Part shown: positions 1 through 41,145 of the stretch, piece by piece
How positions within the stretch are numbered: position 1 is the first letter of the stretch
Layout: each line of letters opens with the position of its first letter
The notes under the pieces: generated by a model
The model's database searches: none
Told to the model about the DNA's origin: nothing
What the model saw: only the letters and a program-made list of their open reading frames with translations
Position numbers and translations under genes: made by a program
NCBI GenBank assembly: GCA_964366465.1
Contig: CAYITR010000001.1
Coordinates: forward strand, 1-41,145
Source of the DNA: an uncultured Candidatus Saccharibacteria bacterium
GTDB lineage: Bacteria; Patescibacteriota; Minisyncoccia; Phycocordibacterales; UBA9973
Length of the DNA stretch: 41,145 nucleotides
Reading direction: 5' to 3'

Positions 1-1089
1 CGCGCCGGACTTACTAAAAGCATGAGCATACTTTCCCATGCGTTCATAACCTTCTTTGTCTTCAATAATTCTATCAATTTCTGAACTCAGAATATTTGCG
101 GTCATATTGGCCTCCTCGATGACACTACATGCTCCGACTCGAGCATAACTAAAAGCATTAGTTTTAGAATGGTCTGCATTAGATTCCGTGAAAGGAATCA
201 AAATTGAGGGCAAGCCCCAAGACGCTATCTCAAACAAGGTCGATCCAGCACGAGAAACGACAATACTCGCAGCTCCAGCCGCCATTTTCATCACTAATGG
301 GTTTAGAAACGGAATAGAAACATATCTGGATTTTTCATTGTTTTCTGTAAGGATGACGTCTGACCTTCCTTTAACCATTTTGTAATTTAGAACGCCAGTC
401 TGGTGAATTACTTGATAACTTTTGACCAGCCTAGGTAGTGCGTCCAGTACTGTATTGTTCAATAGTTCCGCACCTTGAGACCCACCTATGATAAAAATAA
501 CCGGCAGATGGGATTCAAATTTAAAATATTCCAGGGCTTCGCTCTTCTGCGCTGGATGCTCGATTTCAACCCTGATCGGCTGACCAGTCCAGGCCACCTT
601 CTCTTTAGGGAAAAATGCTCCAGCTTCTTCAAAGGAAACAGCCACCTTCTTGGCAAAACGCCCAGCCCATATATTTACCCGACCGGGCTTGGAATCCGAC
701 TCATGGATAATTATCGGAATGCCGAGGATGCGCGCCGCCAGAAGCGTCGGGAAGGAAGCATACCCGCCTTTGCCGAAGACAACATCCGGATAAATCGAAA
801 ATAATTTAAAAAGCGCGTTTAGCGTACCAAAAAATATTTTAAATAAATCAAAAAAATTATAAAATAAATTCGAGAAAGCCGAGCCAACCCGCATTTTACC
901 AGCATATACTTGCTCGTATAAAATCCCATTCTCGAACAATACCTCCTCGTCGTAAGGATTATCCGAAAGGTAAAATAATTTTGGTCCGATTATATTTTCT
1001 GTGTCCGCCAATTGGTTAACCCTTTCCGCCACAGCGATAATAGGATAGAAATGCCCCCCTGTTCCCCCACCTGTAAAGACAATTTTCAT
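1..1089 (-). CDS. murG: MurG glycosyltransferase (lipid II synthesis); last few codons run off the window start
   Basis: Absent from the ORF track because there is no stop in the window. Manual minus-strand translation from ATG 1089-1087 stays open to base 1: MKIVFTGGGTGGHFYPIIAVAE..VFGKGGYASFPTLLAA..IIHESDSKPGRVN..FIIGGSQGA..VSRAGSTLFEIASWGLPSILIP. The GGTGGH and GGSQGA loops are MurG hallmarks. It sits next to ftsW and mraY. Confidence 0.9.
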   Translation of the reverse strand, partial: MKIVFTGGGTGGHFYPIIAVAERVNQLADTENIIGPKLFYLSDNPYDEEVLFENGILYEQVYAGKMRVGSAFSNLFYNFFDLFKIFFGTLNALFKLFSIYPDVVFGKGGYASFPTLLAARILGIPIIIHESDSKPGRVNIWAGRFAKKVAVSFEEAGAFFPKEKVAWTGQPIRVEIEHPAQKSEALEYFKFESHLPVIFIIGGSQGAELLNNTVLDALPRLVKSYQVIHQTGVLNYKMVKGRSDVILTENNEKSRYVSIPFLNPLVMKMAAGAASIVVSRAGSTLFEIASWGLPSILIPFTESNADHSKTNAFSYARVGACSVIEEANMTANILSSEIDRIIEDKEGYERMGKYAHAFSKSGA

Positions 1090-1099
1090 AAATTATTGT

Positions 1100-2200
1100 T
1101 TAAGTGTTACGTTGAAATTTTGATATTTGAAACACAACTCCGATAGCCATCATATACACCATAAGCGCAGTTCCACCATGAGACATAAAAACGAGCGGCA
1201 CCCCCGTCAGAGGGAAAACTCCGATATTCGAGGCAATATGCATAAAGGATTGCGCCGTAATCATTATAACAATCCCCGAGACCAAAAGTCTACTAAATAA
1301 ATCTGGTGAATGGTTGGCGATTCGGAAACCCCGCAAGGCAAAAAGGATGTATAGCACGATGACGGCAACTGCCCCGATAAAACCGGTTTCTTCGCCCAAA
1401 ACCGCAAAAATAGAATCCCCTTGAGCCTCCGGAAGATAGCTGAATTTCTGAATACTTTGACCAAACCCTCGGCCATAAATCCCTCCGCCACCGAGCGCGA
1501 TTAATGATTGCTGGATCTGGTATGACGACCCGCGCGGATCAGATGCAGGATCGAGAAATGTTTCAACTCTATCCTTTAGATAAGGAGTAAAAAATACAAA
1601 TAACGACAATACTAAAATAGTACTGAGGCTAAACCCTAAAATATATTTCATGGGCACCCCCGAGACGAAAAGCATAGCGAGTCCGGTTATGGTAATTAAA
1701 ATAAAACTTTTTGTATCAGGCTGTTGCAGGAGGACTACCGCAATAATCGAAAGCAAGACAAAAAGAGGCAAGATTCCAAACTTTAAATCTTGAACCCTGT
1801 TTTTAGCCCAAGACAACCAAGCGGCAAAATAAATTATGAAACCAAACTTCAAGAATTCCACCGGCTGAAAAGAAAAGCCTGAAAACTGAATCCACCTCTC
1901 TGCCCCACCATGACGCAAGCCGAGCGTAGGGATGAACACCGCCGAGGTCAAGAGTATCGTGCCAAGTAAAATAAAAAAAGCATGTTTACGCCAAAACTTG
2001 TAGTCAATCTTGAGGCACGCGTACATAGCCAAAAATCCGAAACCGAGCCCATAAATTAGCTGGCTTCTAAGCACCGAGTAAAATAATTCTTTATTTTTAA
2101 CTAAAAGCCCGAGCGACGCCGAGATGAAAAGTGCCACGCCAATAGCGATGATAAGCAAGACAACTATAAGGAAAAACTTGTCTATTTTTCTAGTGCGCAT
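1100..2200 (-). CDS. ftsW: FtsW/RodA/SpoVE (SEDS) family peptidoglycan polymerase / lipid II flippase
   Basis: 366-aa polytopic membrane protein with SEDS-type C-terminal motifs (PEAQGDSIFAVLGEETGFIG, GVFPLTGVPLVFMSHGGTA). Located between mraY and murG. Confidence 0.85.
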   Translation of the reverse strand: MRTRKIDKFFLIVVLLIIAIGVALFISASLGLLVKNKELFYSVLRSQLIYGLGFGFLAMYACLKIDYKFWRKHAFFILLGTILLTSAVFIPTLGLRHGGAERWIQFSGFSFQPVEFLKFGFIIYFAAWLSWAKNRVQDLKFGILPLFVLLSIIAVVLLQQPDTKSFILITITGLAMLFVSGVPMKYILGFSLSTILVLSLFVFFTPYLKDRVETFLDPASDPRGSSYQIQQSLIALGGGGIYGRGFGQSIQKFSYLPEAQGDSIFAVLGEETGFIGAVAVIVLYILFALRGFRIANHSPDLFSRLLVSGIVIMITAQSFMHIASNIGVFPLTGVPLVFMSHGGTALMVYMMAIGVVFQISKFQRNT

Positions 2201-2204
2201 TTTC

Positions 2205-3257
2205 TTAACTCACGATGGCAAAAATTATTCCAATAATAGCAAAGACCACGGACAGCACCCAGTAACGCATGGTGACCTTCTCTGCCGACCAACCAAGGGC
2301 CATAAAGTGGTGATGAAGTGGCGCCAGTTTGAAAACCCTCTTCCCTCCCCGCCATTTTTTGGAAGCAAGTTGTAAGATAACTGAAAATGAAGTCACAACC
2401 AAAGGAAATGCCACCACTGGTAAAATCAAAACCGAATCCGTCAGGAACGCTAGAGTAGAGAGAGTAATAGTGAGCCCCATAACCCCCGTTTCACCCATAT
2501 AAAATCTCGCCGGCGGAATATTAAACCAAAGAAATACTAAAGTAACCCCAGAGACAACTCCCGAGAAAGCCGCCAGGTCTATCTGGTTGTTGGCGAAAGC
2601 AATAGCTGAATATGCAGCAAATATCGAAGCCAATACTCCGCCCGCAAGCCCATCAAGGCCGTCAATAACCCCGCCGGAAAAAGTTGCCAATGCCACAATT
2701 ATAAAAAATGGGATTATTAAAATACCCATAAAGAATTCTCCATAAAACGGCACGTGAATAGAGTTCATGTCGAGTTTATAGAAGAACCACATACCGATAA
2801 AGAGGGCGAGGAGTGCGACGAGCATGGCCTTCCACTTGCGCCATGACGCATCGTCCTTAGCTAGACGCCCACTGCCATAAATTTGTAATAGGTCGTCCCA
2901 GAAACCGATAAGTGAACCAATCAGAAGTGTAAAAAGCGGTATTAGAGTCTGATTGCGACTAAAAAAGTTCATCTTCTCAGTATAAGTTGAGGGGAAAAAA
3001 ACAGGAGCTAAATAAAAAATCAAAGTAGTCAGCAAAACTGAAATCCAAATAATCATCCCACCCACCCGCGGAGTATGTAACTCTTCCCTCTCGTTGTGCA
3101 CCCTTAGGAAATCTTCCGAGGAGGCGCTTCCATTGCGGGAATACTTCTTCCACATCTTGTTTTTATAGAAGAAATGCGTGGCAATCGGGGTAATTAAAAG
3201 CCCGATAAAGAACGCGACAGCCATCGGCAAAAAGATTTTGACTAAATCCAAATACAT
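2205..3257 (-). CDS. mraY: Phospho-N-acetylmuramoyl-pentapeptide transferase MraY
   Basis: 350-aa polytopic protein with MraY motifs WDDLLQIYG, GVIDGLDGLAGG, NIPPARFYMGETG and APLHHHF. An extended -10 (TGCTATTCT, plus 3264-3272) lies 6 nt upstream of the ATG. Confidence 0.9.
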   Translation of the reverse strand: MYLDLVKIFLPMAVAFFIGLLITPIATHFFYKNKMWKKYSRNGSASSEDFLRVHNEREELHTPRVGGMIIWISVLLTTLIFYLAPVFFPSTYTEKMNFFSRNQTLIPLFTLLIGSLIGFWDDLLQIYGSGRLAKDDASWRKWKAMLVALLALFIGMWFFYKLDMNSIHVPFYGEFFMGILIIPFFIIVALATFSGGVIDGLDGLAGGVLASIFAAYSAIAFANNQIDLAAFSGVVSGVTLVFLWFNIPPARFYMGETGVMGLTITLSTLAFLTDSVLILPVVAFPLVVTSFSVILQLASKKWRGGKRVFKLAPLHHHFMALGWSAEKVTMRYWVLSVVFAIIGIIFAIVS

Positions 3258-3313
3258 CTGTTTAGAATAGCATTTCTACTGAATTTTTTCTACTTTTTGA
3301 ACTTTACAACTAC

Positions 3314-5062
3314 CTAGTAAACCTCTTGCTGATAACACTTCTCACAATATACTATCTCCGGCCGGTCGGGGGCATATGAAGTCTCAAACCCTACTTCACA
3401 CTTACCTTCGTGATTAGGGTGTTTTTTATCACACATACAAGTCCGACGCCAAAGCTCTAGGGGGTTTCTTTGTTTTAGACGATTAAAGTGTCGACAATTC
3501 GAGCATAGTCGGGGTAATGGGAAATTCATCCTTTTGTAGAATTGAAATTCTTCAGCAGTTATCTTGAATGCTTCAGTGCATTGTTCTTTACAGGTACCTT
3601 GATGAGAACATTCAAAAACTTTACCGACTACATCTTCTTGCACATCGACAATAGAGTTTGGAATTTCTTCTGTTGTAATATCTATCGTGTAATTTCTTTT
3701 TTCTGTATTTTTCCAGACATAACCTTTGCCTCCTGCTTCTTCGGCCGTAAGAGGAAAATATTCCTGCGCTATCGTTTCATTATAAGAAAAGGGTGACAAT
3801 TCTGTAGGGAAAAATTCCCCATACTTGTAAACTATACCCTTCTTGTCCACATAGGGCGTATCATTCATATGCTCAATGATTTTAGGTAGAAGTCTTTCAT
3901 ACTCCGCTTTGGTGTATTGCTTGTTTAATATACAATATTGCTTTTTCCGGAGCCCAATACAGCCAAAACAGTGTTTAATATTGTGGCAATTTAAGCAATA
4001 ACTTGTATCTTCTGAATTGTATAAAGTAATGCCAGAGAAATTCCTTGAGCCATGGTTGGCGTCTACTAATTCGCAGGAAAGTTCATTTTTAAATATTCCA
4101 TTGCCATCGTATGTATCTTTTAAATAAAGCGCGCTGTAAAGAAATTTTGAATTTTCAGCTTCCATAAATAAGTCGAAGCAATACAAACAACTTTTCGAAT
4201 TATTAATATTATCTCCAGTACAGTTGGCGGAAGAAAAGATATTAGCAAAACGATGAATAGAAGGCATGTATATTTCTTGTAAAAAACGATTTTGAATACT
4301 AGTAAAGTCTTGGTAACTATCCATTTTAAAAGTTTCTATTATTATTAAGTATTCTTCCCTAGAATATTGTTTATTCCAAATGCAGTAAGATTTACTAACT
4401 AAGTTGGCACAACCAAAACAATCTGTACAATTTCGGCAATTGTATAAAAAATATGAATCTGTGCAGTTTTTTGAATTACGACTCCAGAATAATTTATACG
4501 AGTCAAAGCAACCTTCGCATTCATATGAGAGTTCGCATTTGGTGCACATAAACAAATCCTGAGAGTCTTTGCATTGCATAAGTTTGTTGCCATATCGAAC
4601 ATTTTCATTCCAACCCGACCCAAAGACAAGGTAGCAATTTTTGTTGCCATCCATGTAATTGGTGTACTCGCAGTTTACGGAATTAATTACAGACAAAGCC
4701 ACAAGCGGTACGTTGTGTAAAAGTTTGGAAAATTGAGTAAAAAAGGGAACTGAAAAATCATATACTAGACCGTAATCAAACGCATCCCACTTGTCACTCC
4801 ACCAATATTCATTATCAAAAACAACCAAAGACTCTTCCGGGTCATACATGCTTATAATTTCTTCGTTATGACCTGGGGCAGCACATTTTACCCTGTGAAG
4901 TGATCGTTCATTTCGCCATGACATCCTTCTCTGATTTCTGCACTCCGGGCAAAACGTCGGTGGCGGGACTTTTATCTTTTCATAAAATCCAAAATCATCC
5001 GGCTCAATGGTGAAGTCGTTCTTACAGTTTTGGCATATTCGATTTTCACTTTTATGTTCCAT
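3314..5062 (-). CDS. Cys/His-rich multi-zinc-ribbon protein, paralog 1 (function unknown)
   Basis: 582-aa ORF with 37 Cys by my count. N-terminal C-x2-C-x24-C-x2-C ribbon (CQNCKNDFTIEPDDFGFYEKIKVPPPTFCPECRNQRR). An internal duplicated module ends CFGC..L..K.YCI.NKQY[ST]..EY. A second F.I..EE..FYKR..P.P..C..CRH ribbon is followed by CMCD and the terminal H-x-H-x3-C-x17-CxxC (..YAPDRPEIVYCEKCYQQEVY). No TM segment or signal peptide. Confidence 0.8.
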   Translation of the reverse strand: MEHKSENRICQNCKNDFTIEPDDFGFYEKIKVPPPTFCPECRNQRRMSWRNERSLHRVKCAAPGHNEEIISMYDPEESLVVFDNEYWWSDKWDAFDYGLVYDFSVPFFTQFSKLLHNVPLVALSVINSVNCEYTNYMDGNKNCYLVFGSGWNENVRYGNKLMQCKDSQDLFMCTKCELSYECEGCFDSYKLFWSRNSKNCTDSYFLYNCRNCTDCFGCANLVSKSYCIWNKQYSREEYLIIIETFKMDSYQDFTSIQNRFLQEIYMPSIHRFANIFSSANCTGDNINNSKSCLYCFDLFMEAENSKFLYSALYLKDTYDGNGIFKNELSCELVDANHGSRNFSGITLYNSEDTSYCLNCHNIKHCFGCIGLRKKQYCILNKQYTKAEYERLLPKIIEHMNDTPYVDKKGIVYKYGEFFPTELSPFSYNETIAQEYFPLTAEEAGGKGYVWKNTEKRNYTIDITTEEIPNSIVDVQEDVVGKVFECSHQGTCKEQCTEAFKITAEEFQFYKRMNFPLPRLCSNCRHFNRLKQRNPLELWRRTCMCDKKHPNHEGKCEVGFETSYAPDRPEIVYCEKCYQQEVY

Positions 5063-5075
5063 TTTTTTCTTTAAG

Positions 5076-5115
5076 CTACTTTAGTTTAGTAAAGTAATTT
5101 ACTTTGATAAAGTAG
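5076..5115. promoter_or_regulatory. 40-bp TACTTT/AAAGTA inverted-repeat module, 36/40 identical to the yerC-like promoter at 13451-13490
   Basis: CTACTTTAGTTTAGTAAAGTAATTTACTTTGATAAAGTAG lies in the 59-bp gap between the two Cys-rich genes. The last 18 nt (TTTACTTTGATAAAGTAG) are identical to 13473-13490. Confidence 0.6.
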
Positions 5116-5121
5116 TTAAAT

Positions 5122-6876
5122 TTAATATACTTCCGCTTGATAACACTTCTCACAATACACGATCTCCGGCCGATCGGGAGCGTAGCTGGTTTCAAACTCC
5201 ACCTCACACTTCCCCGCTCCGTGGTTGTGGTGGTTAGTTTTGTCGCACATGCACTCCCTGCGCCAGAGATGTAGTGGATTCTTTTGTTTTAAACGTTTGA
5301 AATGCCTACAATTCGGACACAAATGAGGAATTGGTAAACTGAGCCTCTTGTAAAAAACTAGTTCTTCAGAAGTTATTTTAAAAGCTTCGGTGCAAGACTC
5401 GTTGCATTTCCCCTCGTGCGCACAACCGATAACTTTACCGACGATAGAATCATCCGCGTCGTTAATATTGTCAGGTAATTCTTTTTCCTCAATTTCAATA
5501 TGATAGTTTCTTTGTTCGGGATTTTTCCAGGCAAAGCCAAAACTCTCTGCGCCTTGTTTGTCTAAGGGGTAATATTCCTGCGCAATTGTTTCGTTATATG
5601 CAAAAGGTGATAATTCCGCCGGAAAAAATTCGCCATATTTATACACCCTGCCCTTCTGATCAATGTAAGGCATTGTATTCATGTGCTCAATAATTTTCGG
5701 TAAGAGTTTCTCGTATTCTTCTTTTGTGTATTGCTTGTTTAATATACAATACTGCTTTTTACGAAACCCGATACAGCCGAAACAGTCCTTAACATCATGA
5801 CAATTCATGCAATAATAAGTATTTTCCGAGTTATATATGGTTATACTAGACAGATTCCTGGATCCAATATTAGCATCTACGAGTTCATATGATAATTCAT
5901 TTTTAAATATACCATTTCCGTCGTAAGAATCCTTTAGGTTGAGCGCGCTATATAAATATTTGGAATCTTCGGTTTCTTGATATAGATCAAAACAATTTAG
6001 ACAATTTTTAGCATTGTTTATATTGTCTCCAGTGCACCCTACGGACGAGAAAATATTAGCGTAACGGTGAATCGAAGAAAGATATAATTCGTTATAAAAA
6101 CGCTTCTTTATATTTTCTAATGCTTGGTCACTGTTGATTTTATATTCTTTTAAAATATTGAAATATTCATCTCGCGAATACTGCTTGTTCCAAATACAGT
6201 ATGATTTACTAATTAAATTAGTGCAGCCAAAACAATTTGTGCAGTTTCTGCAGTTATATAAAAAATAAGAATCCGTGCAACTTTTAGAGTTACGAGACCA
6301 AAATAAACGATATGAGTCCAAACAGCCCTCACATTCATAAGAAAGCTCACATTTTGTACACATTAGTAGGTCTTGTGAATCTTGGCACTGCATTAGTTTG
6401 TTTCCATATCTTACATTCTCGTTCCAGCCCGCGCCAAAAGTAAGGTAACAATTTTTGTTACCATCCACAAAATTTGTGTATTCAGAGTTTATGGAATTAA
6501 TTACAGAGAGAGCCACAATCGGAACATGACGGAGAAGTTTATTAAACTGAGTAAAAAAGGAAGTCGAGAAATCATAATCTATTCCGCTATCTAGCGCATC
6601 CCACTTGTCGCTCCACCAATATTCAGTATCGACAACATTGAAATTCTCGCTATCGCTATACATGCTGATAATGTCCTCAGAATGTCCAGGCACACGGCAT
6701 TTTACCTTATGTAAAGATCGCTCATTCCGCCAGGCCATTCGTCTCTGGTTTCTGCACTCCGGACAAAACGTAGGTGGCGGAACTTTGATCTTCTCATAAA
6801 ATCCGAAATCATCCGGCTCGATGGTGAAGTCGTTTTTGCAGTTTTGACAGGTTCGGTTTTCGTTTGTAAATTCCAT
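5122..6876 (-). CDS. Cys/His-rich multi-zinc-ribbon protein, paralog 2 (function unknown)
   Basis: 584 aa, collinear with and highly similar to paralog 1 (same N- and C-terminal ribbons, same central repeats). Preceded by GGTGGAG 4 nt upstream of the ATG. Confidence 0.8.
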   Translation of the reverse strand: MEFTNENRTCQNCKNDFTIEPDDFGFYEKIKVPPPTFCPECRNQRRMAWRNERSLHKVKCRVPGHSEDIISMYSDSENFNVVDTEYWWSDKWDALDSGIDYDFSTSFFTQFNKLLRHVPIVALSVINSINSEYTNFVDGNKNCYLTFGAGWNENVRYGNKLMQCQDSQDLLMCTKCELSYECEGCLDSYRLFWSRNSKSCTDSYFLYNCRNCTNCFGCTNLISKSYCIWNKQYSRDEYFNILKEYKINSDQALENIKKRFYNELYLSSIHRYANIFSSVGCTGDNINNAKNCLNCFDLYQETEDSKYLYSALNLKDSYDGNGIFKNELSYELVDANIGSRNLSSITIYNSENTYYCMNCHDVKDCFGCIGFRKKQYCILNKQYTKEEYEKLLPKIIEHMNTMPYIDQKGRVYKYGEFFPAELSPFAYNETIAQEYYPLDKQGAESFGFAWKNPEQRNYHIEIEEKELPDNINDADDSIVGKVIGCAHEGKCNESCTEAFKITSEELVFYKRLSLPIPHLCPNCRHFKRLKQKNPLHLWRRECMCDKTNHHNHGAGKCEVEFETSYAPDRPEIVYCEKCYQAEVY

Positions 6877-6883
6877 AACTCCA

Positions 6884-6939
6884 CCTCACCCGACCTTCGG
6901 CCACCCTCTCCTTGCCAAGGAGAGGTGCTGGGGGTGAGG
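6884..6939 (-). promoter_or_regulatory. GC-rich compound stem-loop between the dac 3' end and the Cys-rich paralog 2 start
   Basis: Outer arms CCTCACCC (6884-6891) / GGGTGAGG (6932-6939). Inner 9-bp stem CCTCTCCTT (6905-6913) / AAGGAGAGG (6917-6925). No U-tract, and the minus-strand 3' arm overlaps the GGTGGAG Shine-Dalgarno-like sequence of the downstream gene. Confidence 0.5.
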
Positions 6940-6942
6940 TCT

Positions 6943-7872
6943 TTAAGAATTGTATAGTATATTCACTATCTTTTCCATATCAGCGAAACGGCCGTCGAAG
7001 GTGGAGCCAAGGAGGGTGACGGCTATCTCGCGCCCGCCTTTATCTTTAAATATCACCACTAGGTTCCCGCCGGCGATTTCAGTAAAACCAGTTTTGGAGA
7101 AAAGCAAATTTGGGATTTTGCCTATTAAAATGTTGGTATTTTTGAAATTATGTTCGAAGCCAGATTCAGATTTTAGATTTATCTCAGGCATTGTCGTCAC
7201 GCTGAAAATTTCTGGATAAGCTTTCAGTGCATATATGGCCATAGCGTTGACGTCCTCCGCTGAAGCCACAACGCCTGCCTACGCAGGCAGGCCGACACCG
7301 ACAGGCTCCTTTTTATTTTCTAAGTACAGATCAAGCCCTGTCGGATTGGCAAAAAATGTATTAGCCGTGCCGAGTCTTTGCACTTTACTGTTAATACTTT
7401 CTAAAAAATTTTCTCTCTGTTCATACAAAGCATAAGCTCCATCGTTGGCGGAAACTATTAAGGTGAATTTGGCCAAATCCCCTATCTTCCATTTTTCATA
7501 AGCAAAAATTCCGAAATCTCCCGACTGCTTCACCGCATTTGGTGACACATAGACGATGTCATCCATCTGGTGCTCCTTTAATCCTTCGACGACGGTCATA
7601 ATTTTAGCCAGTGAAGCAATAGGTAACGCCACGTCATCGTTTTTCCCATAAATTTTTTCATTATCTGTTATGTTATAAACAGACACCGCTTGGGCTAAAA
7701 TCGGAGTTTGCTCAAGCGCATTTCTGACGCTCTCATTCCTTTCATTTTTTAATTTTGTAAATTCATGAAATTTTGAGTCGCCAATAAAAAAGAAAGTTGC
7801 TGTGAAAGCAACAACAAGTAACATAAAAAATAATATATTATTGTGCGTCTTCATCTTTGAGCGCTGTATCAA
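6943..7872 (-). pseudogene. Serine-type D-Ala-D-Ala carboxypeptidase (peptidase S11, PBP5/DacB-like) interrupted by one in-frame TAG
   Basis: Track ORFs 7279..7872 and 6943..7269 are in the same frame, separated only by TAG (plus cta 7279-7281). SxxK (ASLAKIMT), SxN (SANDGAY) and KTG (KTGFTEIAGG) motifs are split across the two pieces. Confidence 0.7.
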
Positions 7873-8374
7873 TACCCTTACTTACCTCATTGTATTCCGG
7901 CAATTCTTCCACCGACTTTATGCCCATGTATGACAAGAGCTCGAAGCTTGGCTTGTACACGTAGCGTCGGTTGTCTTTCGGGTCAGAAATTTTTTCTATA
8001 AGTCCCCGCACAGACAATGCGCGGAGGGTAAAGCTCGAATTCACCCCACGGATGAAATCAATCTCCGCCCTGCCGACTTCGTTCTTATACAAAACGATAG
8101 ACAAAGTCTCGAGCGAAGCCTTAGAAAGCTCCCTGTTTAATTCTTCTTTCCTAATGTTTTCAATAATCTCACTCATCTCTGGCGCGGTGCCGAGCGTGAC
8201 GCTACTGTCTTTCTCTACGAGCACAATTCCCCTCCCTGAGAGACTCGCTTGGAGTTTCAAAAGCGCCTCGTCTACTTCATTCGACTCCACATCGAAAATC
8301 TCGCTCAGCTTTTTACGCGACATCGGCTCTCCTTTGAAAAACAGTATCGCTTCGATTTTAGTTTCTAGATTCAT
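7838..8374 (-). CDS. scpB: Segregation and condensation protein B
   Basis: 178 aa. The N-terminus KIEAILFFKGEPMSRKKLSEI is typical of ScpB winged-helix proteins. Directly downstream of scpA. Confidence 0.85.
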   Translation of the reverse strand: MNLETKIEAILFFKGEPMSRKKLSEIFDVESNEVDEALLKLQASLSGRGIVLVEKDSSVTLGTAPEMSEIIENIRKEELNRELSKASLETLSIVLYKNEVGRAEIDFIRGVNSSFTLRALSVRGLIEKISDPKDNRRYVYKPSFELLSYMGIKSVEELPEYNEVSKGIDTALKDEDAQ

Positions 8375-8391
8375 AATTATACTTTACACTT

Positions 8392-9138
8392 TTAACTTTC
8401 TACTTGAGGAGATTGTTTTTCCAAAACAATCTCCTCGCTCCCCAGCTCCTGCACAGCGTTTAGTATACCTTGCCTGACCATTTCGAGCATAGCCAGGAAG
8501 CCGACGATGACTTCAACCTTCTCCTCCTTTGTCTTACTCTCACCTTTCTTGTGATTGGCGAAATCTCGGAAGCTCATAGTGATAGAGCTCTGAATGCGTT
8601 CAGTCAGCTTGTCGATCATTTCTTCGATACTTATAACCTTACGCACTTCCACGTTTGGCATAAATTGCTTCTTCGGCATTGCTCCGAGCACTTCCTTGGC
8701 GAAGGTCATCATACTCTCGCGGGTGATCTGGCTATCGGGTAAAAATACAACAACATCATTCCTTCTTTCCTCTGAGGCAAAAATAATATTTTTACCAAAA
8801 TTGCTTTTTATATTTAATCCCAACCTGGTGAAAAGTTCGTAGAGTCGCAACCTTTCTTCTAAATTTTTAATGTCGCCTTTTTCTTCGTCAGTTAATTCTA
8901 GATTCGGCAACAGTGATTTTGATTTAATTAAAATTAGCGTTGAAGCTACGAGGATAAAACTGGAAATCTCGTTGGGGTGAATAGCTCCCAACTTGTTCAT
9001 GTATTGCAAATAGTCTTCCGTCACTGCCGAGAGCGACACGTCGTTTATGTGTAGCTTTCGCTTCTCCACTAAGCCTAAAAGCAGGCCAAACGGCCCCTCA
9101 AACCCAGCAGTTTTTATAGTATAACTATTACTTTCCAT
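8392..9138 (-). CDS. scpA: Segregation and condensation protein A (kleisin)
   Basis: 248 aa with FEGPFGLLLGLVEKRKLHINDVSLSAVTEDYLQYM, a typical ScpA N-terminus. Extended -10 TGCTAACAT (plus 9145-9153) lies 6 nt upstream of the ATG. Confidence 0.85.
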   Translation of the reverse strand: MESNSYTIKTAGFEGPFGLLLGLVEKRKLHINDVSLSAVTEDYLQYMNKLGAIHPNEISSFILVASTLILIKSKSLLPNLELTDEEKGDIKNLEERLRLYELFTRLGLNIKSNFGKNIIFASEERRNDVVVFLPDSQITRESMMTFAKEVLGAMPKKQFMPNVEVRKVISIEEMIDKLTERIQSSITMSFRDFANHKKGESKTKEEKVEVIVGFLAMLEMVRQGILNAVQELGSEEIVLEKQSPQVES

Positions 9139-9175
9139 CCCTGTATGTTAGCACTTTTTAGAAAAAAGAGAAATG

Positions 9176-9228
9176 AAAAAAACCGCTCCTCCAGTTCGGC
9201 TTTTTCATACGAACTGCAGAAACGGTTT
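9176..9228 (-). terminator. Intrinsic terminator of the GC-rich cassette
   Basis: Minus strand reads AAACCGtttCTgCAGTTCG..CGAACTGgAGgagCGGTTTTTTT. This is an imperfect long hairpin with a CAGTTCG/CGAACTG core followed by T7. Confidence 0.65.
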
Positions 9229-9267
9229 GATGTTGTGGGGGGTCTATACTAGCACCCCCAATGACCT

Positions 9268-9597
9268 CTACTTCGCGAGAAGGGCGGGGCTGTCCCCGGG
9301 GAAGAAAACGTTTCTGAGAGGGAACCAGAGCACCCGCACTCGGCGATGGAAGACGAGGCGCTTAACCTCGCGGTCATCGCCACGACCCCGGGTCATCCCC
9401 CAGAGAACGGGGTAGATCGCCCGAAGTTCCTTCGGATAGGTCTCAGGGTGGTCGATCCACCCCCGGACCAGCGACGACTCGAGGGTGGTCTTGAACGCCT
9501 CGGGCTTCTCCTTACGGAGAAGGGCCTCAAGGGCGTGGCCACCGATGGTCATGCTCCCCTGCCAGGGAAAGAGGAAGAGCTCGTAGCCCCCCGTCAT
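9268..9597 (-). CDS. Hypothetical 109-aa protein encoded in a GC-rich island
   Basis: Strong SD GGAGGA 7 nt before the ATG. Roughly four-fifths of third codon positions are G/C by my count, in an otherwise AT-rich genome. It has its own promoter and terminator. I recognise no motif (MTGGYELFLFPWQGSMTIGGHALEALL...). Confidence 0.55.
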   Translation of the reverse strand: MTGGYELFLFPWQGSMTIGGHALEALLRKEKPEAFKTTLESSLVRGWIDHPETYPKELRAIYPVLWGMTRGRGDDREVKRLVFHRRVRVLWFPLRNVFFPGDSPALLAK

Positions 9598-9733
9598 GGC
9601 ATCATCCTCCTTTTCTGTCTTTGTCGTTCAAGCTAACCCGTGAATGGGTTTCGCCACAGCGGAGAAATCCCGATTGATTACGGGAGCTTTCTGCTATGGC
9701 GAAATTCTCAACTTTATTTGAAAGAACTTATAT
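9598..9733 (-). promoter_or_regulatory. Structured 5' UTR of the GC-rich cassette
   Basis: 11-bp stem TTCGCCATAGC / GCTGTGGCGAA (plus 9650-9660 and 9693-9703) encloses the nested hairpin AGAAAgctCCCGtaatcaatCGGGaTTTCT. A second hairpin AACCCgtgaatGGGTT lies at 9635-9650. Confidence 0.5.
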
Positions 9734-9739
9734 CTGTGT

Positions 9740-9768
9740 ATTATACACCCTTTTAGGGCAAAAGTCAA
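9740..9768 (-). promoter_or_regulatory. Near-consensus sigma70-type promoter (TTGACT-17-TATAAT)
   Basis: Minus strand reads cacTTGACTtttgccctaaaagggtgTATAATacacag. The -35 is plus 9763-9768 and the -10 is plus 9740-9745, with an exact 17-nt spacer. Confidence 0.7.
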
Positions 9769-9804
9769 GTGTAAAAAGTAGTCAAAAAAGATATACTACG
9801 CTTG

Positions 9805-12285
9805 ATGAAAATACGAAAACAGCCAAGCGTCCGATTGTCTAAAAATGTGATCCCGAAAAGCTATGAAATACAGCTTCGACCGGATCTGGAGAACTTCACT
9901 TTTGAAGGAGTAGAAACCATCCATTCTAGTATTTTGCAAAAGACTAGAACAATAACTCTGCATTCTAAAGAATTAGAAATTGAGACTGCGGAAGTCGGAC
10001 TTCCGCACGAGAAAATGTTTGCAAAGATTAATTACGATATAAAATCCGAGACAGCAACTTTTACATTCCCGAAAATTATTCAAAAAGGAGAAATAAAACT
10101 TACTTTAGTTTTCAAAGGCATACTAAATGACAAAATGCGGGGCTTCTATAAAAGCTCTTACATTTTCGACGGCAAAGTTCACCACATTGCCACCACTCAA
10201 TTTGAAGCCACAGACGCTCGCCGAGCTTTCCCCTGCTTTGACGAGCCAGCGCAGAAAGCAGTGTTCCACTTGTCGCTAATTGTACCGAAAGGCAAAAGCG
10301 TTATCTCAAATACCTTGCCCGTCTCAACCCTAAAACATGAAGCGGGTTACGAAGTTGTCAAATTCGCACCTACACCAAAGATGTCCACCTACCTCCTCGC
10401 ATTTATCGTCGGCGACTTCGAATACATCGAGAAGAGAACAAATCGTGGCGTCATCGTCCGCGTTCACACCACGGCCGGTAAGAAACACCAGGCGAAGTTT
10501 GCCCTCGACTCTGCGGTAGAAATTTTAGAATTCTATGAGAAATATTTCGACATCCCCTACCCACTCAACACTCTCGACATGATTGCCATTCCAGACTTTC
10601 AAGCTGGGGCGATGGAGAACTGGGGCGCCATAACTTATCGCGAGTCCGCACTCTTGGTGGACGACAATCATTCTTCCGCTTCCAACAAGCAATGGGTGGC
10701 GCTAGTCATCGCCCATGAGATAGCTCACCAGTGGTTCGGCAACTTGGTGACCATGGAATGGTGGACGCATTTGTGGCTCAATGAAGGCTTCGCTTCTTAC
10801 ATAGAATATTTGGCGATAGATAAACTTTTTCCAAAGTGGGACATCTGGACCCAATTCTGCACGAATGATCTCGGAGTTGCGCTCCGTTTAGATTCATTAC
10901 AAAGCACTCATCCGATAGAAATACCCGTGCATCATCCGGATGAAATTGGGGAAATTTTTGATGAAGTATCATACTCCAAGGGTGCTTCGATAATCCGCAT
11001 GCTCGCCAGTTATTTAGGTGAAAAAGATTTTCGCGACGGTTTGCGATATTATCTAAAAAAACACAGTTACAAAAACACCGAGACCCTCCACCTCTGGCAA
11101 GCATTTGAAAAAGTCTCGTGTAAGCCCGTGGTTAAAATGATGCGAACCTGGACATCAAAACCCGGCTACCCTGTAGTTAAGTTGAAAGTGGAAAGTGGAA
11201 AGTTAAAAGTCACTCAAGAAAGATTTTTTAGTAATCCTGTTTCAAAAAATAAAATAAAAGATAACACAAAATGGGAATTCCCTTTGAATTTCAAAAATAA
11301 CAAAGTAAACTTCGGTGAGGCGGGATTTTTCCGAACTGCTTATTCTAAAGAATTATTAGAGAAACTTCGCGAGCCTATTTTGAATAAAAAGTTGAGCTCG
11401 CGCGACAGGCTCGGCATCATCCGCGACCTTTTTGCCTTATCTGAAGCCGGCATAGTGCCCACTACCGATGCCCTTTCATTCTTGTCCGCATATAGAAACG
11501 AAGACAACTATACCGTCTGGCTCGAGATAGCGGGAGGCTTGGCTCGGCTAGAGCAACTCTTCCCCGAAGACGGTCTTCGGGGAAAATTAAATCAGCTTAC
11601 ATTGCAATTATTCTCGCCACTGTGCACCACTTTGGGCTGGGAAAAGAAAGCAGATGAGCCTCACACCGACACCTTACTTCGCTCGCTCGCCATCTCACGC
11701 GCAGGTCGTGCTGGTGATAAGAAAATAATTGTTAAAGCAAAAGCAAAGTTCGCCTCAAAGAATGTTCCCCCCGACATCCGCGGAGCTGTCTACGGCATAG
11801 TTGCTACACACGGTGGTCTGAAAAAATTCCGTGAATTTACCGCTAGGTACAAGAAAGAAACTTTGCATGAAGAAAAAAATCGCCTTGGTGGTATATTGGG
11901 AGATTTCAAAAATCCAAAAATTCTCAAACAAGTTTGCGAATTCGCTGTTTCTAAGCACGTCCGCCCGCAAGACACCATAGGCATCATCTCTGGAGTCGGG
12001 GTGAACCCCAACGGACGCGACATCTGGCTCGACTTTGTTATGAAAAATTGGAAAATGTTGGTCTCGCGCTACGGCGACGGCGGGCACACCCTCGCCCGAC
12101 TAGTGAAAGCCATAAGTGGAAGCGCAGAGGAAAAGCATCTTAGAATTTTCAAGCAATTCTTCACCGCCAATGAAGCCCCTGGAGCCAAAAGAAGCATCGA
12201 GCAAGTCCTCGAGCGACTCGAAGGCAACATCGCTTGGAGAAAAAGAGATGCGAAAATTATTGACGAATTTCTAAAAAAAATTTAA
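9805..12285 (+). CDS. pepN: Aminopeptidase N family (M1 zinc metallopeptidase)
   Basis: GAMENWG exopeptidase motif and HEIAHQWFGNLVTMEWWTHLWLNEGFA (HEXXH-x18-E). I prefer ATG 9805 over the track's TTG 9802. TATACT at 9792-9797 lies 7 nt upstream. Confidence 0.9.
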   Translation: MKIRKQPSVRLSKNVIPKSYEIQLRPDLENFTFEGVETIHSSILQKTRTITLHSKELEIETAEVGLPHEKMFAKINYDIKSETATFTFPKIIQKGEIKLTLVFKGILNDKMRGFYKSSYIFDGKVHHIATTQFEATDARRAFPCFDEPAQKAVFHLSLIVPKGKSVISNTLPVSTLKHEAGYEVVKFAPTPKMSTYLLAFIVGDFEYIEKRTNRGVIVRVHTTAGKKHQAKFALDSAVEILEFYEKYFDIPYPLNTLDMIAIPDFQAGAMENWGAITYRESALLVDDNHSSASNKQWVALVIAHEIAHQWFGNLVTMEWWTHLWLNEGFASYIEYLAIDKLFPKWDIWTQFCTNDLGVALRLDSLQSTHPIEIPVHHPDEIGEIFDEVSYSKGASIIRMLASYLGEKDFRDGLRYYLKKHSYKNTETLHLWQAFEKVSCKPVVKMMRTWTSKPGYPVVKLKVESGKLKVTQERFFSNPVSKNKIKDNTKWEFPLNFKNNKVNFGEAGFFRTAYSKELLEKLREPILNKKLSSRDRLGIIRDLFALSEAGIVPTTDALSFLSAYRNEDNYTVWLEIAGGLARLEQLFPEDGLRGKLNQLTLQLFSPLCTTLGWEKKADEPHTDTLLRSLAISRAGRAGDKKIIVKAKAKFASKNVPPDIRGAVYGIVATHGGLKKFREFTARYKKETLHEEKNRLGGILGDFKNPKILKQVCEFAVSKHVRPQDTIGIISGVGVNPNGRDIWLDFVMKNWKMLVSRYGDGGHTLARLVKAISGSAEEKHLRIFKQFFTANEAPGAKRSIEQVLERLEGNIAWRKRDAKIIDEFLKKI

Positions 12286-12292
12286 TAAAAAT

Positions 12293-13228
12293 TTACCTCC
12301 ATTCAAAGTTTCCTCCGAAATGCCCCCACTTGCATGTGTCGGCAAATTTCACTTCATCTAGTTTTAAGTATTCTCGAATTCCTTTCGGACTCAAATTATA
12401 CCCCGCTATTTCTTCCTCGACACCGTCCACCACAGCCACAGCCATAACGGGCTCGCTCTTGCCGATAGCGTAGGCAAGCTTAGTATAAACTTCTTTAGCC
12501 TTACGCTTCTCTAGGAGCTCCACGGCAATCCTGCGAGCCATGTAGGCGCCAGATCTATCCACTTTAGTATAATCTTTGCCCGAAAAGGATCCGCCTCCAA
12601 TAGGCACTTCTGGGCCATAATTATCAACGATTAATTTCCTGCCCGAGAGGCCAGTATCGGCATCAAACCCGCCCATAGTCCACTCACCTGCCGGGTTAAT
12701 AAGATACTCGTTCGCCTGAATTAAACTCTGCACAAGTTTCAAAAGTTCTGCATTTTTTGTATTTTGGAAACTGGCCACCACTGTTTTCACAATGCCCCCT
12801 TCTACCGTCACTTGAGTCTTCCCATCGTATGGATACACTGCGTAAATTTTCTTACAAAGGTCACGAGCCAACATATATTCGAGCGGTAAATATTCTTTAG
12901 TCTCGGATGTGGCATAGCCTTTCATAATTCCCTGGTCTCCCGCGCCACCAGTATCTACCCCACGCGCAATTTCCGGACTCTGTAAAACAATATTGGAAAT
13001 AATTTTATAATCTTGCCCAACAATATTTTTTACCAAAGATTCAATGTCGGGTTTAGCCAGAGAAGTCACCTCGCCATTTATGGTAATTAAATTGTGTCCA
13101 CCCATCACTTCCACCGCCACTCGGCTTTTTTTGTCGCCTGCAAGATACACGTCTAAAATACTGTCAGCAATAAAATCGCACCTTTTGTCCGGATGTCCGG
13201 GGCTCACAAATTCCGCTGTTTTTATCAT
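12293..13228 (-). CDS. metK: S-adenosylmethionine synthetase
   Basis: Motifs GHPDKRCD, GAGDQG, DGKTQVTV and GGGSFSGKDYTKVDRSGAYMARR. Start moved to ATG 13228 (MIKTAEFVSPGHPDK) because the track ORF's N-terminal 40 codons overlie the SAM riboswitch and its terminator. Confidence 0.9.
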   Translation of the reverse strand: MIKTAEFVSPGHPDKRCDFIADSILDVYLAGDKKSRVAVEVMGGHNLITINGEVTSLAKPDIESLVKNIVGQDYKIISNIVLQSPEIARGVDTGGAGDQGIMKGYATSETKEYLPLEYMLARDLCKKIYAVYPYDGKTQVTVEGGIVKTVVASFQNTKNAELLKLVQSLIQANEYLINPAGEWTMGGFDADTGLSGRKLIVDNYGPEVPIGGGSFSGKDYTKVDRSGAYMARRIAVELLEKRKAKEVYTKLAYAIGKSEPVMAVAVVDGVEEEIAGYNLSPKGIREYLKLDEVKFADTCKWGHFGGNFEWR

Positions 13229-13249
13229 AATGTTTTTAAAAATTAAAAC

Positions 13250-13380
13250 AAAAAAACCTGCCGATGCAGGAATGATATAGACTAAGTATCTTCCCCACAA
13301 AGGGCTGGATTTGGCACCTACTTTTTTAAAGGGTTGCCGGTGGTTCATTGAGCCAGTGCTCTCCCCACACTCTCGATAAT
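13250..13380 (-). promoter_or_regulatory. SAM-I (S-box) riboswitch with terminator, upstream of metK
   Basis: Minus strand reads TTATCGAGAGTGTGGGGAGAGCACTGGCTCAATGAACCACCGGCAACCC..GTAGGTGCCAAATCCAGCCC..GGGGAAGATA. This matches the S-box core (UUAUCaAGAG..GAGGGAcUGGCCCgAUGAAaCCcGGCAACC..GGUGCCAAuUCCagC..GAaAGAUa). It is followed by CCTGCatcgGCAGG plus T7. Confidence 0.85.
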
Positions 13381-13450
13381 ATATTTAATTGTATAAACAT
13401 TATACCACACACAAAACACCACAAAAAATAGTTTTCCACACCTATTCCAA

Positions 13451-13490
13451 CTACTTTACTTGACTAAAGTACTTTACTTTGATAAAGTAG
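13451..13490 (+). promoter_or_regulatory. Promoter/operator module of the yerC-like gene (TTGACT-17-TGATAAAGT) built from TACTTT/AAAGTA inverted repeats
   Basis: CTACTTTACTTGACTAAAGTACTTTACTTTGATAAAGTAG. -35 TTGACT (13460-13465), 17-nt spacer, extended -10 TGaTAAAGT (13480-13488), then 7 nt to ATG 13496. Confidence 0.6.
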
Positions 13491-13495
13491 CCGAT

Positions 13496-13882
13496 ATGAG
13501 TAAAGGAATGAACAAAAATACAAAGGTGGAAACTGTGCGAGCCATTGGCCGGCAGGTCAATTGGAGCTCTGTGGCCAACAGGCGCCTAGTAGAAGCCGTG
13601 CTTGCCTTGCGCACCAAGGACGAAGCCGAGCGCTTCTTGCGCGACCTTATGACAGAAAGCGAGATCAAAGAATTTGCAGACCGTCTCGAAGCTGCTTCCC
13701 TTTTATATAAAGATGTTCAATACAACGCCATTGAAGAATCGGTCAAGCTGTCTTCGACCACAGTCGCCCGCATTGCCAAATGGCTTAACGGCCCTCTCGG
13801 TGGCTACCGACTAATACTTAAAAGAATTTCTCACCATAACAACTCTTCCTCGTTTGGGAAAGGGTTGCGTTCGGCTTCGTAA
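13496..13882 (+). CDS. TrpR-related YerC/YecD-family DNA-binding protein
   Basis: EAVLALRTKDEAERFLRDLMTESEIKEFADRLEAASLL..SVKLSSTTVARIAKWL fits the YerC/YecD (Trp repressor fold) pattern, with an HTH near STTVARI. Start moved from the track's TTG 13460 to ATG 13496 on promoter geometry. Confidence 0.7.
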   Translation: MSKGMNKNTKVETVRAIGRQVNWSSVANRRLVEAVLALRTKDEAERFLRDLMTESEIKEFADRLEAASLLYKDVQYNAIEESVKLSSTTVARIAKWLNGPLGGYRLILKRISHHNNSSSFGKGLRSAS

Positions 13883-13898
13883 TTTATTTTTCGAATCC

Positions 13899-13926
13899 AA
13901 CCCCTTCCCTGACGGGAAGGGGTTTT
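13899..13926 (+). terminator. Intrinsic terminator after the yerC-like gene
   Basis: CCCCTTCCC tgac GGGAAGGGG followed by TTTT. Confidence 0.75.
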
Positions 13927-13967
13927 GCGTTTCCGCAAGCCCTTTGTTCTTTAGAGGGAATACGAAC

Positions 13968-14507
13968 ATGTTGAATGTGTTTCTGGTTGGCAAGCTCATC
14001 AACCTCGTTGTGCTGGAAGGCACCGAAGCCATTGCGAAGATTATGGCATTTCGCAACGACCCGAAGCTTGGTTGCTTCATCGGCCGAACCTTCCCATTCA
14101 CGACCGAGCGGACAGTCGAGGACATCAATGGCAAGGACAAGGTGTTCCTCGGTATCGCGCAGGGTGAAGAGATCATCGGATTCATCACCCTCCGGAACAT
14201 CAACCTAATCAACGGCACTGCCAAGATGACGACATTCATCGGGGCCGAACAGAATCTCGGTAAGGGTGTCGGGAGAGAAGCTCACGAACTCATGCTCCAG
14301 TATGCGTTCAACACGCTCAACCTCCGAAAAATTAGTGCCGCCATCTTCGCCTTCAACAAGCGAAGCATCCGTTGCCTCGAAAAGAGCGGTTTTCGGCGGG
14401 AAGGTGTTCTGGAAAGGGAGTACTTTGTGAACGGAGAATTTCACGACGACATTCTGTTCCGGCTCTTCAGGGAGGAGTGGCTCGCTCGCCATGCCACCCT
14501 CGACTAG
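13968..14507 (+). CDS. GNAT-family N-acetyltransferase (RimJ/RimL-like)
   Basis: IGFITLRNINLINGTAKMTTFIGAEQNLGKGVGREAHELMLQYAF..LRKISAAIFAFNKRSIRCLEKSGFRREGVLRE is a typical GNAT core (Q/RxxGxG/A-like GKGVG). Start at ATG 13968 after GAGGGA. Visibly GC-richer than its neighbours. Confidence 0.8.
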   Translation: MLNVFLVGKLINLVVLEGTEAIAKIMAFRNDPKLGCFIGRTFPFTTERTVEDINGKDKVFLGIAQGEEIIGFITLRNINLINGTAKMTTFIGAEQNLGKGVGREAHELMLQYAFNTLNLRKISAAIFAFNKRSIRCLEKSGFRREGVLEREYFVNGEFHDDILFRLFREEWLARHATLD

Positions 14508-14592
14508 GTTTTGCGAGTAAGAATCTGTGCTGGTCGTCCAACAATGAGCCGACGACCAGCATCCTTTCTTCCTTACAAGGAAGATAAAAATC

Positions 14593-15339
14593 ATGAAAAA
14601 AATTAATGAAAATAAAAAGTTTTTGATTATTGTCGCCACGCATGGCGACGAGACTTTTAGTTTGCCGATTGTTAATAAAATTAAGAAAAGATTTCGAAAT
14701 AAATTTGATTTTATTATTGGTAACCCAAATGCACTAAAAGAAAATAAAAGATTTATTGATGTTGATTTGAACCGTGTTGCCCCCGGAAAAGAAAAATCAC
14801 CGTTGTATGAAGAAAAAAGAGCCAAGGAAATCATAGAGAAGTCAGAAAATTATTCTTTCATTATAGACATCCACGGCACAATTTCTTCTTCGGGGATTTT
14901 CACTATTGTCACGAATCCAACACCGAAAAATATGTTTTTGGCTTACTCTTTGCCGATTAAAAAAATAGTAATTTGGGGAAGCAAAAATAACAGCAGAGAT
15001 ACGGGCCCACTTTCTCGTTTTGTGAATTGTGGAGTTGGTATTGAATGCGGACCAAAAAATAGTATCAACATTCAGAAAAAATTTGAAGCTATCTTGAATA
15101 CTTTTTTGTCTCAGAAAAACAAAATCCCAGATAATGACAAAGAACTTTACCAAGTTTTCGGGTCTGTAAAAAAAGAAGAATTAAAAAACACGAAAATAAA
15201 ATTGAAGGATTTTAAGAAAGTAAGTTTAAATGATCAACCTTTTTTCCCATTGTTGGTTAATCAATACAGGAGTGATGGCATTGTTTGCTACAAATTAAGA
15301 GAAGTCGATTTTTATCAAAAGTTTAGTTTTCCTTATTAA
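14593..15339 (+). CDS. Succinylglutamate desuccinylase/aspartoacylase (AstE/AspA) family zinc hydrolase
   Basis: ATHGDE (HGxE zinc site), GNPNALKENKRFIDVDLNRVAPG (N.A...R..D.DLNR.fPG) and IIDIHGT motifs. Confidence 0.7.
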   Translation: MKKINENKKFLIIVATHGDETFSLPIVNKIKKRFRNKFDFIIGNPNALKENKRFIDVDLNRVAPGKEKSPLYEEKRAKEIIEKSENYSFIIDIHGTISSSGIFTIVTNPTPKNMFLAYSLPIKKIVIWGSKNNSRDTGPLSRFVNCGVGIECGPKNSINIQKKFEAILNTFLSQKNKIPDNDKELYQVFGSVKKEELKNTKIKLKDFKKVSLNDQPFFPLLVNQYRSDGIVCYKLREVDFYQKFSFPY

Positions 15340-15341
15340 TT

Positions 15342-15878
15342 ATGAAAAAACTACAAATAGGAGTGTTGGGTTGGGCAGGAAAAGAAGAGTATCCCATGGG
15401 AAGCGGGCCAACAAAAAATGAGCTAAAAACAGCTAAGGATGTGGGCTCTTTACTAGCAAAAGCGGGAGTAATCATTGTAACTGGTGGAAAAGGTGGAATT
15501 ATGGAGTATGCGGCTCAGGGTGCAAAAGAAAATGATGGCACTACTGTTGGAGTAATTACTGGACCAAGAAAAACATCAAACAAATGGACGGATATAGAAA
15601 TAGTTACTGGTTCTAAAATTGCTGGTCTTGATGAAGTATTTATTCCCTTAATGTGTGATGCAGTTATCGTTGTTGGTGGCGGAGCGGGAACTCTCCAAGA
15701 AATATGCGTGGCCTATAGAAATAAAATACCAATTATTATTATGGAAAATACTTTTGGCTGGGCTTCTAAGATACTAAAGGAAAAGTATCTTGATTCAAGA
15801 AAAACTGTGAAAATTATTTCAGCAAAAAATCCTAAAGATGCAGTAGAAAAAGCAATCGAGCAATCAAAAATAAGATGA
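15342..15878 (+). CDS. TIGR00725/LOG-like (SLOG fold) protein
   Basis: 178 aa. GVIIVTGGKGGIMEYAAQGA and DAVIVVGGGAGTLQEI are the paired Rossmann-like glycine loops typical of the lysine-decarboxylase-like/LOG family. Confidence 0.65.
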   Translation: MKKLQIGVLGWAGKEEYPMGSGPTKNELKTAKDVGSLLAKAGVIIVTGGKGGIMEYAAQGAKENDGTTVGVITGPRKTSNKWTDIEIVTGSKIAGLDEVFIPLMCDAVIVVGGGAGTLQEICVAYRNKIPIIIMENTFGWASKILKEKYLDSRKTVKIISAKNPKDAVEKAIEQSKIR

Positions 15879-15994
15879 AAGAGATAATTTACAAAACTAC
15901 ACATCACAGGGCCTCTTTGTTCATAGAGAGAGGTTAATTTTTCTTTTTTAATTTATAAAAGGACACTTATCCCCTCTCTAGGAGGGAGGTGGTT

Positions 15995-16666
15995 ATGTTC
16001 TTTAAGGAAGAGGTGGTCACCAATGGTCGGGTGATCCTCCTCGACGAACCTCTCTCGGAGAATGAGAGGCGGGCCGTCTGTGAATTGGAAACTGCAGACG
16101 GCCAAGAGATCGTGTTACTCGAGGATATCCGGCTCGCCACTGAGTTGGAGAAAATCCTTGAGCCCCTCGCTGCCCCTGGGACACTTTTCGTGTTCCCTGG
16201 GAACGGCGCGAACTTTCCCCGCCGGTTTTCGTCAATCTGCCAGCGAGCACTCTGCGTAAGTGTCCACGCCAAGCGCTTCTGGGTTCCCGGAGAGGATCCA
16301 GAAGTGTCCGTAGGACTGATCTGTCCTGAGTGTTTTCTTTTGCTCGGGATAAAGAATGTCGTCGTCGTGGACGACGTGATCAGTTCAGGTCGCACCATGC
16401 GCGACCTTTATAAAAAGAACGCATGGAGAATTCCGGGCGCGCGATGGCGAACGTGCGCTTGGGTTTCGCAACTACTTCCTTCAGGGGGTAGTATCCGTGG
16501 GTACCACGATGTCTCCACGGCGTGCTTGGTGAGGAAGGTGAAGGGCACCCAGAAGGTGCCAATCAACTCCCTGAGCACCCTGCGAAAGAATCCCGAGATT
16601 GCTACAAGCTACGCTCGTCGGCATTTTCGGGAACCCGAGGAGTTTCTCCGAATCCTCGGGCACTAA
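15995..16666 (+). CDS. Phosphoribosyltransferase-domain protein (type I PRT fold), GC-rich island
   Basis: PRPP-binding loop VVVVDDVISSGRTMRDL. SD GGAGGGAGG upstream of ATG 15995. Own terminator. The N-terminal half matches no family I recognise. Confidence 0.65.
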   Translation: MFFKEEVVTNGRVILLDEPLSENERRAVCELETADGQEIVLLEDIRLATELEKILEPLAAPGTLFVFPGNGANFPRRFSSICQRALCVSVHAKRFWVPGEDPEVSVGLICPECFLLLGIKNVVVVDDVISSGRTMRDLYKKNAWRIPGARWRTCAWVSQLLPSGGSIRGYHDVSTACLVRKVKGTQKVPINSLSTLRKNPEIATSYARRHFREPEEFLRILGH

Positions 16667-16671
16667 TCACT

Positions 16672-16716
16672 GGGCGATGTTCGTTGGAATACACGAACAC
16701 CGCCCTTTTGTTTTTT
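16672..16716 (+). terminator. Intrinsic terminator after the PRTase gene
   Basis: GGGCGatGTTCG..CGAACacCGCCC followed by TTTTGTTTTTT. Confidence 0.75.
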
Positions 16717-16735
16717 ATTTACTTTACAAAACTAA

Positions 16736-16761
16736 AGTTACTTTACTTAAGTAAAGTAACT
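16736..16761. repeat. Perfect 26-bp palindrome related to the TACTTT/AAAGTA module
   Basis: AGTTACTTTACTTAAGTAAAGTAACT equals its own reverse complement. It lies between convergent genes. Two copies of TTACGTAA (16778-16785 and 16790-16797) follow and can form an 8-bp hairpin overlapping the downstream stop codon. Confidence 0.8.
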
Positions 16762-16789
16762 GAGGGTATGTATTTAATTACGTAATGAA

Positions 16790-17158
16790 TTACGTAACTC
16801 GATTGGCGTCGATTTTGGCGGCGAGGATGAAGTCGTTTTCGGAAAGTCCGCCTACGGCGTGGGTGGAGAGTTCAAGTGTAACTTTGTTGTAATTTATTTT
16901 GATGTCTGGATGGTGGCCTTCGGATTCAGCGAGCTCGGCAATGTTGTTCACGAAGTTGATAGCCCCGATGAAATCTTTAAATTTATATTCTTTCGAAATC
17001 TTTGCCCCCATGCCGGTTTTGTTTAAGTTCGGATTTGATTCTTCAGAGAGATTCCAGCCAGAAACCTCGCCCATCAATCCTGCAATTTCCTCGTGTGAAA
17101 GCGGTGGTACTCCCCCTTCGCACGGCACACATTTTTTGTTTAATAAATCATTACTCAT
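16790..17158 (-). CDS. Pterin-4a-carbinolamine dehydratase
   Basis: 122 aa with the family signature AESEGHHPDIKINYNKVTLELSTH. Confidence 0.85.
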   Translation of the reverse strand: MSNDLLNKKCVPCEGGVPPLSHEEIAGLMGEVSGWNLSEESNPNLNKTGMGAKISKEYKFKDFIGAINFVNNIAELAESEGHHPDIKINYNKVTLELSTHAVGGLSENDFILAAKIDANRVT

Positions 17159-17200
17159 ATTTATGTTGTATATTCTAACATTATTTTATACAATAGCGAT

Positions 17201-18082
17201 ATGCAGAAATTAATTACTCCCTACGCTAGTAATTTTGGCCACGCCAAAGGACGGGCAAGCAAGCCAAACATAACTATTAAGCATTTCCCGGACACTGAGT
17301 CTTATGTGCAAATTCCGCAGATTAAGAAATTAAAGAATAAGGCGGTGCTGTTAAGCCACAGCCTTTACCCCGAACCAGACAAACGAATCTTCGAACTTTT
17401 GCTAATCTTGTCTAGACTAAAAGAGGCAAAGGCTCGTGTGGAATTATTCATCCCCTATCTCCCCTACGCCCGGCAGGACAGAGAAAATAAGCTAGGTGAA
17501 GCTATTAGTGCAGACGTGCTCTGTGAGCTTTTGAAAAATTTCGGTGTAAAAAAATTAATTACTTACGACTGCCATTTTTTGCCGAAGTACGGAAATTTCA
17601 CCAGAAACGGATTGAACATAGAAAACAAGACGGCAAGCAGACTACTGTATCTATACGCGAAAAAATATTTTAAGAAAGAAAAATTTTTAATAATTTCTCC
17701 CGACCAGGGTGCTTCATATTTCACTGAACATGCGGAAGGCCACACCCTCCATAAAAAACGCAAGGCGAGCGTTGCTACCGGCAACAACACCGAAATCTAC
17801 GCCCATATTCACAAGATAGAAAGCGACATTGATGTGGATGGTAAAAATATTTGCATCCTAGATGATATGATCTCGACAGGTAGCACAATGATGAAAACCA
17901 TAGAACATTTAAAAGAAAAGGGGGCAAAGAAAGTAATCGTCGGCGCAACTCACGGCATATTTGCAGGGGTAGATATTGCACAGAAAATTATCGACAGCTC
18001 TTGCGACCACATCTTTACCACGAACTCTATCACCCGTGAGCCAGACACTAAAGTTACAATATTAAAATTGCCTAAAGATTAG
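17201..18082 (+). CDS. prs: Ribose-phosphate pyrophosphokinase (PRPP synthetase)
   Basis: IKHFPDTESYVQIP, YLPYARQDR, ITYDCHF, ISPDQGA and the PRPP loop ILDDMISTGSTM. TACAAT (17189-17194) lies 6 nt upstream of the ATG. Confidence 0.85.
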   Translation: MQKLITPYASNFGHAKGRASKPNITIKHFPDTESYVQIPQIKKLKNKAVLLSHSLYPEPDKRIFELLLILSRLKEAKARVELFIPYLPYARQDRENKLGEAISADVLCELLKNFGVKKLITYDCHFLPKYGNFTRNGLNIENKTASRLLYLYAKKYFKKEKFLIISPDQGASYFTEHAEGHTLHKKRKASVATGNNTEIYAHIHKIESDIDVDGKNICILDDMISTGSTMMKTIEHLKEKGAKKVIVGATHGIFAGVDIAQKIIDSSCDHIFTTNSITREPDTKVTILKLPKD

Positions 18083-18989
18083 TCTCTTGCCTCAAACGAG
18101 AAATTTTATAAATACTCCATACGAGAATTACGGCGGCAACCCATTGGGACGGCGAGAGGATGGTGTCGTTCACAAAGTAGTCGAGCATTATGGCGACGAA
18201 AGGAAAAGTAAGTTCCAAAATAGTGGAGATGTGCACTGGAGTTTTCGCCAGCCCTTTGTAATAAATGAGGAGTGCAACCATGCCAGTGGATACGGCTATC
18301 AAAGCCAGCCAGCCAAACTGCCCGGTAGTCGGGATGGCGAGCCCTGCCCCTTCTACTCGCCCATAAAGCAAAACGAAGGGTAAAGCAATTATCAAGGTGA
18401 AAATAAATCTATAGAAAGTGCTAACCTTGGAATCAATACCACTCAATATCATCTTTGAAAATGTTGTAGAAGATCCCCATGCGAAAGCGGCACCGAGGGC
18501 ATACAACGCAGCGACTACAGTCCCCTCGCCTGTTTCTAAATTCACATGCCCGTTTGCAAATGTTACAAAGTAAGCCGACACAATAGCCAAGAGCGCCCAC
18601 TTGATGTATCGTGTATCAAATTTTTCTTTCAAGAAAACAGATGCAGTAGTGATAGCAAAAATGGGTTGAAGTTTTTGTAATAAAAATACTACAGATATGG
18701 TTATGTAGTGCACCTTACCGAGAGCTGTCGTGAACCAAAGTGTACCAAGAAGTCCACTCAAGCCCGCGACTAAAACAATTAACCACCATTCACGAACAGA
18801 CGGCCTAGTGCTAGCAACATATTTACATACAAAAGGAGTAAGTATTAGTAAACCAATCAGGTGTTCAAAGAAAATAATTGTAATTGGTGGAAGCGTGTAT
18901 AAGTGCTGGCGGATCAGCCCGTCGAAAGCCCAGAGCAATGCCGCGATAATTATTAACACAGGCCCAAAGTATGATTTATTATTTTCCAT
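18072..18989 (-). CDS. EamA/DMT-family transporter
   Basis: 305 aa, about 10 hydrophobic helices in two similar halves, typical of DMT permeases. Extended -10 TGtTAAGAT lies 6 nt upstream of the ATG. Confidence 0.7.
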   Translation of the reverse strand: MENNKSYFGPVLIIIAALLWAFDGLIRQHLYTLPPITIIFFEHLIGLLILTPFVCKYVASTRPSVREWWLIVLVAGLSGLLGTLWFTTALGKVHYITISVVFLLQKLQPIFAITTASVFLKEKFDTRYIKWALLAIVSAYFVTFANGHVNLETGEGTVVAALYALGAAFAWGSSTTFSKMILSGIDSKVSTFYRFIFTLIIALPFVLLYGRVEGAGLAIPTTGQFGWLALIAVSTGMVALLIYYKGLAKTPVHISTILELTFPFVAIMLDYFVNDTILSPSQWVAAVILVWSIYKISRLRQETNL

Positions 18990-18998
18990 ACGGATATC

Positions 18999-19343
18999 TT
19001 AACACTCTTTTAAATCTTTTTCTATCTGTGCTATCAACTCTGATTCGGTTTCGAATTTCCTAAAGTCCCGTAGAAATTTCTCTGGCTTGAGGGTCACTTC
19101 TTTGCCGTAAGCATCTCCATCGTACCCGATCAAATGCGCCTCTATCTTGCGCTCGCCTTCTTTTTCGGGATTAATAATAATCCCCGCACGATATTTTTGG
19201 TTATCTAAAACAGCAGTGCCCGCATATACCCCCACTTTTATATCACTTGGACATCGGATGTCCAAGTTGACTGTGGGGAAACCGAGCTTATGACCATATC
19301 CGTCTCCTTTAACTACAATGCCAGAGATTTTAATATCCATCAC
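18999..19343 (-). CDS. Riboflavin kinase domain protein
   Basis: 114 aa. GDGYGHKLGFPTVNL..GVYAG..IEAHLIGYDGDAYGKEV..LRDFRKFETESELIAQIEKD matches the RibF C-terminal kinase domain pattern. Confidence 0.75.
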   Translation of the reverse strand: MMDIKISGIVVKGDGYGHKLGFPTVNLDIRCPSDIKVGVYAGTAVLDNQKYRAGIIINPEKEGERKIEAHLIGYDGDAYGKEVTLKPEKFLRDFRKFETESELIAQIEKDLKEC

Positions 19344-20679
19344 TATTTAGCTTCTCATCAATTCTGTTCATGTCGCGCGGGAACATCGATGCCTCACGAA
19401 CATTTTTTAGCCCTAGTAATTGCATCGTCATACGCTCTGCCCCGAAAGCAAAGCCACCTTCAGGTGGTACCCCGTATTTGAAAGCTTCAAGAAACATCTT
19501 TATTTTAGCTGGATCCATTTTCCAAATTTCAACATGCTTCATAAGTTGCTCGTAGTCGTTGATTCTTCGTCCACCAGAAAGCCATTCCACCCCTCTGCAC
19601 AGCAAGTCCATCCCTTGGTTGTATTCTGGTTCTTTTTCGTCTGGGTAAACATAAAAAGGTTTTTTACGAGTTGGATATCCGTAGATAAACACGAAGTCCG
19701 AGCCAGTTTCTTCTTTAATTATTTCACAAATTTCTCTTTCGTCTTGTGGATTGGTGTCCTTTTCTCCACGAACATCCCGCCCAAATTTTTCAAAGATCTT
19801 TTGCTGGACTTCTCGCAGTGAAAGCGTGGGAGTTTTATCTATCATAACTGGCATAGTAGCGTTCAAAATCTTCAAGTGCTCAGCATTCTTTTCTTCTACT
19901 TGTTTTAAGATAAATCGCACAGTTTCTTCCGCCATGTCACGCACATCTGTCCAGGAATCGATAAAAGCCATTTCAGCATCTAAGGAAACTATCTCAGTCA
20001 AATGTCTTGTAGTGGACGAAGGCTCTGCGCGAAAAACTTTGTTTATAGAGAAACACCTTTCAAAAGCGGACATAACTATTTGTTTATAAAGTTGCGGTGA
20101 TTGAGTTAAAAAGGCTTTTTTATCAAAATAATTAACTTGAAAAACCTCAGCTCCACCTTCAGCTGTCGCCGGAGTAATAGCTGGTGCCTGAAATTCAAAG
20201 AAATTATTCTTTTTTAAAAACTCACGAAATGAATCAATTATAGTTTCTTGTACTTTAAAGACTGCTTGCACTTTCGGTTGTCGTAAAACTAGCGCACGAT
20301 TATCGAGCTCGGTCGTTAAATCTAAGTTATAGCCATCCATAGACATATCAAAAGGTAGCGGTTCGGCTTTAGCTAAAACTTCAATACCCGTAACCTCAAG
20401 CTCCACGTCACCATTCAGCACACCCGCTTTCACATTTTTCTCAGGCCGTTTATTAACTAGGCCGGTAATTTTCAAAACCCATTCCGAACGAAACTCTTTA
20501 GCTTTTTCAATAACTTCCGCCCGTGAAGGCAGAGCCACGCACTGCACTCTGCCGCTCATGTCCCGCATATCAAAGAAGACCATTTTGCCCTGATCTCGCC
20601 TAACATCCACCCACCCAGCGATAATCACCCCCTGCCCCACATTTTCTTTTAAATCTTTGATATATATACGGTTTTTCAT
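19330..20679 (-). CDS. aspS: Aspartate--tRNA ligase, archaeal/eukaryal-type class IIb (Asp/Asn discrimination not assessable)
   Basis: 449 aa with an OB-fold N-terminus. Class II motifs FRAEPSSTTRHLTEIVSLDAEMAF, GGRRI and GFAFGAERMTMQLLGLKNVREASMFPRD. TGCTAAAAT lies 9 nt upstream of the ATG. Confidence 0.85.
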   Translation of the reverse strand: MKNRIYIKDLKENVGQGVIIAGWVDVRRDQGKMVFFDMRDMSGRVQCVALPSRAEVIEKAKEFRSEWVLKITGLVNKRPEKNVKAGVLNGDVELEVTGIEVLAKAEPLPFDMSMDGYNLDLTTELDNRALVLRQPKVQAVFKVQETIIDSFREFLKKNNFFEFQAPAITPATAEGGAEVFQVNYFDKKAFLTQSPQLYKQIVMSAFERCFSINKVFRAEPSSTTRHLTEIVSLDAEMAFIDSWTDVRDMAEETVRFILKQVEEKNAEHLKILNATMPVMIDKTPTLSLREVQQKIFEKFGRDVRGEKDTNPQDEREICEIIKEETGSDFVFIYGYPTRKKPFYVYPDEKEPEYNQGMDLLCRGVEWLSGGRRINDYEQLMKHVEIWKMDPAKIKMFLEAFKYGVPPEGGFAFGAERMTMQLLGLKNVREASMFPRDMNRIDEKLNSDGY

Positions 20680-20720
20680 CGTCTAAACATTTTAGCATAA
20701 AAATTAAAGAAAGATAGTTG

Positions 20721-21010
20721 AAAAAAGTTAGGGGGTGGCTCGCAAAACGAGCCACCCCAGTGATGCGGTGGGCCAGACCGCACTATACAGGCCCTAACAC
20801 CATTCGGGGTCCCACAGCATAAGCTCCTCCTTTTCTCAAAGAACGAATTTCTGGTGAAATAACCAAAAAGTGACGCTCTTGCGCCACTTAGTGGATTCCT
20901 TATGGATTAGGTTCTAGTTGCTAGGAACTAGATTTTAAGAAATCAACAGACAGACGCAAAAGCTAGGTGCTTCGCGCCCCGCCAAGATTTATTTGATAAC
21001 TTATATTCTT
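20721..21010 (-). ncRNA. GC-rich structured transcript(s) between trpR-like and aspS: sRNA-like 5' part plus mini-ORF leader-like 3' part (unclassified)
   Basis: Starts downstream of the operator/promoter at 21019-21042. Contains a CTAG-rich hairpin TCTAGTTcctagcAACTAGA. Terminator 1 is GUGGCGCaagaGCGUCAC plus U5 (plus 20865-20887). Then SD GGAGGA plus ATG..TAG (20820-20794, MLWDPEWC), the hairpin TGCGGTctggcccACCGCA, and terminator 2, an 11-bp stem GGGGTGGCTCG/CGAGCCACCCC plus U6 (20721-20758). Confidence 0.4.
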
Positions 21011-21018
21011 TACTCAAT

Positions 21019-21042
21019 ACTATCATACTAGTATGCTAGTAT
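21019..21042. promoter_or_regulatory. TrpR-type operator candidate (CATACTAGTATG core), site 1
   Basis: ACTATCATACTAGTATGCTAGTAT has a 12-bp perfect palindrome at 21024-21035 with CTAG boxes 8 bp apart. The 20-mer ATCATACTAGTATGCTAGTA is identical to 38705-38724. Confidence 0.6.
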
Positions 21043-21074
21043 TTAACAGAAAGAAAGTCAAGAAGGTATTTTAC

Positions 21075-21362
21075 CTAACTGTTGATAACTTTCAGGGCTC
21101 GTCTGAACCCACCTTCTTTCTTGCGCATTTCGCGAGAGCCTCGAGTGACCGTAGCTATGCCAAGGTGCAGGTCTTCAGCAATGGATTCTTGGTATTCCCC
21201 TTTTTCCAACTTCTTCACAATCTGCCAACGCACAGCAATATTTTCAAATTCATGCGGTGTCAAAATGGCTTGAATGAAATCTGCCAAGAGTTGCTTGTCT
21301 TTGGAAATTTTTGATATAACCTCTATTAACTCTTTTTTATATTGTTCAGAATTATTTTTCAT
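21075..21362 (-). CDS. trpR: Trp repressor (TrpR) family transcriptional regulator
   Basis: 95 aa. ILTPHEFENIAVRWQIVKKLEKGEYQESIAEDLHLGIATVTRGSREMRK parallels the E. coli TrpR core ([49 protein letters not shown]). Immediately downstream of trpS. Confidence 0.75.
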   Translation of the reverse strand: MKNNSEQYKKELIEVISKISKDKQLLADFIQAILTPHEFENIAVRWQIVKKLEKGEYQESIAEDLHLGIATVTRGSREMRKKEGGFRRALKVINS

Positions 21363-21386
21363 TTTTTCTTTCCTCTTTTAGAATAT

Positions 21387-21407
21387 CACCATACTAGTAT
21401 GCTGATA
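21387..21407. promoter_or_regulatory. TrpR-type operator candidate, site 2 (upstream of the trpR-like gene)
   Basis: CACCATACTAGTATGCTGATA carries the same 12-bp palindrome at 21390-21401. It overlaps the putative extended -10 TGaTATTCT of the trpR-like gene on the minus strand. Confidence 0.6.
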
Positions 21408-21417
21408 TTTGTACTGC

Positions 21418-22431
21418 TTAGTCGAAATAATCTATTTTTAGAGCCCTACGAACTTCGATCATTGTCATCTCCGCGTCTTTGCGCGCTTCTTCTATTCCCT
21501 CTTCTAAAATTTTCATTATAGCTTTTGGATCCTTGGCAAGCTGTTCCCGACGGGTGCGAATTGGTGTAATAAAATCAATCAAAACTTGAGTTAACCGCTT
21601 TTTTAATTCAGTATCTCCAAGTCCGCCTTTTTGGTATTGTGCTTTCAGCTCCACTACACCCGCCTTGTCTTCATCAAATGCATCCAAGTATGTGAAAACT
21701 ACATTACCCTCTACCTTGCCTTTGTCTTCTACGCGTATGTGCCCAGGGTCGGTATAGGCTTGTTTTACTTTTTTCTCAATTTCTTCGTCTGAGTCTGAAA
21801 GATAAATGCAGTTCCCTAGGGATTTTGACATTTTAGCATTTCCATCTATGCCAACCAATCGCGGGACATCACTCACTACTCCTGTAATTTTAGAAAACAA
21901 ATCGATATTGTAAGTTGCATTAAATTTTTTAACAATCTCGTTAGCTTGCTCGAGTACGGGCAATTGATCCACGCCGACGGGCACAGTATTGGCTTTACAG
22001 AATAAAATATCAGCAGCTTGCGAGACAGGGTAAGCCAAGAATCCAAGTGGTATACCCTTATTCATCCCCTTGTCTTTGATTTCTGTTTTGATAGTTGGAT
22101 TGTGTGATAGCTGTTCCATCGTCACCAAGTTCATAAACAAAACAGTCAGCTCGGCTATCTCTGGCACTTGCGATTGAATAAAGAAAATAGTTTTTTTAGG
22201 ATCCACGCCACAAGCTAGGTTGTCTAGCACGACTTCAAGTACATTACTCCGTACTTTTTCTGGATTGTCAGCATTGTCGGTCAAGGCTTGAATGTCTGCA
22301 ACCATACAAAAGGACTTGCTGGCTTCGTCTTGTAATTTAATCCTATTTTGAATAGAACCGACGAAATGCCCCAGGTGTAACTTACCTGTTGGCCTATCGC
22401 CCGTAAGCACTATTTTGACTTTGTTTTCCAT
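21418..22431 (-). CDS. trpS: Tryptophan--tRNA ligase
   Basis: HIGH-type GKLHLGH and KMSKS (AKMSKSLGN). Size and N-terminus (KIVLTGDRPTG) are typical of TrpRS. Start moved from the track's GTG 22458 to ATG 22431, which lies 7 nt after the extended -10 TGaTAATAT. Confidence 0.9.
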   Translation of the reverse strand: MENKVKIVLTGDRPTGKLHLGHFVGSIQNRIKLQDEASKSFCMVADIQALTDNADNPEKVRSNVLEVVLDNLACGVDPKKTIFFIQSQVPEIAELTVLFMNLVTMEQLSHNPTIKTEIKDKGMNKGIPLGFLAYPVSQAADILFCKANTVPVGVDQLPVLEQANEIVKKFNATYNIDLFSKITGVVSDVPRLVGIDGNAKMSKSLGNCIYLSDSDEEIEKKVKQAYTDPGHIRVEDKGKVEGNVVFTYLDAFDEDKAGVVELKAQYQKGGLGDTELKKRLTQVLIDFITPIRTRREQLAKDPKAIMKILEEGIEEARKDAEMTMIEVRRALKIDYFD

Positions 22432-22523
22432 AGTTTTAATATTATCATAATTTCCCACACTTTAGTAACATCATTATCAACCAAAGGGCTTTGACAAACT
22501 TTACGTTGTGCTAGAATAGCTCC

Positions 22524-23915
22524 ATGATAAAAACAAGCAAGACCAACTTACGCATCCCTCCGCAAAGCATCGATTCCGAACAAGCAGTCTTGGGCTCCAT
22601 TATGCTCCGCAAGGACGCTATGCATGAAGTAGAAGACGCATTGATTCCGGAATCTTTTTACGTCGAAAAACATAAAATAATTTTCCAAGCCATGCTCGAC
22701 CTCTCGGTCAAGAGTGAACCGATCGACATGCTTTCCCTCTCGACTAAACTTGCAGAAAAGAAATCTCTGGAGCAAGTAGGTGGCAACAAATATCTGGCAG
22801 AAATAGTGAACACTGTGCCGTCTTCAACCAATGTCAAACATTACGCCGATATTGTGCAGAAGAAATACGTCCTGCGGAGTTTGATAGAAGCCGCCGACTA
22901 CGTGTCTGAGCTCGCATTCGAAGAAGGCGACGACCACATGGATGACATCCTAGACATGGCCGAGAAGAAAATTTTCCATGTTGTCTCCTCGCCGAAAAAT
23001 CAAAAATATGTAAACTTGAAAGATGCTCTGCCTGAAGCTTATGAACGTTTGGAAAAACTTCACGAAACCAAAGGCATGCTCCGCGGGTTGCCAACAGGAT
23101 TCAAAGACCTCGACACCATGCTCTCTGGACTTCAGAATTCGGACTTGATTATAGTAGCCGCGAGGCCGTCGATGGGTAAGACGACCTTGGCACTAGACAT
23201 CGCCCGCATGACTGCCGTGAATCATGAGAAATCTGTCTTGATATTTTCTTTGGAAATGTCTTCACAGCAACTTGTGGACAGGATGCTCTCCGCACAGTCT
23301 AGAGTAAACGCTTGGAACCTCCGCACCGGAAGACTTTCGTCTGACCGCGAGTTCTCCCAGCTTCGTGACAGCTTGGACAAGCTCGCAAAAGCGAAAATTT
23401 ATATTGATGATCAACCCGGAAATTCAATTGTCCGCATGAAAGCCCTCGCTCGCAGACTCAAAGCCGAGAAGGGTGTGGACTTAATTATCGTTGACTATCT
23501 ACAGCTCATGACCACTTCTAAGAATTACGATTCGATGGTCAACCAAGTTACTGAAATTTCAAGATCACTAAAAAGTCTGGCAAAAGAGCTCGATGTGCCT
23601 GTCCTTGCGCTATCCCAGCTCTCCCGTGCTGTAGAATCCCGCGGAGGCAAACCTCGACTATCTGATCTACGTGACTCTGGATCCATCGAACAAGACGCAG
23701 ATGTGGTGATGTTCATTCACAGCGAAGATAAAGGTAAAGAAGAAATGGATAAAACCAACATTACCGAGATCTTGATAGAAAAACATCGCAACGGCCCGAC
23801 GGGGAAAATCGAACTCTACTTTGACCTTAAAACTACAACCTTCCTAAACCTTGAGAAAAGCAACATCAGCGAATTTTCTCCCAAAAAAATCAGTGAAGAC
23901 TTGGATGAATTCTAA
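22524..23915 (+). CDS. dnaB: Replicative DNA helicase DnaB
   Basis: IPPQSIDSEQAVLGSIM N-terminus, Walker A ARPSMGKTT, Walker B LIIVDYLQLM, and SRSLKSLAKELDVPVLALSQLSR. TGcTAGAAT (22509-22517) lies 6 nt before the ATG. Confidence 0.9.
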   Translation: MIKTSKTNLRIPPQSIDSEQAVLGSIMLRKDAMHEVEDALIPESFYVEKHKIIFQAMLDLSVKSEPIDMLSLSTKLAEKKSLEQVGGNKYLAEIVNTVPSSTNVKHYADIVQKKYVLRSLIEAADYVSELAFEEGDDHMDDILDMAEKKIFHVVSSPKNQKYVNLKDALPEAYERLEKLHETKGMLRGLPTGFKDLDTMLSGLQNSDLIIVAARPSMGKTTLALDIARMTAVNHEKSVLIFSLEMSSQQLVDRMLSAQSRVNAWNLRTGRLSSDREFSQLRDSLDKLAKAKIYIDDQPGNSIVRMKALARRLKAEKGVDLIIVDYLQLMTTSKNYDSMVNQVTEISRSLKSLAKELDVPVLALSQLSRAVESRGGKPRLSDLRDSGSIEQDADVVMFIHSEDKGKEEMDKTNITEILIEKHRNGPTGKIELYFDLKTTTFLNLEKSNISEFSPKKISEDLDEF

Positions 23916-23921
23916 GCATGG

Positions 23922-24044
23922 ATCCCGTTAGAGATCTTTCAGTTAGGAACCCCTGTAATTATGGTAATATATCTCTATGCGTAAAAAGTTTTCAATTATC
24001 AATTTAACTACGGAAATCTAAAGATTTCCTATCTCTAACGGGAT
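23922..24044. mobile_element. MITE-like insert bounded by 14-bp perfect terminal inverted repeats, abutting the recR start codon
   Basis: ATCCCGTTAGAGAT (23922-23935) and ATCTCTAACGGGAT (24031-24044) are exact reverse complements. ATGGA occurs outside/overlapping both ends (23918-23922 and 24043-24047). There is an internal hairpin GGAAATCtaaaGATTTCC. Confidence 0.45.
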
Positions 24045-24654
24045 GGACATAATCGACAAATTGGCAGAAATATTTAAAGAATTCCCCGGCATTGGCGAAC
24101 GGCAAGCCAAGCGGTTTGTTTATTTCCTAATGTCTAGAACTCCTGCCTATAACGAAAATTTAGCTGGATTGATTAAAGAATTAAAACTTGAAACAGCTCA
24201 GTGTAAAGACTGCTTCAGATTTTATCTAGTCAAGAACAGCCAAGAAAAAATTTGCGATATTTGCAATAATAAAAATACTGATACTTCTATCCTAATGGTG
24301 GTAGAAAAAGATTCCGACCTTGAAAGCGTAAAGAAAAGCAGAGTCTACCATGGTAAATATTTCGTCCTAGGTGGGCTTGTGCCCGTCGTGGAGAAAACTA
24401 CTAAAAGCCGAGTGCGTATAGAGGAATTAAAAAAGGTTATGTCGGCAAACTCAGACCTTAAAGAAATTATTTTAGCTTTCTCATTAAATCCACAAGGCGA
24501 CCATACAGACCAGTATGTACGAGAGCAAATTAGCGCTATCGCCCAAAAACAAAACATAAAAATTTCCTCCCTCGGCCGTGGACTCTCCACCGGCACCGAA
24601 CTCGAATATTCCGACAACGATACCCTGAAAAATGCACTAAAAAATAGACAGTAA
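24043..24654 (+). CDS. recR: Recombination protein RecR
   Basis: FPGIGERQAKRFVYFL helix-hairpin-helix, Cys4 finger C-x2-C..C-x2-C (CKDCFRF..CDIC), Toprim VVEKDSDLESVE-like segment. Confidence 0.9.
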   Translation: MDIIDKLAEIFKEFPGIGERQAKRFVYFLMSRTPAYNENLAGLIKELKLETAQCKDCFRFYLVKNSQEKICDICNNKNTDTSILMVVEKDSDLESVKKSRVYHGKYFVLGGLVPVVEKTTKSRVRIEELKKVMSANSDLKEIILAFSLNPQGDHTDQYVREQISAIAQKQNIKISSLGRGLSTGTELEYSDNDTLKNALKNRQ

Positions 24655-24658
24655 ATTT

Positions 24659-25486
24659 ATGGAAAACAAAATTAAAACAACTTTGATCAAGGCGGCTCGG
24701 GCGGGCGGAGCTGTATTAATAAAATATTTCGGCAAGGCGCTAAACCCAGTTGAGAAATCCACTGTCTGGGATTTTCAAACCGAAGCTGATGTGGGATCAG
24801 AAAAAGAAATTTTGAAAATACTAAGAAGAGAATTTCCTAATTACAATATTCACGCCGAAGAAACAGGAAAAATTGACAACGGAGCAGAATTCACTTTCGT
24901 TATAGACCCCCTAGATGGCACCAATAACTTCGTGCTTGGAATACCGAATTTCACTGTTTCTATCGCCCTACTAAATAAAAAAGAAGCCGTAGCTGGAATT
25001 GTTTACCAACCAATATTAAATCAGGTTTATTACGCCGAAAAAGGCAAAGGAGCATATTTAAATAATAAAAAAATTAAAGTAAGTAGGATTACCGACTCCA
25101 AAAAAATGACAATCGCATATAATTGTGGGTATAAAAATAGCAGAAATCGAGTAAAAGATGTACTGAGTCACCTCACGGCCAGTAACCACAAAAGAATCCT
25201 CGTAAACTGGTCTCCGGCTTATGATTATTGTTTACTTGCGTCAGGTAAGATTGAAGCTATGCTTAGCGATGCAGGCACGGAACTATACGATTTCGGAGCC
25301 GGTAAACTCATAGCGCTTGAAGCGGGAGGAAAAATATATAATCATCGCGGAGGAAAAGATACAGATTTCAGAAACGACAAATTTGTTTTAAGTAATAATA
25401 ATAAAATCGCTCAGAATGTTTTAAAATCCATAAAACTTATAAACAAAAATTCGTTTAAAAATAGACAATTAAAAAATCCCACTTAG
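24659..25486 (+). CDS. suhB: Inositol monophosphatase / SuhB family
   Basis: EETG, FVIDPLDGTNNF (DPxDGT) and a C-terminal LYDFGAGKLIALEAGG segment. Confidence 0.8.
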   Translation: MENKIKTTLIKAARAGGAVLIKYFGKALNPVEKSTVWDFQTEADVGSEKEILKILRREFPNYNIHAEETGKIDNGAEFTFVIDPLDGTNNFVLGIPNFTVSIALLNKKEAVAGIVYQPILNQVYYAEKGKGAYLNNKKIKVSRITDSKKMTIAYNCGYKNSRNRVKDVLSHLTASNHKRILVNWSPAYDYCLLASGKIEAMLSDAGTELYDFGAGKLIALEAGGKIYNHRGGKDTDFRNDKFVLSNNNKIAQNVLKSIKLINKNSFKNRQLKNPT

Positions 25487-25497
25487 TGGGATTTTTT
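25471..25497. terminator. Bidirectional intrinsic terminator between suhB and rplU
   Basis: AAAAAATCCCACttaGTGGGATTTTTT has a symmetric A6/T6-flanked 7-bp stem. The suhB stop codon TAG spans the loop and the first stem base. Confidence 0.8.
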
Positions 25498-25855
25498 AAT
25501 TGATTGAAAGTATTTTTACTTTGAAAAATGGCTGACGATGACCGTTGCGTCGGAGGTCGAGAGACTTTTGTTTATATTTAACGACGAGAATTTTGCGAGC
25601 TCGGCCGATTTCTACGATTTCAGCCTCAACTTTTGCTCCGGTTATATAAGGTGTGCCGATAGTAGTGTCCTTACCATCATCCACAAGTAAAACTTTATCG
25701 AAAGCAAGCTTGTCCCCTTCTTTGTATTCTCCCCCGCCTGCAACAGCTGTAGCACTGCGGGCAGGTTTCATTTTCTCAACAGAAAGCACATCCCCCTTGG
25801 AGACCTTGTACTGCTTCCCACCTGTTTGTATTACGGCAAATTCCTCCTTTTTCAT
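25496..25855 (-). CDS. rplU: 50S ribosomal protein L21 with an internal ~13-aa insertion
   Basis: FAVIQTGGKQYKVSKGDVLSVEK..KVLLV..IGTPYI.GAKVEAEIV..GRARKILVVKYKQK..RRNGHRQPFFKVKI matches L21. Start moved to ATG 25855 (TATAAT 10 nt upstream). The track's N-terminal extension is antisense to the divergent transporter promoter. Confidence 0.85.
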   Translation of the reverse strand: MKKEEFAVIQTGGKQYKVSKGDVLSVEKMKPARSATAVAGGGEYKEGDKLAFDKVLLVDDGKDTTIGTPYITGAKVEAEIVEIGRARKILVVKYKQKSLDLRRNGHRQPFFKVKILSIN

Positions 25856-25912
25856 ATAAGCCCATATTATAAGATTTTTTGCAAAAAGGCAAGTTTTTGC
25901 TATACTACTCCT

Positions 25913-26947
25913 ATGATGCAAACAAAAATAATTGAGAAGTATTTTTTCTTCGGGCTTTTGACCGCCACATTTGTTTTTACTTTTTTTATTTTTCAACCAT
26001 TCTGGGTGGTGCTGGTGTTCGGAGCCTCTTTTTCTATTGTCCTCTATCCTGTGTTTGAATGGTTAAAAAAGGGCCGTTTGCCGAGTTATTTGGCTTCGTT
26101 GTTGACAGTAATTCTTTTCACAATAATACTTTGTGGGCCTATCTTGGGCATCGGCGCCTTAGTTTTTAAGCAAACGAAAGACATTTATAGCTCGGTCATC
26201 GAGAAACAAGCTTCCTACCCGATACTGGATTCTATTAACAACTCTGTAAACAACTACCTCCCTGAGGGTGTCACCTTCGATATAAATACGAAAGTTACAT
26301 CCTTTATTTCGTATCTCTCACACAATGTAGCGAGCGTTTTCACCTCCACGGTTTCGGCCTTTTTCTCCTTTATCTTAACGCTATTTATTATTTTCTTCTT
26401 TTTGAAAGACGGCGCGAAATGGAAAAGAATAATCATGATTTTGAGTCCGCTTTCAGACAAAAATGATGAAAAAATAATTGAAAGATTGAAGATAGCGGTC
26501 AATAGTGTGATGATGGGTAATCTTTTTATTGCCTTGATTCAGGGTGTCTTGATGGGCTTCGGACTCTGGATATTCAACGTGCCCAACCCTGCTGTTTGGG
26601 GGCTAGTGGCCTCTGTGGCTTCATTTATTCCGACGATAGGCACTTCGCTGATTTCGATACCAGCAATGATTTTCTTGTTTTACACCGGCGAAACTTCATC
26701 CGCTATCGGGCTCTTAATTTGGGCAGTCATTGTAGTCGGACTAGTTGATAATTTCTTGAGCCCTATAATCATCGGTGAAAAAATAAATGTGCCTCCGCTC
26801 TTGATTTTGTTTTCTGTGCTTGGTGGAATTTCACTTTTGGGTCCAGCTGGCGCACTGCTCGGGCCACTGACCGTGAGCTTCCTTTATACCCTGATTGCAA
26901 TCTATAGGAATGAATTTAAGCAAAATGAGCAAAATATATCTATATAA
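25913..26947 (+). CDS. AI-2E (PerM/YhhT) family transporter
   Basis: Polytopic membrane protein with SFIPTIGTSLISIPAMIFL, characteristic of the AI-2E family. Start moved to ATG 25913, 6 nt after the extended -10 TGcTATACT. Confidence 0.75.
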   Translation: MMQTKIIEKYFFFGLLTATFVFTFFIFQPFWVVLVFGASFSIVLYPVFEWLKKGRLPSYLASLLTVILFTIILCGPILGIGALVFKQTKDIYSSVIEKQASYPILDSINNSVNNYLPEGVTFDINTKVTSFISYLSHNVASVFTSTVSAFFSFILTLFIIFFFLKDGAKWKRIIMILSPLSDKNDEKIIERLKIAVNSVMMGNLFIALIQGVLMGFGLWIFNVPNPAVWGLVASVASFIPTIGTSLISIPAMIFLFYTGETSSAIGLLIWAVIVVGLVDNFLSPIIIGEKINVPPLLILFSVLGGISLLGPAGALLGPLTVSFLYTLIAIYRNEFKQNEQNISI

Positions 26948-28307
26948 CACCCTCACCCGAGACAAGGAAGAATTCTCCCCTATTGACCCAAAGGAAGTCC
27001 GCATATATTCCTGCGGACCGACGGTAAACAACTATGCTCATATTGGCAATCTTCGAGCCTATGTTTTCGCCGATCTTTTACAAAAAACTTTAGAATATTC
27101 AGGGTATAAAGTTAAGCGCGTAATGAATATCACCGACATTGGAATCATGTCTAGCGACGCAGACACTGGTGAAGATAAAATGACTGCAGCGCTTCTGCGT
27201 GAAGGTAAAGAATTGAATTTAAAAAATATGCGAGAGCTTGCAGAATTTTATACTGAAAAATTTAAAGAGGACTTACAAAAACTAAATATCAAGATACCAG
27301 GTGAAATATATTTCGCAAGTGATTATGTAAAAGAAGACATTGAGCTTGTGCAGAAATTAGAAAAAAGAGGTTTTACATACAAAACGAGTGACGGAATTTA
27401 TTTTAATACTGGAATGGTGCCGGACTACGGAGTACTCTGGGGTGGAACAAGAAATTCGGATGAGGGTAAAACCAGAGTTGGTGATAATCCAGAGAAAAAG
27501 GATCCGAAAGATTTTGCGCTATGGAAATTTAATTCACAAATCGGTTACGAATCCCCTTTTGGCAAAGGCTTCCCTGGTTGGCACATAGAATGTTCGGCAA
27601 TCGGGATGAAATTCCTAGGCGAGCAATTTGATATTCACACCGGAGGCATAGACTTGATACCCACACACCACACTAATGAAATTGCGCAGTCAGAATCAGC
27701 TACAGGTAAAAAGCCATTTGTGCGTTTTTGGTTGCATAATGAATTTGTTGATACAGGTAACGAAAAAATGTCTAAATCAAAAAGTAATTTTTTGCAGTTA
27801 AAAAGCTTGTCCGAAAAAAATTTAAATCCAATAACTTATCGTTTTTGGCTTTTAATGGCAAGCTACCGCACCAAGGTCAACTTTAGCTGGGAAGCCCTAG
27901 AAGGCGCAGAAACGGCCTTAAAACGCTTATATGGTCTGTATTTAGGCCTTACGGAAGGAACGGGTCAAATACACGAGGTCTATAAAAACAAGTTCCTAGA
28001 GTACCTTAGCGACGACCTAGATACCCCTAGGGCACTCACTATACTTTGGGACGTAATAAAAGATGGCAATATGTCCGATGCCGATAAAAAAGCGACAATT
28101 CTAGACTTCGACAAAGTTCTCGGGCTTGGATTTGCCGACCTCAAAGAGGAAATTATTCCAAACGAAGTTTTGCAAATAGTAAAAGAGCGCGAAGAAGCAA
28201 GAAGTAGTAAAGATTTCCAAAAATCCGACGAACTCCGCAAAAAAATAAATTCTCTAGGCTACGAGGTCAAAGACACCGAATCTGGCCAAAAAATTTCTAA
28301 AATTTAG
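26925..28307 (+). CDS. cysS: Cysteine--tRNA ligase
   Basis: MSKIYLYNTLTR N-terminus, HIGH-type YAHIGNLR, GWHIECS zinc/cysteine pocket, and KMSKS (EKMSKSKSN). Overlaps the transporter 3' end by 23 nt. Confidence 0.9.
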   Translation: MSKIYLYNTLTRDKEEFSPIDPKEVRIYSCGPTVNNYAHIGNLRAYVFADLLQKTLEYSGYKVKRVMNITDIGIMSSDADTGEDKMTAALLREGKELNLKNMRELAEFYTEKFKEDLQKLNIKIPGEIYFASDYVKEDIELVQKLEKRGFTYKTSDGIYFNTGMVPDYGVLWGGTRNSDEGKTRVGDNPEKKDPKDFALWKFNSQIGYESPFGKGFPGWHIECSAIGMKFLGEQFDIHTGGIDLIPTHHTNEIAQSESATGKKPFVRFWLHNEFVDTGNEKMSKSKSNFLQLKSLSEKNLNPITYRFWLLMASYRTKVNFSWEALEGAETALKRLYGLYLGLTEGTGQIHEVYKNKFLEYLSDDLDTPRALTILWDVIKDGNMSDADKKATILDFDKVLGLGFADLKEEIIPNEVLQIVKEREEARSSKDFQKSDELRKKINSLGYEVKDTESGQKISKI

Positions 28308-28310
28308 AAT

Positions 28311-28331
28311 CTACAAGGGTTACCCTTGTGG
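28311..28331. repeat. REP-like hairpin, left flank of the RayT-like gene
   Basis: CTACAAGGGttaCCCTTGTGG lies 3 nt after the cysS stop and overlaps the last codons of the transposase ORF. Confidence 0.75.
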
Positions 28332-28967
28332 TGGTACTAGCCAGCTAAATAATTCTCTCTTGTGATCTATGGGATTTTTAAAATACGCAGGAAAGGGACC
28401 AGTATTAATTATTTTTCTTTTTAATCCAACTCCTGTTTTCAGGTATTCTTGTAAACTGGAATATTTATACTCAAACACAAATTTTGTTAAATCATTTAAT
28501 GATTTCGTGGGATTTTCTTTCCAATTTTTATCAATTAATTTCGCTGGATTGAGATGAATATATGCATATAAATATTTCAAGTATCGATCATCTCCTGCGT
28601 GAGAAGATTTAAAAGTGCTTTCAAATAATCTGCCTGTGCGTTTATATTTTAAATTAAAATACATTGAATAGGCGGTGAGAAGTTTGAGCATGTAAGTGGA
28701 AATTCCTTTTTCGCTTTTTTCATATGCTAAAACATGGATATGATTTGGCATCAAACAATAAGCACCGATATCGACAATAGTTTCCCCTCTTTCAAATTTT
28801 TCACCCAAAGCTTTCATCCTTATCGGCTTTTTAGTATTACATATGTGCATTAAAAAAAGAAAATACTCGTGGTCTGATACATCTAAGAAAATAGTTCGCT
28901 TTTCTATCCCCCTAGTGTATAAGTGATAATGCTCTCCAACCATAAAAGATATTTTTCTAGTAGCCAT
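28320..28967 (-). CDS. IS200/IS605-superfamily Y1 HUH transposase, REP-associated (RayT-like)
   Basis: HYHLYTRG..IFLD, HUH motif YCLMPNHIHVL, GRLFESTFKS, and catalytic-Tyr helix YLKYLYAYIHLNPAKL. Start ATG 28967, 6 nt after TATACT. Confidence 0.8.
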   Translation of the reverse strand: MATRKISFMVGEHYHLYTRGIEKRTIFLDVSDHEYFLFLMHICNTKKPIRMKALGEKFERGETIVDIGAYCLMPNHIHVLAYEKSEKGISTYMLKLLTAYSMYFNLKYKRTGRLFESTFKSSHAGDDRYLKYLYAYIHLNPAKLIDKNWKENPTKSLNDLTKFVFEYKYSSLQEYLKTGVGLKRKIINTGPFPAYFKNPIDHKRELFSWLVPPQG

Positions 28968-28996
28968 ACAAAAAGTATAAATCAATCATTCCGAAA

Positions 28997-29017
28997 CTAC
29001 AAGGGTTACCCTTGTAG
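28997..29017. repeat. REP-like hairpin, right flank of the RayT-like gene
   Basis: CTACAAGGGttaCCCTTGTAG is 20/21 identical to 28311-28331. Confidence 0.75.
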
Positions 29018-29034
29018 TGCTTTTAGTGAAAACT

Positions 29035-29829
29035 CTACTTATTGGATGCAAACATTCTTGCGTATTTTTCTGCAAGAACTACACCCACATCATCCTTAGG
29101 AACGCCCGCAACAGTAGACTGCCATTCGCCCGCCTGTGTATATTTTTCTTCTGTTCTAATAGTAATTGGATCTCTTAATTTATTTATATTTGCAGTTGGA
29201 CCTAAAAATAGTTCAGACCCTATACCAGCCCAAGGATAGGAACCCGAAAGTCTTTGGGTATCTGCTGTATTTACATTAAAACAATAGACCATATCTTCGG
29301 GCTTTAATGTTTCGCGTAAAATTTTACGAAATGTTCCCTGAAAAGAATCGTGCCTTTTTAATTGTGGGTAAATAAGAAGAACACCGCCACTTTTTATATG
29401 AGCATCTATCCCGTCTATTGTTGCTTTTAGGCTTTTTGGACCCGTAGAAGCTGAAAAAAAATACTTTTGTGCAATATCAGGAGGTAAAGAATCGTACAAC
29501 TCACTGGCAACCATCACCTTCAGGTCTTCCCTCTCCAGTACACTCAAGATTATAGGGGTTTCAGATGCGCTAGGGTGGTTACATATAACTATTCCTGGTT
29601 CTGTATTCAATCTATGTCGCATATCTGGAAACCCAGGATTGTCTTCTTGTAAAAATTTAGGTACTACTCCTAGATCTGTCAAATGTTTAGATATAACATT
29701 CCTACGGACACTGCTCCATCCGCCCTCGCGAAAGTCACGCTCAGCTCCAGAAGATAAGAATCGTCTTGTAGCTTATTGTGTAAAACGCACTGTAAGGTCT
29801 TTTTTAATTTTTCCAGGCGGTGATTCCAT
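29035..29829 (-). pseudogene. Acyltransferase-like (PlsC/LPLAT-type HX4[D/E]) gene interrupted by one in-frame TAA
   Basis: ATG 29829 (10 nt after the speB stop) opens MESPPGKIKKDLTVRFTQ. Then TAA (plus tta 29773-29775), and the same frame continues ATRRFLSSG..HLTDLGVV into track ORF 29035..29682. VICNHPSASETP resembles the NHxxxxD acyltransferase motif, but the family call is weak. Confidence 0.45.
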
Positions 29830-29839
29830 GGATTCAGTT

Positions 29840-30685
29840 CTATTTTCTGAACTTATAGCCGATGAGTTTGAAAGCAAGCTTGGCGACGAGGAAGTCGTAA
29901 GCGTGGAAGCGTGGGATGGGTGCGCACTCGGCGATGTCTGCGCCGACAACATTTTTCTCGCGAGTAACAGCTTCGAAAATCTCCATTACTTGATACCAAG
30001 TAAGCCCCCCGGGCTCTGGAGTGCCAGTCGCCGGCATGACCGACGAATCGAATACATCCACATCGAAAGAAATGTAAACATTTTTGCCAAGTTGGCTTAA
30101 AATTTTCGGCAAGTCAAATTTGTTGCCATAGTTGACCTGTGTCTTGTCGATGTATTGTTGTTCCGAAAGCGCGGTGTTACGCGTGCCGACCCAAACTATA
30201 TTTTTAATTCCCCCTTCCTGGCACCTGCGAGCAGCGCAAGCGTGCGACCACTTGGTCCCACCCCACTCTTGCCGACAATCGGTGTGTGCGTCAAAATATA
30301 AAATTGAAAGATCTGGATATTTTTCTTGGTAAGCCTTCACTAAGGCTGGAGTGATAGAGTGCTCTCCACCGATACTGAGCAAAAATTTATCTGTATGGGG
30401 TGCAGCTGCTTTATTTATTTTATCTTGAATCGCTTCTAGATCATCCTCAGGGAAATCCAAAAATGGCAAGGTTGCAATTTTAACCTTGCTGTCAACTTCG
30501 TAACCATGTTCATGGTCATAGCGCTCCACTTGTTGCGATGCAGTGATGATAGCCCGCGGGCCCCCGCCTGTACCCTTGCCATAGCTTACTGTCTTCTCGA
30601 GTGGCAACGGCAAGATAAGTGCGTCCGCTTCTTCCAGCGCAACCTCTTCTATTCCTAAAAAATTATCTGGTGTGTTTTCGTCCAT
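29840..30685 (-). CDS. speB: Agmatinase / arginase-family ureohydrolase
   Basis: Mn-binding motifs GGEHSIT, YFDAHTDC and SFDVDVFD. Confidence 0.85.
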   Translation of the reverse strand: MDENTPDNFLGIEEVALEEADALILPLPLEKTVSYGKGTGGGPRAIITASQQVERYDHEHGYEVDSKVKIATLPFLDFPEDDLEAIQDKINKAAAPHTDKFLLSIGGEHSITPALVKAYQEKYPDLSILYFDAHTDCRQEWGGTKWSHACAARRCQEGGIKNIVWVGTRNTALSEQQYIDKTQVNYGNKFDLPKILSQLGKNVYISFDVDVFDSSVMPATGTPEPGGLTWYQVMEIFEAVTREKNVVGADIAECAPIPRFHAYDFLVAKLAFKLIGYKFRK

Positions 30686-30691
30686 GCTAGT

Positions 30692-31792
30692 TTATATCCC
30701 CTCTTTTTTGAGCTCTTCGATAATCTCACGAGATTTGCGAGAAATTTTATTTGGGAGTTTTATATTGAGCTTGATTAATAAATCTCCGCGTTTATTCTTG
30801 CCGATAGGCACACCCTTGCCTCGCACCCGCAGAATTTCGTTAATAGATACACCTTCGGGTATCGTAACCTCAATTGCGCCGTCCAAAGTCTCGATAGGAT
30901 ATTTAGTGCCGAGCAATGCATCAGAGAGTTTCAAATTTAAATTCATCACCAAGTCATGCCCGTCGCGTTTGAAGACAGGATGCGGAGCAACATTTATTTT
31001 TATATATAAGTCACCAGCGGTGCCTTTTGATATTGCTTCGCCCATCGTGGTCATGCGGATCATTTCGCCATCGCGAATCCCAGCCGGAATAACGATAGAG
31101 ATTTCTTCTTCACGACGAGCTACACCTTTGCCTTTACATTTATCACACAATTCTTTTGGCACCTCGCCTGCGCCATGACATTCTTCGCAAATTTTTGTGC
31201 TGGAAATAGTACCGAGGAATGATCTCTTGGCTTCATGAATCTTACCCTGACCATTGCAGTGTTTACAGGTAACCATACCTGAGCCAGCCTTAGCGCCAGA
31301 GCCATGACAAGACAAACACGCGGAAGTTTTCGTAATTAAAATTTTCCTACTGATACCAAAAATAGAGTCAGCAAAAGAAATAGTTATCTCGGTCGAGATG
31401 TCTCTACCTCGGCGCGCCTGCGCTCTGCCACCACCACCGGTGAAAAAGTCACTGAATATGTCGTTCAAATTTCCGAAATCAAACTCTGCGCCATTACCTC
31501 CGAAGCCAGTCGCACCAGAGAAATCAAAACCCTCAAATCCGCCGTATCCACCACCTTGGTGTTGGTGCCCACCAGCGCCCATGTTGGCATATTGAGGTCC
31601 AAATTGATCATATTTAGAACGCTTGCCTTCGTCAGACAGGGTCTGATACGCTTCGTTCACTTCTTTGAACTTTGCCTCATTCCCCTCTTTTTTATCAGGG
31701 TGATATTTGTGCGCCAGCTTATAGAAGGCCTTTTTAATCTCCTCCTTGCTTGCGTTTTTATTTACTCCTAATGTTTCATAGTAATCTTTCAT
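30692..31792 (-). CDS. dnaJ: Molecular chaperone DnaJ
   Basis: J domain DYYETLGV..HKYHPDK, a Gly-rich linker, and four CxxCxGxG zinc-finger repeats. Confidence 0.9.
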   Translation of the reverse strand: MKDYYETLGVNKNASKEEIKKAFYKLAHKYHPDKKEGNEAKFKEVNEAYQTLSDEGKRSKYDQFGPQYANMGAGGHQHQGGGYGGFEGFDFSGATGFGGNGAEFDFGNLNDIFSDFFTGGGGRAQARRGRDISTEITISFADSIFGISRKILITKTSACLSCHGSGAKAGSGMVTCKHCNGQGKIHEAKRSFLGTISSTKICEECHGAGEVPKELCDKCKGKGVARREEEISIVIPAGIRDGEMIRMTTMGEAISKGTAGDLYIKINVAPHPVFKRDGHDLVMNLNLKLSDALLGTKYPIETLDGAIEVTIPEGVSINEILRVRGKGVPIGKNKRGDLLIKLNIKLPNKISRKSREIIEELKKEGI

Positions 31793-31802
31793 AGATTTTT
31801 CA

Positions 31803-33338
31803 TCATATCATAGGCTCTGCTTCTTGTGAAGTTTTTATTTTTGGATTTTCTTCCGCAACTTTTTCCTCCTTTGCCTCGTCAGAACCTGTCGACTCGGTGG
31901 GTTCTTCTTTGCCTTCATTTTCTCCCTCTTTTTTATTTTTACCTTCAATGATAGCTTTTTCTTCTGCGCTTCGGATTATTGTCGCTTCTTCTTCGGCAAT
32001 CAGGCGCGCAGCGGCATCTTTCGAAATGGAGTATTTTTCATGAGAAGCGTTAATTATTTCTTCTCGATAAGAAGGATGAGTCGGAGGCAAAACTCTAAGC
32101 GTCTCCGCCGAAAAAGGATCGTAGGATTCACCATCAATGGTCATTTTGATATAAAATTCTGTCACCGCGAGGTTGATCATGTCTTTCACATCGAAGAGTG
32201 GCGCAAATTCCGGTTTCATTTTGACAGCGTCTTCACCCCCAACTCGGAAAGTTATAATACTCCCGCAATTCCCCAGAACAGCTTGGTGAACTTTAGAAAT
32301 AATCTGCCCGACATATTGATGGGCAATAGTTAGGTTGAGTCCGTATTTACGCGCTTCTGACAAGATGTTTTCAAAAGTCTGCGTAACCACATTCTGAAAC
32401 TCATCCACATATATGTAGAAATCTTTGCGATCTTTTTCGGGTATTGCCGCTCGTTCCATGCCGGCTTGCTTGATTTTGGTTAAAAATATTGACCCAAGAA
32501 AAGAAGAATTTTCCTCGCCGAGGCGCCCTTTAGAAAGATTAATCAGAATAATTTTCTCTTGGTTCATTAATTCACTTATGTCTATTTTGTTTTCCTTCTG
32601 CCCGAAGATGTTGCGGAGGAGTGGGTCGGACAGGAACTGCCCGAGTTTGTTGACAAGCGGAATAATAGCATCAGTGTCGAACTTCTCGGACCAGTCGGCG
32701 AACTCAATAGCGAAGAATCTTTTCACCATGTCGTCGGTGATATACTCCACCACTTTCTGCCGGTAATTTCTGTCGGTCAACATCGAGATCATCCCGCGCA
32801 TTGTCGCGTGCGGGTAGTCGAGGAGCGCAAGGCAAGTAAAACGAAAAACGTGCTCAAGCCTCGGTGTCCAGTTGGCGCCGAACTGCTTTTGGAAAACCTC
32901 AATCAAGCCCTGGGTAAGTTGGAATTTAAACAACGGGTCCACATTGGCGAGTGGATTGAAGGAAGCTGGAAAGTCGAGGTCGGTCGGGTCAATGATACAC
33001 ACATCGTCAATACGCTCTTTCGGTATGTATTCAAGCATAGCGTCGATGACATCTCCGTGCGGGTCAATCAAACAAAGCCCATGTTTGTAGGTGACGTCTT
33101 GGCGAAGCATCAGCTCCAGGAGTTTGGTCTTGCCAACGCCAGACTTCCCTATGATATACAAGTGCCTTCTTCTGTCCACCCGCTTAATGCCGAAAACGAA
33201 CTTCTTCTCTTCAAGAGAAGCCACATAATTCGTCCGCCCGATGAAAGAAACATCTTCGGGATTTACCTTGCCAAAAACCGCCAACTCCGGTGGCGGTGGC
33301 CCATATTTGATTATTTTAACTCGATTTGGCTTTGGCAT
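31803..33338 (-). CDS. Soluble VirD4/TraD (T4CP)-like P-loop ATPase, paralog 1
   Basis: FGIKRVDRRRHLYIIGKSGVGKTK (Walker A), LIDPHGD, FYIYVDEFQN (Walker B-like), LTIAHQY. No N-terminal TM helices. Acidic/Lys-rich low-complexity tail. Preferred start is ATG 33338 (the track uses TTG 33350). Confidence 0.7.
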   Translation of the reverse strand: MPKPNRVKIIKYGPPPPELAVFGKVNPEDVSFIGRTNYVASLEEKKFVFGIKRVDRRRHLYIIGKSGVGKTKLLELMLRQDVTYKHGLCLIDPHGDVIDAMLEYIPKERIDDVCIIDPTDLDFPASFNPLANVDPLFKFQLTQGLIEVFQKQFGANWTPRLEHVFRFTCLALLDYPHATMRGMISMLTDRNYRQKVVEYITDDMVKRFFAIEFADWSEKFDTDAIIPLVNKLGQFLSDPLLRNIFGQKENKIDISELMNQEKIILINLSKGRLGEENSSFLGSIFLTKIKQAGMERAAIPEKDRKDFYIYVDEFQNVVTQTFENILSEARKYGLNLTIAHQYVGQIISKVHQAVLGNCGSIITFRVGGEDAVKMKPEFAPLFDVKDMINLAVTEFYIKMTIDGESYDPFSAETLRVLPPTHPSYREEIINASHEKYSISKDAAARLIAEEEATIIRSAEEKAIIEGKNKKEGENEGKEEPTESTGSDEAKEEKVAEENPKIKTSQEAEPMI

Positions 33339-33381
33339 ATGATTTTGCAAATCACGTCGCGTAAGTCCTTTGGACGCGACG

Positions 33382-33672
33382 CTACCTGTATTTTAGCATG
33401 AATTTGTATGAAAAAGGTTCGGCGTATTTTTCTAAAATACTTCGCTCATATGTGTCGAGTTTGTCGTAACCCAAAATAAAATTCTTTATCACGCTCCATT
33501 CTTCCCTGCCTGCGGGAATAATATCTTTAAAACTTAAAATAGTATCAACTATGTCTAATGCGCGATTTTTTGCATTATTGGCGGCTTCAACTTTCCCAGA
33601 ATCATGAAAAGAAAAAAGCCGGCCTATCTCGGGATATAAGTTTGCCATATAAAAGAGCGCGTTTTTTTCCAT
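33382..33672 (-). CDS. Hypothetical 96-aa protein
   Basis: ORF only, spaced 3 nt from the upstream gene. A GC hairpin CGTCGCGT..ACGCGACG (33355-33381) follows its stop. Confidence 0.45.
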   Translation of the reverse strand: MEKNALFYMANLYPEIGRLFSFHDSGKVEAANNAKNRALDIVDTILSFKDIIPAGREEWSVIKNFILGYDKLDTYERSILEKYAEPFSYKFMLKYR

Positions 33673-33675
33673 AAA

Positions 33676-34032
33676 TTACTTTAAATCAATAAATTTCCGA
33701 ATAATCTCAGTGGCCTTTTTAATAATCTCTTCATTGCTTATATTTCTGGAGCGATTGCCAAAGTTGGGCTTAATGTTGACCATCGAATCAAATTCCAAAA
33801 CCCCGTCAGGATTTTCTTCAAAACGAATATTAAAGCCCCAAACATCTTCAAATTTTGAACCCGTGCTGGTCAGTAGCTCAGAATCTTCAATATGATAATC
33901 CCCGCCCAGCGCCACTCTGCCTCCTTCTATATCCACCGCTCCTTTTATCATCGTTCCATACCAAAAATCCGCCAATTTTTTAACTTCATCTATGCTAATC
34001 TTCTGATCTAAAATAAGTATCCTATTGTCCAT
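33676..34032 (-). CDS. Hypothetical 118-aa protein (small conserved-looking domain, unassigned)
   Basis: The ORF has an extended -10 TGCTAAAAT 8 nt upstream of the ATG. The segment GAVDIEGGRVALGGDYHIEDSELL..EDVWGFNI looks like a widespread small uncharacterised family and needs an HMM search. Confidence 0.5.
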   Translation of the reverse strand: MDNRILILDQKISIDEVKKLADFWYGTMIKGAVDIEGGRVALGGDYHIEDSELLTSTGSKFEDVWGFNIRFEENPDGVLEFDSMVNIKPNFGNRSRNISNEEIIKKATEIIRKFIDLK

Positions 34033-34138
34033 ATTTTTTTATTTTAGCATTTTTGCTGAATTTTTTCTACCTTACAACTTTATACTTTCTACTTTACCTG
34101 TCCCGTAGTGAGCTTTGCTCTACTACTGGGATAACCAC

Positions 34139-35860
34139 CTAATACACTTCCTGTTGATAACACTTTTCGCAATATACTATCTCCGGGCGATTGGGGGCAT
34201 AGCTGGTCTCAAACTCACTTGGACATCGGATGTCCAAGTGGTTGTGGTGGGTAGATTTATCACACATACACTGTCTGTGCCAGAGCCTGGGTGGGTTAAC
34301 TTTTTTAAATCTTTCTTGGTGCCTACACTCAAAACAATTCCTTGGTAAAGGAAGATTAAATTGTTTCAAAAAACTTAATTCACTCTTAATGATTTTATAT
34401 ATACGTTTGCAAGACTCACATTCAATTAACTCATCTAAAATATCAGTACTAACATCACTAATATGATTAGGCAAATCTTGTGATTGAATGGTGGCAGTAT
34501 GTTCTGGTTTTTCTCGTTCAATATAGTTAAACCCACCTTCTAAAACATCTCTCTTGTTTAGGGGAAAATAGTCCGCTGCGACCGTTTCATTGTAGCCGAA
34601 AGGAGAAATCTCTGCTGGAAAATACTCTCCATATTTATAAATTCGTCCTTTTTTGTCCACATACGGGATATTTATCATCTGCTGTTTAATTTTCTCTACC
34701 AATTCTATATACTCTCCCTTGGAATATTGTTTATTAAAAACACAATAACTTTTATTACGAAGCCCTACACATCCAAAAATATTGTTACAACCATGGCAAT
34801 TCCAAGAATATTCCGTATTTAAGCATTCCCACACAGTTAAAACAAATAACTGCCTTGATCCATTTACACCAGAATCCATAGCTTCATAAAGTAATTCTAC
34901 AATTCCAGTACCATACCCATCATAACTATCTTTTACTTTAAACGAATTCATTAAAAATTTATCATCTTTTATATCTTCAAAGACCCCAAAACAATACTTC
35001 GAATTATTGGCATGGCTTATATCATCACCAGAGACATTTGTCGAATTTATAATATTTGCAAATCTTCTAATGGCATCCAACTTTAATTTTTCAAATTTTT
35101 CTTTTACTTTTTTAAAGTTTTCGAAATTCCCCAAATTTAATTCTTTAAATCTTTTAATGTATTCATCTTTTGTGTATTGTACATTCCACATGCAATTTGA
35201 CTTATTTCGAAGAGATGTACAACCGAAACAATTAATACAATTTTTACAATCATAAAGAAAGTAAGAACTAGTACAAGAATCGACATTTTGTGAGAAAAAA
35301 GTTTCATAACTTTTAGTAGAAGAAATATCAGCATAGCAAAATTCACAATTAGAGGTTATGTACATATCTATAGAATCCTTACAGAAATTACATCGTGATG
35401 CATATGTTATATTTTCTCCACCCCAAGACGCAGATACTAAGTATGAATTTCTAAATTCGCCAATAAAATTTCCGTAAGAAGTATTAACGCATTTACCAAT
35501 AAAAAGATTAGGTTGGGGTACCTTTTCCATGAGAGTGCGAAATTGCCCAAAGAACGGTTTTGAAAAATCATAGTCTATGCCAAATGCAATTGGATCCCAT
35601 GAATCACCCCACCATATATCTCTTTCGTAAACAGTAAATGGAGAATCTGTTGAAAAACAACTGATTAAACTCTTTCCAGTTTTTGCACACTTATTTCGGT
35701 GTAACGTACGTTCATTACGCCAAGCCATCCTACGTTGCATACGACACTCCGGACAAAACGTCGGTGGCGGAACTTTGATCTTCTCATAAAAATTAAAATC
35801 CTCCGGTTCAATTACGAAATCTTTTTTACAGTTTTGACAATTTTTTGTTTCAGGTTTCAT
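34139..35860 (-). CDS. Cys/His-rich multi-zinc-ribbon protein, paralog 3
   Basis: 573 aa with the same architecture as paralogs 1 and 2 (CQNCKKDFVIEPEDFNFYEKIKVPPPTFCPECRMQRR ... CFGCVGLRNKSYCVFNKQYSKGEY ... CFECRHQERF ... CMCDKSTHHNHLDIRCPSEFETSYAPNRPEIVYCEKCYQQEVY). TAAAGT lies 7 nt upstream of the ATG. Confidence 0.8.
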   Translation of the reverse strand: MKPETKNCQNCKKDFVIEPEDFNFYEKIKVPPPTFCPECRMQRRMAWRNERTLHRNKCAKTGKSLISCFSTDSPFTVYERDIWWGDSWDPIAFGIDYDFSKPFFGQFRTLMEKVPQPNLFIGKCVNTSYGNFIGEFRNSYLVSASWGGENITYASRCNFCKDSIDMYITSNCEFCYADISSTKSYETFFSQNVDSCTSSYFLYDCKNCINCFGCTSLRNKSNCMWNVQYTKDEYIKRFKELNLGNFENFKKVKEKFEKLKLDAIRRFANIINSTNVSGDDISHANNSKYCFGVFEDIKDDKFLMNSFKVKDSYDGYGTGIVELLYEAMDSGVNGSRQLFVLTVWECLNTEYSWNCHGCNNIFGCVGLRNKSYCVFNKQYSKGEYIELVEKIKQQMINIPYVDKKGRIYKYGEYFPAEISPFGYNETVAADYFPLNKRDVLEGGFNYIEREKPEHTATIQSQDLPNHISDVSTDILDELIECESCKRIYKIIKSELSFLKQFNLPLPRNCFECRHQERFKKVNPPRLWHRQCMCDKSTHHNHLDIRCPSEFETSYAPNRPEIVYCEKCYQQEVY

Positions 35861-35902
35861 CGAATTTACTTTATAACTTTATACTTTCTACTTTATAACT
35901 AC

Positions 35903-37669
35903 TCAATACATCTCCTGCTGGTAACACTTTTCACAATACACTATCTCCGTACGATCGGGAGCGTAGCCAGTTTTGAATTTTTCTCCGCAGGCGGAATCAC
36001 CGTGAATATGTTTGGCGGTGTTTTTATACACACCCGTTTCATCTCCCGCTCCGGCGCACATACATGTTCGTTCATATAGATGAAGTGTCCGCCTGTCAGC
36101 AATCCGGCGCGCGTGCCTGCATTCGCTACACATCCGCGGAGCCGGCAGGTTTTCTTTTTTTAGAAAGATAAATTCATTCTCGAGTACCCGGTAAGCAAAT
36201 CCGCATTTTTCACATTCTAAAACTTCTTTAAGTATATCTTCCGATATTTCATTTATACTCTCCGGCAAATCAAGCGCTTTCATTGTTATCTTGTATTCCC
36301 CTCGCGGAATTTCAATCCAACCGTAATTGTTTTGCATCGCTTCTTCTTTAGAAAGAGGAAAATGTTGCATCGATATAGTGTTGTTATAACCAAACGGGCA
36401 CCACTCAAGCGGGAAGAATTCTCCATATTTATAGACAACGCCCCTCGAATCAACATAGGGCATTTCGCTCATCTGCTCCCTTATTTGAGGCACAAGTTTT
36501 TCATATTCTTCTTTTGTATATTGTTTATTTAAAATGCAATATTGTTTATTTTTTAACCCCACACAACCAAAGCAATTTGCAGAGCTGTAAAGATGCACAC
36601 CGTATTCATTTTCGCGACAATTCGGCCAGCAGTTTCTGGAAAATTTATTATTGTAAGAATTTTGACCGCACTCTATGGCTTCATAGCAAAGTTCGATATT
36701 TTCTCCCCAGTTGGTGGTGTCATAGTTGTCCTTATTGCTTGGTACCGCCAGATACTGGCAATATCGCATATTTTCACTCTCTCGCACGAGGTAGCTGTCT
36801 TTGACATTACGACAGTTGGACACATACGAGCCTGAAGAATTCACATTTTTTATTCCTTGAATATATTTGACGGGTTGAGTGTTCCAAAACTCTCGCGCCC
36901 TCCTGCGAGCTTCTTCAATACCCGACACTGTGTCGAGCCTCATTTTCTCAATTTCATTTTTATATTCTTCCTTCGTGTATTGTTTGTTGAATATCCGATA
37001 TGAAGCTTTGTTGACATTTACGCATCCGAAGCAATCATTGCATCCTACGCAACCTCTACAAAACCACATATTCCTGGAGTCGTGAGTTCGCTCGGTGAAA
37101 TAACATTGATAGCATTTAGTTATCCAAAAACATTCGTAACACCTCTCGGAGTTGTTTATGTGCGAATTGTCCACGCAATCTTTACTGTTATCGACAGCGT
37201 TACCATACATACAATCCTCGGAATCGTTGGAGTTACACAACAGGTAAGAATTTTTTAGTCTAGAGGCGTTGAAGGAATACGGCCTATTGATCATCCCAAT
37301 CACATTGAAGTTATACATTGGCACTTTCATTTCAAGTTTATGGAGCTGTTCCCAGAAAGACCGCGTCGAATCGTAGTCCTGTCCGTATTCCATGGCATCC
37401 CATGTATCCCCGAGCCAAGTACTCCTCTCGATTATTTTCCTGCCGCTCTCTTTGGGATAAGTGGAAAATATTTCTTTCCCGCTGAAAGCATCCTGGATTT
37501 TAAAAAGCTTGCGCTCGTTTCTGAAAGCCAGCCTCCTCTGCGCTCGACAAAGCGGACAAAACGTCGGCGCTGGCACCTTTACTTTCTCATAGAAATTAAA
37601 GTCCTCCGACTCGATAGTGAAATCTTTTTTACAGTTCTGACAAATTTTGTTTTCTGATTGGTGTGTCAT
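35903..37669 (-). CDS. Cys/His-rich multi-zinc-ribbon protein, paralog 4 (most divergent)
   Basis: 588 aa. CQNCKKDFTIESEDFNFYEKVKVPAPTFCPLCRAQRR ... CFGCVGLKNKQYCILNKQYTKEEY ... CSECRHARR ... CMC..HIHGDSACGEKFKTGYAPDRTEIVYCEKCYQQEMY. Its ATG abuts the kinase stop codon. Confidence 0.8.
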   Translation of the reverse strand: MTHQSENKICQNCKKDFTIESEDFNFYEKVKVPAPTFCPLCRAQRRLAFRNERKLFKIQDAFSGKEIFSTYPKESGRKIIERSTWLGDTWDAMEYGQDYDSTRSFWEQLHKLEMKVPMYNFNVIGMINRPYSFNASRLKNSYLLCNSNDSEDCMYGNAVDNSKDCVDNSHINNSERCYECFWITKCYQCYFTERTHDSRNMWFCRGCVGCNDCFGCVNVNKASYRIFNKQYTKEEYKNEIEKMRLDTVSGIEEARRRAREFWNTQPVKYIQGIKNVNSSGSYVSNCRNVKDSYLVRESENMRYCQYLAVPSNKDNYDTTNWGENIELCYEAIECGQNSYNNKFSRNCWPNCRENEYGVHLYSSANCFGCVGLKNKQYCILNKQYTKEEYEKLVPQIREQMSEMPYVDSRGVVYKYGEFFPLEWCPFGYNNTISMQHFPLSKEEAMQNNYGWIEIPRGEYKITMKALDLPESINEISEDILKEVLECEKCGFAYRVLENEFIFLKKENLPAPRMCSECRHARRIADRRTLHLYERTCMCAGAGDETGVYKNTAKHIHGDSACGEKFKTGYAPDRTEIVYCEKCYQQEMY

Positions 37670-38668
37670 TTAATTAAATATTTTTTGAAACTGTTGCTCG
37701 TAATTTTTAAAATTCTTTTCCATTTCTAAAAAATTATCTATTATAGAAACTGCAAATTTCTCAGGTATTTTCTTTTTACTTGAATAATCAATGCAACATA
37801 GAGTTATACCCATAAGAACATTACAAAAAATAATTGACATTTTTTGACGCTCAAGACTTGTGAGTTTTCTTATACTATTATACCCCTTGAAAACTTCTTT
37901 GGCTTTCCTCAGATCAATTTTACCCCCATTGCAGGCAAACCACATTATAGTGTCAGCTAAATCATAGGCTAAAATACCAACGTATGAATTATCGAAATCC
38001 ACAACCCCAGAAAGGTGCCCCTTCTCAAAAAGCACGTTTTCTGGTTTTAAATCTATGTGAATTGCCCCCGTGGGGAGACCGAGAGGCATTTTATAACTCA
38101 TGTATTTAGCTCTAATGTACTCTAATGCTTTTCTTATTTTAGGATTCTTGTGGGCTTTATTCTCTTTTACAATCTTTTCAATATTTTCGTAAAACTCTGT
38201 ATAAAATTTAGTGCGTTTAACTAAAGACTTAAAATTGGTAGTTTGCAAATGCAGCTTTCCCAAAAATTCACCCACTTCAAAAAGCATTTTTTTAGTAAAA
38301 ACTTTTTTTTCATTTCCAGTGATGAAAGTATAGATAAAGCTCCTGTGTCCCTTATAATTGAAAGTGCTTTCCTCACCTCGTGTTTTAATAATCTTGGGAA
38401 TAGGTAGGTTCTTCAGGTAATTTAATAGATTTATCTCGAAATCTAATTTTTTGGAATTGTGCCTAATCGAAATTTTAAAAGTAAAATACCCTTTCGTGGT
38501 TTTAATACGATATAAACAATTAGCAAGGCCTTTTTCTAAGGGTTGATAACTTAATACTTTGCCAAGTTTAAAATATTTTAAAAGATAGTTGTCTAAATCT
38601 TTTTTATTTACTTTTGGGGCTGATAGGTAGGCCATGAATTTAAGCAACAACTGTTGCTTTCGGTACAT
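37670..38668 (-). CDS. Protein-kinase-fold phosphotransferase (APH / homoserine kinase type II / CotS-like)
   Basis: Catalytic loop IHIDLKPENVLF (HxDxxxxN) and metal-binding VVDFDNS. Confidence 0.75.
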   Translation of the reverse strand: MYRKQQLLLKFMAYLSAPKVNKKDLDNYLLKYFKLGKVLSYQPLEKGLANCLYRIKTTKGYFTFKISIRHNSKKLDFEINLLNYLKNLPIPKIIKTRGEESTFNYKGHRSFIYTFITGNEKKVFTKKMLFEVGEFLGKLHLQTTNFKSLVKRTKFYTEFYENIEKIVKENKAHKNPKIRKALEYIRAKYMSYKMPLGLPTGAIHIDLKPENVLFEKGHLSGVVDFDNSYVGILAYDLADTIMWFACNGGKIDLRKAKEVFKGYNSIRKLTSLERQKMSIIFCNVLMGITLCCIDYSSKKKIPEKFAVSIIDNFLEMEKNFKNYEQQFQKIFN

Positions 38669-38702
38669 CTAGCCACGAGAAATTTTTTGCTTCTTGTTTC
38701 AT

Positions 38703-38728
38703 ATCATCATACTAGTATGCTAGTAAGC
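38703..38728. promoter_or_regulatory. TrpR-type operator candidate, site 3 (upstream of the kinase/Cys-rich operon)
   Basis: ATCATCATACTAGTATGCTAGTAAGC has the palindrome CATACTAGTATG at 38708-38719. It lies in the 63-bp gap between the ATPase-2 stop and the kinase start. Confidence 0.6.
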
Positions 38729-38731
38729 ATC

Positions 38732-40810
38732 TTATTCTAGCAACTTCTTCAGCACATCTTCGGGCACTTCCTTGATATTATTCGAAGTAAGCGGAGGCTC
38801 CCCGCCTGCATCAGCTATGCCTAAAGCATTGCGGGCAGGTGCAACTTTTTTGATTACTTCTTTCAATTTATTCATATCTTCCGGCTTGGCGGCGCGGTCT
38901 TCATGCTTGCTGGAGGCAGGAACATGGGGCACAGATTTCGGAGGCGTATTTAAGACATTCAGGGAAACAGGCGCAGGTGTAGGCGCTGTTTCAACTTTGG
39001 GTGCAGGCGCAGGAGTGATAACAGTAACTTTCAAAGCATTATCTTTGGCCAGTGTTTTATTCAGCACTTCTTTGAGCGCGGTGTTCGATTTGACTCCTCC
39101 AGTAGGTGCGAATTTTTTGGATGTATCTACCCTCTCTACTTTGTATGGATTAGAATGCACCGGGGAACGCACTGGTTGAACTTGCTTTTTTGGTTCCTGG
39201 TGGACAGGTCGCTCCTCCACAAATTCCCCACCCGAACTCGACGGAAACTCGATACCTAGATCCGCCAGCGGTTTGAAAAACTTTGAATCGTCGTATTTAA
39301 TCTGATTTTCGGAAGTTTTTTCTACTTTAACTTCGCCGGATTTTATTTTAGCAATACACTCCTTACAGTACGCTGGTCGCCCCGGCTCTGGCTTAAACGG
39401 CACGGTTTTTTCTAGCTTACAAAGAGAACAAATAATCGGAAATTTCTCAAACGAACCCGTAACACTATTCATACTGCTTGACGAAGTATCGTCTCCAAGA
39501 GTCATCCCGCTCCAGTCGTTAATTTCTTTCTCCACCACTTCTTTTGTCCGGCAATACAGCTCTCGCGAGGATTTGATAACTTGTTGTTCAATTTCTTTAT
39601 TGCCGGACTTCACCATCTGGGGCAAGGTCTTGGCCGAGAATGGCCGTGAGGTCACGCCATCAATCATCAGCTTCAAGTAAATTTTATAGTTCGGCAAATT
39701 AACGATGTCTTGCGGGGTAAATTCTGGGTCAAATTCACTTTCCAGAAATTCGGCATCGTCCGCGCCGACACGGAAAACGATCATTGTCCCCACGTTGCCG
39801 AAAATAGCATCCCGCACTGCCGAGCTTTTGTCCACCACGAGTTGAGCGGTGTATTGGTGCGCCACGGTCAAGTTCAAGCGATATTTGCGAGCCTCCGAGA
39901 GGATTCCAGCGAAGGCGTCAGTCACGAAGTTCTGGAATTCGTCCACATATAGGTAGAAGTCACGTCTGGCTTCCTCGGGAATGCGCACACGCTCCATGGC
40001 CGCGAGCTGAATTTTGGTGATGATCATCCCTCCGAGTAACGCGGAATTGTCCTCGCCAATACGCCCCTTGGACACGTTGACTAAGAAAATTTTACCCTCG
40101 TTCATCATATCGAAAACATTAATCGTGCTTTTCGACTGACCGACGACGTTGCGGATTATAGAAGTGGAGAGGAATTGTCCAACTTTGTTTTGAATCGGAG
40201 CGATAGCTTCGTTTCTGAATTTGTCCTGCCATGCCTCATATTCATGCACCCAGAAAGCCTTAATCACCGGATCTTTCAGATTGGAAATAATTTTCTGGCG
40301 GTAATCCTTGTCCACCAGCATTCGCGGGATACCGAGGAGCGTGGTGCCAGGTGTATCGAGCAAGGCTAAAATACAATTGTTCAAAATGTATTCCATTCTA
40401 GCGCTCCAAGCATTCGCCCAAATTTTCGTAAATATTCCCATTAAGCCCGAGGCCACCAAGTGCTTGTATTGCGGATCCACCAGCTCGAGCACGTTGAAGC
40501 CGATGTGGTGGTCGGCATCGGCGGGGTTGAAATAAATCACATCTTTCATTCGATGTGGTGGAATAGCTGAGAGCACGCTCTCAACATTTTCTCCGTGTGG
40601 GTCAACAAGGCAAACCCCCTCGCCGTTTTGAATGTTCTGAATAATCATATTGAACATCAGCACGGATTTACCTGTGCCGGACTTTCCGAGCACATAAACA
40701 TGCTGGCGCCTGTCTTTGCGCTTGATGCCAAAAAGGGTGTTCTTGTCCCGATAAGTGGTTATGCCAAGATAAGTAAGTTCTTTATTGAACGGCACCTGAA
40801 ATTCTTCCAT
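38732..40810 (-). CDS. Soluble VirD4/TraD (T4CP)-like P-loop ATPase, paralog 2, with C-terminal CxxC-x17-CxxC zinc ribbon and Pro/Ala-rich tail
   Basis: FGIKRKDRRQHVYVLGKSGTGKSV (Walker A), LVDPHGE, FYLYVDEFQN, LTVAHQY. CSLCKLEKTVPFKPEPGRPAYCKEC spans aa 461-485 (nt 39356-39430). Extended -10 TGtTATAAT lies 7 nt upstream of the ATG. Confidence 0.75.
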   Translation of the reverse strand: MEEFQVPFNKELTYLGITTYRDKNTLFGIKRKDRRQHVYVLGKSGTGKSVLMFNMIIQNIQNGEGVCLVDPHGENVESVLSAIPPHRMKDVIYFNPADADHHIGFNVLELVDPQYKHLVASGLMGIFTKIWANAWSARMEYILNNCILALLDTPGTTLLGIPRMLVDKDYRQKIISNLKDPVIKAFWVHEYEAWQDKFRNEAIAPIQNKVGQFLSTSIIRNVVGQSKSTINVFDMMNEGKIFLVNVSKGRIGEDNSALLGGMIITKIQLAAMERVRIPEEARRDFYLYVDEFQNFVTDAFAGILSEARKYRLNLTVAHQYTAQLVVDKSSAVRDAIFGNVGTMIVFRVGADDAEFLESEFDPEFTPQDIVNLPNYKIYLKLMIDGVTSRPFSAKTLPQMVKSGNKEIEQQVIKSSRELYCRTKEVVEKEINDWSGMTLGDDTSSSSMNSVTGSFEKFPIICSLCKLEKTVPFKPEPGRPAYCKECIAKIKSGEVKVEKTSENQIKYDDSKFFKPLADLGIEFPSSSGGEFVEERPVHQEPKKQVQPVRSPVHSNPYKVERVDTSKKFAPTGGVKSNTALKEVLNKTLAKDNALKVTVITPAPAPKVETAPTPAPVSLNVLNTPPKSVPHVPASSKHEDRAAKPEDMNKLKEVIKKVAPARNALGIADAGGEPPLTSNNIKEVPEDVLKKLLE

Positions 40811-40881
40811 ATAAGAAATTATAACAGAAATAATAGTTATTAAAAAGAGAAATGGCTATATACACACGTCACCAGCACCCC

Positions 40882-40910
40882 TTGACTTTTAGCACCGAGT
40901 ATGCTATACT
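40882..40910 (+). promoter_or_regulatory. Near-consensus promoter TTGACT-17-TGcTATACT
   Basis: cccTTGACTtttagcaccgagtatgcTATACTatattt has an exact 17-nt spacer. The spacer contains AGTATGCTA, half of the CTAG-operator 20-mer. Confidence 0.7.
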
Positions 40911-40916
40911 ATATTT

Positions 40917-41145
40917 AGATTAGGGGGCCGGAACTGTGGAAGACCCCTCGGTCCGGGCGAAAAACGATATCTCGCGTTAATCGCCACCGACACGGCCACC
41001 ACGACCCGGGCCACCCTTGAACCAGCCCACCCCAACGAGGGTCGGGCACAGAAAGGAGGAAGTTCTTGAGAAATAAAGATCCGCCCTAACTGAGCGGAAC
41101 ATCCTACGAACGGCCTGGGTACGCGACGCGACCCCGGGCCGTTTT
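40917..41145 (+). ncRNA. GC-rich structured RNA or leader (unclassified) ending in an intrinsic terminator at the window edge
   Basis: Nested helices GACCCcUCG/CGAGGGUC, GGUCCGGG/CCCGGGCC and GGCGA/UCGCC. SD-like AGAAAGGAGGA plus a 7-codon TTG mini-ORF (41066-41089, MRNKDPP). Terminator CGGCCUGGG..CCCGGGCCG plus UUUU (41111-41145). Confidence 0.45.

Follow-up and report, generated by a model that had tools for sequence, protein, structure and literature searches.

Cys/His-rich modular proteins of ultra-small bacteria and their genomic link with soluble VirD4-like ATPases

Two adjacent genes encoding highly similar, Cys-rich proteins lie among the cell-wall genes of a contig from an uncultured Candidatus Saccharibacteria bacterium, and we may wonder what these proteins are and with which partners they work. 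In the window (the whole stretch of DNA analysed, 41,145 nucleotides), both are encoded on the minus strand: paralog 1 (3314..5062; 582 residues, including 37 Cys and 13 His) and paralog 2 (5122..6876; 584 residues). These coordinates and the count of 37 Cys agree exactly with an earlier sequence-only reading of this DNA. The two proteins belong to the same subfamily ('B') and are 75% identical, and a GGAG-type ribosome-binding site is located immediately 5' of the ATG of paralog 2. With a pN of 0.149 against a pS of 0.806, these recent duplicates evolve under purifying selection. The pair lies between a DD-carboxypeptidase gene and mraY–ftsW, directly upstream of mraY as had been noticed, with MraY (2205-3257) and FtsW (1100-2200) following on the same strand (1100..3257, minus).

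Size and distribution of the family

The family is very large, strongly conserved and multi-copy, far beyond chance: two word-indexed searches each returned at least about 8,000 homologues, and an exhaustive profile search gathered 5,041 or more 50%-identity clusters (E ≤ 1e-3). The architecture is fixed, at about 550–620 residues, and nearly all members with a named source belong to ultra-small bacteria of the Paceibacteria type (CPR/Patescibacteria). The genes form tandem arrays of distinct paralogs, and the members of one array mostly differ in subfamily; the duplicates are therefore ancient and have been retained. Searches of Pfam, NCBIfam, PADLOC, phage and plasmid data and the literature gave no match to the family. 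The proteins had been described as devoid of an enzymatic motif or known function; indeed, no enzymatic or known-function family was matched, and neither the HMM searches (Pfam/NCBIfam) nor AlphaFold models compared with Foldseek connected them to a described family or a solved structure. One homologue carries the JGI automatic label 'Zn ribbon nucleic-acid-binding protein'.

Terminal ribbons and central repeat modules

From the N-terminus, the order is a basic ribbon, a small linker domain, a modelled β-solenoid A, helices, a modelled β-solenoid B, a 'GEFFP' segment, a second basic ribbon and a C-terminal cluster and ribbon. The N-terminal ribbon (paralog 1 residues 1-55; 4898..5062, minus strand) is treble-clef-like, and all four Cys of its C10-x2-C13-x24-C38-x2-C41 motif are invariant. 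Ribbon 2 (residues 481-535; 3458..3622, minus strand), recognized previously by its F.I..EE..FYKR..P.P..C..CRH pattern, carries C485, C495, C520 and C523 and is homologous to the first (probability 98.9%, E = 1.9e-17). Both are basic (median charge +3, pI 8.8) and display an Arg ladder at i, i+4 and i+8 (R42/R46/R50 and R524/R528/R532, respectively), each position being invariant or nearly so. The proposed resemblance to PF13451 (zf_Tbcl, 'probable treble clef domain', formerly zf-trcl) is borne out insofar as this is the top Pfam match of both ribbons, which share its CxxC...CxxC and F-x-I...[DE]..FY...P..C..CR patterns, but the scores of 21.8 bits (E = 1.8e-4) and 14.5 bits (E = 0.036) fall under the gathering cutoff of 24 bits; moreover, PF13451 has no known function itself and spans less than 10% of a family protein.

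The C-terminal module (residues 536-582; 3317..3457, minus strand) combines a cluster of C542, C544, H548 and H551 with a C555-x17-C573-x2-C576 ribbon, in agreement with the CMCD and H..H...C-x17-CxxC tail already pointed out. It recalls TIGR04272/PF23477 (zf_Tbcl_2) in its C-x17-CxxC spacing and its [FY]-x-P-x3-[RP]-x2-YC-x2-C signature, although its first knuckle is a single Cys following the C-x-C...H..H cluster and not a CxxC. The match to PF23477 is sub-threshold (20.9 bits for a cutoff of 27; E = 3e-4 for paralog 4). TIGR04272, suggested as a candidate family, does not match the family proteins at all; the match falls instead on a neighbouring long ATPase (see below), whose finger is a bona fide copy passing both the TIGR04272 and PF23477 thresholds. 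The similarity between this finger and the C-terminal ribbon is weak (hhalign probability 59%, E = 9e-5). CxxC-x17-CxxC domains bind zinc experimentally in small proteins of M. mazei (PMC12704099). Judging from their motifs, the terminal modules of the family look zinc-ribbon/treble-clef-like and would bind zinc.

The central ~270 residues are a tandem duplication of a ~120-residue module made of nonapeptide repeats, C-x2-[C/S]-x2-[C/S]-[Y/F]-x. Module A (residues 119-234; 4361..4708, minus strand) contains about 12 repeats and ends with C209-x2-C212-x2-C215-x2-C218-x8-C227, in which C209 and C215 are invariant and C212, C218 and C227 are 85–98% conserved; its duplicate, module B (residues 267-384; 3911..4264, minus strand), ends with C368-x8-C377. 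The internal duplication, deduced earlier from the twofold occurrence of CFGC..L..K.YCI.NKQY[ST]..EY, is confirmed by hhalign (residues 119-266 against 267-402: probability 99.9%, E = 1.4e-32, 119 columns). Central Cys–Cys spacings are enriched only at multiples of three, in a nine-residue register. Most central Cys positions swap freely with Ser and are therefore unlikely to be metal ligands; only about 20 Cys/His positions are (near-)invariant, and invariant Cys quartets fall at the ribbons. The idea that the central Cys-bearing turns are zinc ribbons was rejected in favour of the duplicated nonapeptide-repeat module, so that the label 'multi-zinc-ribbon' holds for the two homologous ribbons and the distinct C-terminal one, but not for the central region.

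In AlphaFold2 models this region is a β-solenoid, site geometry and coil length being likewise predictions. The modules modelled alone form continuous β-ladders (pLDDT ~90); the full-length model has a pTM of 0.85, with pLDDT of ~90 at both ends and 55–75 over parts of the solenoid. Foldseek retrieved nothing significant from the PDB (best E = 0.5, TM ≤ 0.19), and the weak resemblances are only with β-solenoids, including pentapeptide-repeat proteins. Short tandem repeats modelled as a continuous β-ladder are indeed shared with pentapeptide-repeat, RTX, TmAFP and bactofilin solenoids. RTX β-rolls have a nine-residue unit and the TmAFP antifreeze β-helix a regular Cys ladder, both as in the modules studied here. 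Yet the repeat consensus matches none of these families: the proteins are not acidic like the pentapeptide-repeat DNA mimics, lack the GGxGxD calcium motif of RTX and, unlike secreted disulfide-bonded β-solenoids, are predicted to be cytoplasmic. This location, also proposed in the earlier reading, is suggested by the hydropathy: the median best 19-residue Kyte–Doolittle window is 0.84, with no hydrophobic segment that could form a TM helix or, judged from hydropathy alone, a signal peptide.

The segment PYVDxKGxxYKYGEFFPxExSPFxYNET (residues 402-445; 3728..3859, minus strand) matches no family. Conservation is highest there and at the termini, intermediate in the modules, and lowest in the helices following module A and in residues 446-480. 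Over its full length a family protein is slightly acidic, the median net charge being -6, with 6.4% Cys and about 15% aromatic residues.

A cassette with two soluble ATPases

The chief new result comes from the genomic context: genes of the family are usually flanked by those of two soluble VirD4-like ATPases. Two further paralogs had been seen 29 kb away from the pair, and both were found, on the minus strand: paralog 3 (34139..35860; 573 residues, subfamily 'L') and paralog 4 (35903..37669; 588 residues, subfamily 'D'), respectively 48% and 42% identical to paralog 1. They are older than the duplicates of the first pair, and orthologues of paralog 4 in other genomes are 64–75% identical to it. 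All genes of their cassette are on the same strand. The first encodes a long VirD4/TraD/TrwB-like P-loop ATPase (38732..40810; 692 residues) with a CxxC-x17-CxxC finger at residues 456-489 followed by a Pro/Lys/Glu-rich tail. An APH-family phosphotransferase (37670..38668; 332 residues), of which a homologue also lies within a family array at another locus (L057), precedes paralogs 4 and 3. Next come two small ORFs (33382..34032; 118 and 96 residues), which match no family but have homologues at three other loci (L017, L021 and L061), and finally the short VirD4/TraD-like ATPase (31803..33350; 515 residues), devoid of the finger, with its conserved downstream neighbour DnaJ (30692..31792). Both Walker motifs, A and B, are intact in the ATPases, which contain no TM segment and match PF10412, PF02534 and PF12696, with a weak match to CedD.

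The usual cassette is long ATPase, one to three family genes, short ATPase, often within grpE–dnaK–dnaJ, where family genes occur after grpE, between dnaK and dnaJ, or after dnaJ. The gene linkage is tight in both directions. ATPases are the commonest neighbour in family-sampled loci (31/79), and among ATPase-sampled loci of at least 12 kb a family gene lies within 8 kb in 31 of 33 and within 500 bp in 22; about 20 ATPase-sampled loci show the complete single-strand arrangement, with gaps mostly under ~120 bp. Both samples consist of the 80 best-scoring loci and are phylogenetically clustered, so that inherited synteny inflates these counts. The first pair itself, beside mraY/ftsW, has no ATPase nearby, and no ATPase lies within two genes of 64 of the 99 arrays in family-sampled loci, the latter figure being partly a contig-end effect. 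The linkage nevertheless recurs in at least two unrelated syntenies, dnaK–long ATPase–family–short ATPase–dnaJ and HARE/u450/u172–ATPase–family genes–CutA–ATPase, the divalent-ion tolerance protein CutA1 recurring between arrays and an ATPase. The search for neighbourhoods suggested earlier thus found the family conserved and multi-copy in relatives, and brought out a cassette that the sequence-only reading had missed. The cell-wall context stressed in that reading is real and recurs in a few relatives, but it is a minority setting.

Possible roles

CPR genomes carry about two VirD4-like type IV coupling protein (T4CP) genes each, almost never next to virB4, and their exaptation has been raised (doi 10.1101/2025.01.22.634366). 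As in conjugative elements, the ATPases described here are VirD4/TraD-family proteins with intact Walker motifs, adjoined by a candidate partner gene rather than by virB4; unlike T4CPs, they are soluble without a TM anchor, form a long/short pair and are chromosomal, in housekeeping operons. No relaxase or T4SS gene is near, and the family resembles neither relaxases, accessory proteins nor known effectors. We tentatively propose that the family proteins are cytoplasmic, zinc-stabilized scaffolds or adaptors of these ATPases. They would work specifically with the flanking TM-less, hexameric pair, whether as adaptor, regulatory subunit or client. The near-invariant terminal ribbons would dock to one common partner: either the ATPase, a related finger being present in its long form, or nucleic acid bound through the Arg ladders. 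The duplicated solenoid modules, which are more variable, could offer binding surfaces that differ from one ancient paralog to another, or could build a hetero-oligomer.

The family might instead consist of T4SS effectors, recruited by the VirD4-like coupling proteins via the terminal ribbons and delivered into a host, the arrays being an arsenal. The partner ATPases are indeed T4CP homologues by their Pfam matches, T4CP genes usually adjoin substrate-processing genes, not virB4, and conserved termini common to all paralogs would be like shared translocation domains. We consider this unlikely: T4CPs dock on the channel through an N-terminal membrane anchor that is missing from the ATPases, neither virB4 nor any other T4SS gene was found in the window, and tightly folded proteins holding several zinc ions would be poor substrates for secretion. 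Rigid length and architecture, well conserved orthologues across genera and low pN/pS are unlike fast-evolving polymorphic effectors, and in Southlakia epibiotic growth needed the T4SS, the T4CP not being essential. Stand-alone nucleic-acid binding through the Arg-ladder ribbons, with ATPase adjacency reflecting a shared substrate or inherited synteny, would fit the basic charge of these ribbons, the JGI label and the membership of the ATPases, with their CedD resemblance, in the FtsK/HerA/VirD4 DNA-pumping superfamily. This too seems improbable, given that searches detected no known DNA- or RNA-binding domain, that the whole protein is mildly acidic, that at least four paralogs per tiny genome would be unusual for a regulator, and that the linkage runs both ways in different syntenies.

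A role in metal- or redox-linked proteostasis (thiol-switch/zinc holdase or metal buffer) alongside DnaK/DnaJ/GrpE, the ATPases being exapted unfoldases, would account for the recurrent chaperone-operon positions, the richness in Cys and His and the presence of CutA1. It is quite unlikely in our view: chaperone synteny is limited to one related lineage set, other lineages having another context, searches linked the family neither to Hsp33 nor to the DnaJ CxxCxGxG domain or metallothioneins, and the Cys and aromatic contents, with mostly Ser-replaceable central Cys, are not metallothionein-like. Finally, the position of the first pair, between the DD-carboxypeptidase gene and mraY–ftsW, could evoke bactofilin-like β-helical scaffolds organizing cell-wall synthesis, the modelled solenoids being of the fold class of bactofilin polymerization. 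A family gene lies by or a few genes from ftsW at four other loci (L019, L064, L067 and L072); of these, only L067 has a confirmed adjacency to mraY. Such a role is very improbable, as the dcw context concerns about 5 of 80 loci against at least 31 for the ATPase context, and the isolated modules have no Pfam bactofilin match even at E ≤ 10. Moreover, in the compact full-length model other domains close off the solenoids at either side, which argues against end-to-end polymerization.

Modular architecture of the family

Two adjacent ORFs, paralog 1 (3314..5062, minus strand, 582 aa) and paralog 2 (5122..6876, minus strand, 584 aa), lie exactly where a sequence-only reading of the window had placed a tandem pair and are 75% identical. 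All of the motifs quoted in that reading are present in the ORFs, and its count of 37 Cys in paralog 1 was reproduced (6.4% of 582 aa, together with 13 His and 86 aromatic residues, F+Y+W). The two further paralogs that it had announced proved to be full-length: paralog 3 (34139..35860, minus strand, 573 aa) and paralog 4 (35903..37669, minus strand, 588 aa) share 48 and 42% identity, respectively, with paralog 1. The pair formed by paralogs 1 and 2 (pair 1) is indeed directly upstream of mraY, with MraY and FtsW following directly downstream and a DD-carboxypeptidase, ScpB and ScpA upstream. Family members lack any hydrophobic segment (the median best 19-residue Kyte–Doolittle window is only 0.84), as expected from the earlier statement that they carry no TM helix. 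The GC content of the family genes is low (0.33–0.41, compared with 0.42–0.47 for the surroundings; window positions 3001–7000 and 34001–38000), consistent with the AT-rich codons of Asn, Lys, Tyr, Phe and Cys, in which the proteins abound; the genes by themselves have values of 0.35–0.39. Horizontal transfer or a mobile element was rejected as the source of this low GC: there is no integrase, the synteny is chromosomal and conserved, and the codon explanation is simpler.

Conservation was assessed on an alignment of 62 sequences drawn from across the paralog subfamilies (residue numbers are those of paralog 1). About 20 Cys/His positions are invariant or near-invariant and cluster at three ribbons and at the ends of two central modules, A (residues 119–234) and B (residues 267–384): C10, C13, C38 and C41 at the N-terminus; C209, C212, C215 and C218, plus C227, at the end of module A; C368 and C377 in module B; C485, C495, C520 and C523 in ribbon 2; and C542, C544, H548, H550/551, C555, C573 and C576 at the C-terminus. 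The remaining central Cys residues are 30–80% conserved and are swapped mostly with Ser. The N-terminal ribbon C10-x2-C13-x24-C38-x2-C41 is invariant, as is C520-x2-C523 in ribbon 2, and the two ribbons are homologous (hhalign probability 98.9%, E 1.9e-17, 48 columns). Both are basic (median charge +3, pI ~8.8) and both carry, past the second knuckle, an invariant or near-invariant Arg ladder with spacing i, i+4, i+8 (R42/R46/R50 and R524/R528/R532). They show the two CxxC knuckles ~20–25 residues apart that define PF13451 (zf_Tbcl), which is the best Pfam match of the isolated N-terminal ribbon (21.8 bits, E 1.8e-4) and of the isolated ribbon 2 (14.5 bits), both below the 24-bit gathering cutoff; in whole-protein scans against the same cutoff paralog 2 reaches 14.7 bits and paralog 1 has no match. 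The C-terminal ribbon is of a different type. Its best match when isolated is PF23477 (20.9 bits for paralog 4 and 14.0 bits for paralog 1; cutoff 27), whereas TIGR04272 does not match the family proteins at E<=1 (cutoff 36 bits). It departs from the CxxC-x17-CxxC pattern of these two models in that the first knuckle is a single Cys (C555-x17-C573-x2-C576). Given the Cys quartet patterns, and since the CxxC-x17-CxxC domain type binds zinc experimentally in M. mazei (PMC12704099), we infer that the family proteins probably bind zinc.

The centre of the protein is a tandem duplication (residues 119–266 versus 267–402; hhalign probability 99.9%, E 1.4e-32, 119 columns), so that the fixed modular architecture includes two internal duplications, that of the ribbons and that of the modules. 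Each module comprises ~12 nonapeptide repeats in the register C-x2-[C/S]-x2-[C/S]-[Y/F]-x. Among the Cys–Cys spacings of this region in the 62 sequences, all multiples of 3 (up to 30) are enriched, by 2.4–4.5-fold, and every other lag is depleted (<=0.5). The most conserved regions are the N-terminal ribbon, residues 402–445 (PYVDxKGxxYKYGEFFPxExSPFxYNET) and the two C-terminal ribbons, and the least conserved are the helices past module A and residues 446–480. AlphaFold2 modelled the full-length protein (62 sequences) with a pLDDT of 81.7 and a pTM of 0.85, with values of ~90 at both ends and 58–76 in the repeat modules. When residues 119–402 were modelled separately (150 sequences), both modules folded into long unbroken β-ladders, with continuous strand runs of 35–55 residues at pLDDT ~90; confidence is moderate in parts of the modules. 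A Foldseek search of this module model against the PDB gave 79 matches, none significant (best E 0.5, TM <= 0.19), and nearly all were β-helices or β-solenoids (tailspikes, pectate-lyase-like enzymes, pentapeptide-repeat proteins, SufBD, cofactor C, Ag43). We conclude from the models that the modules would belong to the β-solenoid class, with no identifiable relative, and they appear to represent a new kind of repeat β-solenoid. The multi-zinc-ribbon description of the sequence-only reading therefore holds for the ribbons themselves, which are real and PF13451-like albeit with sub-threshold scores, but not for the centre, which is predicted to be a β-solenoid. Its observation is thus confirmed and its interpretation in part supported.

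No known function was recovered for this architecture, in line with that reading. Whole-protein Pfam, NCBIfam and PADLOC scans returned nothing significant, and neither did a profile search of PDB sequences. The full-length model has no PDB match in Foldseek at E<=10, and its BFVD matches are just 40–70-aa zinc-ribbon fragments. Isolated regions searched against Pfam at E<=10 gave nothing for residues 56–118, the central modules (bactofilin PF04519 and the pentapeptide repeat included) or residues 385–480. The family differs from anti-phage defence and phage families: PADLOC found none, the only PHROGs matches were weak and to families without a known function (the best being phrog_15341, E 1.2e-3) and tblastn against phage and plasmid collections found no relatives. 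Three other candidates were rejected. An acidic DNA mimic is at odds with a median module net charge of -1; mimics of the pentapeptide-repeat type (Qnr/MfpA-like) combine A(D/N)LXX repeats with a strongly acidic surface, whereas the repeat here has nine residues. Metallothionein-like metal buffers are small and very Cys-rich, with few aromatics and conserved Cys, whereas paralog 1 has 582 residues, 6.4% Cys, 86 aromatics and variable, Ser-exchangeable central Cys. The H-x-H motif might hint at an HUH relaxase; its His residues lie within a C-x-C...H..H cluster typical of zinc sites, and the proteins show no similarity to relaxases.

The family, which is uncharacterised and has no described relative, is real and very large. 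Conservation in related genomes, on which the earlier claim depended, is extensive: an exhaustive profile search found 5,041 clusters (50% identity) at E<=1e-3, of which 2,193 were at <=1e-30. Two word-indexed searches were saturated (7,993 and 7,992 of 8,000 candidates were significant). Among the best 150 clusters nearly all are 500–625 aa long and match essentially the whole profile, about ten being shorter or partial. The source names of the homologues are all 'hypothetical protein' or an automated guess, and searches of the literature on PF13451/PF23477, on cysteine-rich or zinc-ribbon proteins of Patescibacteria and on Paceibacteria expression turned up no reference to the family. Wherever the source organism is named, the assignment is near-exclusively to Paceibacteria-type MAGs (Nomura-, Lipton-, Giovannoni-, Staskawicz-, Sungii- and Niyogibacteria, Paceibacterota, Minisyncoccia), and the window sequence matches an assembly from the 0.1-µm fraction of Hainich groundwater. 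The Saccharibacteria labels borne by some records, which stem from a TPA series binned automatically, are assumed here to be generic placeholders. Burkholderiales, Gammaproteobacteria and Bacteroidales labels occur on one further record each (L039, L045 and L060, respectively). The first is a 267,744-bp contig (JAMPXW010000002.1) with a gene order typical of Paceibacteria (long ATPase, two family genes, rsmE, short ATPase, dnaJ, family gene), and probably belongs to Patescibacteria, having been wrongly placed in a Burkholderiales MAG; the other two contigs are short and were treated as probably mis-binned too.

Strong purifying selection is accompanied by retention of ancient paralogs. Paralog 4 has orthologues with 64–75% identity in many genomes, across genera, compared with its 42% identity to paralog 1, so the duplications are ancient and have been retained. 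Pair 1 stems from a more recent duplication, and its sequence divergence (pN 0.149, pS 0.806) indicates purifying selection. Paceibacteria genomes are roughly 0.5–1 Mb in size, and the largest contigs encountered among the sampled sequences were 0.67 and 0.81 Mb. That four or more genes for a ~580-aa protein occur here within 41 kb, that related genomes have arrays of up to six and that the orthologues are so well conserved suggests a core, lineage-defining function.

Operon-level linkage to soluble VirD4-like ATPases

We examined 79 loci of GTDB genomes found with the family profile, with flanks of ±8 kb. Two to six family ORFs occur within ±8 kb in 52 of them, nearly always head-to-tail on one strand and mostly from different subfamilies. 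A TrwB/VirD4/TraD-type P-loop ATPase is the commonest non-family neighbour (31/79 loci), and the remaining recurrent neighbours are all housekeeping genes. In the reverse direction, 80 metagenome loci were sampled with the ATPase profile, independently of the family, and 33 of these are at least 12 kb long. A family gene lies within 8 kb in 31 of the 33, and at most 500 bp from the ATPase in 22. The order long ATPase (AL), one to three family genes, short ATPase (AS) recurs in ~20 loci of this reverse sample, with gaps mostly below ~120 bp. As each sample consists of the 80 loci with the best scores, the loci are phylogenetically clustered and inherited synteny inflates these counts; nevertheless, the ATPase linkage is seen in at least two syntenic frames that are unrelated to each other. 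In one, the order is grpE, family gene, paaX, dnaK, AL, one or two family genes, AS, dnaJ and family gene; in the other, a HARE-HTH/sigma70_r4 gene, a ~450-aa membrane protein, a ~172-aa protein, an ATPase, two to five family genes, cutA and an ATPase. The linkage of the family with soluble VirD4-like ATPases is therefore two-way and at the level of the operon. The window contains such a cassette, all on the minus strand: AL (38732-40810), an APH kinase, the 588-aa and 573-aa family genes (paralogs 4 and 3), two small ORFs, AS (31803-33350) and dnaJ. Pair 1 is not adjacent to any ATPase. The cell-wall context proposed by the sequence-only reading is real for pair 1, which adjoins mraY–ftsW, but it is secondary, as this order of family gene, mraY (not always present) and ftsW is rarer.

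The ATPases have the characteristics of type IV coupling proteins (T4CPs; VirD4/TraD) by domain HMMs and Walker motifs. PF10412, PF02534, PF12696 and PF01935 (DUF87, HerA central domain) match above cutoff; the two window ATPases score 41.6 and 31.8 bits with PF10412 (cutoff 20.5), also exceed the PF02534 and PF12696 cutoffs, and retain intact Walker A/B motifs (GKSGTGKS/YLYVDE and GKSGVGKT/YIYVDE). The NCBIfam TraD/VirD4 equivalog models all score far below their own cutoffs. Unlike T4CPs, the ATPases lack an N-terminal transmembrane anchor by Kyte–Doolittle analysis (best 19-residue window ~1.1 in both window ATPases; of 48 ATPases examined, nearly all have <= ~1.6). The long form (~560–920 aa) carries the finger pattern CSxCGKETxVPFxPxPGRPVYCKxC in 11 of the 24 ATPase ORFs of at least 558 aa, and the short form (~480–520 aa) in none. 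AL of the window passes the TIGR04272 and PF23477 cutoffs (37.8 and 38.7 bits), and BLASTP found no significant similarity between it and paralog 4 beyond the ribbon. Past the zinc finger, residues 491–692 of AL form a ~200-aa low-complexity tail rich in Pro/Lys/Glu/Ala/Val, from which AS is free. No VirB4- or relaxase-like cluster was found among the clustered recurrent neighbours (79 + 80 loci, ±8 kb flanks), nor a VirB4 or relaxase gene among the window ORFs scanned. A 2025 survey counted 5,713 VirD4-type T4CP homologues in 2,918 CPR genomes, of which only 148 were near virB4, and its authors note that exaptation of CPR T4CPs cannot be excluded (doi 10.1101/2025.01.22.634366). This count amounts to about two per genome, in agreement with the AL/AS pair.

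Several other genes accompany the cassettes. An APH-family phosphotransferase (PF01636; 37670-38668, minus strand) lies within that of the window, with a homologue inside the family array of locus L057 (3299-4342), and may point to regulation by phosphorylation or to a connection with a small molecule. The two small ORFs (118 and 96 aa; 33382-34032, minus strand) between paralog 3 and AS have no family match, and their position is conserved in L017, L021 and L061. In other lineages the ATPase–family arrays are preceded by the trio of HARE-HTH/sigma70_r4 (~342 aa), ~450-aa membrane and ~172-aa proteins (L070, 4639-6510; also L020, L023, L042, L043, L061 and L065). The latter two proteins have no Pfam or NCBIfam match, and the ~450-aa membrane protein could be the missing anchor of the soluble ATPases. 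CutA1 often stands between the array and the second ATPase.

Possible roles of the family

From the linkage we infer a physical partnership between the family proteins and the ATPases. The Arg ladders possibly dock nucleic acid or a partner. Our preferred reading, held at somewhat less than even confidence, is that the family proteins are cytoplasmic, zinc-stabilised scaffold or adaptor subunits serving an exapted VirD4-like motor. More tentatively, AL, AS and one to several family proteins might together constitute an unrecognised, Paceibacteria-wide cytoplasmic machine, in which an exapted coupling-protein motor would be given its specificity or substrate by Cys-ladder nonapeptide β-solenoid subunits whose fold would have no representative in the PDB. 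Such a machine would explain why CPR genomes retain 'orphan' T4CP genes, about two each, at a distance from any T4SS.

Alternatively, the family proteins might be effectors delivered by a T4SS. This seems unlikely, since the ATPases have no TM segment and the family has a rigid architecture and evolves slowly. That the proteins are stand-alone nucleic-acid binders is as doubtful as the effector role. A chaperone, redox or metal role is suggested by the dnaK/dnaJ context, yet this context is limited to certain lineages and there is no similarity to known factors of this kind, so we rate it slightly lower again. A bactofilin-like cell-wall scaffold, which would suit the position of pair 1, is very improbable: the cell-wall context is that of a minority, sequence similarity is absent and the solenoids are capped. 

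The consistent pairing of the family with orphan VirD4-like ATPases is a concrete lead that seems not to have been reported before, and it offers a testable partner for thousands of 'orphan' CPR coupling-protein homologues (doi 10.1101/2025.01.22.634366). Should the partnership prove real, it would define a new system driven by ATPases in a major bacterial radiation that is uncultivated, and structural work would have a clear target.

Other features of the window

The Peptidase_S11 DD-carboxypeptidase gene upstream of pair 1 (6943-7872, minus strand) is split by one in-frame TAG at codon 198 (7279-7281), which sits within a short inverted repeat (GCCTGCCTGCG TAG GCAGGCG); both gene halves match contiguous parts of PF00768. 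As TAG is the ordinary stop in nine of the 29 window genes, recoding is improbable, and the TAG is probably a nonsense mutation, a pseudogene or an assembly error. Between the stop of this gene and the start of paralog 2, a GC-rich branched hairpin (6882-6940, minus strand) ends just before a GGAG ribosome-binding site. It folds with a dG of -34.2 kcal/mol (z -3.3; 0/200 shuffles fold as well), has no following T-tract, no second copy in the window and no Rfam match, and could be a regulatory or processing element. Finally, a SAM riboswitch (RF00162, 64.6 bits; 13283-13382, minus strand) overlaps the annotated start of a 351-aa ORF (12293-13348, minus strand), the true start of which probably lies further downstream.

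Follow-up and report, generated by a model that had tools for sequence, protein, structure and literature searches.

The window, by which we mean the whole 41,145-nt stretch of DNA analysed, comes from a 738-kb genome assembled in 75 contigs (87.8% complete, 2.35% estimated contamination, GC 0.417). On contig C1 it carries a minus-strand cassette that sits between scpA and pepN, and the flanking genes encode ScpA (9138..8392, minus strand), ScpB, and an M1 aminopeptidase (plus strand, from about 9805). The GC content reaches 0.585-0.635 over 9200-9600 compared with 0.36-0.45 on either side, consistent with the sharply GC-rich island described in the initial annotation of this DNA, which had also proposed that the island is a self-contained cassette running from promoter to terminator. 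Every part that it listed was found on the minus strand.

The promoter (9740..9768, minus strand) is of the sigma-70 type and has the elements previously described, namely a -35 box TTGACT (9768..9763), a 17-nt spacer, and a -10 box TATAAT (9745..9740), which together agree with the consensus at 11 of 12 positions. One consensus promoter in 1.1 kb is the expectation from shuffled sequence, and the match taken alone is not beyond chance. Support for the promoter comes instead from the conservation of its -10 box, as most of 23 aligned related leaders have the consensus TGTATAAT ahead of their hairpin. A strong Shine-Dalgarno sequence, GGAGGA, is present at 9605..9610 (minus strand), as the annotation had called it, 7 nt before the ATG at 9597 and unpaired in the predicted leader fold. 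Past the stop codon, fold prediction yields two hairpins. The first, a short GC hairpin GGGGGU-(10 nt)-ACCCCC (9238..9259, minus strand), starts 9 nt downstream of the stop; two related loci, L047 and L049, have comparable short GC hairpins after their stop codons. The second is an intrinsic terminator (9176..9228, minus strand) made up of an 18-bp hairpin and U7, corresponding to the long hairpin and T7 tract noted before, which a simple terminator scan had missed. The 3' region with the GC hairpin, the 18-bp hairpin, and U7 folds at -39.3 kcal/mol, with z = -5.4.

Because most relatives have just ~20-60 bp between the start codons of scpA and pepN, where they keep this gene pair, the cassette has, judging from sequence comparison, either been inserted at a variable spot or taken the place of other sequence there. 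When the cassette was sought in sister genomes, the scpA-pepN site was found to be empty in G046, the closest relative, and in most others, and the same layout was seen at other loci of relatives. On the host side of the insertion and outside the cassette, the near-leaderless scpA gene (ATG at 9138) has an extended -10 box, TGCTAACAT (9145..9153, minus strand), and a comparable box is present in the empty site of G046. The only relative with a comparably long scpA-pepN spacer, G011, has there a different gene, a 154-aa conserved hypothetical without a TR (the template repeat of a diversity-generating retroelement, or DGR), and its spacer is common with that of the window over the pepN-proximal ~95 bp, up to the -35 box. 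We also considered whether the plus-strand reading MKKTAPPVRL at 9173 could be a duplicated pepN start and thus the mark of a target-site duplication; this was rejected, since the same terminator sequence (86% identity) occurs in an unrelated context in another genome of the genus, G009.

The ORF (9268..9597, minus strand; stop TAG at 9270..9268) encodes a protein of 109 aa. Codon positions 1/2/3 have a GC content of 0.645/0.445/0.818, a pattern seen in this frame alone, which bears out the earlier statement that about four-fifths of its third positions are G or C. Homologs, for which the annotation had proposed a search, exist: an exhaustive HMMER search of 1.84 billion representatives gave 50 relatives at E<=1e-3, of which nine reached <=1e-10. 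These are mostly 102-190 aa long and align over residues 1-108, with the family consensus ...YELYLHPxQ..G..I.G.DLE.HL...GL..R..SLE.ELVKGW..NP.TYPEELK....LWGS......R.VAYL.W..GRV.V.W.WL...W....PALLAS. Where a source is named, the homologs come from Minisyncoccia, Saccharibacteria, Paceibacteria, and other Patescibacteria, and the family appears, as far as seen, to be confined to this phylum. The 109-aa protein is the sole family member in its own genome and represents the bare ~108-aa core, whereas most relatives carry N-terminal extensions; at column W83 it has F, in contrast to the W found in >90% of the family. An AlphaFold2 model built from the family alignment reached a pLDDT of 93.5 and a pTM of 0.84. 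Given the codon periodicity, the full-length homologs, and this confident model, we conclude that the ORF is a real protein-coding gene.

Other searches returned little. Pfam, NCBIfam, and PHROGs, toxin and immunity families included, contained no family match for the 109-aa protein or its homologs, a word-indexed protein search retrieved the query itself only, and back-translated scans of genome and metagenome contig collections with the single protein gave no match and no near-identical copy. No relative close enough to judge selection (>50% identical to the 109-aa protein) was found. In a Foldseek comparison with the PDB the top hits were C-type lectin CRDs (TM 0.39-0.50), but with E ~1 and a probability of <=0.3; nothing in the PDB or BFVD reached E<1e-3, and a sequence search of the PDB gave no match.

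Although the annotation could not assign the protein to any family, its HMMER homologs place it among proteins diversified by DGRs. In at least seven related loci, the closest homolog included, the last ~40 codons form the variable repeat (VR) of a DGR; a TR lies nearby, and nearly all mismatches between the two are at adenines of the TR. Among these loci, that of P0002, the closest homolog (50% identity; phmmer E = 3e-18), adjoins genes for bAvd and an RVT_1 RT, and its last 122 nt belong to a VR/TR pair of 86% identity in which 12 of 15 differences lie at TR adenines (90-nt stretch scanned). The corresponding fractions are 13/14 in L053, 6/6 in L054, 13/13 in L074, 16/16 in L082, 12/12 in L098, and 8/9 in L099. 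The TRs of the family begin at about the codons that follow LWGS and extend to ...CTCGCAA, with a conserved ACTCTCTTCATTTCTCTCCCG...GGGAGAG element after them. From the VR/TR pairs of L047, L053, and L054, the segment equivalent to the VR can be placed, with approximate bounds, at about residues 68-108 of the 109-aa protein (9274..9396, minus strand; ...MTRGRGDDREVKRLVFHRRVRVLWFPLRNVFFPGDSPALLA). Homology thus identifies the 109-aa gene as a DGR-type variable-protein gene.

The first lead to a DGR had come from the flanks of the ORF, which match sequences in two genomes of the same genus. In G009, the terminator has a counterpart of 86% identity downstream of a GC-rich 187-aa ORF, the C-terminus of which is repeated ~400 nt downstream with adenine-to-anything differences, beside an Avd-like gene and an RT; this verified DGR target belongs to a different protein family. 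In G013, a region 78% identical to the promoter and leader lies upstream of another DGR target gene, which also has a TR copy.

The initial annotation had described a ~130-nt 5' UTR with an 11-bp stem enclosing a nested hairpin. We find a leader of ~135 nt whose main feature is a hairpin of roughly 22 bp (9649..9704, minus strand), with a basal stem UUUCGCCAUAGC/GCUGUGGCGAAA, an internal loop, and an apical stem CUCCCG/CGGGA; the 11-bp stem, TTCGCCATAGC/GCTGTGGCGAA, is the base of this hairpin. A small second hairpin, ACCC-AUUCAC-GGGU, is predicted at 9636..9649 (minus strand). Beside the expected transcription start lies a AGTTCTTTCAAA box (9717..9728, minus strand) that is conserved in the alignment of 23 related leaders. 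This box (AGTTCTTT) is informative only in the context of the leader, since its own genome contains 12 copies compared with about 11 expected; the idea that it might be a genome-wide enriched motif was rejected because of this chance rate. Rfam 15 gave no relevant match over 9100-9850 even at E<=10 (best scores of 16-19 bits compared with cut-offs of 64-100), the outcome of a comparison that the annotation had also suggested, and the only gathering-level Rfam hit in the window is a SAM riboswitch located elsewhere.

Strong covariation among relatives shows that the larger hairpin is a conserved element. When 23 sense-strand leaders were aligned with MAFFT, each of its 22 pairs was supported, with 93.8% of the cells paired compared with 77% in shuffles and 35-48% for slid partners. 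Double-change cells number 85 versus 26 in shuffles, and compensatory changes are present at twelve pairs. One G.U pair is kept in 22 of the 23 sequences, which points to RNA folded from the sense strand and away from a palindrome in the DNA. Conservation extends to the sequence of the stem itself (GUCAUAGCC, AAAAG / UUUYCU, GGCUAUGAC), which hints at a specific factor that binds it, and to the -10 and AGTTCTTT boxes upstream.

To ask how widely the element occurs, we derived a covariance model from three leaders and applied thresholds of E<=0.01 in the genus and E<=1e-4 in other families of the phylum. The model matches 27 of 151 genomes in the genus and 5 of 150 genomes sampled elsewhere in the phylum. 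The genes downstream of the leaders belong to several unrelated protein families, and most of these genes are of the DGR type. Six of 22 have an adjacent TR, and in these every mismatch is at an adenine (11/11 to 23/23); others among the leader-linked genes are homologs of DGR target genes. Outside the genus, each of the five hits lies ahead of a gene whose C-terminus is of the DGR type. No such leader turned up in the DGR survey by Wu et al. (PMC5758913), a text from which the words 'promoter' and 'hairpin' are absent; the DGR literature examined likewise makes no mention of a conserved leader RNA.

What the leader does is less firmly indicated. The annotation had proposed that the UTR structure could be regulatory; conservation of the element is now established by covariation across the 23 leaders, and a regulatory function is plausible. 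A simple translational switch is unlikely, because the Shine-Dalgarno sequence is unpaired in the predicted fold. A hairpin of ~22 bp would suit RNase III, which the genome encodes, so that processing of the mRNA appears feasible. A role in expression rather than in homing would fit with the Bordetella phage system, where retrohoming does not depend on the sequences that precede the VR (PMC3240598). Pairing of a TACTTGC box of the leader with the 3' end of the VR (GCAAGTA) was also considered and was rejected, as the box is absent here and most of its carriers encode other C-termini. More broadly, the leader may be a dedicated, phylum-wide regulatory RNA that acts through a factor or a programmed RNase III cut and co-regulates all variable-protein genes, whether diversified or orphaned, with the whole-gene GC enrichment of targets only reflecting a selective or mutational process linked to DGRs instead of horizontal transfer; we advance this idea tentatively, as a rather unlikely possibility.

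The GC-rich composition of the island could be explained in other ways. In AT-rich genomes, a GC-rich island often turns out to be an RNA gene, and because of this setting, and because the genome has no RF00010 hit and no RF00023 hit above cut-off, a structured non-coding RNA (a divergent RNase P RNA or tmRNA, with the ORF being accidental) was what we first suspected. This explanation was ruled out by the codon periodicity and the protein homologs, and we give it practically no weight: the three-base periodicity is strong and of a kind that RNA genes do not show, homologs are full-length and the fold prediction confident, Rfam at E<=10 had no relevant match, and ARAGORN found nothing. A chimeric assembly, in which a fragment from a high-GC organism was joined into a Patescibacteria contig, is also hardly credible, even though this is a metagenome-assembled genome with some estimated contamination. 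The AT-rich promoter and leader and the terminator that abut the ORF have homologous counterparts around similar genes of same-genus genomes, and the layout of promoter, leader, and GC-rich ORF recurs in dozens of independent assemblies. The annotation itself had favored a real coding sequence acquired from a high-GC donor under a host-optimal promoter, such as a toxin, immunity, or host-interaction factor. The sharp GC contrast, the empty site in G046 and most other relatives, and the failure of the word-indexed search to find a homolog all speak for a recent import. However, all homologs with a named source are from Patescibacteria, and nearly all evaluable relatives, from several lineages of that phylum, are GC-richer than their own flanks (0.49-0.62 compared with 0.36-0.49). 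In complete DGR cassettes, moreover, the target gene is GC-rich (0.57-0.62), whereas the RT (0.37-0.38) and avd (0.42-0.45) are host-like, and the cassette on C43, which is more AT-rich, differs in the same direction (0.45 versus 0.31). Given these relatives and the host-like RT and avd, the comparison indicates that the GC contrast is a property of this gene class and not a trace left by a high-GC donor. DGR targets in the same genus also have a homologous promoter, leader, and terminator, and there is no toxin or immunity match in Pfam, NCBIfam, or PHROGs. We therefore retain the coding part of the earlier proposal and regard the foreign donor as very improbable; of the suggested roles, a host-interaction factor would fit with the usual ligand-binding role of DGR proteins, but nothing was found in favor of a toxin or immunity function.

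Whether the 109-aa gene is still diversified is a separate matter. Its genome contains two DGRs, with RVT_1 RTs on C33 and C43 and bAvd on C43, each with an adjacent VR/TR pair in which mismatches fall at adenines (15/15 and 6-8 of 6-8). Neither resident TR resembles the 109-aa gene, which lies far from both. Using blastn with 7-nt words and a gapless scan that tolerated all adenine mismatches, we found no TR for 9274-9396 on the 75 contigs of this 87.8% complete assembly, and the 3'-flank motif common to the TRs of the family is absent from it. The conserved ...CCCGCCCTTCTCGC 3' end of the gene, where the GC-rich invariant end of a VR (IMH) would be expected, is followed by the 6-bp GC hairpin 9 nt past the stop codon. 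TR-less copies are common in relatives: a TR is absent from the available flanks of 13 evaluable family loci and present at 7 (our own tally), the 100% complete genome G019 has a family member with no TR anywhere, and in G101 (98% complete) and G045 (100%) leaders and target-type genes are present but no DGR RT was found. Because no TR is present in the assembly and such copies are common, we favor, at a probability of roughly two in three, the reading that this gene is an orphaned, frozen DGR target behind a conserved leader, with its own strong promoter. It might instead be an active remote target, with codons ~68-108 rewritten from a third TR that lies in the unassembled ~12% of the genome and is served by a resident or third RT. 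Assemblies are often interrupted at DGR repeats, both DGR RTs of the genome look intact, and the gene has kept the conserved PALLA 3' end of the family, the GC hairpin after the stop, an intact frame, and its promoter. Targets that are not adjacent have been documented for other DGRs, but those in the survey that are truly remote are confined to non-CPR lineages (PMC5758913). Together with the lack of any TR-like copy on the contigs, the missing 3'-flank motif, and the complete genome G019, which has the same type of gene and no TR at all, this makes an active remote target unlikely. Our classification is therefore a variable-protein gene of the DGR type, probably orphaned, rather than an active target.

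The orphaned gene would then work as follows. Transcription from its own strong promoter would yield an mRNA that starts with the conserved leader, whose 22-bp hairpin would leave the RBS free and would most likely act on mRNA processing or stability, or bind a factor. The product would be a cytoplasmic alpha/beta protein of 109 aa, presumably ligand-binding by analogy with other DGR proteins, and its C-terminal beta-strand region matches the part rewritten by DGRs in relatives. There, an RT-Avd complex copies the TR into cDNA with the adenines randomized, and the last ~40 codons are replaced. The allele in the window is most likely frozen, as its matching template is absent from the assembly, and the short GC hairpin past the stop is probably a remnant of a target-site hairpin. 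The long hairpin and U7 would end transcription ahead of scpA.

To our knowledge, DGRs are the only natural system that rewrites the binding surface of a protein on demand. Patescibacteria are among the richest DGR hosts, and we know of almost nothing that has been established about the roles and expression of DGR target proteins. A DGR target family can be found for a GC-rich gene of a streamlined genome that looks foreign and orphaned, where a word-indexed search and curated HMMs fail, and the conserved leader RNA, which has no Rfam match, offers a testable handle on the regulation of DGR targets. That target-type genes persist without a template bears on how useful binding proteins become fixed. 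The contrast of GC-rich targets with host-like RT and avd genes likewise cautions against taking such islands for products of horizontal transfer.

A C-type-lectin (or Ig) fold is expected of DGR variable proteins. The role expected of the 109-aa protein, as of the known C-type-lectin DGR proteins, such as Mtd, Treponema TvpA, Thermus TaqVP (PMC6328139), and archaeal AvpA (PMC5006420), is that of a scaffold able to accommodate massive variation in a binding surface at its C-terminus, and C-type lectin domains are its only PDB hits with a TM of ~0.4-0.5; but it is much smaller and has no significant structural or sequence match to them. In BPP-1 mtd, retrohoming is efficient only with a hairpin/cruciform downstream of the VR (Guo et al. 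2011, PMC3240598). The short GC hairpin described here is a candidate counterpart of this element, since in both cases the variable segment is at the 3' end of the gene and a short GC-rich inverted repeat lies within ~10 nt. The two nevertheless share no sequence similarity, and the IMH/IMH* pair is undefinable here without a TR. The loop also differs in length, being 4 nt in the BPP-1 target-site hairpin and 10 nt in ours.

RNA motifs near bacterial RT genes are catalogued in Rfam as RT-1..RT-19. Like these motifs, which were described by Weinberg et al. in 2017 (PMC5737381), and like long stem-loops in 5' UTRs that serve as RNase III or stability determinants, the leader is a structured RNA that is conserved and accompanies genes associated with retroelements. 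It differs in that it precedes the target gene rather than lying beside the RT or TR, and in having no Rfam match at E<=10. Remote DGR targets, of which the Treponema denticola DGR has seven (PMC5758913), share with the 109-aa gene the position of a target-type gene away from the RT; they are defined by a matching TR, however, and none was found here. A further comparison is with the variable proteins of Patescibacteria/CPR DGRs (the 'CPR set', with ungrouped or UVR1-6 variable repeats, Wu et al. 2018, PMC5758913; DGR clade 2, Roux et al. 2021, PMC8144416). The copy in the window differs from those targets in having no TR in the assembly, in its distance from the resident DGRs, and in lacking the N-terminal extension that most relatives have. 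It is homologous to proteins in which a VR of ~40 C-terminal codons pairs with an adenine-mismatched TR beside bAvd and RT, is likewise small, without a known domain, and from the same phylum, and we assign it, with its cognate TR missing from the assembly, as a new member of the known class of Patescibacteria DGR target genes.

In complete diversity-generating retroelement (DGR) cassettes, the target is the only GC-rich gene, with a GC content of 0.57-0.62 (L015, L047, L008, and L016). The coding strand is also A-poor in two of three GC-rich targets. The partner genes adjoining the targets, RT (0.37-0.38) and avd (0.42-0.45), are host-like in GC.

Besides the cassette in the window, we observed ~40 more GC-rich islands (at least 0.56 GC over 300 nt) in its own genome, whose overall GC is 0.417. 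Examples are C47:728-1111, C47:1722-2249, C5:16336-16617, C5:5303-5458, C11:7525-8850, and C3:16725-18125. Many of these islands contain small ORFs with a GC3 of 0.8-0.9, and several of the ORFs have a TTGAC-type promoter upstream and a terminator downstream. The window itself holds a second strongly promoted GC-rich stretch at 40882-41145 (+), in which the promoter TTGACT...TGCTATACT is followed by ~230 nt of high GC that extends past the contig end. The covariance model of the conserved 5'-leader hairpin (R1) found no match in this stretch.

The only gathering-level Rfam match in the window was a SAM riboswitch (RF00162; 13283-13382, minus strand, 64.6 bits). Across all contigs of the 88%-complete assembly, bacterial RNase P RNA (RF00010) gave no match at E ≤ 1, and tmRNA (RF00023) gave none above cut-off.

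The scpA-pepN spacer differs among relatives. In G046, the closest relative, it is empty and measures 25 bp. In a related species (G011) it is occupied by a different gene of 154 aa (L019, G011:C2, 505-1164), a conserved hypothetical with eight homologs that carries a consensus promoter and hairpin terminator of its own; no template repeat (TR) for this gene was found in the G011 genome. The G011 spacer and the window have ~95 bp in common on the pepN side, reaching the -35 box.

In the relative G071, the DGR RT (L091/L093, G071:C1:47192-47804) is divided into two pieces by an in-frame TAA, and may be inactivated. On the metagenome contig Ga0137441_1006205 (L095), a second 3' end of the variable-repeat type (...CTCCTCGCAAGTTCTTAG) lies at about 640-800, immediately upstream of a family member, which suggests that this contig carries tandem target genes. 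Three proteins of 1254-1397 aa in the representative library (P0009, P0018, and P0037) contain 6-12 repeats matching residues ~23-56 of the 109-aa query. This segment, a helix region with NP.TYPEEL at its end, may be an independent repeat module.

Directly 3' of the TR, three DGRs that are only distantly related to one another (L047, L053, and L054) have in common a conserved element, ACTCTCTTCATTTCTCTCCCG ... GGGAGAG, which forms a hairpin and occupies positions 1057-1090 in L047. This element may belong to the DGR RNA by which cDNA synthesis is primed.

Follow-up and report, generated by a model that had tools for sequence, protein, structure and literature searches.

Organization of the locus

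The window, i.e. the whole stretch of 41,145 nucleotides that was analysed, contains a 40-bp module over the promoter of a TrpR-family regulator gene, with further copies at 5.1 kb, between two tandem Cys-rich genes, and at 16.7 kb. The features considered here are as follows.

3314 to 5062, minus strand: Cys-rich paralogue 1, with the 5.1-kb module directly upstream of it
5076 to 5115, unstranded: double module, made of 5077 to 5096 (perfect arms) and 5095 to 5114 (one mismatch)
5122 to 6876, minus strand: Cys-rich paralogue 2, whose stop codon is 6 bp away from the module
13283 to 13382, minus strand: SAM riboswitch leader of the divergent metK (Rfam RF00162, 64.6 bits)
13432 to 13440, plus strand: DnaA-box-like element TTTTCCACA (consensus TTATCCACA), between the divergent metK and hisR-like promoters
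13451 to 13490, plus strand: double module, two overlapping 20-bp HisR-type palindromes over the promoter of the YerC/HisR-like gene
13496 to 13882, plus strand: gene for a YerC/YecD (HisR-type) regulator of the TrpR family, 128 aa (PF01371, TIGR02531)
16720 to 16758, unstranded: double module, made of 16720 to 16739 (one mismatch) and 16739 to 16758 (perfect), the latter inside a 26-bp palindrome

Since metK and its SAM riboswitch lie on the other side, the 13.4-kb region is a divergent promoter pair. The regulator scores 58.1 bits against PF01371 (cut-off 27) and 58.2 bits against TIGR02531 (YerC/YecD, cut-off 42.2), and only 16.3 bits against the TrpR equivalog TIGR01321 (cut-off 67). It aligns over its full length to the structures 3FRW, 3KOR and 3G1C of the PDB (E~1e-8), the last being the HisR structure of E. 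eligens, and the orthologues of the same genus align from its first residue. The recognition helix of HisR carries equivalents of TrpR Thr81 and Arg84, with a Tyr in place of Arg69 (PMC9413887). When the corresponding region is aligned to 3G1C, ...YNAIEESVKLSSTTVARIAKWLN... stands opposite ...YLDIAEKTGASTATISRVNRSLN...: the alignment retains the Tyr, the Arg, the LN and one Thr, and has a Thr in place of the Ala.

The Cys-rich genes encode a protein of about 580 aa without Pfam match, which has 11 paralogues in this genome and over 7,900 homologues; those that are named come from Patescibacteria. Within the genus, the number of copies per genome ranges from 0 to 26, mostly in tandem arrays, for genomes of 0.4 to 0.8 Mb; this is an unusually large load of paralogues for such small genomes.

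The repeating unit of the module

As originally predicted, the segments 13451 to 13490 and 5076 to 5115, whose sequences had been quoted correctly, are identical at 36 of 40 positions. They share the 18-mer TTTACTTTGATAAAGTAG, which is found at no third place in the 738-kb assembly that was searched (75 contigs, 41.7% GC, 88% complete). After the 5.1-kb copy, the 13.4-kb 40-mer is best matched in the genome by a pair of copies on contig C18 (33/40); in a control with 20 shuffled genomes the best match was 24 to 27 of 40, versus the 36 observed.

The site geometry had been given as TACTTT-N3-AAAGTA, which proved wrong. The true repeating unit is a 20-bp palindrome, TACTTTA-N6-TAAAGTA; each double module contains two of them, which overlap by 1 to 2 bp and start 18 to 19 bp apart. 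Genome-wide we identified 7 exact palindromes, and 12 with at most one mismatch, compared to no exact TACTTTA/TAAAGTA site at any of the other arm spacings considered (0 to 5 and 7 to 12). The shorter core CTTTA-N6-TAAAG is present at 11 sites, versus 0 to 4 at other spacings. The arms are perfect while the N6 varies among sites. The 6-N3-6 parse, which has just 3 exact sites in the genome, one of them intragenic, was dropped for the 7-N6-7 one.

The 5.1-kb copy is a true member of the site family of the 13.4-kb module. The same family includes the perfect 26-bp palindrome at 16736 to 16761, which is present as announced. Outside the window, the genome contains:

C9:4446: single perfect site
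C18:8175 and C18:9982: two double modules

The promoter of the regulator gene

At 13.4 kb the two palindromes, both with perfect arms, are the following predicted operator sites.

13452 to 13471, unstranded: site 1, TACTTTA-CTTGAC-TAAAGTA
13470 to 13489, unstranded: site 2, TACTTTA-CTTTGA-TAAAGTA

The promoter scan returned TTGACT-17-TAAAGT with an upstream TG (13460 to 13488), and the -35, spacer and extended -10 of the YerC-like gene are indeed inside the module. The -35 TTGACT (13460 to 13465) corresponds to the N6 of site 1 plus one base, and the extended -10 TGaTAAAGT (13480 to 13488) has its TG in the N6 and its hexamer in the right arm of site 2. The start codon of the regulator, ATG 13496, is located 7 nt past the -10, so the mRNA initiated at this promoter is probably leaderless.

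The TTATCCACA 9-mer was searched in the orthologous promoters, with counts anchored on gene orientation. It is exact in 9 of 22 and within one mismatch in 14 of 22, for an expected background of about 0.004 exact occurrences per 72 bp. It lies 6 to 10 or 18 to 20 bp upstream of the -35, two distances that are about one helical turn apart. This distribution suggests a DnaA input into the HisR-like promoter.

Conservation across the family and the phylum

A sample of 100 genomes of the same family contains 21 with an orthologue of the regulator, the proteins being 47 to 62% identical. All 21 have the same module directly upstream, with ACTTTAcTTGACTAAAGtaCTTTAgTTTGcTAAAGT followed by the ATG, and in 19 of them the gap between -10 and ATG is 5 to 9 nt; this conserved spacing points to widespread leaderless initiation in the group. 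Column conservation and consensus were taken over 22 orthologous promoters (the 21 relatives and the present genome):

Arm upstream of the -35: 0.91
-35: 0.95
Promoter spacer: 0.93
-10 arm (right arm of site 2): 0.99
Flanks of the module: 0.44 to 0.51

The spacer, which is free to vary in an ordinary promoter, and an arm outside the polymerase hexamers are thus conserved, which indicates a bound protein. This promoter architecture, kept with its spacer upstream of the orthologues, gives good support to autoregulation.

The exact motif is present in 18 of the 22 family genomes that have the gene (41 hits), and in 8 of the 79 that do not, with one hit each, which is the level of the reversed-pattern control. 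In a sample of the whole phylum, 54 of 300 genomes have a homologue. The homologue's own promoter contains CTTTA-N6-TAAAG in 17 of 28 more distant cases examined, several of them with 18-bp tandem pairs, and the phylum-wide form of the motif is ...CTTTA-N6-TAAAGtg. The most distant homologues of the phylum (38 to 48% identity; loci L079, L088-L090 and L092-L094) have a different promoter palindrome, TTAACATGCTAACATG-like, which suggests from its sequence a sister subfamily with altered specificity.

Comparison with known repressors of the TrpR family

TrpR of E. coli is a small dimeric repressor which depends on a co-repressor and has operators at trpR, trpEDCBA and aroH. Its palindromic operator of about 20 bp overlaps the promoter, its dimers bind in tandem, and it regulates its own gene. 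The present regulator resembles it in fold and family, and as a predicted small dimeric repressor with a palindrome of about 20 bp on the promoter. The half-sites differ: CTTTA/TAAAG in the module versus GNACT/CTAG for TrpR, and the 13.4-kb module contains neither the GNACT half-sites nor the CTAG centre of an E. coli-type TrpR operator. The TrpR motif is quoted as TGTAcTnGTnnACnAgTACA in the study of HisR cited below (PMC9413887).

The closest known system is that of YerC, now described as HisR, the histidine repressor of the TrpR family (Ashniev et al. 2022, BMC Genomics 23:558, PMC9413887). HisR operators are 20-bp palindromes, cacTTTA-N6-TAAAgtg, in Firmicutes, Actinobacteria and Synergistetes; HisR of Ruminococcus gnavus binds its operator in vitro only with histidine; and autoregulation of hisR is predicted by an upstream site in 183 of 492 genomes, about 37% (PMC9413887). 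The likeness concerns the protein family (PF01371; TIGR02531, YerC/YecD), the 20-bp palindrome with its identical core (tACTTTA-N6-TAAAGTa here) and the presence of sites before the regulator's own gene. Because the core is identical to the published consensus, the autoregulatory operator is supported, and since this consensus is experimentally supported for the family, the regulator and its operator can be paired with good confidence from the sequence alone.

The present case differs from the published ones in several respects. The host belongs to Patescibacteria (Nomurabacteria/Paceibacteria-type), a phylum outside the published study. The two sites form a fixed 18-bp tandem that covers the -35 and the -10 of a promoter which probably gives a leaderless mRNA, and a DnaA-box-like element is attached to this promoter. 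Additional sites are located within arrays of an uncharacterised Cys-rich gene family, and no genes for histidine biosynthesis or for a YuiF-type histidine permease were found. In the same published work, HisR2 paralogues are tied to tyrosine and tyramine genes in Enterococcus, Carnobacterium and Paenibacillus (PMC9413887). Like them, the present protein is a member of the HisR family whose predicted regulon is unrelated to histidine biosynthesis; unlike these second copies, which stand beside tdcP-tdcA-tyrT, it is single-copy, with varying neighbours and no evident metabolic target. HisR2 nevertheless provides a precedent for re-targeting within the HisR family.

An autoregulatory operator of the YerC-like protein, as had been proposed, is very probably what the module represents: it is kept in the 21 relatives and its core is the HisR/YerC consensus. 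We are confident, on these grounds, in reading the 13.4-kb module as a tandem operator of the HisR type, through which the regulator controls its own, probably leaderless promoter. The module is a solid but largely ordinary regulatory element, of the known HisR type. A dimeric repressor loaded with its co-repressor would occupy both sites and, sitting on the -35 and the -10, would keep RNA polymerase off the promoter and stop its own production. By analogy only, the co-repressor would be histidine. The proposal taken as a whole, i.e. tandem HisR-type operators, self-repression and additional copies of the same type, seems to us likely.

Copies outside the regulator promoter

The 5.1-kb module fills, as described in the original prediction, the 59-bp gap between two tandem Cys-rich paralogues, upstream of paralogue 1. 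A double module also occupies a junction of tandem paralogues on C18, and another follows the last C18 paralogue. At the junction copies the sense TAAAGT arm is located 14 to 15 nt before the downstream ATG. For the paralogue at 3314 to 5062, the TAAAGT arm 15 nt before the ATG is the sole promoter-like hexamer, and this gene would be the best case for control by an additional site. An antisense promoter had also been suggested at 5.1 kb: a promoter-like plus-strand match, TTGATA-16-TATACT, does start inside the module, but it is not conserved. From genome to genome the junction module changes in orientation and in its spacing to the following start codon: it is inverted in the relative G113, and a single site abuts the start codon in G109. 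The C9 site is upstream of a DUF167-like gene.

Judged by their sequence, the 5.1-kb, C18 and 16.7-kb copies are genuine HisR-type sites, of uncertain role. Together with the C9 site, they would most likely put the neighbouring genes under the same repressor; a function of the junction and other copies as sites of this same protein is, in our estimation, about as likely as not. A simple operator model does not account for the several copies found directly after a stop codon or flanked by convergent genes (16.7 kb, C18:9982 and relatives).

Some features of the copies at 5.1 kb, 16.7 kb, C18 and C9 agree with the absence of any regulatory role. The modules are found 6 to 8 bp past Cys-rich stop codons, between or after tandem paralogues, and before the first gene in none of this genome's arrays; C18:9982 comes after the last gene of its array, with no same-direction gene downstream; and most family relatives have the self site only. 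These copies would then be relics, or would have been carried along by duplication or gene conversion of the Cys-rich genes with their 3' flanks. We nevertheless regard this as unlikely. The C1 and C18 junction modules are identical at 36 of 38 positions, while the flanking genes have about 43% amino acid identity, and junction sites recur in the relatives G113 and G109; both observations favour function over passive duplication. Other sites are unlinked to Cys-rich genes (16.7 kb and C9), the C9 site recurs at the same place in G114, and the arms remain perfect despite the varying N6.

We consider it rather improbable that the palindromes outside the promoter are transcript hairpins (intercistronic terminators, processing sites or stabilisers) instead of protein-binding DNA. 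As RNA, the modules would have folding energies of -8 to -15 kcal/mol (z-scores -2.6 to -3.7), and many copies come after stop codons. The 16.7-kb module lies between convergent genes, its minus strand scored as terminator-like, and the segment 16736 to 16761 with its T-rich tail looks like a terminator for the convergent pterin dehydratase gene. In G018, moreover, two 40-bp palindromes carry the core at their tip, with outer arms that are self-complementary in each but differ between the two. The stems are however A/U-rich, with one G-C pair per 7-bp arm. Across the 22 promoters the arms are invariant rather than covarying, and the changes that do occur are uncompensated, which counts against a hairpin. 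The module of the regulator promoter is upstream of the start and untranscribed. Finally, a specific 7-mer at a fixed N6 suits recognition by a protein and is unneeded by a hairpin.

The G018 palindromes (loci L032 and L033) are perfect, share the HisR core TACTTTAGTTAACTAAAGTA and have CTTCTGGATT.../TGTTGGGATT... as outer arms. They are intergenic and not obvious promoters, one being beside the 3' end of a gene and the other upstream of rplJ-rplL. A different element, the GC-rich hairpin leader CCTCACCCC...CTCTCCTTGnCAAGGAGAGG...GGTGAGGTGG, precedes the first gene of two Cys-rich arrays, at about 6880 to 6940 of the window (minus strand) and about 1930 to 2000 of C26. It would sequester a Shine-Dalgarno-like GGTGAGG and may be a structured regulatory RNA.

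Recognition of the palindrome by the HisR-like protein is also the point questioned by perfect sites in genomes without the gene: three in G107 and one in G118, both members of the genus that are at least 99% complete and whose TrpR-fold genes belong to other subfamilies only. Such sites could reflect a recent loss of the gene, another binder, or a role independent of the regulator. A divergent HisR hidden in the gene-less genomes was considered and rejected, their TrpR-fold genes being TrpR-type (G118) or of a third subfamily (G101, G107). More generally, the palindrome might be read by another factor, or be a two-faced -10, with no autoregulation implied: TAAAGT can be read on both strands and is found, -10-like, 5 to 9 nt before 16 start codons, and the antisense match mentioned above starts in the 5.1-kb module. 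We find this very doubtful, given that the motif is the experimentally supported HisR consensus, that family genomes without the gene are at background level, and that RNA polymerase contacts do not explain the conserved spacer and the arm upstream of the -35.

Direct repeats with TAAAGT

The shared 21-mer and the similar 26-mers reported near the Cys-rich genes are present, the former within 34074 to 34096 and 35873 to 35895, the latter as 3256 to 3296 and 34033 to 34073 (80% over 41 nt). They are not, as had been thought, relatives of the module tied to the regulator; they consist of direct TAAAGT repeats. The following copies of the element were identified.

35873 to 35895, minus strand: TAAAGTAGAAAGTATAAAGTT, just before the start codon of Cys-rich paralogue 3
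34074 to 34096, minus strand: behind Cys-rich paralogue 3 and ahead of a DUF5674 gene
8378 to 8400, minus strand: precedes scpB
Elsewhere in the genome: C4:4003, C17:833, C18:1550, C18:6466, C34:36 and C38:2890

These direct repeats (TAAAGTAGAAAGTATAAAGTTATAAAGTA) end 5 to 9 nt before the ATG, and the genes that follow them here are Cys-rich paralogues, rplB, rplM, scpB and those of secreted proteins. The element is present in 13 of 21 genomes of the genus, some of them without a YerC-like gene. Its inclusion in the HisR regulon was rejected in view of its position before rplB, rplM and scpB and its presence in regulator-less genomes. The repeats are probably a separate class of leaderless promoters, with TAAAGT as the -10.

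Hexamers of the form TANNNT, with TATAAT far ahead, are located 5 to 9 nt upstream of many ATGs genome-wide, a pattern suggestive of frequent leaderless mRNAs in this organism. At this distance TATAAT is the commonest hexamer, before 66 of 711 crudely called genes, versus 16 for TAAAGT, and this refutes a generic -10 context for the palindromes. That the similarity between copies comes from the A/T-rich promoter context of a genome with 41.7% GC, where TAAAGT-rich direct repeats are common before start codons, can practically be discarded in the face of 36/40 identity against at most 27/40 in shuffles, the exact N6 specificity and a reversed-pattern control near zero.

Other TrpR-fold genes and their palindromes

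A second TrpR-fold gene is present in the window, with a palindrome of its own.

21075 to 21362, minus strand: second TrpR-fold gene
21382 to 21410: its palindrome, ATATCAnCATACTAGTATGnTGATAT, ahead of the gene

No similarity between its product and the HisR-like protein was detected by BLASTP. Copies related to ATATCAnCATACTAGTATGnTGATAT are found at 21016 to 21044 and 38700 to 38728, and a fourth, near-perfect one at C15:781. These TrpR-type CTAG palindromes (CATACTAGTATG, at 21024, 21390, 38708 and C15:781) form a family separate from the module. The copy at 38700 precedes a kinase/Cys-rich operon, and the C15 copy precedes a Cys-rich paralogue. The view that both Cys-rich loci are decorated with motifs of the two TrpR-fold regulators therefore has to be restricted: locus A has the HisR-type pair, whereas locus B has only the CTAG palindrome of the other regulator (38700) and the unrelated direct repeats.

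A third TrpR-fold subfamily (MPHISKK..., 132 to 143 aa) was observed in G101 (L064) and G107 (L065), which have no HisR-like gene. It has its own upstream palindromes, e.g. ACATACGATATATCGTATGT.

Histidine link, regulon and perspectives

The 88%-complete genome was searched for HisD (histidinol dehydrogenase), HisA/F, HisG and, for transport, a YuiF-type permease, and none of these turned up; in five near-complete relatives that bear the regulator, no histidine enzyme was above cut-off. With no histidine biosynthesis or YuiF-type transport genes found, the classical HisR regulon is absent. There is likewise no HisR-type site in the hisS promoter, and a histidine link was set aside on these three counts. 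Apart from the regulator itself, no conserved regulon was found among the additional sites of relatives and the gene neighbours, as these sites adjoin unrelated genes (a membrane protein, Kbl-like, msrB, a lipoprotein). The neighbours of the regulator gene also vary among the loci of the 21 relatives.

A much broader scenario can be imagined, which we hold to be speculative and rather doubtful. A HisR-type repressor would have been kept as a self-limiting sensor in organisms that do not make histidine, and wired to DnaA through the phased box. In this lineage, its operators and those of TrpR would have been recruited into the arrays of the greatly expanded family of Cys-rich zinc-ribbon genes, whose paralogues would be switched by the amino acid supply of the host. 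If true, an obligate symbiont would in this way choose, according to its nutrient supply, among paralogues of a surface or effector-like kind.

Hardly any work has addressed how transcription is controlled in the ultra-small CPR/Patescibacteria, and the 128-aa protein and the 40-bp duplex are concrete reagents for a first DNA-binding test in the phylum. Two questions are raised by these results: what a "histidine repressor" senses and controls in organisms without a histidine pathway, and why HisR and TrpR sites sit in the arrays of Cys-rich genes, of which a 0.8-Mb genome has up to 26 copies.

Two minor observations concern the surroundings of the regulator gene. In 6 of the 21 relatives (L006, L008, L010, L011, L012 and L021), a protein of about 290 aa (258 to 378 aa; INDWVD...KIACEAEEGR...YPWR), without Pfam match and not found in the present genome, is encoded directly downstream of the regulator. 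In the window, a regex scan alone indicated a tandem GAAAGTGGAAAGTGGAAAGT repeat at 11184 to 11206 (plus strand), inside an ORF of 827 aa (9802 to 12285).

Follow-up and report, generated by a model that had tools for sequence, protein, structure and literature searches.

Predicted TrpR operators and a probable tryptophan attenuator, with its start codon inside an operator, in a Patescibacteria genome fragment

Introduction

The locus described here raises the question of what a TrpR-family repressor would control where tryptophan biosynthesis genes are missing from its surroundings. The window, i.e., the whole stretch of DNA that was analysed (41,145 nucleotides), encodes such a repressor and carries three copies of one palindrome, of which the first precedes a GC-rich RNA, the second the repressor gene itself, and the third a kinase gene followed by genes for Cys-rich paralogs. 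The points addressed here are which protein would read these palindromes, what the RNA would do, and which genes would respond.

Control of the E. coli kind, combining TrpR with attenuation, is usually described for Gammaproteobacteria, and TrpR also occurs in Chlamydiae. To our knowledge, gene regulation has hardly been explored in the candidate phyla radiation, of which we know no member that is genetically tractable. A literature search on TrpR or attenuation in Patescibacteria/Nomurabacteria returned nothing relevant. The analysis presented below makes it likely that the palindromes serve the TrpR-family protein of the window as operators and that the RNA works as a tryptophan attenuator, a joint reading based on sequence comparison.

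A TrpR-family repressor encoded behind trpS

On the minus strand, the genes and elements around the first two palindromes follow the order trpS, site 2, trpR, site 1, structured RNA, aspS, flavokinase gene, and EamA transporter gene. The two genes with which the analysis starts are as follows.

21418-22458, minus strand: trpS, tryptophanyl-tRNA synthetase (TIGR00233, 262 bits), directly upstream of trpR
21075-21362, minus strand: gene of the TrpR-family repressor, 95 aa (PF01371)

In 36/36 related loci, trpS is followed by trpR on one strand, with dnaB on the other; dnaB is absent only at contig ends. The window itself is assigned to Candidatus Nomurabacteria (Patescibacteria, candidate phyla radiation). 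The repressor homologs, which came from Candidatus Nomurabacteria and related Patescibacteria, were 62-92% identical, and the closest relatives were the loci L161 and L162, with TrpR 88-89% identical.

The window protein matched the Pfam family PF01371 (Trp_repressor) with 60 bits against a cut-off of 27 bits, and residues 10-91 of 95 were covered. Its score with the NCBIfam equivalog model of TrpR, TIGR01321, was 50.5 bits and thus below the cut-off of 67.25, so the protein is regarded as a member of the TrpR family and not as a proven ortholog. The score with TIGR02531, which describes the TrpR-related YerC/YecD proteins (likewise small and of the same Pfam family), was only 19.9 bits against a cut-off of 42.2; therefore, the window protein is closer to true TrpR. 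The recognition helix reads GIATVTRGS in the window protein and GIATITRGS in E. coli TrpR. In the alignment with E. coli TrpR, residues T44, P45, R54, I57, V58, I79, A80, T81, T83, R84, G85, and S86 were identical, and the equivalents of these positions were invariant or nearly so across 20 homologs. Differences were noted at R69 (E59 in the window protein), K72 (A62), and S88 (E78). An AlphaFold model of the monomer contained six helices at low confidence (mean pLDDT 65.7), and a Foldseek search of the PDB with this model returned nothing meaningful, as is to be expected when a single chain of an intertwined dimer is used.

As the equivalog score lies under its cut-off and three residues neighbouring the pocket differ (N40 to Q, L41 to A, and S88 to E), the repressor might recognise another ligand than L-tryptophan, or no ligand at all. 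However, the equivalents of the core pocket residues T44, R54, T81, R84, and G85 are invariant, and the trpBA or trpEG genes of relatives sit behind a leader with Trp codons. Another ligand is considered very improbable, and L-tryptophan is taken as the putative co-repressor in what follows.

Three palindromes with the grammar of TrpR operators

The 12-bp palindrome CATACTAGTATG occurs three times in the window, at 21024-21035, 21390-21401, and 38708-38719, exactly as the preliminary description of this DNA had reported, compared with no copy in 100 dinucleotide-preserving shuffles. That description had also pointed to a 20-mer common to sites 1 and 3 and to an 8-bp spacing of their CTAG boxes. 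Both observations hold: the shared 20-mer is ATCATACTAGTATGCTAGTA, and the spaced arrangement TACTAGnnnnCTAGTA is present in the window only at these two places. CTAG itself is depleted in the window, where 81 copies were observed and approximately 151 were expected.

A weight matrix of 30 nt (34.7 bits) was built from 50 sites of related genomes. With this matrix, sites 1, 2, and 3 scored 42.8, 40.0, and 34.9 bits, respectively, and in each case the best score was that of the minus strand, along which the downstream genes are read. Besides these three sites, no position of the 41-kb window reached 8 bits, and trpS was found to have no operator of its own. The three predicted operators extend as follows.

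21015-21044, minus strand: operator site 1, with boxes CTAG, CTAG, and ATAG 8 bp apart and its core at 21024-21035
21381-21410, minus strand: operator site 2, with boxes TCAC, CTAG, and CTGA
38699-38728, minus strand: operator site 3, with minus-strand boxes CTAG, CTAG, and ATGA

The placement of site 2 before trpR, of site 1 before the GC-rich transcript, and of site 3 before the kinase and Cys-rich genes was upheld. Site 2 starts 8 nt past the trpS stop codon, and its core ends 28 nt 5' of the trpR ATG. Site 1 had been placed in the promoter spacer, which turned out to be wrong; it overlaps the -10 hexamer TAGCAT (21038-21033) and the ATG at 21026-21024, with which the predicted transcription start coincides. 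A further half-match had been reported for the promoter at 40882-40910. The 9-mer AGTATGCTA does exist there, at 40898, but it does not score as a site.

In related Nomurabacteria, a motif of the site 1 type was found 40-140 nt 3' of trpR in 36/36 loci, with the consensus cTTGCTTTT-N-TATACTAGCATACTAGTATGATGATATT. The site 2 type, a 26-bp palindrome (ATATCAGCrTACTAGTATGCTGATAT), lies between trpS and trpR in approximately 15 loci and also in L161 and L162. Within 543 kb from 36 related genomes, all matrix sites of at least 14 bits flank trpR, except two within the same locus. Moreover, a metagenome scan for the exact core 16-mer CTAGCATACTAGTATG returned at least 120 contigs. Among the 120 contigs listed, 48 carried a TrpR-family gene at a distance of at most 600 nt; this gene was upstream on the same strand in 38, was divergent with 40-53% identity in 8, and began at the operator ATG in 1. 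Since the divergent genes were only 40-53% identical, they come from other lineages. Going by the rough size of the collection (about 10^12 bases), many of the GC-rich matches are probably chance matches.

We infer that the TrpR homolog itself binds these palindromes, because its recognition helix and pocket are conserved, the operator architecture resembles that of E. coli, and the motif is associated with TrpR genes in metagenomes. The earlier proposal of TrpR operators is accordingly well supported as a prediction, both by the 36/36 loci and by the TrpR-linked motif in other lineages.

Predicted promoter module and leader peptide at site 1

The elements through which site 1 would act are a promoter and a short open reading frame (ORF).

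21056-21061, minus strand: -35 hexamer TTGACT of the tryptophan-leader promoter, with a 17-bp spacer to TAGCAT
20943-21026, minus strand: predicted leader peptide A, MIVLSKEYKLSNKSWRGAKHLAFASVC, whose ATG is formed by the last three bases of the palindrome

The same promoter layout was found in 37 loci, namely, TTGCTT or TTGACT, 17 bp, TAGCAT or TATCAT, ACTAGT, and ATG. Given this fixed geometry, transcription would be expected to start at the A of the palindrome-ending ATG, and the leader mRNA is probably leaderless.

Leader peptide A comprises 27 codons, with a Trp codon at 20984-20982 and the stop codon TGA at 20945-20943. The window leader contains one Trp codon (UGG CGG, WR), not two. In 35/37 loci, the ORF from the operator ATG is open through WW or WR (WW in 26 and WR in 8), and wherever the attenuator RNA is present, UGG is in frame. 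Across the 37 loci, the median length of the leader ORF is 31 codons, compared with 3 in the other frames. The leader spacer, which is rich in AT and varies greatly, comes in 21 distinct lengths, every one of which keeps the frame; the median probability that a shuffled spacer is free of stop codons was 0.18. A different leader frame, starting from an NTG before GUGGGG, was rejected, as it contains no Trp codons and has stop codons directly upstream. In the metagenome contigs L135, L141, and L156, a full-length protein of the Asp/Glu-racemase family begins at the operator ATG, and in locus L021 trpR itself does so; therefore, the ATG is a working start codon.

As it includes a plausible -10 hexamer with a start codon at a fixed distance, and as several proteins start at its ATG, the conserved sequence could be thought of as a strong promoter and leaderless-start module and nothing else, either unbound or bound by a regulator other than the adjacent TrpR, with the palindrome as a by-product. 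However, the symmetry exceeds what a promoter needs, the sites of the second type being palindromes over 26 bp, and other promoters of the same genomes look different, e.g., that of aspS (TGCTAAAAT). The motif also tracks TrpR-family genes in unrelated arrangements, and it mirrors the E. coli trp operator, while the recognition helices are nearly identical. A promoter without TrpR control is thus held to be highly unlikely, and the motif is treated as a predicted TrpR operator that contains promoter elements.

The GC-rich RNA is probably a tryptophan attenuator

Alignment and folding of the RNA behind the leader start gave the following elements.

20863-20984, minus strand: attenuator A RNA, consisting of four segments and a hairpin, P2
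20889-20868, minus strand: intrinsic terminator A, formed by segments 3 and 4 and followed by a U-run

In the window, segment 1 is UGGCGGGGCGCGAAGC and segment 2 is GCUUUUGCGUC (20963-20953), and the P2 hairpin (GAUUUCUU/AAGGAAUC), which has a variable loop, lies between segments 2 and 3. In related loci, segment 1 is UGGUGGGGCGCAGAGC, with the Trp codons at its 5' edge. Segment 2 (GCUUUUGCGCY) pairs with segment 1 or, instead, with segment 3 (GGCGCAAnnAGC). Segment 3 provides the 5' arm and loop of the terminator and segment 4 the 3' arm, and the leader stop codon is positioned just after segment 2.

In an alignment of 22 sequences, the terminated structure (1:2, P2, and 3:4) was 92.7% paired and the antiterminated structure (2:3 and P2) 95.4% paired, while control pairings with slid partners gave only 33-52%. 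Column 48 covaries with columns 14 and 119, as does column 119 with column 136, and these compensatory changes are shared between the alternative helices. Folding of the window RNA under a mask for the ribosome footprint was consistent with this picture: the free RNA formed the terminator, a ribosome stalled at UGG led to the 2:3 antiterminator with loss of the terminator, and a ribosome at the stop codon restored the terminator.

An Rfam search of 20500-21500 at gathering thresholds and at E <= 10 found no T-box, Trp_leader, or other relevant family. UGGUGG was no longer read as part of a tRNA- or T-box-like element once the frame from ATG to UGG proved to be open in all loci. The GC-rich RNA is thus interpreted as a probable tryptophan attenuator of the leader-peptide type, its leader starting at a codon within the operator. 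It had previously been presented as a GC-rich RNA upstream of aspS. An operator does precede the RNA, as had been noted, but the RNA would belong to tryptophan control, and aspS has a promoter of its own.

A probable attenuator without an obvious target in the window

Between the attenuator and aspS, relatives carry a variable island of genes. Nine loci have trpB and trpA in it, three have trpE and trpG, and some have a PRPP synthetase gene. Genes for DAHP synthase and other enzymes of the aromatic pathway are found in the same neighbourhood, in L016 as part of the island and in L005 between trpS and trpR. No trp biosynthesis gene was found within the 41-kb window, and the trp island is missing at this locus; therefore, the attenuator has no obvious target here. 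The lack of such genes had led the preliminary description to regard a Trp-sensing repressor wired to an unknown Zn-ribbon system as unexpected. The lack itself is real, but a tryptophan context is provided by trpS directly upstream of trpR, which that description had missed, and by the trpBA and trpEG genes of relatives. What stands behind attenuator A in the window is as follows.

20794-20820, minus strand: second mini-ORF, MLWDPEWC and a stop codon, with a strong Shine-Dalgarno sequence
20796-20762, minus strand: pseudoknot-like motif after the second mini-ORF
20732-20758, minus strand: intrinsic terminator B, a 12-bp stem with 9 G-C pairs and then a U-run
20689-20697, minus strand: extended -10 element of aspS, TGCTAAAAT, 9 nt 5' of the aspS ATG (20679)
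20679-19330, minus strand: aspS, of the non-discriminating type

The second mini-ORF and the pseudoknot-like motif are conserved in L161, where the peptide reads MLWDWEEEWH and a stop codon. As a classical attenuator, the second mini-ORF was rejected, since masked folding retained the terminator in every state and gave no antiterminator. The extended -10 element is conserved before aspS in most related loci. As aspS therefore has its own promoter past the terminators, the operator and attenuator are not aspS-specific regulators. Judged from this arrangement, they look like a retained orphan in the window.

Retention of the site 1 transcript could also be explained by an action in trans of the terminated RNA or of its peptide, independent of any downstream gene. 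A precedent is given by rnTrpL and peTrpL of Sinorhizobium meliloti, both of which act in trans (PMC6614838, PMC7298713). In favour of such an action, the operator, leader ORF, P1, P2, and terminator are intact although the trp island is gone, and L161 and L162, which keep both operator types and the attenuator, likewise have only small ORFs behind it. On the other hand, the intact state could simply reflect recent gene loss, and read-through into the second attenuator and the aspS-flavokinase-EamA genes may still occur. Trans action as the reason for retention was judged quite improbable, and the description as a retained orphan is preferred.

Site 3 and the kinase and Cys-rich genes

The third palindrome lies at a distance from trpR, among the following genes.

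40810-38732, minus strand: gene of a VirD4-like ATPase, upstream of site 3
37670-38635, minus strand: gene of an APH-family kinase related to type II homoserine kinase, with its true start by homology (MAYLSAPK) at 38635
35903-37669 and 34139-35860, minus strand: genes of two Cys-rich paralogs of approximately 580 aa, downstream of the kinase

With the kinase start placed at 38635 by homology, site 3 lies 75 nt upstream of it, and it begins 4 nt past the stop codon of the VirD4-like gene. When the Cys-rich paralogs were compared with Pfam, NCBIfam, and the PDB, only sub-threshold matches to treble-clef zinc fingers were found.

Several findings would fit a site 3 that is bound by TrpR and yet has little or no regulatory effect, i.e., a recent or decaying site, with a real regulon made up of trpR and the orphan leader. 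The -35 element at site 3 is poor (TTGCTA with a 15-bp spacer). No operator was found at four loci (L037-L040) with kinase relatives of 49-54% identity, two of which keep the linkage to proteins of approximately 580 aa, and no extra site was found in five related loci with Cys-rich paralogs (L006, L007, L020, L021, and L027). Moreover, a metagenome scan with the kinase protein found no close relative that could have been compared. Against this, a three-box site of 34.9 bits stands in an intergenic gap of only about 96 nt and faces the downstream genes. The identity between sites 1 and 3 ends exactly at the operator edges (20 nt), which argues for selection on the site and against a copied segment. 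In addition, a contig syntenic with positions 1100-12285 of the window (L103) independently carries an operator of 42 bits, which lies 10 nt 5' of the ATG of a Cys-rich paralog and has scpB on its other side. Considering the L103 operator together with the sites absent elsewhere, the association of TrpR with the Cys-rich genes is a recurrent one, but labile in evolution.

On balance, an ineffective site 3 is a serious possibility, though one that we lean against, and the chance that site 3 has a real regulatory effect is put at even at best. The predicted wiring of the kinase and Cys-rich genes to the repressor is lineage-specific. In related genomes, the motif is conserved beside trpR (36/36), but it was not found at the loci of the kinase relatives (0/4) or as an extra site at the related loci with Cys-rich paralogs (0/5).

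A wider scenario may be outlined, although it is rather unlikely as a whole. In Nomurabacteria that lack tryptophan synthesis, TrpR and the orphan attenuators may have become a sensor of external tryptophan, possibly that of a host, which was rewired to kinase and Cys-rich genes specific to the candidate phyla radiation and located beside a VirD4-like ATPase. In addition, an action in trans of the terminated leader RNA or of its peptide is conceivable.

Proposed mechanism and significance

In the proposed mechanism, the TrpR homolog with L-tryptophan would bind as tandem dimers to three-box arrays with 8-bp spacing, centred on the invariant ACTAGT. The promoter module would consist of a -35 element (TTGMYT), 17 bp, a -10 element (TAGCAT, the first box), ACTAGT (the second box), and ATG. 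As the boxes coincide with the -10 and start region, bound repressor would cover both the -10 hexamer and the transcription start. Transcripts starting at the predicted position, the A of the operator ATG, would be leaderless, and at site 1 this ATG would open the leader peptide, with the Trp codon at the 5' edge of segment 1. Under a shortage of Trp-tRNA, the ribosome would stall and leave segment 2 free for segment 3, so that the antiterminator forms and transcription reads through, whereas a ribosome that reaches the stop codon past segment 2 would allow the 3:4 terminator to form. In relatives, the module would drive trpBA or trpEG. In the window, an orphan operator and attenuator would be followed by the second, Trp-containing mini-ORF with its terminator and then by aspS under its own promoter. 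Site 2 would serve the autoregulation of trpR, and site 3 may place the kinase and two Cys-rich genes under the TrpR homolog. Taken together, operator and attenuator very probably constitute a two-layer tryptophan control that follows the same logic as the E. coli trp operon.

If correct, this finding extends E. coli-style TrpR and attenuation to a distant phylum. A complete circuit is predicted from sequence alone, including the repressor, operator grammar, promoter, probably leaderless peptide, and covarying attenuator, and it is backed by dozens of independent genomes. The locus also illustrates, in compact form, how a start codon can lie within an operator. Furthermore, it gives a handle on how tryptophan-auxotrophic episymbionts may sense their tryptophan supply and on the role of the abundant Cys-rich paralogs.

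Comparison with known systems

The control region of the E. coli trp operon consists of the TrpR operator and the trpL leader-peptide attenuator. PDB entries belonging to this system are 1TRO and 1TRR. The repressors of the two systems are members of one Pfam family, and their recognition helices are nearly identical. The CTAG boxes are 8 bp apart in both (ATACTAGnnnnCTAGTAT in the window and GTACTAGTTAACTAGTAC in E. coli), so the 8-bp register that the preliminary description had drawn from the E. coli trp operator was well chosen. Further, the operator lies over the -10 hexamer and start site in both, tandem Trp codons open segment 1 (UGGUGGGGCGCA in most relatives and UGGUGGCGCAC in E. coli), and the mutually exclusive 1:2, 2:3, and 3:4 pairings as well as the autoregulation of trpR are predicted for the window system as they occur in E. 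coli.

Unlike E. coli trp, the window system belongs to the phylum Patescibacteria. Its leader start codon lies inside the operator, on an mRNA that is predicted to be leaderless and to lack a Shine-Dalgarno sequence. The leader stop codon follows segment 2, whereas in E. coli it lies between segments 1 and 2, and the P2 hairpin, with its variable loop, stands between segments 2 and 3. As half-site, the window has ATACT and E. coli GTACT, and the equivalent of R69 is Glu in the window protein. Without a match to Rfam Trp_leader, the RNA would resemble trpL in its working and not as a sequence member of that Rfam family. Finally, no trp genes follow the attenuator in the window, and a site was gained before the kinase/Cys-rich operon.

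In Chlamydia, a TrpR-family repressor occurs with the trpRBA operon. In both cases, the bacterium is reduced and host-dependent. Similarly, the repressor described here is encoded beside the genes that it would control, and in nine related loci trpBA, as a partial tryptophan pathway, is predicted to be under TrpR control. The two systems differ in that trpR follows trpS here instead of preceding trpBA, and in that the system described here has a leader of the classical terminator/antiterminator kind.

Leaderless short-ORF attenuators are known in Actinobacteria, e.g., the polycysteine leaderless sORFs of mycobacteria (bioRxiv 10.1101/834739). As with the mycobacterial leaderless sORFs, a leader peptide on a predicted leaderless mRNA would sense one amino acid and control the downstream genes. 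Unlike the polycysteine sORFs, the system described here would sense tryptophan, with a start codon within the operator and an intrinsic terminator whose alternative helices covary.

trpS slot and trpR–promoter gap

At the related loci L001–L036 (L-numbers denote genome loci or metagenome contigs compared with the window), the trpS slot before trpR was occupied by two very different types, being 33–39% versus 69–85% identical to the window enzyme. Since two such types share one slot, the comparison suggests that trpS was replaced by a foreign copy at this fixed locus. Between the trpR stop and the trp-promoter −35, a perfect DnaA-box consensus, TTATCCACA, was conserved in L004, L007, L008, L010, L012, and the majority of the remaining related loci, often preceded by a GC-rich hairpin. 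This box was missing from the window, where the gap is only ~15 nt.

Upstream region of aspS

Two elements were located on the minus strand:
20689–20697 (−), conserved extended −10 element TGCTAAAAT of aspS, ~9 nt before the aspS ATG
20762–20796 (−), pseudoknot-like motif UAGGGCY..GCGG..GCCCACCGC

Because the extended −10 lies so close to the ATG, the aspS mRNA is predicted to be nearly leaderless. In L020 and L034, a T-box-like sequence, AGGGTGGTACCGCG, was found upstream of aspS instead. The pseudoknot-like motif was also present in L161 (8733 and 9470), L017, L020, L001, and L002. It lies immediately 3′ of Trp-containing mini-ORFs (MLWDPEWC in the window, MLWDWEEEWH in L161, and MGWSSLDDWWCLGL in L020) and 5′ of a terminator. 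The motif had no Rfam match, and a mechanism was sought for it, but none was found.

Kinase 5′ region and Cys-rich paralogs

The following features were considered:
3314–5062 (−), Cys-rich paralog, ~580 aa
5122–6876 (−), Cys-rich paralog, ~580 aa
34139–35860 (−), Cys-rich paralog, ~580 aa
35903–37669 (−), Cys-rich paralog, ~580 aa
38635–38710 (−), kinase 5′ region with a coupled mini-ORF chain

No Shine–Dalgarno sequence was found in the kinase 5′ region. The first mini-ORF, MMI, is opened by the ATG inside the operator palindrome, and its TGA stop overlaps the ATG of a 20-codon ORF (MKQEAKNFSWLDVPKATVVA and stop), which ends 4 nt 5′ of the kinase ATG. The four paralogs, with a Cys content of ~6% and a common N-terminus (NxxCQNCKxDFxIExxDFxFYEKIKVPPPTFCPxCR), had no match in Pfam, NCBIfam, or PDB. 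An adjoining VirD4-like ATPase (38732–40810) carries the treble-clef zinc finger PF23477. Among relatives, Cys-rich paralogs were located beside VirD4-like genes (L006, L007, L021, and L027) and had APH kinases as neighbours in L037 and L039.

SAM riboswitch

One riboswitch was identified:
13283–13382 (−), SAM riboswitch (RF00162, 64.6 bits)

It overlaps the 5′ end of ORF 12293–13348 (351 aa) as annotated; the true start of this gene probably lies downstream of the annotated one.

Racemase-family gene and a three-box palindrome

An Asp/Glu/hydantoin-racemase-family gene was recurrent in the operator-controlled island (L135, L141, L156, and also L003 and L131), and in the first three it is joined in frame with the ATG of the operator; its product might act as a racemase in connection with aromatic amino acids. 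In another organism, a 34-nt perfect three-box palindrome, CCATATACTAGCATACTAGTATGCTAGTATATGG, was repeated at several unrelated loci (L042, L066, L073, and L105, all from sample Ga0310122, GC ~0.5), the L066 version being near-identical with one symmetric change. A VirD4-like gene lies ~290 nt upstream of one copy. This recurrence could reflect either a TrpR-type regulon of larger size or a repeat element.

Follow-up and report, generated by a model that had tools for sequence, protein, structure and literature searches.

The Paceibacteria form of an orphan coupling-protein ATPase module, with interleaved Cys-rich zinc-ribbon proteins

Introduction

What would a patescibacterial cell do with two coupling-protein-like ATPases that bracket a kinase, two Cys-rich proteins, and two small ORFs? 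The original prediction took these seven genes for a candidate novel system built around soluble ATPases. Here the window (the entire contig, 41,145 bp) was compared with about 160 related loci (labelled L004, L120, and so on). An "orphan coupling-protein" module, passed down vertically throughout the phylum, takes its Paceibacteria form at this locus; the best explanation, to which a probability of roughly 0.55 can be given, is a motor that docks on the membrane for translocation or remodelling and for which the zinc proteins would be adaptors or clients.

Results and Discussion

Gene order

All seven genes, with dnaJ and the speB-like gene behind them, are recovered as minus-strand ORFs by translation of the window, and their coordinates (Table 1) bear out the tightly packed block first described. 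From ATPase-2 to the speB-like gene the intergenic gaps are 63, 0, 42, 106, 3, 43, 10, and 6 bp; the gap of 0 bp lies between the kinase stop and the ATG of the 588-aa Cys-rich gene, which had been said to abut. The coordinates of ATPase-1 are counted from its ATG, the open frame beginning at a TTG (33350).

Table 1. Features of the locus and their positions in the window
Feature	Position	Strand	Basis or remark
ATPase-2, 692 aa	38732..40810	-	Pfam TrwB_AAD_bind E 1e-10; TrwB and DotL structure matches
Walker A GKSGTGKS of ATPase-2, aa 42-49	40664..40687	-	translation
CxxC-x17-CxxC treble-clef zinc finger of ATPase-2, aa 456-488	39347..39445	-	Pfam and TIGR04272
Conserved C-terminal peptide KEVPEDVLKKLLE, end of ATPase-2 tail	38735..38773	-	orthologue comparison
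Palindromic 19-mer ACTAGCATACTAGTATGAT, ATPase-2/kinase gap	38706..38724	-	repeat search of window
APH-fold kinase, 332 aa	37670..38668	-	Pfam APH E 2e-26
Cys-rich zinc-ribbon protein Cys3, 588 aa	35903..37669	-	paralogue and synteny comparison
Cys-rich zinc-ribbon protein Cys4, 573 aa	34139..35860	-	clusters, AlphaFold2 model
DUF5674 protein, 118 aa	33676..34032	-	Pfam PF18924 E 5e-21
orf96, 96 aa, without family assignment	33382..33672	-	Pfam scan, synteny
ATPase-1, 511 aa	31803..33338	-	Pfam, paralogy, synteny
dnaJ	30692..31792	-	Pfam; kept downstream neighbour in this lineage
speB-like gene, arginase-fold	29840..30685		after dnaJ
Two further Cys-rich paralogues, 582 and 584 aa	3314-5062, 5122-6876	-	adjoin mraY, ftsW
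IS200-like Y1 transposase gene	28320-28985		about 3 kb from gene block

The ATPases

Both ATPases match the Pfam families TrwB_AAD_bind, T4SS-DNA_transf, TraG-D_C, and DUF87, and their NCBIfam and Pfam matches are the TrwB, TraD, and VirD4 models; the solved structures matched by the family profile are DotL (IcmO) of Legionella (6sz9, E 3e-7, the best-scoring) and TrwB (E 7e-7). ATPase-1 and ATPase-2 share 43% identity across 425 aa (E 4e-131), and neither has a membrane segment, the top 19-residue Kyte-Doolittle hydropathy being 1.1; Pfam, identity, and hydropathy thus agree with the initial description of paralogous coupling-protein-like ATPases without a membrane anchor. In ATPase-2 a zinc finger follows the ATPase core (aa 1-440), and after it comes a disordered tail, variable except for a conserved terminal peptide. 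The columns of Walker A and Walker B (YVDEFQN, about aa 288-294) are invariant in the family alignment, and the finger scores 37.8 bits with Pfam zf_Tbcl_2 (cutoff 27) and 38.7 with TIGR04272 (cutoff 36). This finger is present in 68 of 85 ATPase-2-type ORFs but in 0 of 19 ATPase-1 ORFs. Conservation of the ATPase-2 tail is 7-47%, and the tip peptide is near-invariant among close orthologues; ATPase-1, without the finger, has an acidic tail with the conserved tip EAEPMI. Both tails are disordered and capped by conserved short peptides.

ATPase-2 occurs in at least 598 GTDB species, with 87-93% identity among the 120 matches listed for its cluster. Conservation within the same genome pairs is higher for the ATPases than for DnaJ and CysRS; for ATPase-2 in distant lineages it also exceeds that of MraY and FtsW. 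ATPase-2 is thus a VirD4/TrwB/DotL-type P-loop ATPase under very strong constraint across Patescibacteria, a phylum-wide gene and no local oddity. Coupling-protein homologues have been reported in 2,918 Patescibacteria genomes, from a dataset of 3,026 assemblies, and only 148 of 5,713 lie near virB4 (PMC12102498); nearly all Patescibacteria encode a coupling-type motor ATPase away from secretion-system genes. The ATPase family itself is not novel, having been described before as orphan coupling-protein homologues (PMC12102498).

The membrane partner

A protein of about 460 aa with two N-terminal membrane helices is encoded directly upstream of ATPase-2 in 44 of 73 loci and farther upstream in 7 more, and in two loci this anchor is fused to an ATPase domain of the same type (L035, 866 aa; L063, 834 aa). 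The anchor missing from ATPase-2 is probably a separate subunit, because of this position and the two fusions, and to call the ATPases "soluble", as was done earlier, misleads, since in most relatives the gene immediately 5' of ATPase-2 encodes a dedicated membrane partner. No anchor gene was found in the window or within 10 kb of the ATPase locus in the window's own lineage, and membrane docking is therefore only a proposal here.

The predicted anchor structure consists of two membrane helices and an alpha/beta domain, and its 13 best solved-structure matches are all VirB4/TrwK chains or R388 T4SS inner-membrane complexes containing them (probability 0.84-0.99, E about 1e-3, TM about 0.3). 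The model is of low confidence (pLDDT 62), so the apparent similarity to the N-terminal part of VirB4 is weak evidence. The split or fused arrangement of anchor and ATPase recalls the known fusions of VirB3 with VirB4, and the modelled anchor resembles the VirB3-VirB4 (TrwM-TrwK) inner-membrane ATPase unit in its paired N-terminal helices and alpha/beta domain; however, the ATPase partner here scores as VirD4-like, not VirB4-like, and there are no VirB6 or VirB8 genes nearby.

The Cys-rich family

The four Cys-rich proteins of the window have 32-37 cysteines each and 42-75% identity to the first paralogue. They belong to a multi-copy family of 6,432 clusters (at 90% identity), about 575 aa in length, and no Pfam domain or name was found for any of these clusters; an AlphaFold2 model of Cys4 (pLDDT 80) had no solved-structure match. 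Each protein has several zinc ribbons, length is uniform, evolution is slow, and the C-terminus is highly conserved. Comparison of the zinc finger with that of ATPase-2 (hhalign probability 88%, E 3.5e-6) suggests that the last finger of the family is probably homologous to the CxxC-x17-CxxC finger of the ATPase. In Methanosarcina mazei, experiments have shown that CxxC-x17-CxxC proteins bind zinc (PMC12704099). These small proteins (TIGR04272/zf_Tbcl_2) share the finger of ATPase-2, and probably that of the Cys-rich C-terminus, but contain little beyond it, whereas here it is appended to an ATPase and to multi-domain proteins of about 575 aa.

Among 35 loci of at least 12 kb around a Cys-rich gene, an ATPase is present in 20 (57%), compared with at most 6% expected (binomial p about 1e-15), so the co-localisation on which the original prediction was built is conserved; judged from sequence, the association is positional. 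Cys3 orthologues usually lie directly downstream of ATPase-2 and Cys4 orthologues just upstream of ATPase-1. In L093, L126, L147, and L153 the genes run anchor, ATPase-2, Cys array, ATPase-1; L004 and L167 have anchor, ATPase-2, and Cys array, and L004 also has ATPase-1 farther downstream. Among the loci examined, ATPase-1 and the Cys-rich family were each found only in Paceibacteria-type loci and in the same set of lineages. In Paceibacteria-type loci, then, the ATPase is duplicated, giving ATPase-1, and the multi-copy Cys-rich family is interleaved with both ATPases.

Proposed role

In close relatives the ATPase block sits between dnaK and dnaJ (dnaK, ATPase-2 ... ATPase-1, dnaJ in L007-L015), and the recurrent neighbours of the module are secA, secDF, grpE-dnaK-dnaJ, and clpB, which would speak for the handling or translocation of proteins rather than DNA transfer; housekeeping neighbours kept in streamlined genomes may, however, have no functional meaning. 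In the preferred reading, the ATPases would be ring motors docked on the membrane via the separate anchor subunit, their zinc finger and tail peptides would engage partners, and the Cys-rich zinc proteins would be lineage-specific adaptors or clients rather than secreted toxins, the motor handling or translocating proteins rather than transferring DNA.

The tails and the Cys-rich proteins can be likened, as a working analogy, to DotL and its adaptors: a long C-terminal extension of DotL holds adaptor proteins, one of which is zinc-binding. However, no homology was detected between the Cys-rich family and the adaptors DotM, DotN, IcmS, IcmW, or LvgA, and DotL, unlike the ATPases here, has its own membrane helices and is part of the complete Dot/Icm secretion system. 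The C-terminal tail of TraD also ends in a conserved peptide, like the tails here. FtsK/SpoIIIE and Streptomyces TraB, of the same wider ATPase superfamily, are stand-alone membrane-anchored ring motors, and the anchor with ATPase-2 could be likewise; in several lineages ATPase-2 is near the mraY/ftsW cluster of cell-division and wall genes. The ATPases have no Pfam FtsK_SpoIIIE match at E <=0.01, and the four-helix membrane domain and gamma domain of those motors are absent here.

Alternative explanations

An alternative that we consider unlikely is that the ATPases are genuine coupling proteins of a Patescibacteria monoderm-type T4SS encoded elsewhere, with the Cys-rich proteins as its substrates, effectors, or recruitment adaptors in transfer to host cells. 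By sequence the ATPases fall in the coupling-protein clade of TrwB (R388), VirD4, and TraD, with Walker A and B intact; coupling-protein genes often lie at a distance from virB4, and VirB4 is present in about 80% of Patescibacteria assemblies (PMC12102498). The modelled resemblance of the anchor to the N-terminal part of VirB4 would fit, as would a neighbouring multi-copy family with so conserved a C-terminus. Unlike TrwB, VirD4, and TraD, however, the ATPases here have no membrane segment in the polypeptide, are not encoded beside T4SS or relaxase genes, and are chromosomal, evolve very slowly, and occur almost universally across the phylum; they are two paralogues in tandem, one bearing the zinc finger. 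The window ORFs scanned include no relaxase, VirB4, pilin, or integrase, and VirB4 is also missing from the ORFs tested (large ones or those with a Walker A motif) in about 160 related loci, in line with the initial claim that this is not a conjugation or T4SS module. Coupling-protein homologues also occur in more genomes (2,918) than VirB4 (about 2,400), and a Saccharimonadia homologue (in S. epibionticum) was reported to be non-essential although T4SS genes are essential (PMC12102498); this non-essentiality sits uneasily with a core function of the ATPase as well. The uniform length, slow evolution, and predicted zinc binding of the Cys-rich proteins are unlike effectors and fit poorly with unfolded transport.

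It is rather improbable that the ATPases and the Cys-rich proteins act independently and are functionally unlinked, the ATPase locus being one of several sites where an expanding Cys-rich metalloprotein family and other passengers accumulate. Cys-rich arrays do lie elsewhere, beside mraY/ftsW (in the window and in L107, L123, L131, L136, L157, and L159), beside dsbB and pilus genes, and beside RNR. Kinase, Fic, PemK, and ABC-exporter genes are variable passengers at comparable positions, and in the more distant lineages sampled ATPase-2 has no Cys-rich gene or ATPase-1 within 10 kb; the Cys-rich genes are therefore dispensable for its core role. Against independence, the enrichment of ATPases in Cys-centred loci is far above expectation, the order ATPase-2, Cys array, ATPase-1 outlasts rearrangements, ATPase-1 and the Cys-rich family share their lineages, and a zinc-finger module is common to ATPase-2 and the family.

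Since ATPase-2 occurs alone in the distant lineages sampled, the seven genes do not form a single obligatory machine. That reading, the original one, rested on same-strand tight packing and the abutting kinase, and is now very improbable. L120 has ATPase-2, Cys, Cys, DUF5674, orf96, ATPase-1, and dnaJ in identical order with no kinase and no room for one, and about 160 loci yielded a single weak counterpart (L028, 119 bits), so the kinase, which has its own operator-bearing upstream region, is a lineage-specific passenger, apparently inserted here recently. The small ORFs had likewise been assigned to the system, but outside the window they appear in close relatives only.

That the locus is a mobile-element remnant or serves in anti-phage defence is hardly credible. 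PADLOC found no known defence system, giving weak matches of the ATPases to the mad8 and HerA models and none for the other proteins. Fic and PemK genes are nearby in one relative, and 3 kb from the block there is an IS200-like gene. Against this reading, the locus shows no sign of defence, conjugation, or phage; it has no integrase or relaxase; the collection of viral contigs contains no member of the Cys-rich family; and the genes of the locus, inherited vertically and set among housekeeping genes, are exceptionally well conserved.

Kinase, palindrome, and small ORFs

The kinase scores below the cutoff of the homoserine-kinase model (149 bits against 271). In the gap upstream of it, where an operator had been proposed, there is indeed an operator-like palindrome; the 19-mer ACTAGCATACTAGTATGAT recurs exactly at 21022-21040 and with 3 mismatches at 21388-21406, these two copies flanking a TrpR-family gene (0.01 recurrences expected by chance in the window), and the same motif is upstream of a Cys-rich gene in L009. 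From these positions it is probably the operator of a TrpR-family repressor. DUF5674 and orf96 form a facultative, semi-conserved insert, the pair being found also in L007, L089, L090, and L120. The partner of orf96 is usually DUF5674; in L145 orf96 occurs alone.

The locus and its conserved core

An ORF scan reproduced exactly the gene map of the original prediction, with every gene on the minus strand (see table). Two ATPases, a kinase, two Cys-rich proteins and two small ORFs had been read as a single seven-gene machine. Conserved co-localisation of ATPase and Cys-rich genes, which that reading had proposed for checking in other genomes, was found: 20 of the 35 Cys-centred loci of at least 12 kb contain an ATPase, where 6% or less is expected (p about 1e-15). 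The module is real and conserved, but the kinase and the small ORFs are outside it.

Coordinates of features in the window and in related loci (L numbers denote related loci)
Feature	Position	Strand	Basis or remark
ATPase-2	38732-40810	minus	ORF scan
Gap between ATPase-2 and kinase			63 bp
APH-fold kinase	37670-38668	minus	ORF scan
Cys-rich proteins (two)	35903-37669; 34139-35860	minus	ORF scan
118-aa ORF (DUF5674)	33676-34032	minus	PF18924
96-aa ORF (orf96)	33382-33672	minus	ORF scan
ATPase-1	31803-33338	minus	ORF scan
dnaJ, then speB-like gene		minus	end of gene order
Two further Cys-rich paralogues	3314-6876		beside mraY and ftsW
Palindromic 19-mer	38706-38724	minus	kinase upstream gap
Further copies of 19-mer	21022-21040; 21388-21406	minus	intergenic
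TrpR-family gene, 95 aa	21075-21362
Second TrpR-family gene	13460-13882
Same palindrome, related locus	L009:3910-3928		precedes Cys-rich gene
SAM riboswitch	13283-13382	minus	RF00162, 64.6 bits
SLOG cluster4 (LOG-like) protein	15342-15878
AstE/AspA-type deacylase	14593-15339
Leader upstream of aspS	20680-21010	minus
IS200-like Y1 transposase-fold gene	28320-28985	minus	PF01797, E 1e-6
GC-rich contig end	40900-41145		246 nt
Hairpin, then T-run	41080-41098		within contig end
74-aa ORFs	L167:9777-10001; L005:4142-4366		overlap anchor gene start
clpB	L049:186-2984		upstream of anchor
ABC half-transporters	L090:6496-8295; L111:8146-9981; L115:8122-9921; L013:5109-6899; L102:1713-3530; L121:3982-5784
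Cys-rich gene in pil region	L001:9003-15323		Nomurabacteria scaffold

Kinase, small ORFs and palindrome

The kinase belongs to the APH superfamily (PF01636, 93.8 bits against 23.2); assignment as a type II homoserine kinase (ThrB-alt) was rejected, with scores of 148.9 and 112 bits against cutoffs of 271 and 256, respectively. Its counterparts in the approximately 160 related loci amount to one, which is weak, and locus L120 has the exact gene order of the window without the kinase. The 118-aa ORF is a DUF5674 protein (75.2 bits against a gathering cutoff of 27) and recurs as a pair with orf96 in four related loci. In other loci, Fic, PemK and ABC half-transporter genes stand at similar positions.

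The gap upstream of the kinase had been described as containing an operator. The palindrome there, ACTAGCATACTAGTATGAT, is real and recurrent, with 0.01 recurrences of the 19-mer expected by chance in the window. Its other copies flank a TrpR-family gene, one of two in the window, and the same palindrome precedes a Cys-rich gene in a related locus, L009; because of these positions it is probably a TrpR-family site and not specific to the locus. The ACTAG-N3-ACTAGT core resembles the E. coli trp operator. Promoter and terminator scans of the locus gave sites no more numerous than in shuffled sequence.

Two coupling-protein-like ATPases

ATPase-1 and ATPase-2 share 43% identity over 425 aa, and both match the Pfam coupling-protein models TrwB_AAD_bind, T4SS-DNA_transf and TraG-D_C as well as DUF87. 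The TrwB-type P-loop domain PF10412 is present at E 1e-10 in ATPase-2 and 9e-8 in ATPase-1, the Walker A and B motifs are invariant in the ATPase alignment (A4), and the family profile matches TrwB and DotL among solved structures at E about 1e-6 to 1e-7, DotL being the best solved relative. The Pfam alignment also covers the part of the nucleotide-binding domain in which coupling proteins have an inserted all-alpha domain. Neither protein has a transmembrane anchor (highest 19-residue hydropathy 1.1), and the Walker A motif of ATPase-2 begins at residue 42; the description of both as coupling-protein-like ATPases without an N-terminal membrane anchor is borne out by the Pfam matches and the lack of a hydrophobic segment.

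ATPase-2 also has a CxxC-x17-CxxC zinc finger (TIGR04272, 38.7 bits against a cutoff of 36; PF23477, zf_Tbcl_2, 37.8 against 27), with the exact spacing in 68 of 85 ATPase-2-type ORFs; all 19 ATPase-1 ORFs lack the finger. The finger is followed by a low-complexity tail of 200 residues, which is hypervariable and ends in a conserved peptide: KEVPEDVL[KR]K[IL]LE in the window's lineage (KEVPEDVLRKILE in the window), and the type [VI]xKPGExxKF or LRxxLKEAL in other lineages. The C-terminus of ATPase-1 is EAEPMI, GGEPLI or PEPLI, following an acidic linker. Motors of this kind usually bind their partners through a disordered tail with a conserved terminal peptide, as TraD does with TraM and DotL with its adaptors, and the conserved tail peptides of both ATPases appear suited to docking partners.

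A search with the ATPase-2 core returned at least 8,000 clusters, with 87-93% identity among the 120 matches listed. Relatives occur at 49-89% identity in at least 598 GTDB species representatives, including Nomura-, Wolfe-, Lipton-, Colwell-, Staskawicz-, Doudna-, Moran-, Uhr-, Falkow-, Buchanan-, Portnoy- and Niyogibacteria, and ATPase-2 is a phylum-wide core gene, which several distant lineages carry close to mraY and ftsW. ATPase-1-type genes are found only in Paceibacteria-type loci and always near ATPase-2, either in the order ATPase-2 ... ATPase-1, dnaJ or with ATPase-1 directly upstream of ATPase-2. When identity to the window protein is compared within the same genome pairs, the ATPases are conserved more strongly than neighbouring housekeeping proteins. 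Among the close relatives L007-L015, ATPase-1 is 78-90% identical, against 72-81% for DnaJ and 54-74% for CysRS; in the distant lineages L037, L038, L060 and L070, ATPase-2 is 52-62% identical, against 40-46% for MraY and 36-41% for FtsW. This pattern agrees with a 2025 survey of a dataset of 3,026 assemblies, in which 2,918 Patescibacteria genomes were reported to encode 5,713 VirD4-like homologues, and only 148 of these lay near virB4 (PMC12102498). The ATPase component belongs to a known clade, already noted there as orphan. According to the same survey, S. epibionticum does not require its homologue, and exaptation “cannot be ruled out” (PMC12102498).

Secretion, defence and mobile elements

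As originally noted, the window holds no VirB4 and no relaxase; no other T4SS component was found there either, and across the approximately 160 related loci none of the large or Walker-A ORFs that were tested is a VirB4. The search for known defence systems that had been proposed at the outset was made with PADLOC, in which only the ATPases match (mad8 at E 6e-15 and 2e-11; also HerA). None of the remaining five locus proteins has a match and the full MADS or HerA-system complement is absent; the matches are of a generic ATPase kind, and a known defence system was rejected. A defence island or mobile element is further ruled out because the ATPases are more conserved than their neighbours across the same genome pairs.

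A probable membrane partner for ATPase-2

Clustering of all ORFs from 80 ATPase-2-centred loci gave, in the more distant lineages, a conserved array of secD, secF, a sigma-70-region-4/HARE-HTH protein, a protein of about 460 aa and ATPase-2, often with secA a few genes farther upstream. The 460-aa protein, here called the anchor, has N-terminal membrane helices. In 44 of 73 loci its gene lies 300 bp or less upstream of ATPase-2, in 7 more it is farther upstream, and in two loci (L035, 866 aa; L063, 834 aa) it is fused to a coupling-type ATPase domain. Its AlphaFold2 model is weak (pLDDT 62) and contains two membrane helices; the 13 best solved-structure matches of this model are all VirB4/TrwK chains or R388 T4SS complexes containing them. 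No Pfam or NCBIfam match to the anchor was obtained, and some homologues carry a precomputed PF26449 annotation. Since the anchor is directly upstream of or fused to the ATPase in relatives, has two membrane helices and has VirB4/TrwK-like matches, the membrane part of the “soluble” ATPase is most likely a separate subunit, usually encoded adjacent to it. The anchor gene is not in the window, nor within 10 kb of ATPase-2 in the closest relatives, in which dnaK and dnaJ flank the ATPase block.

Overlapping the anchor gene at its start is a conserved ORF of 74 aa. Two membrane helices are predicted in its product, which may add a third membrane component to the anchor/ATPase-2 unit. In distant lineages, clpB or grpE-dnaK-dnaJ is located a few kb upstream of the anchor and ATPase-2 (L049 and the upstream regions of L039 and L044), an echo of the dnaK ... 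dnaJ embedding in the window's lineage.

The Cys-rich family

The Cys-rich proteins form a family that counts 6,432 clusters at 90% identity and, with E no higher than 1e-30, at least 2,224 representatives at 50% identity. They are uniform in length (about 545-600 aa), with several to many copies per genome and tandem runs of up to seven. Two gene orders recur, anchor, ATPase-2, Cys array, ATPase-1 and dnaK, ATPase-2, Cys3, Cys4, ATPase-1, dnaJ, and a second recurrent setting is beside mraY and ftsW, as also in the window. Neither the Cys-rich proteins nor the orf96 protein has a Pfam or NCBIfam family above threshold. The AlphaFold2 model of the Cys-rich protein is good (pLDDT 80, pTM 0.81), and no solved structure matches it below E 4 or matches the sequence profiles. 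A phage origin was rejected: fold matches to viral proteins (BFVD) span only a zinc ribbon of 40-66 residues, and the viral contig collection contains no relative.

The N-terminal CxxC...CxxC ribbon is duplicated near the C-terminus (hhalign probability 98%). There are two repeated Cys-cluster modules, each with NKQYxKEEY at its end, and the segment YKYGEFFPxELSPFxYNET is very conserved. The architecture is uniform, without domain fusions in the top 150 representatives, and no signal peptide or membrane segment was found. The terminal finger aligns with that of ATPase-2 (hhalign probability 87.6%, E 3.5e-6) with the C-x17-CxxC spacing kept; among 53 members, Pfam zf_Tbcl_2 is detected in 5 and zf_Tbcl in 14, all below threshold. 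Zinc binding has been shown for CxxC-x17-CxxC fingers in small proteins of Methanosarcina (PMC12704099).

Exporters of the ABC half-transporter type, about 600 aa long and with the domains ABC_membrane and ABC_tran, recur within or next to Cys-rich arrays; three loci have them between ATPase-2 and ATPase-1. On a Nomurabacteria scaffold (L001) that has five or more Cys-rich paralogues in 21 kb, one Cys-rich gene is flanked by a thioredoxin/DsbB pair on one side and by pilB, pilC and a pilin gene on the other.

Possible function

Patescibacteria comprise a large share of bacterial diversity, have tiny genomes, and interact with their hosts in ways that are poorly understood. A near-universal coupling-type ATPase detached from secretion systems is among the most obvious unexplained core genes of the phylum, and Paceibacteria-type loci carry this motor in two copies and link it to a very large protein family that matches no solved structure. 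The kinase is removed from consideration, and the ATPases now have specific candidate partners and candidate peptide contacts. The searched literature yielded no account of the Cys-rich family or of its strong link to the ATPases. It likewise gave nothing on the ATPase duplication, on the tail peptides or on the split membrane partner, and no report of FtsK absence in Patescibacteria.

From its anatomy and neighbourhood, the module would be a ring motor docked on the membrane, and the zinc proteins would be its adaptors or clients. Handling of proteins is more likely than handling of DNA because of the Sec and chaperone neighbours. A bolder reading, to which a probability of roughly one in six is given, is that the anchor, twin ATPases and multi-zinc-ribbon family constitute an unrecognised, Paceibacteria-specific envelope translocation apparatus independent of T4SS, which would move proteins or nucleic acids between episymbiont and host; the zinc proteins would be either its cargo or interchangeable receptors for that cargo.

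Remainder of the window

Elsewhere the window, which makes up the whole contig, encodes housekeeping genes (ftsW, mraY, scpAB, metK, aspS, trpS, dnaB, recR, cysS). A SAM riboswitch precedes metK, and since the longest metK ORF overlaps it, the start codon is probably farther downstream than the start of that ORF. The SLOG protein lies beside the deacylase in a region where GC is locally low (0.35) and the GC skew is positive. The long leader upstream of aspS terminates in a strong terminator-like hairpin, GGGGTGGCTCG...CGAGCCACCCC, with a T-run; it looks like an attenuator or T-box-type leader, with no Rfam match to a T-box. The transposase-fold gene has homologues in three related loci (L039, L064, L090). 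The contig end upstream of ATPase-2 is GC-rich (~60%), without Rfam match or conservation in related loci; on both strands its predicted folding is better than that of shuffled sequence (z -2.75 and -3.9), it includes a hairpin followed by a T-run, and in related loci its position is occupied by dnaK.

What the first reader, a model, noticed from the sequence alone, without database searches (positions are those of the whole stretch)
39356..39430. Same terminal zinc ribbon (C-x17-CxxC, ..RP..YC.[EK]C) shared by ATPase-2 and all four Cys-rich proteins
ATPase-2 carries CSLCKLEKTVPFKPEPGRPAYCKEC after its motor domain, with exactly 17 residues between the two CxxC pairs. This is the pattern I know as the CxxC-x17-CxxC domain (TIGR04272). 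Each Cys-rich paralog ends with the variant H-x-H-x3-C-x17-CxxC, for example HPNHEGKCEVGFETSYAPDRPEIVYCEKC. They align on P.[DG]RP..YC[EK][KE]C with identical 17-residue spacing. A shared small domain on otherwise unrelated neighbouring proteins is a classic sign of functional or physical linkage. ATPase-1 lacks it.
Basis: partly seen in the sequence, partly recalled or inferred. Interest (0 to 1): 0.65.

Follow-up and report, generated by a model that had tools for sequence, protein, structure and literature searches.

The report
Shared treble-clef zinc finger, Patescibacteria
A small zinc-binding finger already known from databases sits on one of two paired motor ATPases, and a remodelled copy ends each of four neighbouring cysteine-rich proteins; across Patescibacteria these two gene families are repeatedly packed together inside the dnaK heat-shock operon, which points to a shared but still unknown job.

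Summary

- **ATPase-2 finger.** Window 39356-39430 encodes CSLCKLEKTVPFKPEPGRPAYCKEC (aa 461-485) of a soluble VirD4/TrwB-like ATPase. It passes the curated cut-offs of TIGR04272 (38.7 bits against 36) and PF23477 zf_Tbcl_2 (37.8 against 27). The finger is kept in 74 of 81 ATPase-2 orthologs and in 0 of 58 ATPase-1 orthologs.
- **Cys-rich tails.** The four tails are sub-threshold on their own (19.6 bits at best). Paralogs elsewhere carry a full CxxC-x17-CxxC tail and a second copy near residue 60. Three of seven such paralogs reach the Pfam cut-off.
- **Homology.** Profile comparisons link all three module types (E 1e-9 to 3e-5). None of 150 cysteine-preserving shuffles reached the observed scores.
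- **Corrections.** The window tails are the same finger with a 12-24-residue insert inside the first knuckle. Four Cys are invariant; the His residues are not. The RP dipeptides are 2 residues out of register. The predicted fold is a treble clef, not a zinc ribbon.
- **Linkage.** Synteny supports it independently. The typical order is grpE-(Cys-rich)n-dnaK-ATPase2-(Cys-rich)n-ATPase1-dnaJ.

Function is unknown.

The parts
39356..39430 (-). ATPase-2 CxxC-x17-CxxC finger core (aa 461-485), a full member of zf_Tbcl_2 / TIGR04272
   Evidence: Searches give the sequence. One search gives TIGR04272 38.7 bits against a cut-off of 36. One search gives PF23477 37.8 bits against 27. In the AF2 model the region has pLDDT 68-89 with strands 457-460 and 467-470 and helix 483-490.
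38732..40810 (-). ATPase-2: a soluble VirD4/TrwB-like P-loop ATPase, followed by the finger and a long low-complexity tail with conserved 'LADLGIEF' and C-terminal 'EVPEDVLKKLLE' motifs
   Evidence: PF10412, PF12696, PF01935. One search shows the conserved motifs. One search finds no TM segment. One search shows orthologs named 'CxxC-x17-CxxC domain-containing protein' or 'type IV secretion system DNA-binding domain-containing protein'.
31803..33350 (-). ATPase-1: a paralogous soluble VirD4/TrwB-like ATPase without the finger
   Evidence: 0 of 58 orthologs carry a finger. No TM segment.
3335..3439 (-). Tail finger of Cys-rich paralog 3314-5062 (aa 542-576): C-[12-residue insert]-C-x17-CxxC
   Evidence: In the AF2 model the tail blocks (aa 531-582) have 10-residue mean pLDDT of 83-90, falling to 72 for the last two residues, with strands 538-541, 558-561 and 570-572 and helix 574-580. 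No TIGR04272 hit when scanned alone.
5143..5253 (-). Tail finger of Cys-rich paralog 5122-6876 (aa 542-578), with a 14-residue insert
   Evidence: TIGR04272 15.0 bits, E 0.015.
34160..34270 (-). Tail finger of Cys-rich paralog 34139-35860 (aa 531-567), with a 14-residue insert
   Evidence: No TIGR04272 hit when scanned alone.
35924..36064 (-). Tail finger of Cys-rich paralog 35903-37669 (aa 536-582), with a 24-residue insert
   Evidence: TIGR04272 19.6 bits, E 5.6e-4. PF23477 15.8 bits.
4940..5035 (-). N-terminal CxxC-x24-CxxC finger of PF13451 (zf_Tbcl) type in paralog 3314-5062. The equivalent fingers lie at 6754-6849, 35744-35839 and 37547-37642.
   Evidence: It is homologous to the second such finger near the C-terminus (hhalign 98.6%, E 1.3e-15).
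3488..3592 (-). Second PF13451-type finger, just upstream of the tail, in paralog 3314-5062. The equivalent fingers lie at 5302-5406, 34319-34420 and 36113-36214.
4784..4897 (-). Decayed N-proximal CxxC-x17-CxxC module in paralog 3314-5062; the zinc ligands are lost but the fold is predicted with high confidence. The equivalent remnants lie at 6598-6711, 35594-35701 and 37397-37504.
   Evidence: One search shows intact copies in paralogs elsewhere. One search finds no HMM hit for the four remnants. One search gives pLDDT 93-96 for aa 51-90. One search gives the coordinates.
29840..40810 (-). Co-directional, tightly spaced cluster: ATPase-2, APH-like kinase, Cys-rich, Cys-rich, DUF5674, 96-aa protein, ATPase-1, DnaJ, arginase-family protein
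   Evidence: Related loci show the same order with grpE and dnaK upstream.

Best explanation
**Shown.** The 25-residue element on ATPase-2 is a genuine zf_Tbcl_2 / TIGR04272 'CxxC-x17-CxxC' finger. It lies between the motor domain and a disordered tail.

The C-terminal tails of the four Cys-rich proteins are divergent homologs of that same finger. Their first knuckle has been split by a 12-24-residue His-containing insert, but all four Cys ligand positions are kept.

At the family level each Cys-rich protein is built as [PF13451-type finger + zf_Tbcl_2 finger] - variable Cys-rich core - [PF13451-type finger + zf_Tbcl_2 finger]. In this window the N-proximal zf_Tbcl_2 copy has lost its ligands.

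The Cys-rich family is large, with about 5,000 clusters at 50% identity. In this work it was seen almost only in records labelled as Patescibacteria. It is tandemly arrayed, and it is strongly co-located with the paired soluble VirD4-like ATPases inside the grpE-dnaK-dnaJ operon.

**Inferred.**
- The fingers bind one Zn each. This was shown for TIGR04272-type small proteins of Methanosarcina mazei but not for these proteins.
- The fingers act as protein-docking modules.
- The finger on ATPase-2 and the conserved end modules of the Cys-rich proteins engage the same partner or each other. The Cys-rich proteins would then be clients, cargo or cofactors of the ATPase-1/ATPase-2 machine, which is co-expressed with DnaK/DnaJ/GrpE.
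For: **Membership of the ATPase finger.**

**Conservation.**

**Homology of the tails.**
- Sub-threshold but specific hits.
- Canonical paralogs score 25-29 bits with two matched stretches.
- 31 of 36 isolated modules hit TIGR04272.
- hhalign E values of 1.3e-9, 4.8e-9 and 3.2e-5, against controls of 4e-3 or weaker.
- 0 of 150 Cys-preserving shuffles reach the observed scores.
- An ungapped alignment of the three module types and the insert model.
- Four invariant Cys.

**Same predicted topology in both proteins.**

**End modules are the most conserved parts of the four paralogs.** Pairwise identity is 77% and 67% for the ends against 44% for the core.

**Synteny.**
- 28 of 80 Cys-rich-centred genome loci have an ATPase-1/2 homolog within 10 kb.
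- 41 of 69 ATPase-2-centred metagenome loci hold a Cys-rich gene.
- 23 of 30 ATPase2-to-ATPase1 intervals hold 1-3 Cys-rich genes.

**Restriction of the finger.** In 2.44 Mb of sampled loci, canonical fingers occur only in these two families.

**Literature.** Zn binding by the domain is shown in PMC12704099. Orphan VirD4-like genes, about two per Patescibacteria genome and possibly exapted, are reported in PMC12102498.
Against: - The window's own tails fail all curated cut-offs. Two of four give no hit at all.
- The conserved surfaces differ: VPFKPEPGRPVYC on the ATPase and FETSYAPDRPEIVYC on the tails.
- The net charge differs. The 25-residue core averages +1.3 on the ATPase fingers and -0.5 on the canonical CxxC tails of paralogs elsewhere. 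The window's own insert-bearing tails were not measured. A common ligand is therefore not implied.
- The Cys-rich model is compact (pTM 0.85). Its fingers may be fixed structural caps rather than free handles.
- Six ATPase-2 orthologs have lost the finger outright and a seventh has a degenerate one. Four of these seven still sit next to Cys-rich genes.
- Some genomes have ATPase-2 directly next to ATPase-1 with no Cys-rich gene within 10 kb.
- There is no interaction data, no multimer model, and the ATPase-2 model is poor overall (pLDDT 50).
Confidence: 0.55

Rival explanations
1. The homology is real, but the finger is only a small zinc-stabilised structural element in both contexts. In this reading it is a spacer on the ATPase and an end cap on the Cys-rich solenoid. 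Sharing it does not mediate any contact. Whatever links the two families comes from co-expression in the dnaK operon, not from the finger.
For: - The model of the Cys-rich protein is compact (pTM 0.85).
- The conserved surface residues and the charge differ.
- Finger-less ATPase-2 orthologs remain next to Cys-rich genes.
- The N-proximal copy has lost its ligands in all four window paralogs, yet it is still predicted folded.
Against: - The ATPase finger is nearly invariant across orthologs while the flanking linkers vary. That pattern is typical of an interaction surface on an isolated module.
- The end modules are the most conserved parts of fast-diverging paralogs.
Confidence: 0.28
2. The finger is a nucleic-acid-binding module. 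ATPase-2 would be a DNA or RNA translocase of the FtsK/HerA/TrwB type, and its finger would help to load substrate. The Cys-rich proteins would bind the same nucleic acid through their four fingers.
For: - The ATPase domains match PF10412, the 'coupling protein DNA-binding domain'.
- The ATPase finger core is mildly basic, +1.3 on average.
- One source names a family member 'Zn ribbon nucleic-acid-binding protein'.
Against: - The tails measured (canonical CxxC tails of paralogs elsewhere) are close to neutral or slightly acidic, about -0.5 on average.
- The closest solved analog by sequence is the second finger of LIM domains. From general knowledge, LIM domains are protein-binding modules.
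- No nuclease, relaxase or other DNA-processing gene lies in the cluster.
Confidence: 0.13
3. The resemblance is convergent. Two unrelated Cys4 motifs happen to share x17 spacing in Cys-rich sequences.
For: - The proteins hold 32-37 Cys each, so pattern matches arise easily.
- The window tails score at most 19.6 bits.
Against: - 0 of 150 Cys-preserving shuffles reach the observed profile scores.
- Intermediate family members hit PF23477 at E 1e-6.
- The aligned positions include residues other than Cys.
Confidence: 0.03

Closest known systems
TIGR04272 (cxxc_cxxc_Mbark) / Pfam PF23477 zf_Tbcl_2, the 'CxxC-x17-CxxC domain'
   Same: - ATPase-2 has the same Cys4 spacing and passes both curated cut-offs.
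- The predicted topology is a knuckle, a hairpin and a helix.
- Cys-rich family modules are recognised by the same HMMs.
- Zn binding was shown for M. mazei small proteins of this type (PMC12704099).
   Different: - The window's tails have a 12-24-residue insert in the first knuckle and fall below the cut-offs.
- In the Cys-rich family the domain is embedded in a 580-aa protein, twice, and each copy is paired with a PF13451-type finger.
- No function is known for the family itself.
Pfam PF13451 zf_Tbcl (probable treble clef, CxxC-x~24-CxxC)
   Same: The N-terminal and penultimate fingers of the Cys-rich proteins match it in 24 of 25 N-terminal double-module segments taken from family representatives that keep an intact N-proximal module (best E 3.9e-5).
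   Different: - All scores shown are below the gathering score of 24: at most 23 bits among the seven paralogs, and 22.1 bits for the one segment whose score one search lists.
- It is a different finger from the one in the finding; hhalign between the two types gives 9% or less.
VirD4/TraD/TrwB type IV coupling proteins (T4CP)
   Same: - The P-loop motor matches PF10412, PF02534 and PF12696.
- Patescibacteria are reported to hold about two such homologs per genome, mostly far from virB4 (PMC12102498).
   Different: - There is no N-terminal membrane anchor.
- There is no virB4 or relaxase nearby.
- NCBIfam T4CP equivalog scores are far below their cut-offs, 45.8 bits against 366.
- The genes sit in the dnaK operon.
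- One paralog carries a zinc finger.
LIM domain, C-terminal finger (for example CRP1/CRP2, PDB 1cxx, 1ibi, 1ctl)
   Same: - The spacing is C-x2-C-x17-C-x2-C with '...IYCxxCY'.
- It is the best match among solved structures (E 1e-4).
- From general knowledge, each LIM finger is a treble clef and LIM domains mediate protein-protein contacts.
   Different: - There is no contiguous first LIM finger (C-x2-C-x16-23-H-x2-C).
- The similarity is short and dominated by the ligand pattern, so it is an analogy rather than membership.

Membership tests
TIGR04272 / PF23477 (zf_Tbcl_2): ATPase-2 finger | HMM score at or above the curated cut-off | tested here: met
   TIGR04272 38.7 bits against 36. PF23477 37.8 bits against 27. 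46.7 bits when the finger is scanned alone.
TIGR04272 / PF23477 (zf_Tbcl_2): ATPase-2 finger | CxxC-x17-CxxC ligand pattern, conserved in orthologs | tested here: met
   Present in 120 of 120 close homologs and in 74 of 81 complete orthologs in fetched loci.
TIGR04272 / PF23477 (zf_Tbcl_2): tails of the four window Cys-rich proteins | HMM score at or above the curated cut-off | tested here: not met
   Best scores are 19.6 and 15.0 bits against 36 (TIGR04272) and 15.8 bits against 27 (PF23477). Two tails give no hit.
TIGR04272 / PF23477 (zf_Tbcl_2): tails of the four window Cys-rich proteins | CxxC-x17-CxxC ligand pattern | tested here: not met
   The second half (C-x17-CxxC) is exact. The first knuckle is C-x12/14/14/24-C instead of CxxC. 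All four Cys positions are invariant in 82 family members.
TIGR04272 / PF23477 (zf_Tbcl_2): Cys-rich family as a whole | Detectable homology of family modules to the domain | tested here: met
   - Seven paralogs with an uninterrupted knuckle were scanned. One gave no PF23477 hit, one scored 12.4 bits, and five scored 25.3-28.9 bits (E 1e-5 to 1e-6). The six that hit had two matched stretches each, and three reach the gathering score of 27.
- 31 of 36 isolated modules hit TIGR04272.
- hhalign E 1.3e-9 and 3.2e-5.
- 0 of 150 shuffles reach the observed scores.
- The two isolated Cys-rich modules whose scores are listed reach 27.6 and 19.0 bits, below the TIGR04272 cut-off of 36. One search reports only counts, not per-module scores.
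TIGR04272 / PF23477 (zf_Tbcl_2) | Binds one zinc ion through the four Cys | not testable with these tools
   Shown by ICP-MS for M. mazei small proteins with this domain (PMC12704099). Nothing has been measured for these proteins.
TIGR04272 / PF23477 (zf_Tbcl_2) | Treble-clef topology: knuckle, beta-hairpin, and a helix starting at the second CxxC | tested here: inconclusive
   The AF2 secondary structure fits in both proteins. ATPase-2 has strands 457-460 and 467-470 and helix 483-490. The tail has strands 538-541, 558-561 and 570-572 and helix 574-580. No coordinates or zinc were available to check the geometry.
PF13451 zf_Tbcl: N-terminal and penultimate fingers of the Cys-rich proteins | HMM score at or above the gathering score of 24 | tested here: inconclusive
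   Window proteins score about 15 bits. The paralogs score up to 23 bits. 24 of 25 N-terminal segments hit at E below 0.1; only the first segment's score is listed (22.1 bits), with a best E of 3.9e-5. The hits are consistent, but every score shown is below the gathering score.
Type IV coupling protein (VirD4/TraD/TrwB): ATPase-1 and ATPase-2 | P-loop motor of the TrwB/VirD4 type | tested here: met
   PF10412 41.6 and 31.8 bits. PF12696 27.0 and 26.4 bits. PF02534 29.6 and 24.7 bits. All are above their gathering scores.
Type IV coupling protein (VirD4/TraD/TrwB): ATPase-1 and ATPase-2 | N-terminal transmembrane anchor | tested here: not met
   The maximum 19-residue Kyte-Doolittle hydropathy is 1.13 and 1.06. 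The FtsW control reaches 3.22. Walker A begins at aa 42 of ATPase-2.
Type IV coupling protein (VirD4/TraD/TrwB): ATPase-1 and ATPase-2 | Encoded with a T4SS (virB4) or a relaxase; passes the equivalog cut-offs | tested here: not met
   No such gene is present in the window or in the related loci examined. The best NCBIfam T4CP model scores 45.8 bits against a cut-off of 366.
LIM domain | Two contiguous fingers, C-x2-C-x16-23-H-x2-C-x2-C-x2-C-x16-21-C-x2-(C/H/D) | tested here: not met
   Only the second finger aligns. No Pfam LIM hit appeared.

The most novel reading that the evidence does not exclude
Patescibacteria (class Paceibacteria) carry a lineage-specific machine embedded in the dnaK operon. 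Two soluble VirD4-like ATPases would form a hetero-oligomeric motor. The motor would handle a hyper-expanded, tandemly arrayed family of zinc-finger-capped solenoid proteins as cargo or clients, for example effectors handed to the distant T4SS or substrates remodelled together with DnaK/DnaJ. The shared treble-clef finger would act as the recognition handle. This would give a function to the roughly two orphan 'T4CP' genes per genome that a 2025 survey could not place.
Probability: 0.15. Interest if true: 0.8.

Novelty: new variant of a known kind. Interest (0 to 1): 0.5.

Why it matters
The finger on ATPase-2 is already annotated in public records, so that part is ordinary. Three things are not in the databases or in the papers searched.

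1. A family with about 5,000 clusters at 50% identity, seen here almost only in Patescibacteria records and labelled 'hypothetical' with no Pfam assignment, is built from two pairs of recognisable treble-clef fingers around a variable core.
2. Its tail is an insert-bearing variant of the CxxC-x17-CxxC domain.
3. This family is packed with the orphan VirD4-like ATPase pair inside the grpE-dnaK-dnaJ operon across many Paceibacteria lineages.

Together these give a concrete, testable partner set for two abundant gene families of unknown role in organisms with very small genomes.

Tried and rejected
- **Homolog search with the 49-aa finger alone.** No candidate was found, because of the word index. 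The search was wasted.
- **Foldseek of the Cys-rich model against the PDB.** Nothing scored E 0.001 or better. There were only weak left-handed beta-helix look-alikes at E 1 or worse.
- **Similarity of the Cys-rich core to the DnaJ CxxCxGxG zinc domain.** hhalign gave probability 0.1%, so this was rejected.
- **Tail as a copy of the PF13451-type finger of the same protein.** hhalign gave less than 1%, so this was rejected.
- **Known anti-phage defence system.** PADLOC gave only generic HerA/mad8 P-loop hits for the ATPases and nothing for the Cys-rich, DUF5674 or 96-aa proteins.
- **Phage or viral origin.** No relative was found in IMG/VR or among GenBank phages.
- **CIRCE/HrcA operator in the window.** None was found with 3 mismatches or fewer.
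- **Promoter and terminator scans.** Results were at shuffle level.
- **AF2 of full-length ATPase-2.** The model was poor (pLDDT 50) apart from the finger.
- **Literature.** No paper mentions PF13451, PF23477 or TIGR04272 by accession. No paper was found describing this Cys-rich family.
Full report
**Where the window comes from.** The 41-kb window (41.5% G+C) carries housekeeping genes: ftsW, a mraY-like gene, scpA/B, metK, aspS/asnS-type and tyrS/trpS-type synthetases, dnaB, cysS and dnaJ. The closest relatives of its proteins come from Candidatus Nomurabacteria, Paceibacterota, Minisyncoccia and similar Patescibacteria assemblies. It is a chromosomal stretch of a Paceibacteria-class CPR bacterium.

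**The observation.** Coordinates 39356-39430 on the minus strand encode CSLCKLEKTVPFKPEPGRPAYCKEC. This is aa 461-485 of a 692-aa ORF (38732-40810).
- Its N-terminal 440 residues are a VirD4/TrwB-type P-loop motor, matching PF10412, PF02534, PF12696 and PF01935.
- The finger passes the curated cut-offs of TIGR04272 (38.7 bits against 36, E 5.8e-10) and of Pfam PF23477 zf_Tbcl_2 (37.8 bits against 27). Scanned alone it scores 46.7 bits.
- The four Cys-rich ORFs (3314-5062, 5122-6876, 34139-35860, 35903-37669; 573-588 aa; 32-37 Cys each) all end in C-x17-CxxC plus six residues.
- ATPase-1 (31803-33350) is a paralogous motor without any such element.

The description is therefore correct at the stated coordinates.

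**Is the ATPase finger conserved?** All 120 best homologs (69-80% identity) carry CxxC-x17-CxxC and a precomputed PF23477 hit. NCBI and JGI already name many of them 'CxxC-x17-CxxC domain-containing protein'.
- In fetched loci, 74 of 81 complete ATPase-2 orthologs have the finger. None of 58 ATPase-1 orthologs has it.
- Six orthologs have deleted it cleanly and one has a degenerate copy. All seven keep a downstream '...LGIEF' or closely related ('EKLGISS') motif and a C-terminal helix.

**Are the Cys-rich tails the same domain?** Taken alone, the window's tails are weak.
- Two of four hit TIGR04272, at 15.0 and 19.6 bits. Two give nothing.
- One hits PF23477 at 15.8 bits.
- Only 6 of 82 close family members hit PF23477 at E 1 or better.

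The decisive evidence came from paralogs in other genomes (80 loci).
- Many end in an uninterrupted CxxC-x17-CxxC, for example RACDKCNKEIMTNYAPDRPEIVYCESCYQKEVY.
- Many also carry a second CxxC-x17-CxxC about 60 residues from the N-terminus, for example CDLCGKNIVTMYAPESKFTVYCNPCWWSDKWD.
- Seven such proteins were scanned against Pfam. Five scored 25-29 bits on PF23477 (E 1e-5 to 1e-6), one scored 12.4 bits and one gave no hit. The six that hit had two matched stretches each, and three reach the gathering score.
- Of 36 isolated modules (10 ATPase fingers, 14 N-proximal, 12 tails), 31 hit TIGR04272. It is by far the commonest family hit.

Profile-profile comparison gives the same answer.

| Comparison | Probability | E-value |
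|---|---|---|
| N-proximal modules against ATPase fingers | 96% | 1.3e-9 |
| Tails against N-proximal modules | 96% | 4.8e-9 |
| Tails against ATPase fingers | 73% | 3.2e-5 |
| Any of these against the other finger type of the same proteins | 9% or less | 4e-3 or weaker |

I then shuffled the non-Cys columns while keeping the Cys columns fixed. None of 150 shuffles reached the observed score. For the tails the observed score was 23.1, against a shuffle mean of 10.0 (sd 2.4, maximum 17.3). For the N-proximal modules it was 38.4, against a mean of 12.7 (sd 2.9, maximum 24.2). The similarity is therefore more than shared Cys spacing.

**What the window's tails really are.** An alignment that includes the preceding 'LxLW.R.C' segment is informative. 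The first Cys of the canonical knuckle is retained (C542 in ORF 3314-5062). An insert of 12, 14, 14 or 24 residues (MCDKKHPNHEGK and similar) separates it from the second Cys.
- C542, C555, C573 and C576 are invariant in 82 family members. The His residues do not reach 90% conservation.
- Among 140 full-length representatives at 50% identity, I classified tails by the residues just before the second knuckle Cys. The counts were His-type 91, plain CxxC 33, C-x3-4-C 8, none 7 and other 1.
Whether the extra Cys and His of the loop bind a second metal is unknown.
The in-register conserved positions are an aromatic at spacer position 8, Pro at 10, and [VIA]-Y before the last CxxC.

**Architecture of the Cys-rich family.**
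- Each protein starts with a CxxC-x24-CxxC finger. A homologous finger sits just before the tail (hhalign 98.6%, E 1.3e-15).
- Both resemble PF13451 zf_Tbcl. 24 of 25 N-terminal segments hit it, with a best E of 3.9e-5, and every score shown is below the gathering score.
- The family plan is therefore [zf_Tbcl-like + zf_Tbcl_2] - core - [zf_Tbcl-like + zf_Tbcl_2].
- In all four window paralogs the N-proximal zf_Tbcl_2 copy has lost its ligands and gives no HMM hit. It is still modelled with pLDDT 93-96.
- The AF2 model of ORF 3314-5062 is confident overall (pLDDT 83.7, pTM 0.85). The Cys-rich repeats of the core are less sure (pLDDT about 60).
- Foldseek finds no significant PDB relative. There are only weak left-handed beta-helix look-alikes.
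- Among the four window paralogs the ends are much better conserved than the core. Pairwise identity is 77% for the N-terminal finger, 67% for the tail and 44% for the core.
- The family has 4,957 representatives at 50% identity with E 0.001 or better. No Pfam assignment is on record for it. No relative was found in viral collections.
- None of the proteins has a predicted membrane segment.

**Fold.** In both proteins a strand precedes the first Cys, a hairpin fills the x17 spacer, and a helix starts at the second CxxC.
- ATPase-2: strands 457-460 and 467-470, helix 483-490.
- Tail: strands 538-541, 558-561 and 570-572, helix 574-580.

This is the treble-clef arrangement that Pfam's name implies, not a two-knuckle zinc ribbon. 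The only solved sequences that resemble the module are the C-terminal fingers of LIM domains (CRP1/CRP2, E 1e-4). Zinc binding by TIGR04272-type small proteins was shown by ICP-MS in Methanosarcina mazei (PMC12704099). The function of the domain is unknown there too.

**Genomic linkage.** In the window the minus-strand order is ATPase-2, APH-like kinase, Cys-rich, Cys-rich, DUF5674, a 96-aa protein, ATPase-1, DnaJ and an arginase-family protein. The gaps are 0-106 bp.

Related genomes show grpE-dnaK-ATPase2-ATPase1-dnaJ as the core. Cys-rich genes (with or without DUF5674 and the 96-aa gene) lie between the ATPases, and often also between grpE and dnaK.
- Of 80 Cys-rich-centred genome loci, 28 have an ATPase-1/2 homolog within 10 kb. 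I estimate a few percent would be expected for a single locus in a genome under 1 Mb.
- Of 69 ATPase-2-centred metagenome loci with usable flanks, 41 hold a Cys-rich gene.
- Of 30 ATPase2-to-ATPase1 intervals, 23 hold one to three Cys-rich genes.
- Cys-rich genes also form long tandem arrays elsewhere, up to 12 copies in L067 and 9 in L024.
- In 2.44 Mb of sampled loci, canonical CxxC-x17-CxxC modules occur only in these two families. That sample is biased towards these neighbourhoods.
- A 2025 survey counted 5,713 VirD4-like homologs in 2,918 Patescibacteria genomes. Only 148 were near virB4, and the authors raised the possibility of exaptation (PMC12102498). The ATPase pair described here fits that unexplained population. 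I have not shown that they are the same genes.

**How it most likely works.**
- Shown: the homology of the fingers, their conservation, and the gene linkage.
- Inferred: each finger binds one Zn through four Cys and serves as a docking surface.

On ATPase-2 the finger is an isolated 35-residue module between variable linkers. Its non-ligand residues are nearly invariant. That suggests an interaction site. On the Cys-rich proteins the finger pairs are the conserved ends of otherwise fast-diverging paralogs.

I therefore favour a model in which the Cys-rich proteins are clients, cargo or cofactors of the ATPase-1/ATPase-2 motor. The whole set would be co-expressed with DnaK/DnaJ/GrpE, and the homologous fingers would engage a common partner or each other.

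Several results argue against a finger-mediated link specifically:
- the different conserved surfaces and charges;
- the compact Cys-rich model;
- the persistence of Cys-rich neighbours beside finger-less ATPase-2 genes;
- genomes in which the two ATPases abut with no Cys-rich gene nearby.

A purely structural role for the finger, or nucleic-acid binding, remain live rivals. Convergence is effectively excluded.

**Novelty and verdict.** The ATPase-2 finger is a known, already annotated domain. The insert-bearing tail variant, the double finger-pair architecture of a very large unannotated family, and its packing with orphan VirD4-like ATPases in the dnaK operon are not in the databases or papers I could search. 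I rate the finding as a new variant of a known kind. It is of moderate interest as it stands. It would be of high interest if the ATPase and Cys-rich protein relationship proves to be a dedicated machine.

Noticed in passing
window 13283-13382 (-): A SAM riboswitch (RF00162, 64.6 bits, E 6e-13) lies directly upstream of metK. It overlaps the first 66 nt of the mechanical metK ORF 12293-13348, so the true start codon is probably further downstream. The Pfam match begins at aa 42.
   Followed up: partly
window 40850-41145: This is a non-coding stretch of 56% G+C in a 41.5% G+C window. It carries a terminator-like hairpin at 41098-41080 (-) and lies where relatives have dnaK. It has no ORF, no tRNA, no Rfam hit (E 1 or better) and no blastn similarity to any of 165 related loci. 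It may be the truncated end of a structured RNA or of foreign DNA at the contig end.
   Followed up: partly
window 37670-38668 (-): An APH-family phosphotransferase/kinase-like gene (PF01636, 93.8 bits) is wedged between ATPase-2 and the first Cys-rich gene, with no gap before the latter. tblastn found no counterpart in any of the 165 related loci, so this insertion appears specific to this genome.
   Followed up: partly
window 38732-39300 (-), ATPase-2 aa about 505-692: The low-complexity tail of ATPase-2 holds two short motifs that are conserved across orthologs: 'KFFKPLADLGIEF' and the extreme C-terminus 'KEVPEDVL+K+LE'. The seven orthologs that lack an intact finger keep an '...LGIEF'-like motif and a C-terminal helix; only one of them (L142) shows the 'KEVPEDVL'-type C-terminal motif itself. 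These look like docking motifs for an unknown partner.
   Followed up: partly
L067 (whole locus), L024, L065, L076: The Cys-rich family forms long tandem arrays: 12 consecutive copies in about 21.8 kb of L067 and 9 in L024. Paralogs within an array are only 31-50% identical to the window's proteins.
   Followed up: partly
window 1100-6876; L110, L027, L133, L131, L154, L062: There is a second recurrent neighbour. The window's other Cys-rich pair lies next to a mraY-like gene and ftsW. In several related loci ftsW lies beside Cys-rich genes or beside the ATPase pair, for example L110: dnaK-ATPase2-Cys-Cys-mraY-like-ftsW. This hints at a link to the division/cell-wall cluster.
   Followed up: no
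window 6943-7872 (-): A D-Ala-D-Ala carboxypeptidase (Peptidase_S11) is split into two consecutive ORFs. ORF 7279-7872 matches profile positions 7-147 and ORF 6943-7269 matches positions 153-235. This is a probable frameshift, pseudogene or sequencing error.
   Followed up: no
window 33382-34032 (-): DUF5674 (75 bits) and a 96-aa protein with no family travel together as a pair. They lie between the Cys-rich genes and ATPase-1 in many related loci (L001, L025, L086, L091, L095, L106, L119 and others), sometimes without any Cys-rich gene between the ATPases.
   Followed up: partly
window 28320-28985 (-): A 221-aa ORF has a partial IS200-like Y1 transposase match (PF01797, 29.3 bits, profile positions 41-119). 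It is a possible mobile-element remnant between cysS and the arginase/dnaJ cluster.
   Followed up: no
L056 and L069 record titles: Two loci that carry typical Patescibacteria Cys-rich and ATPase genes come from MAGs labelled Burkholderiales and Gammaproteobacteria. Many others are auto-labelled 'Saccharibacteria'. These are probably binning or labelling errors rather than a wider distribution of the family.
   Followed up: no
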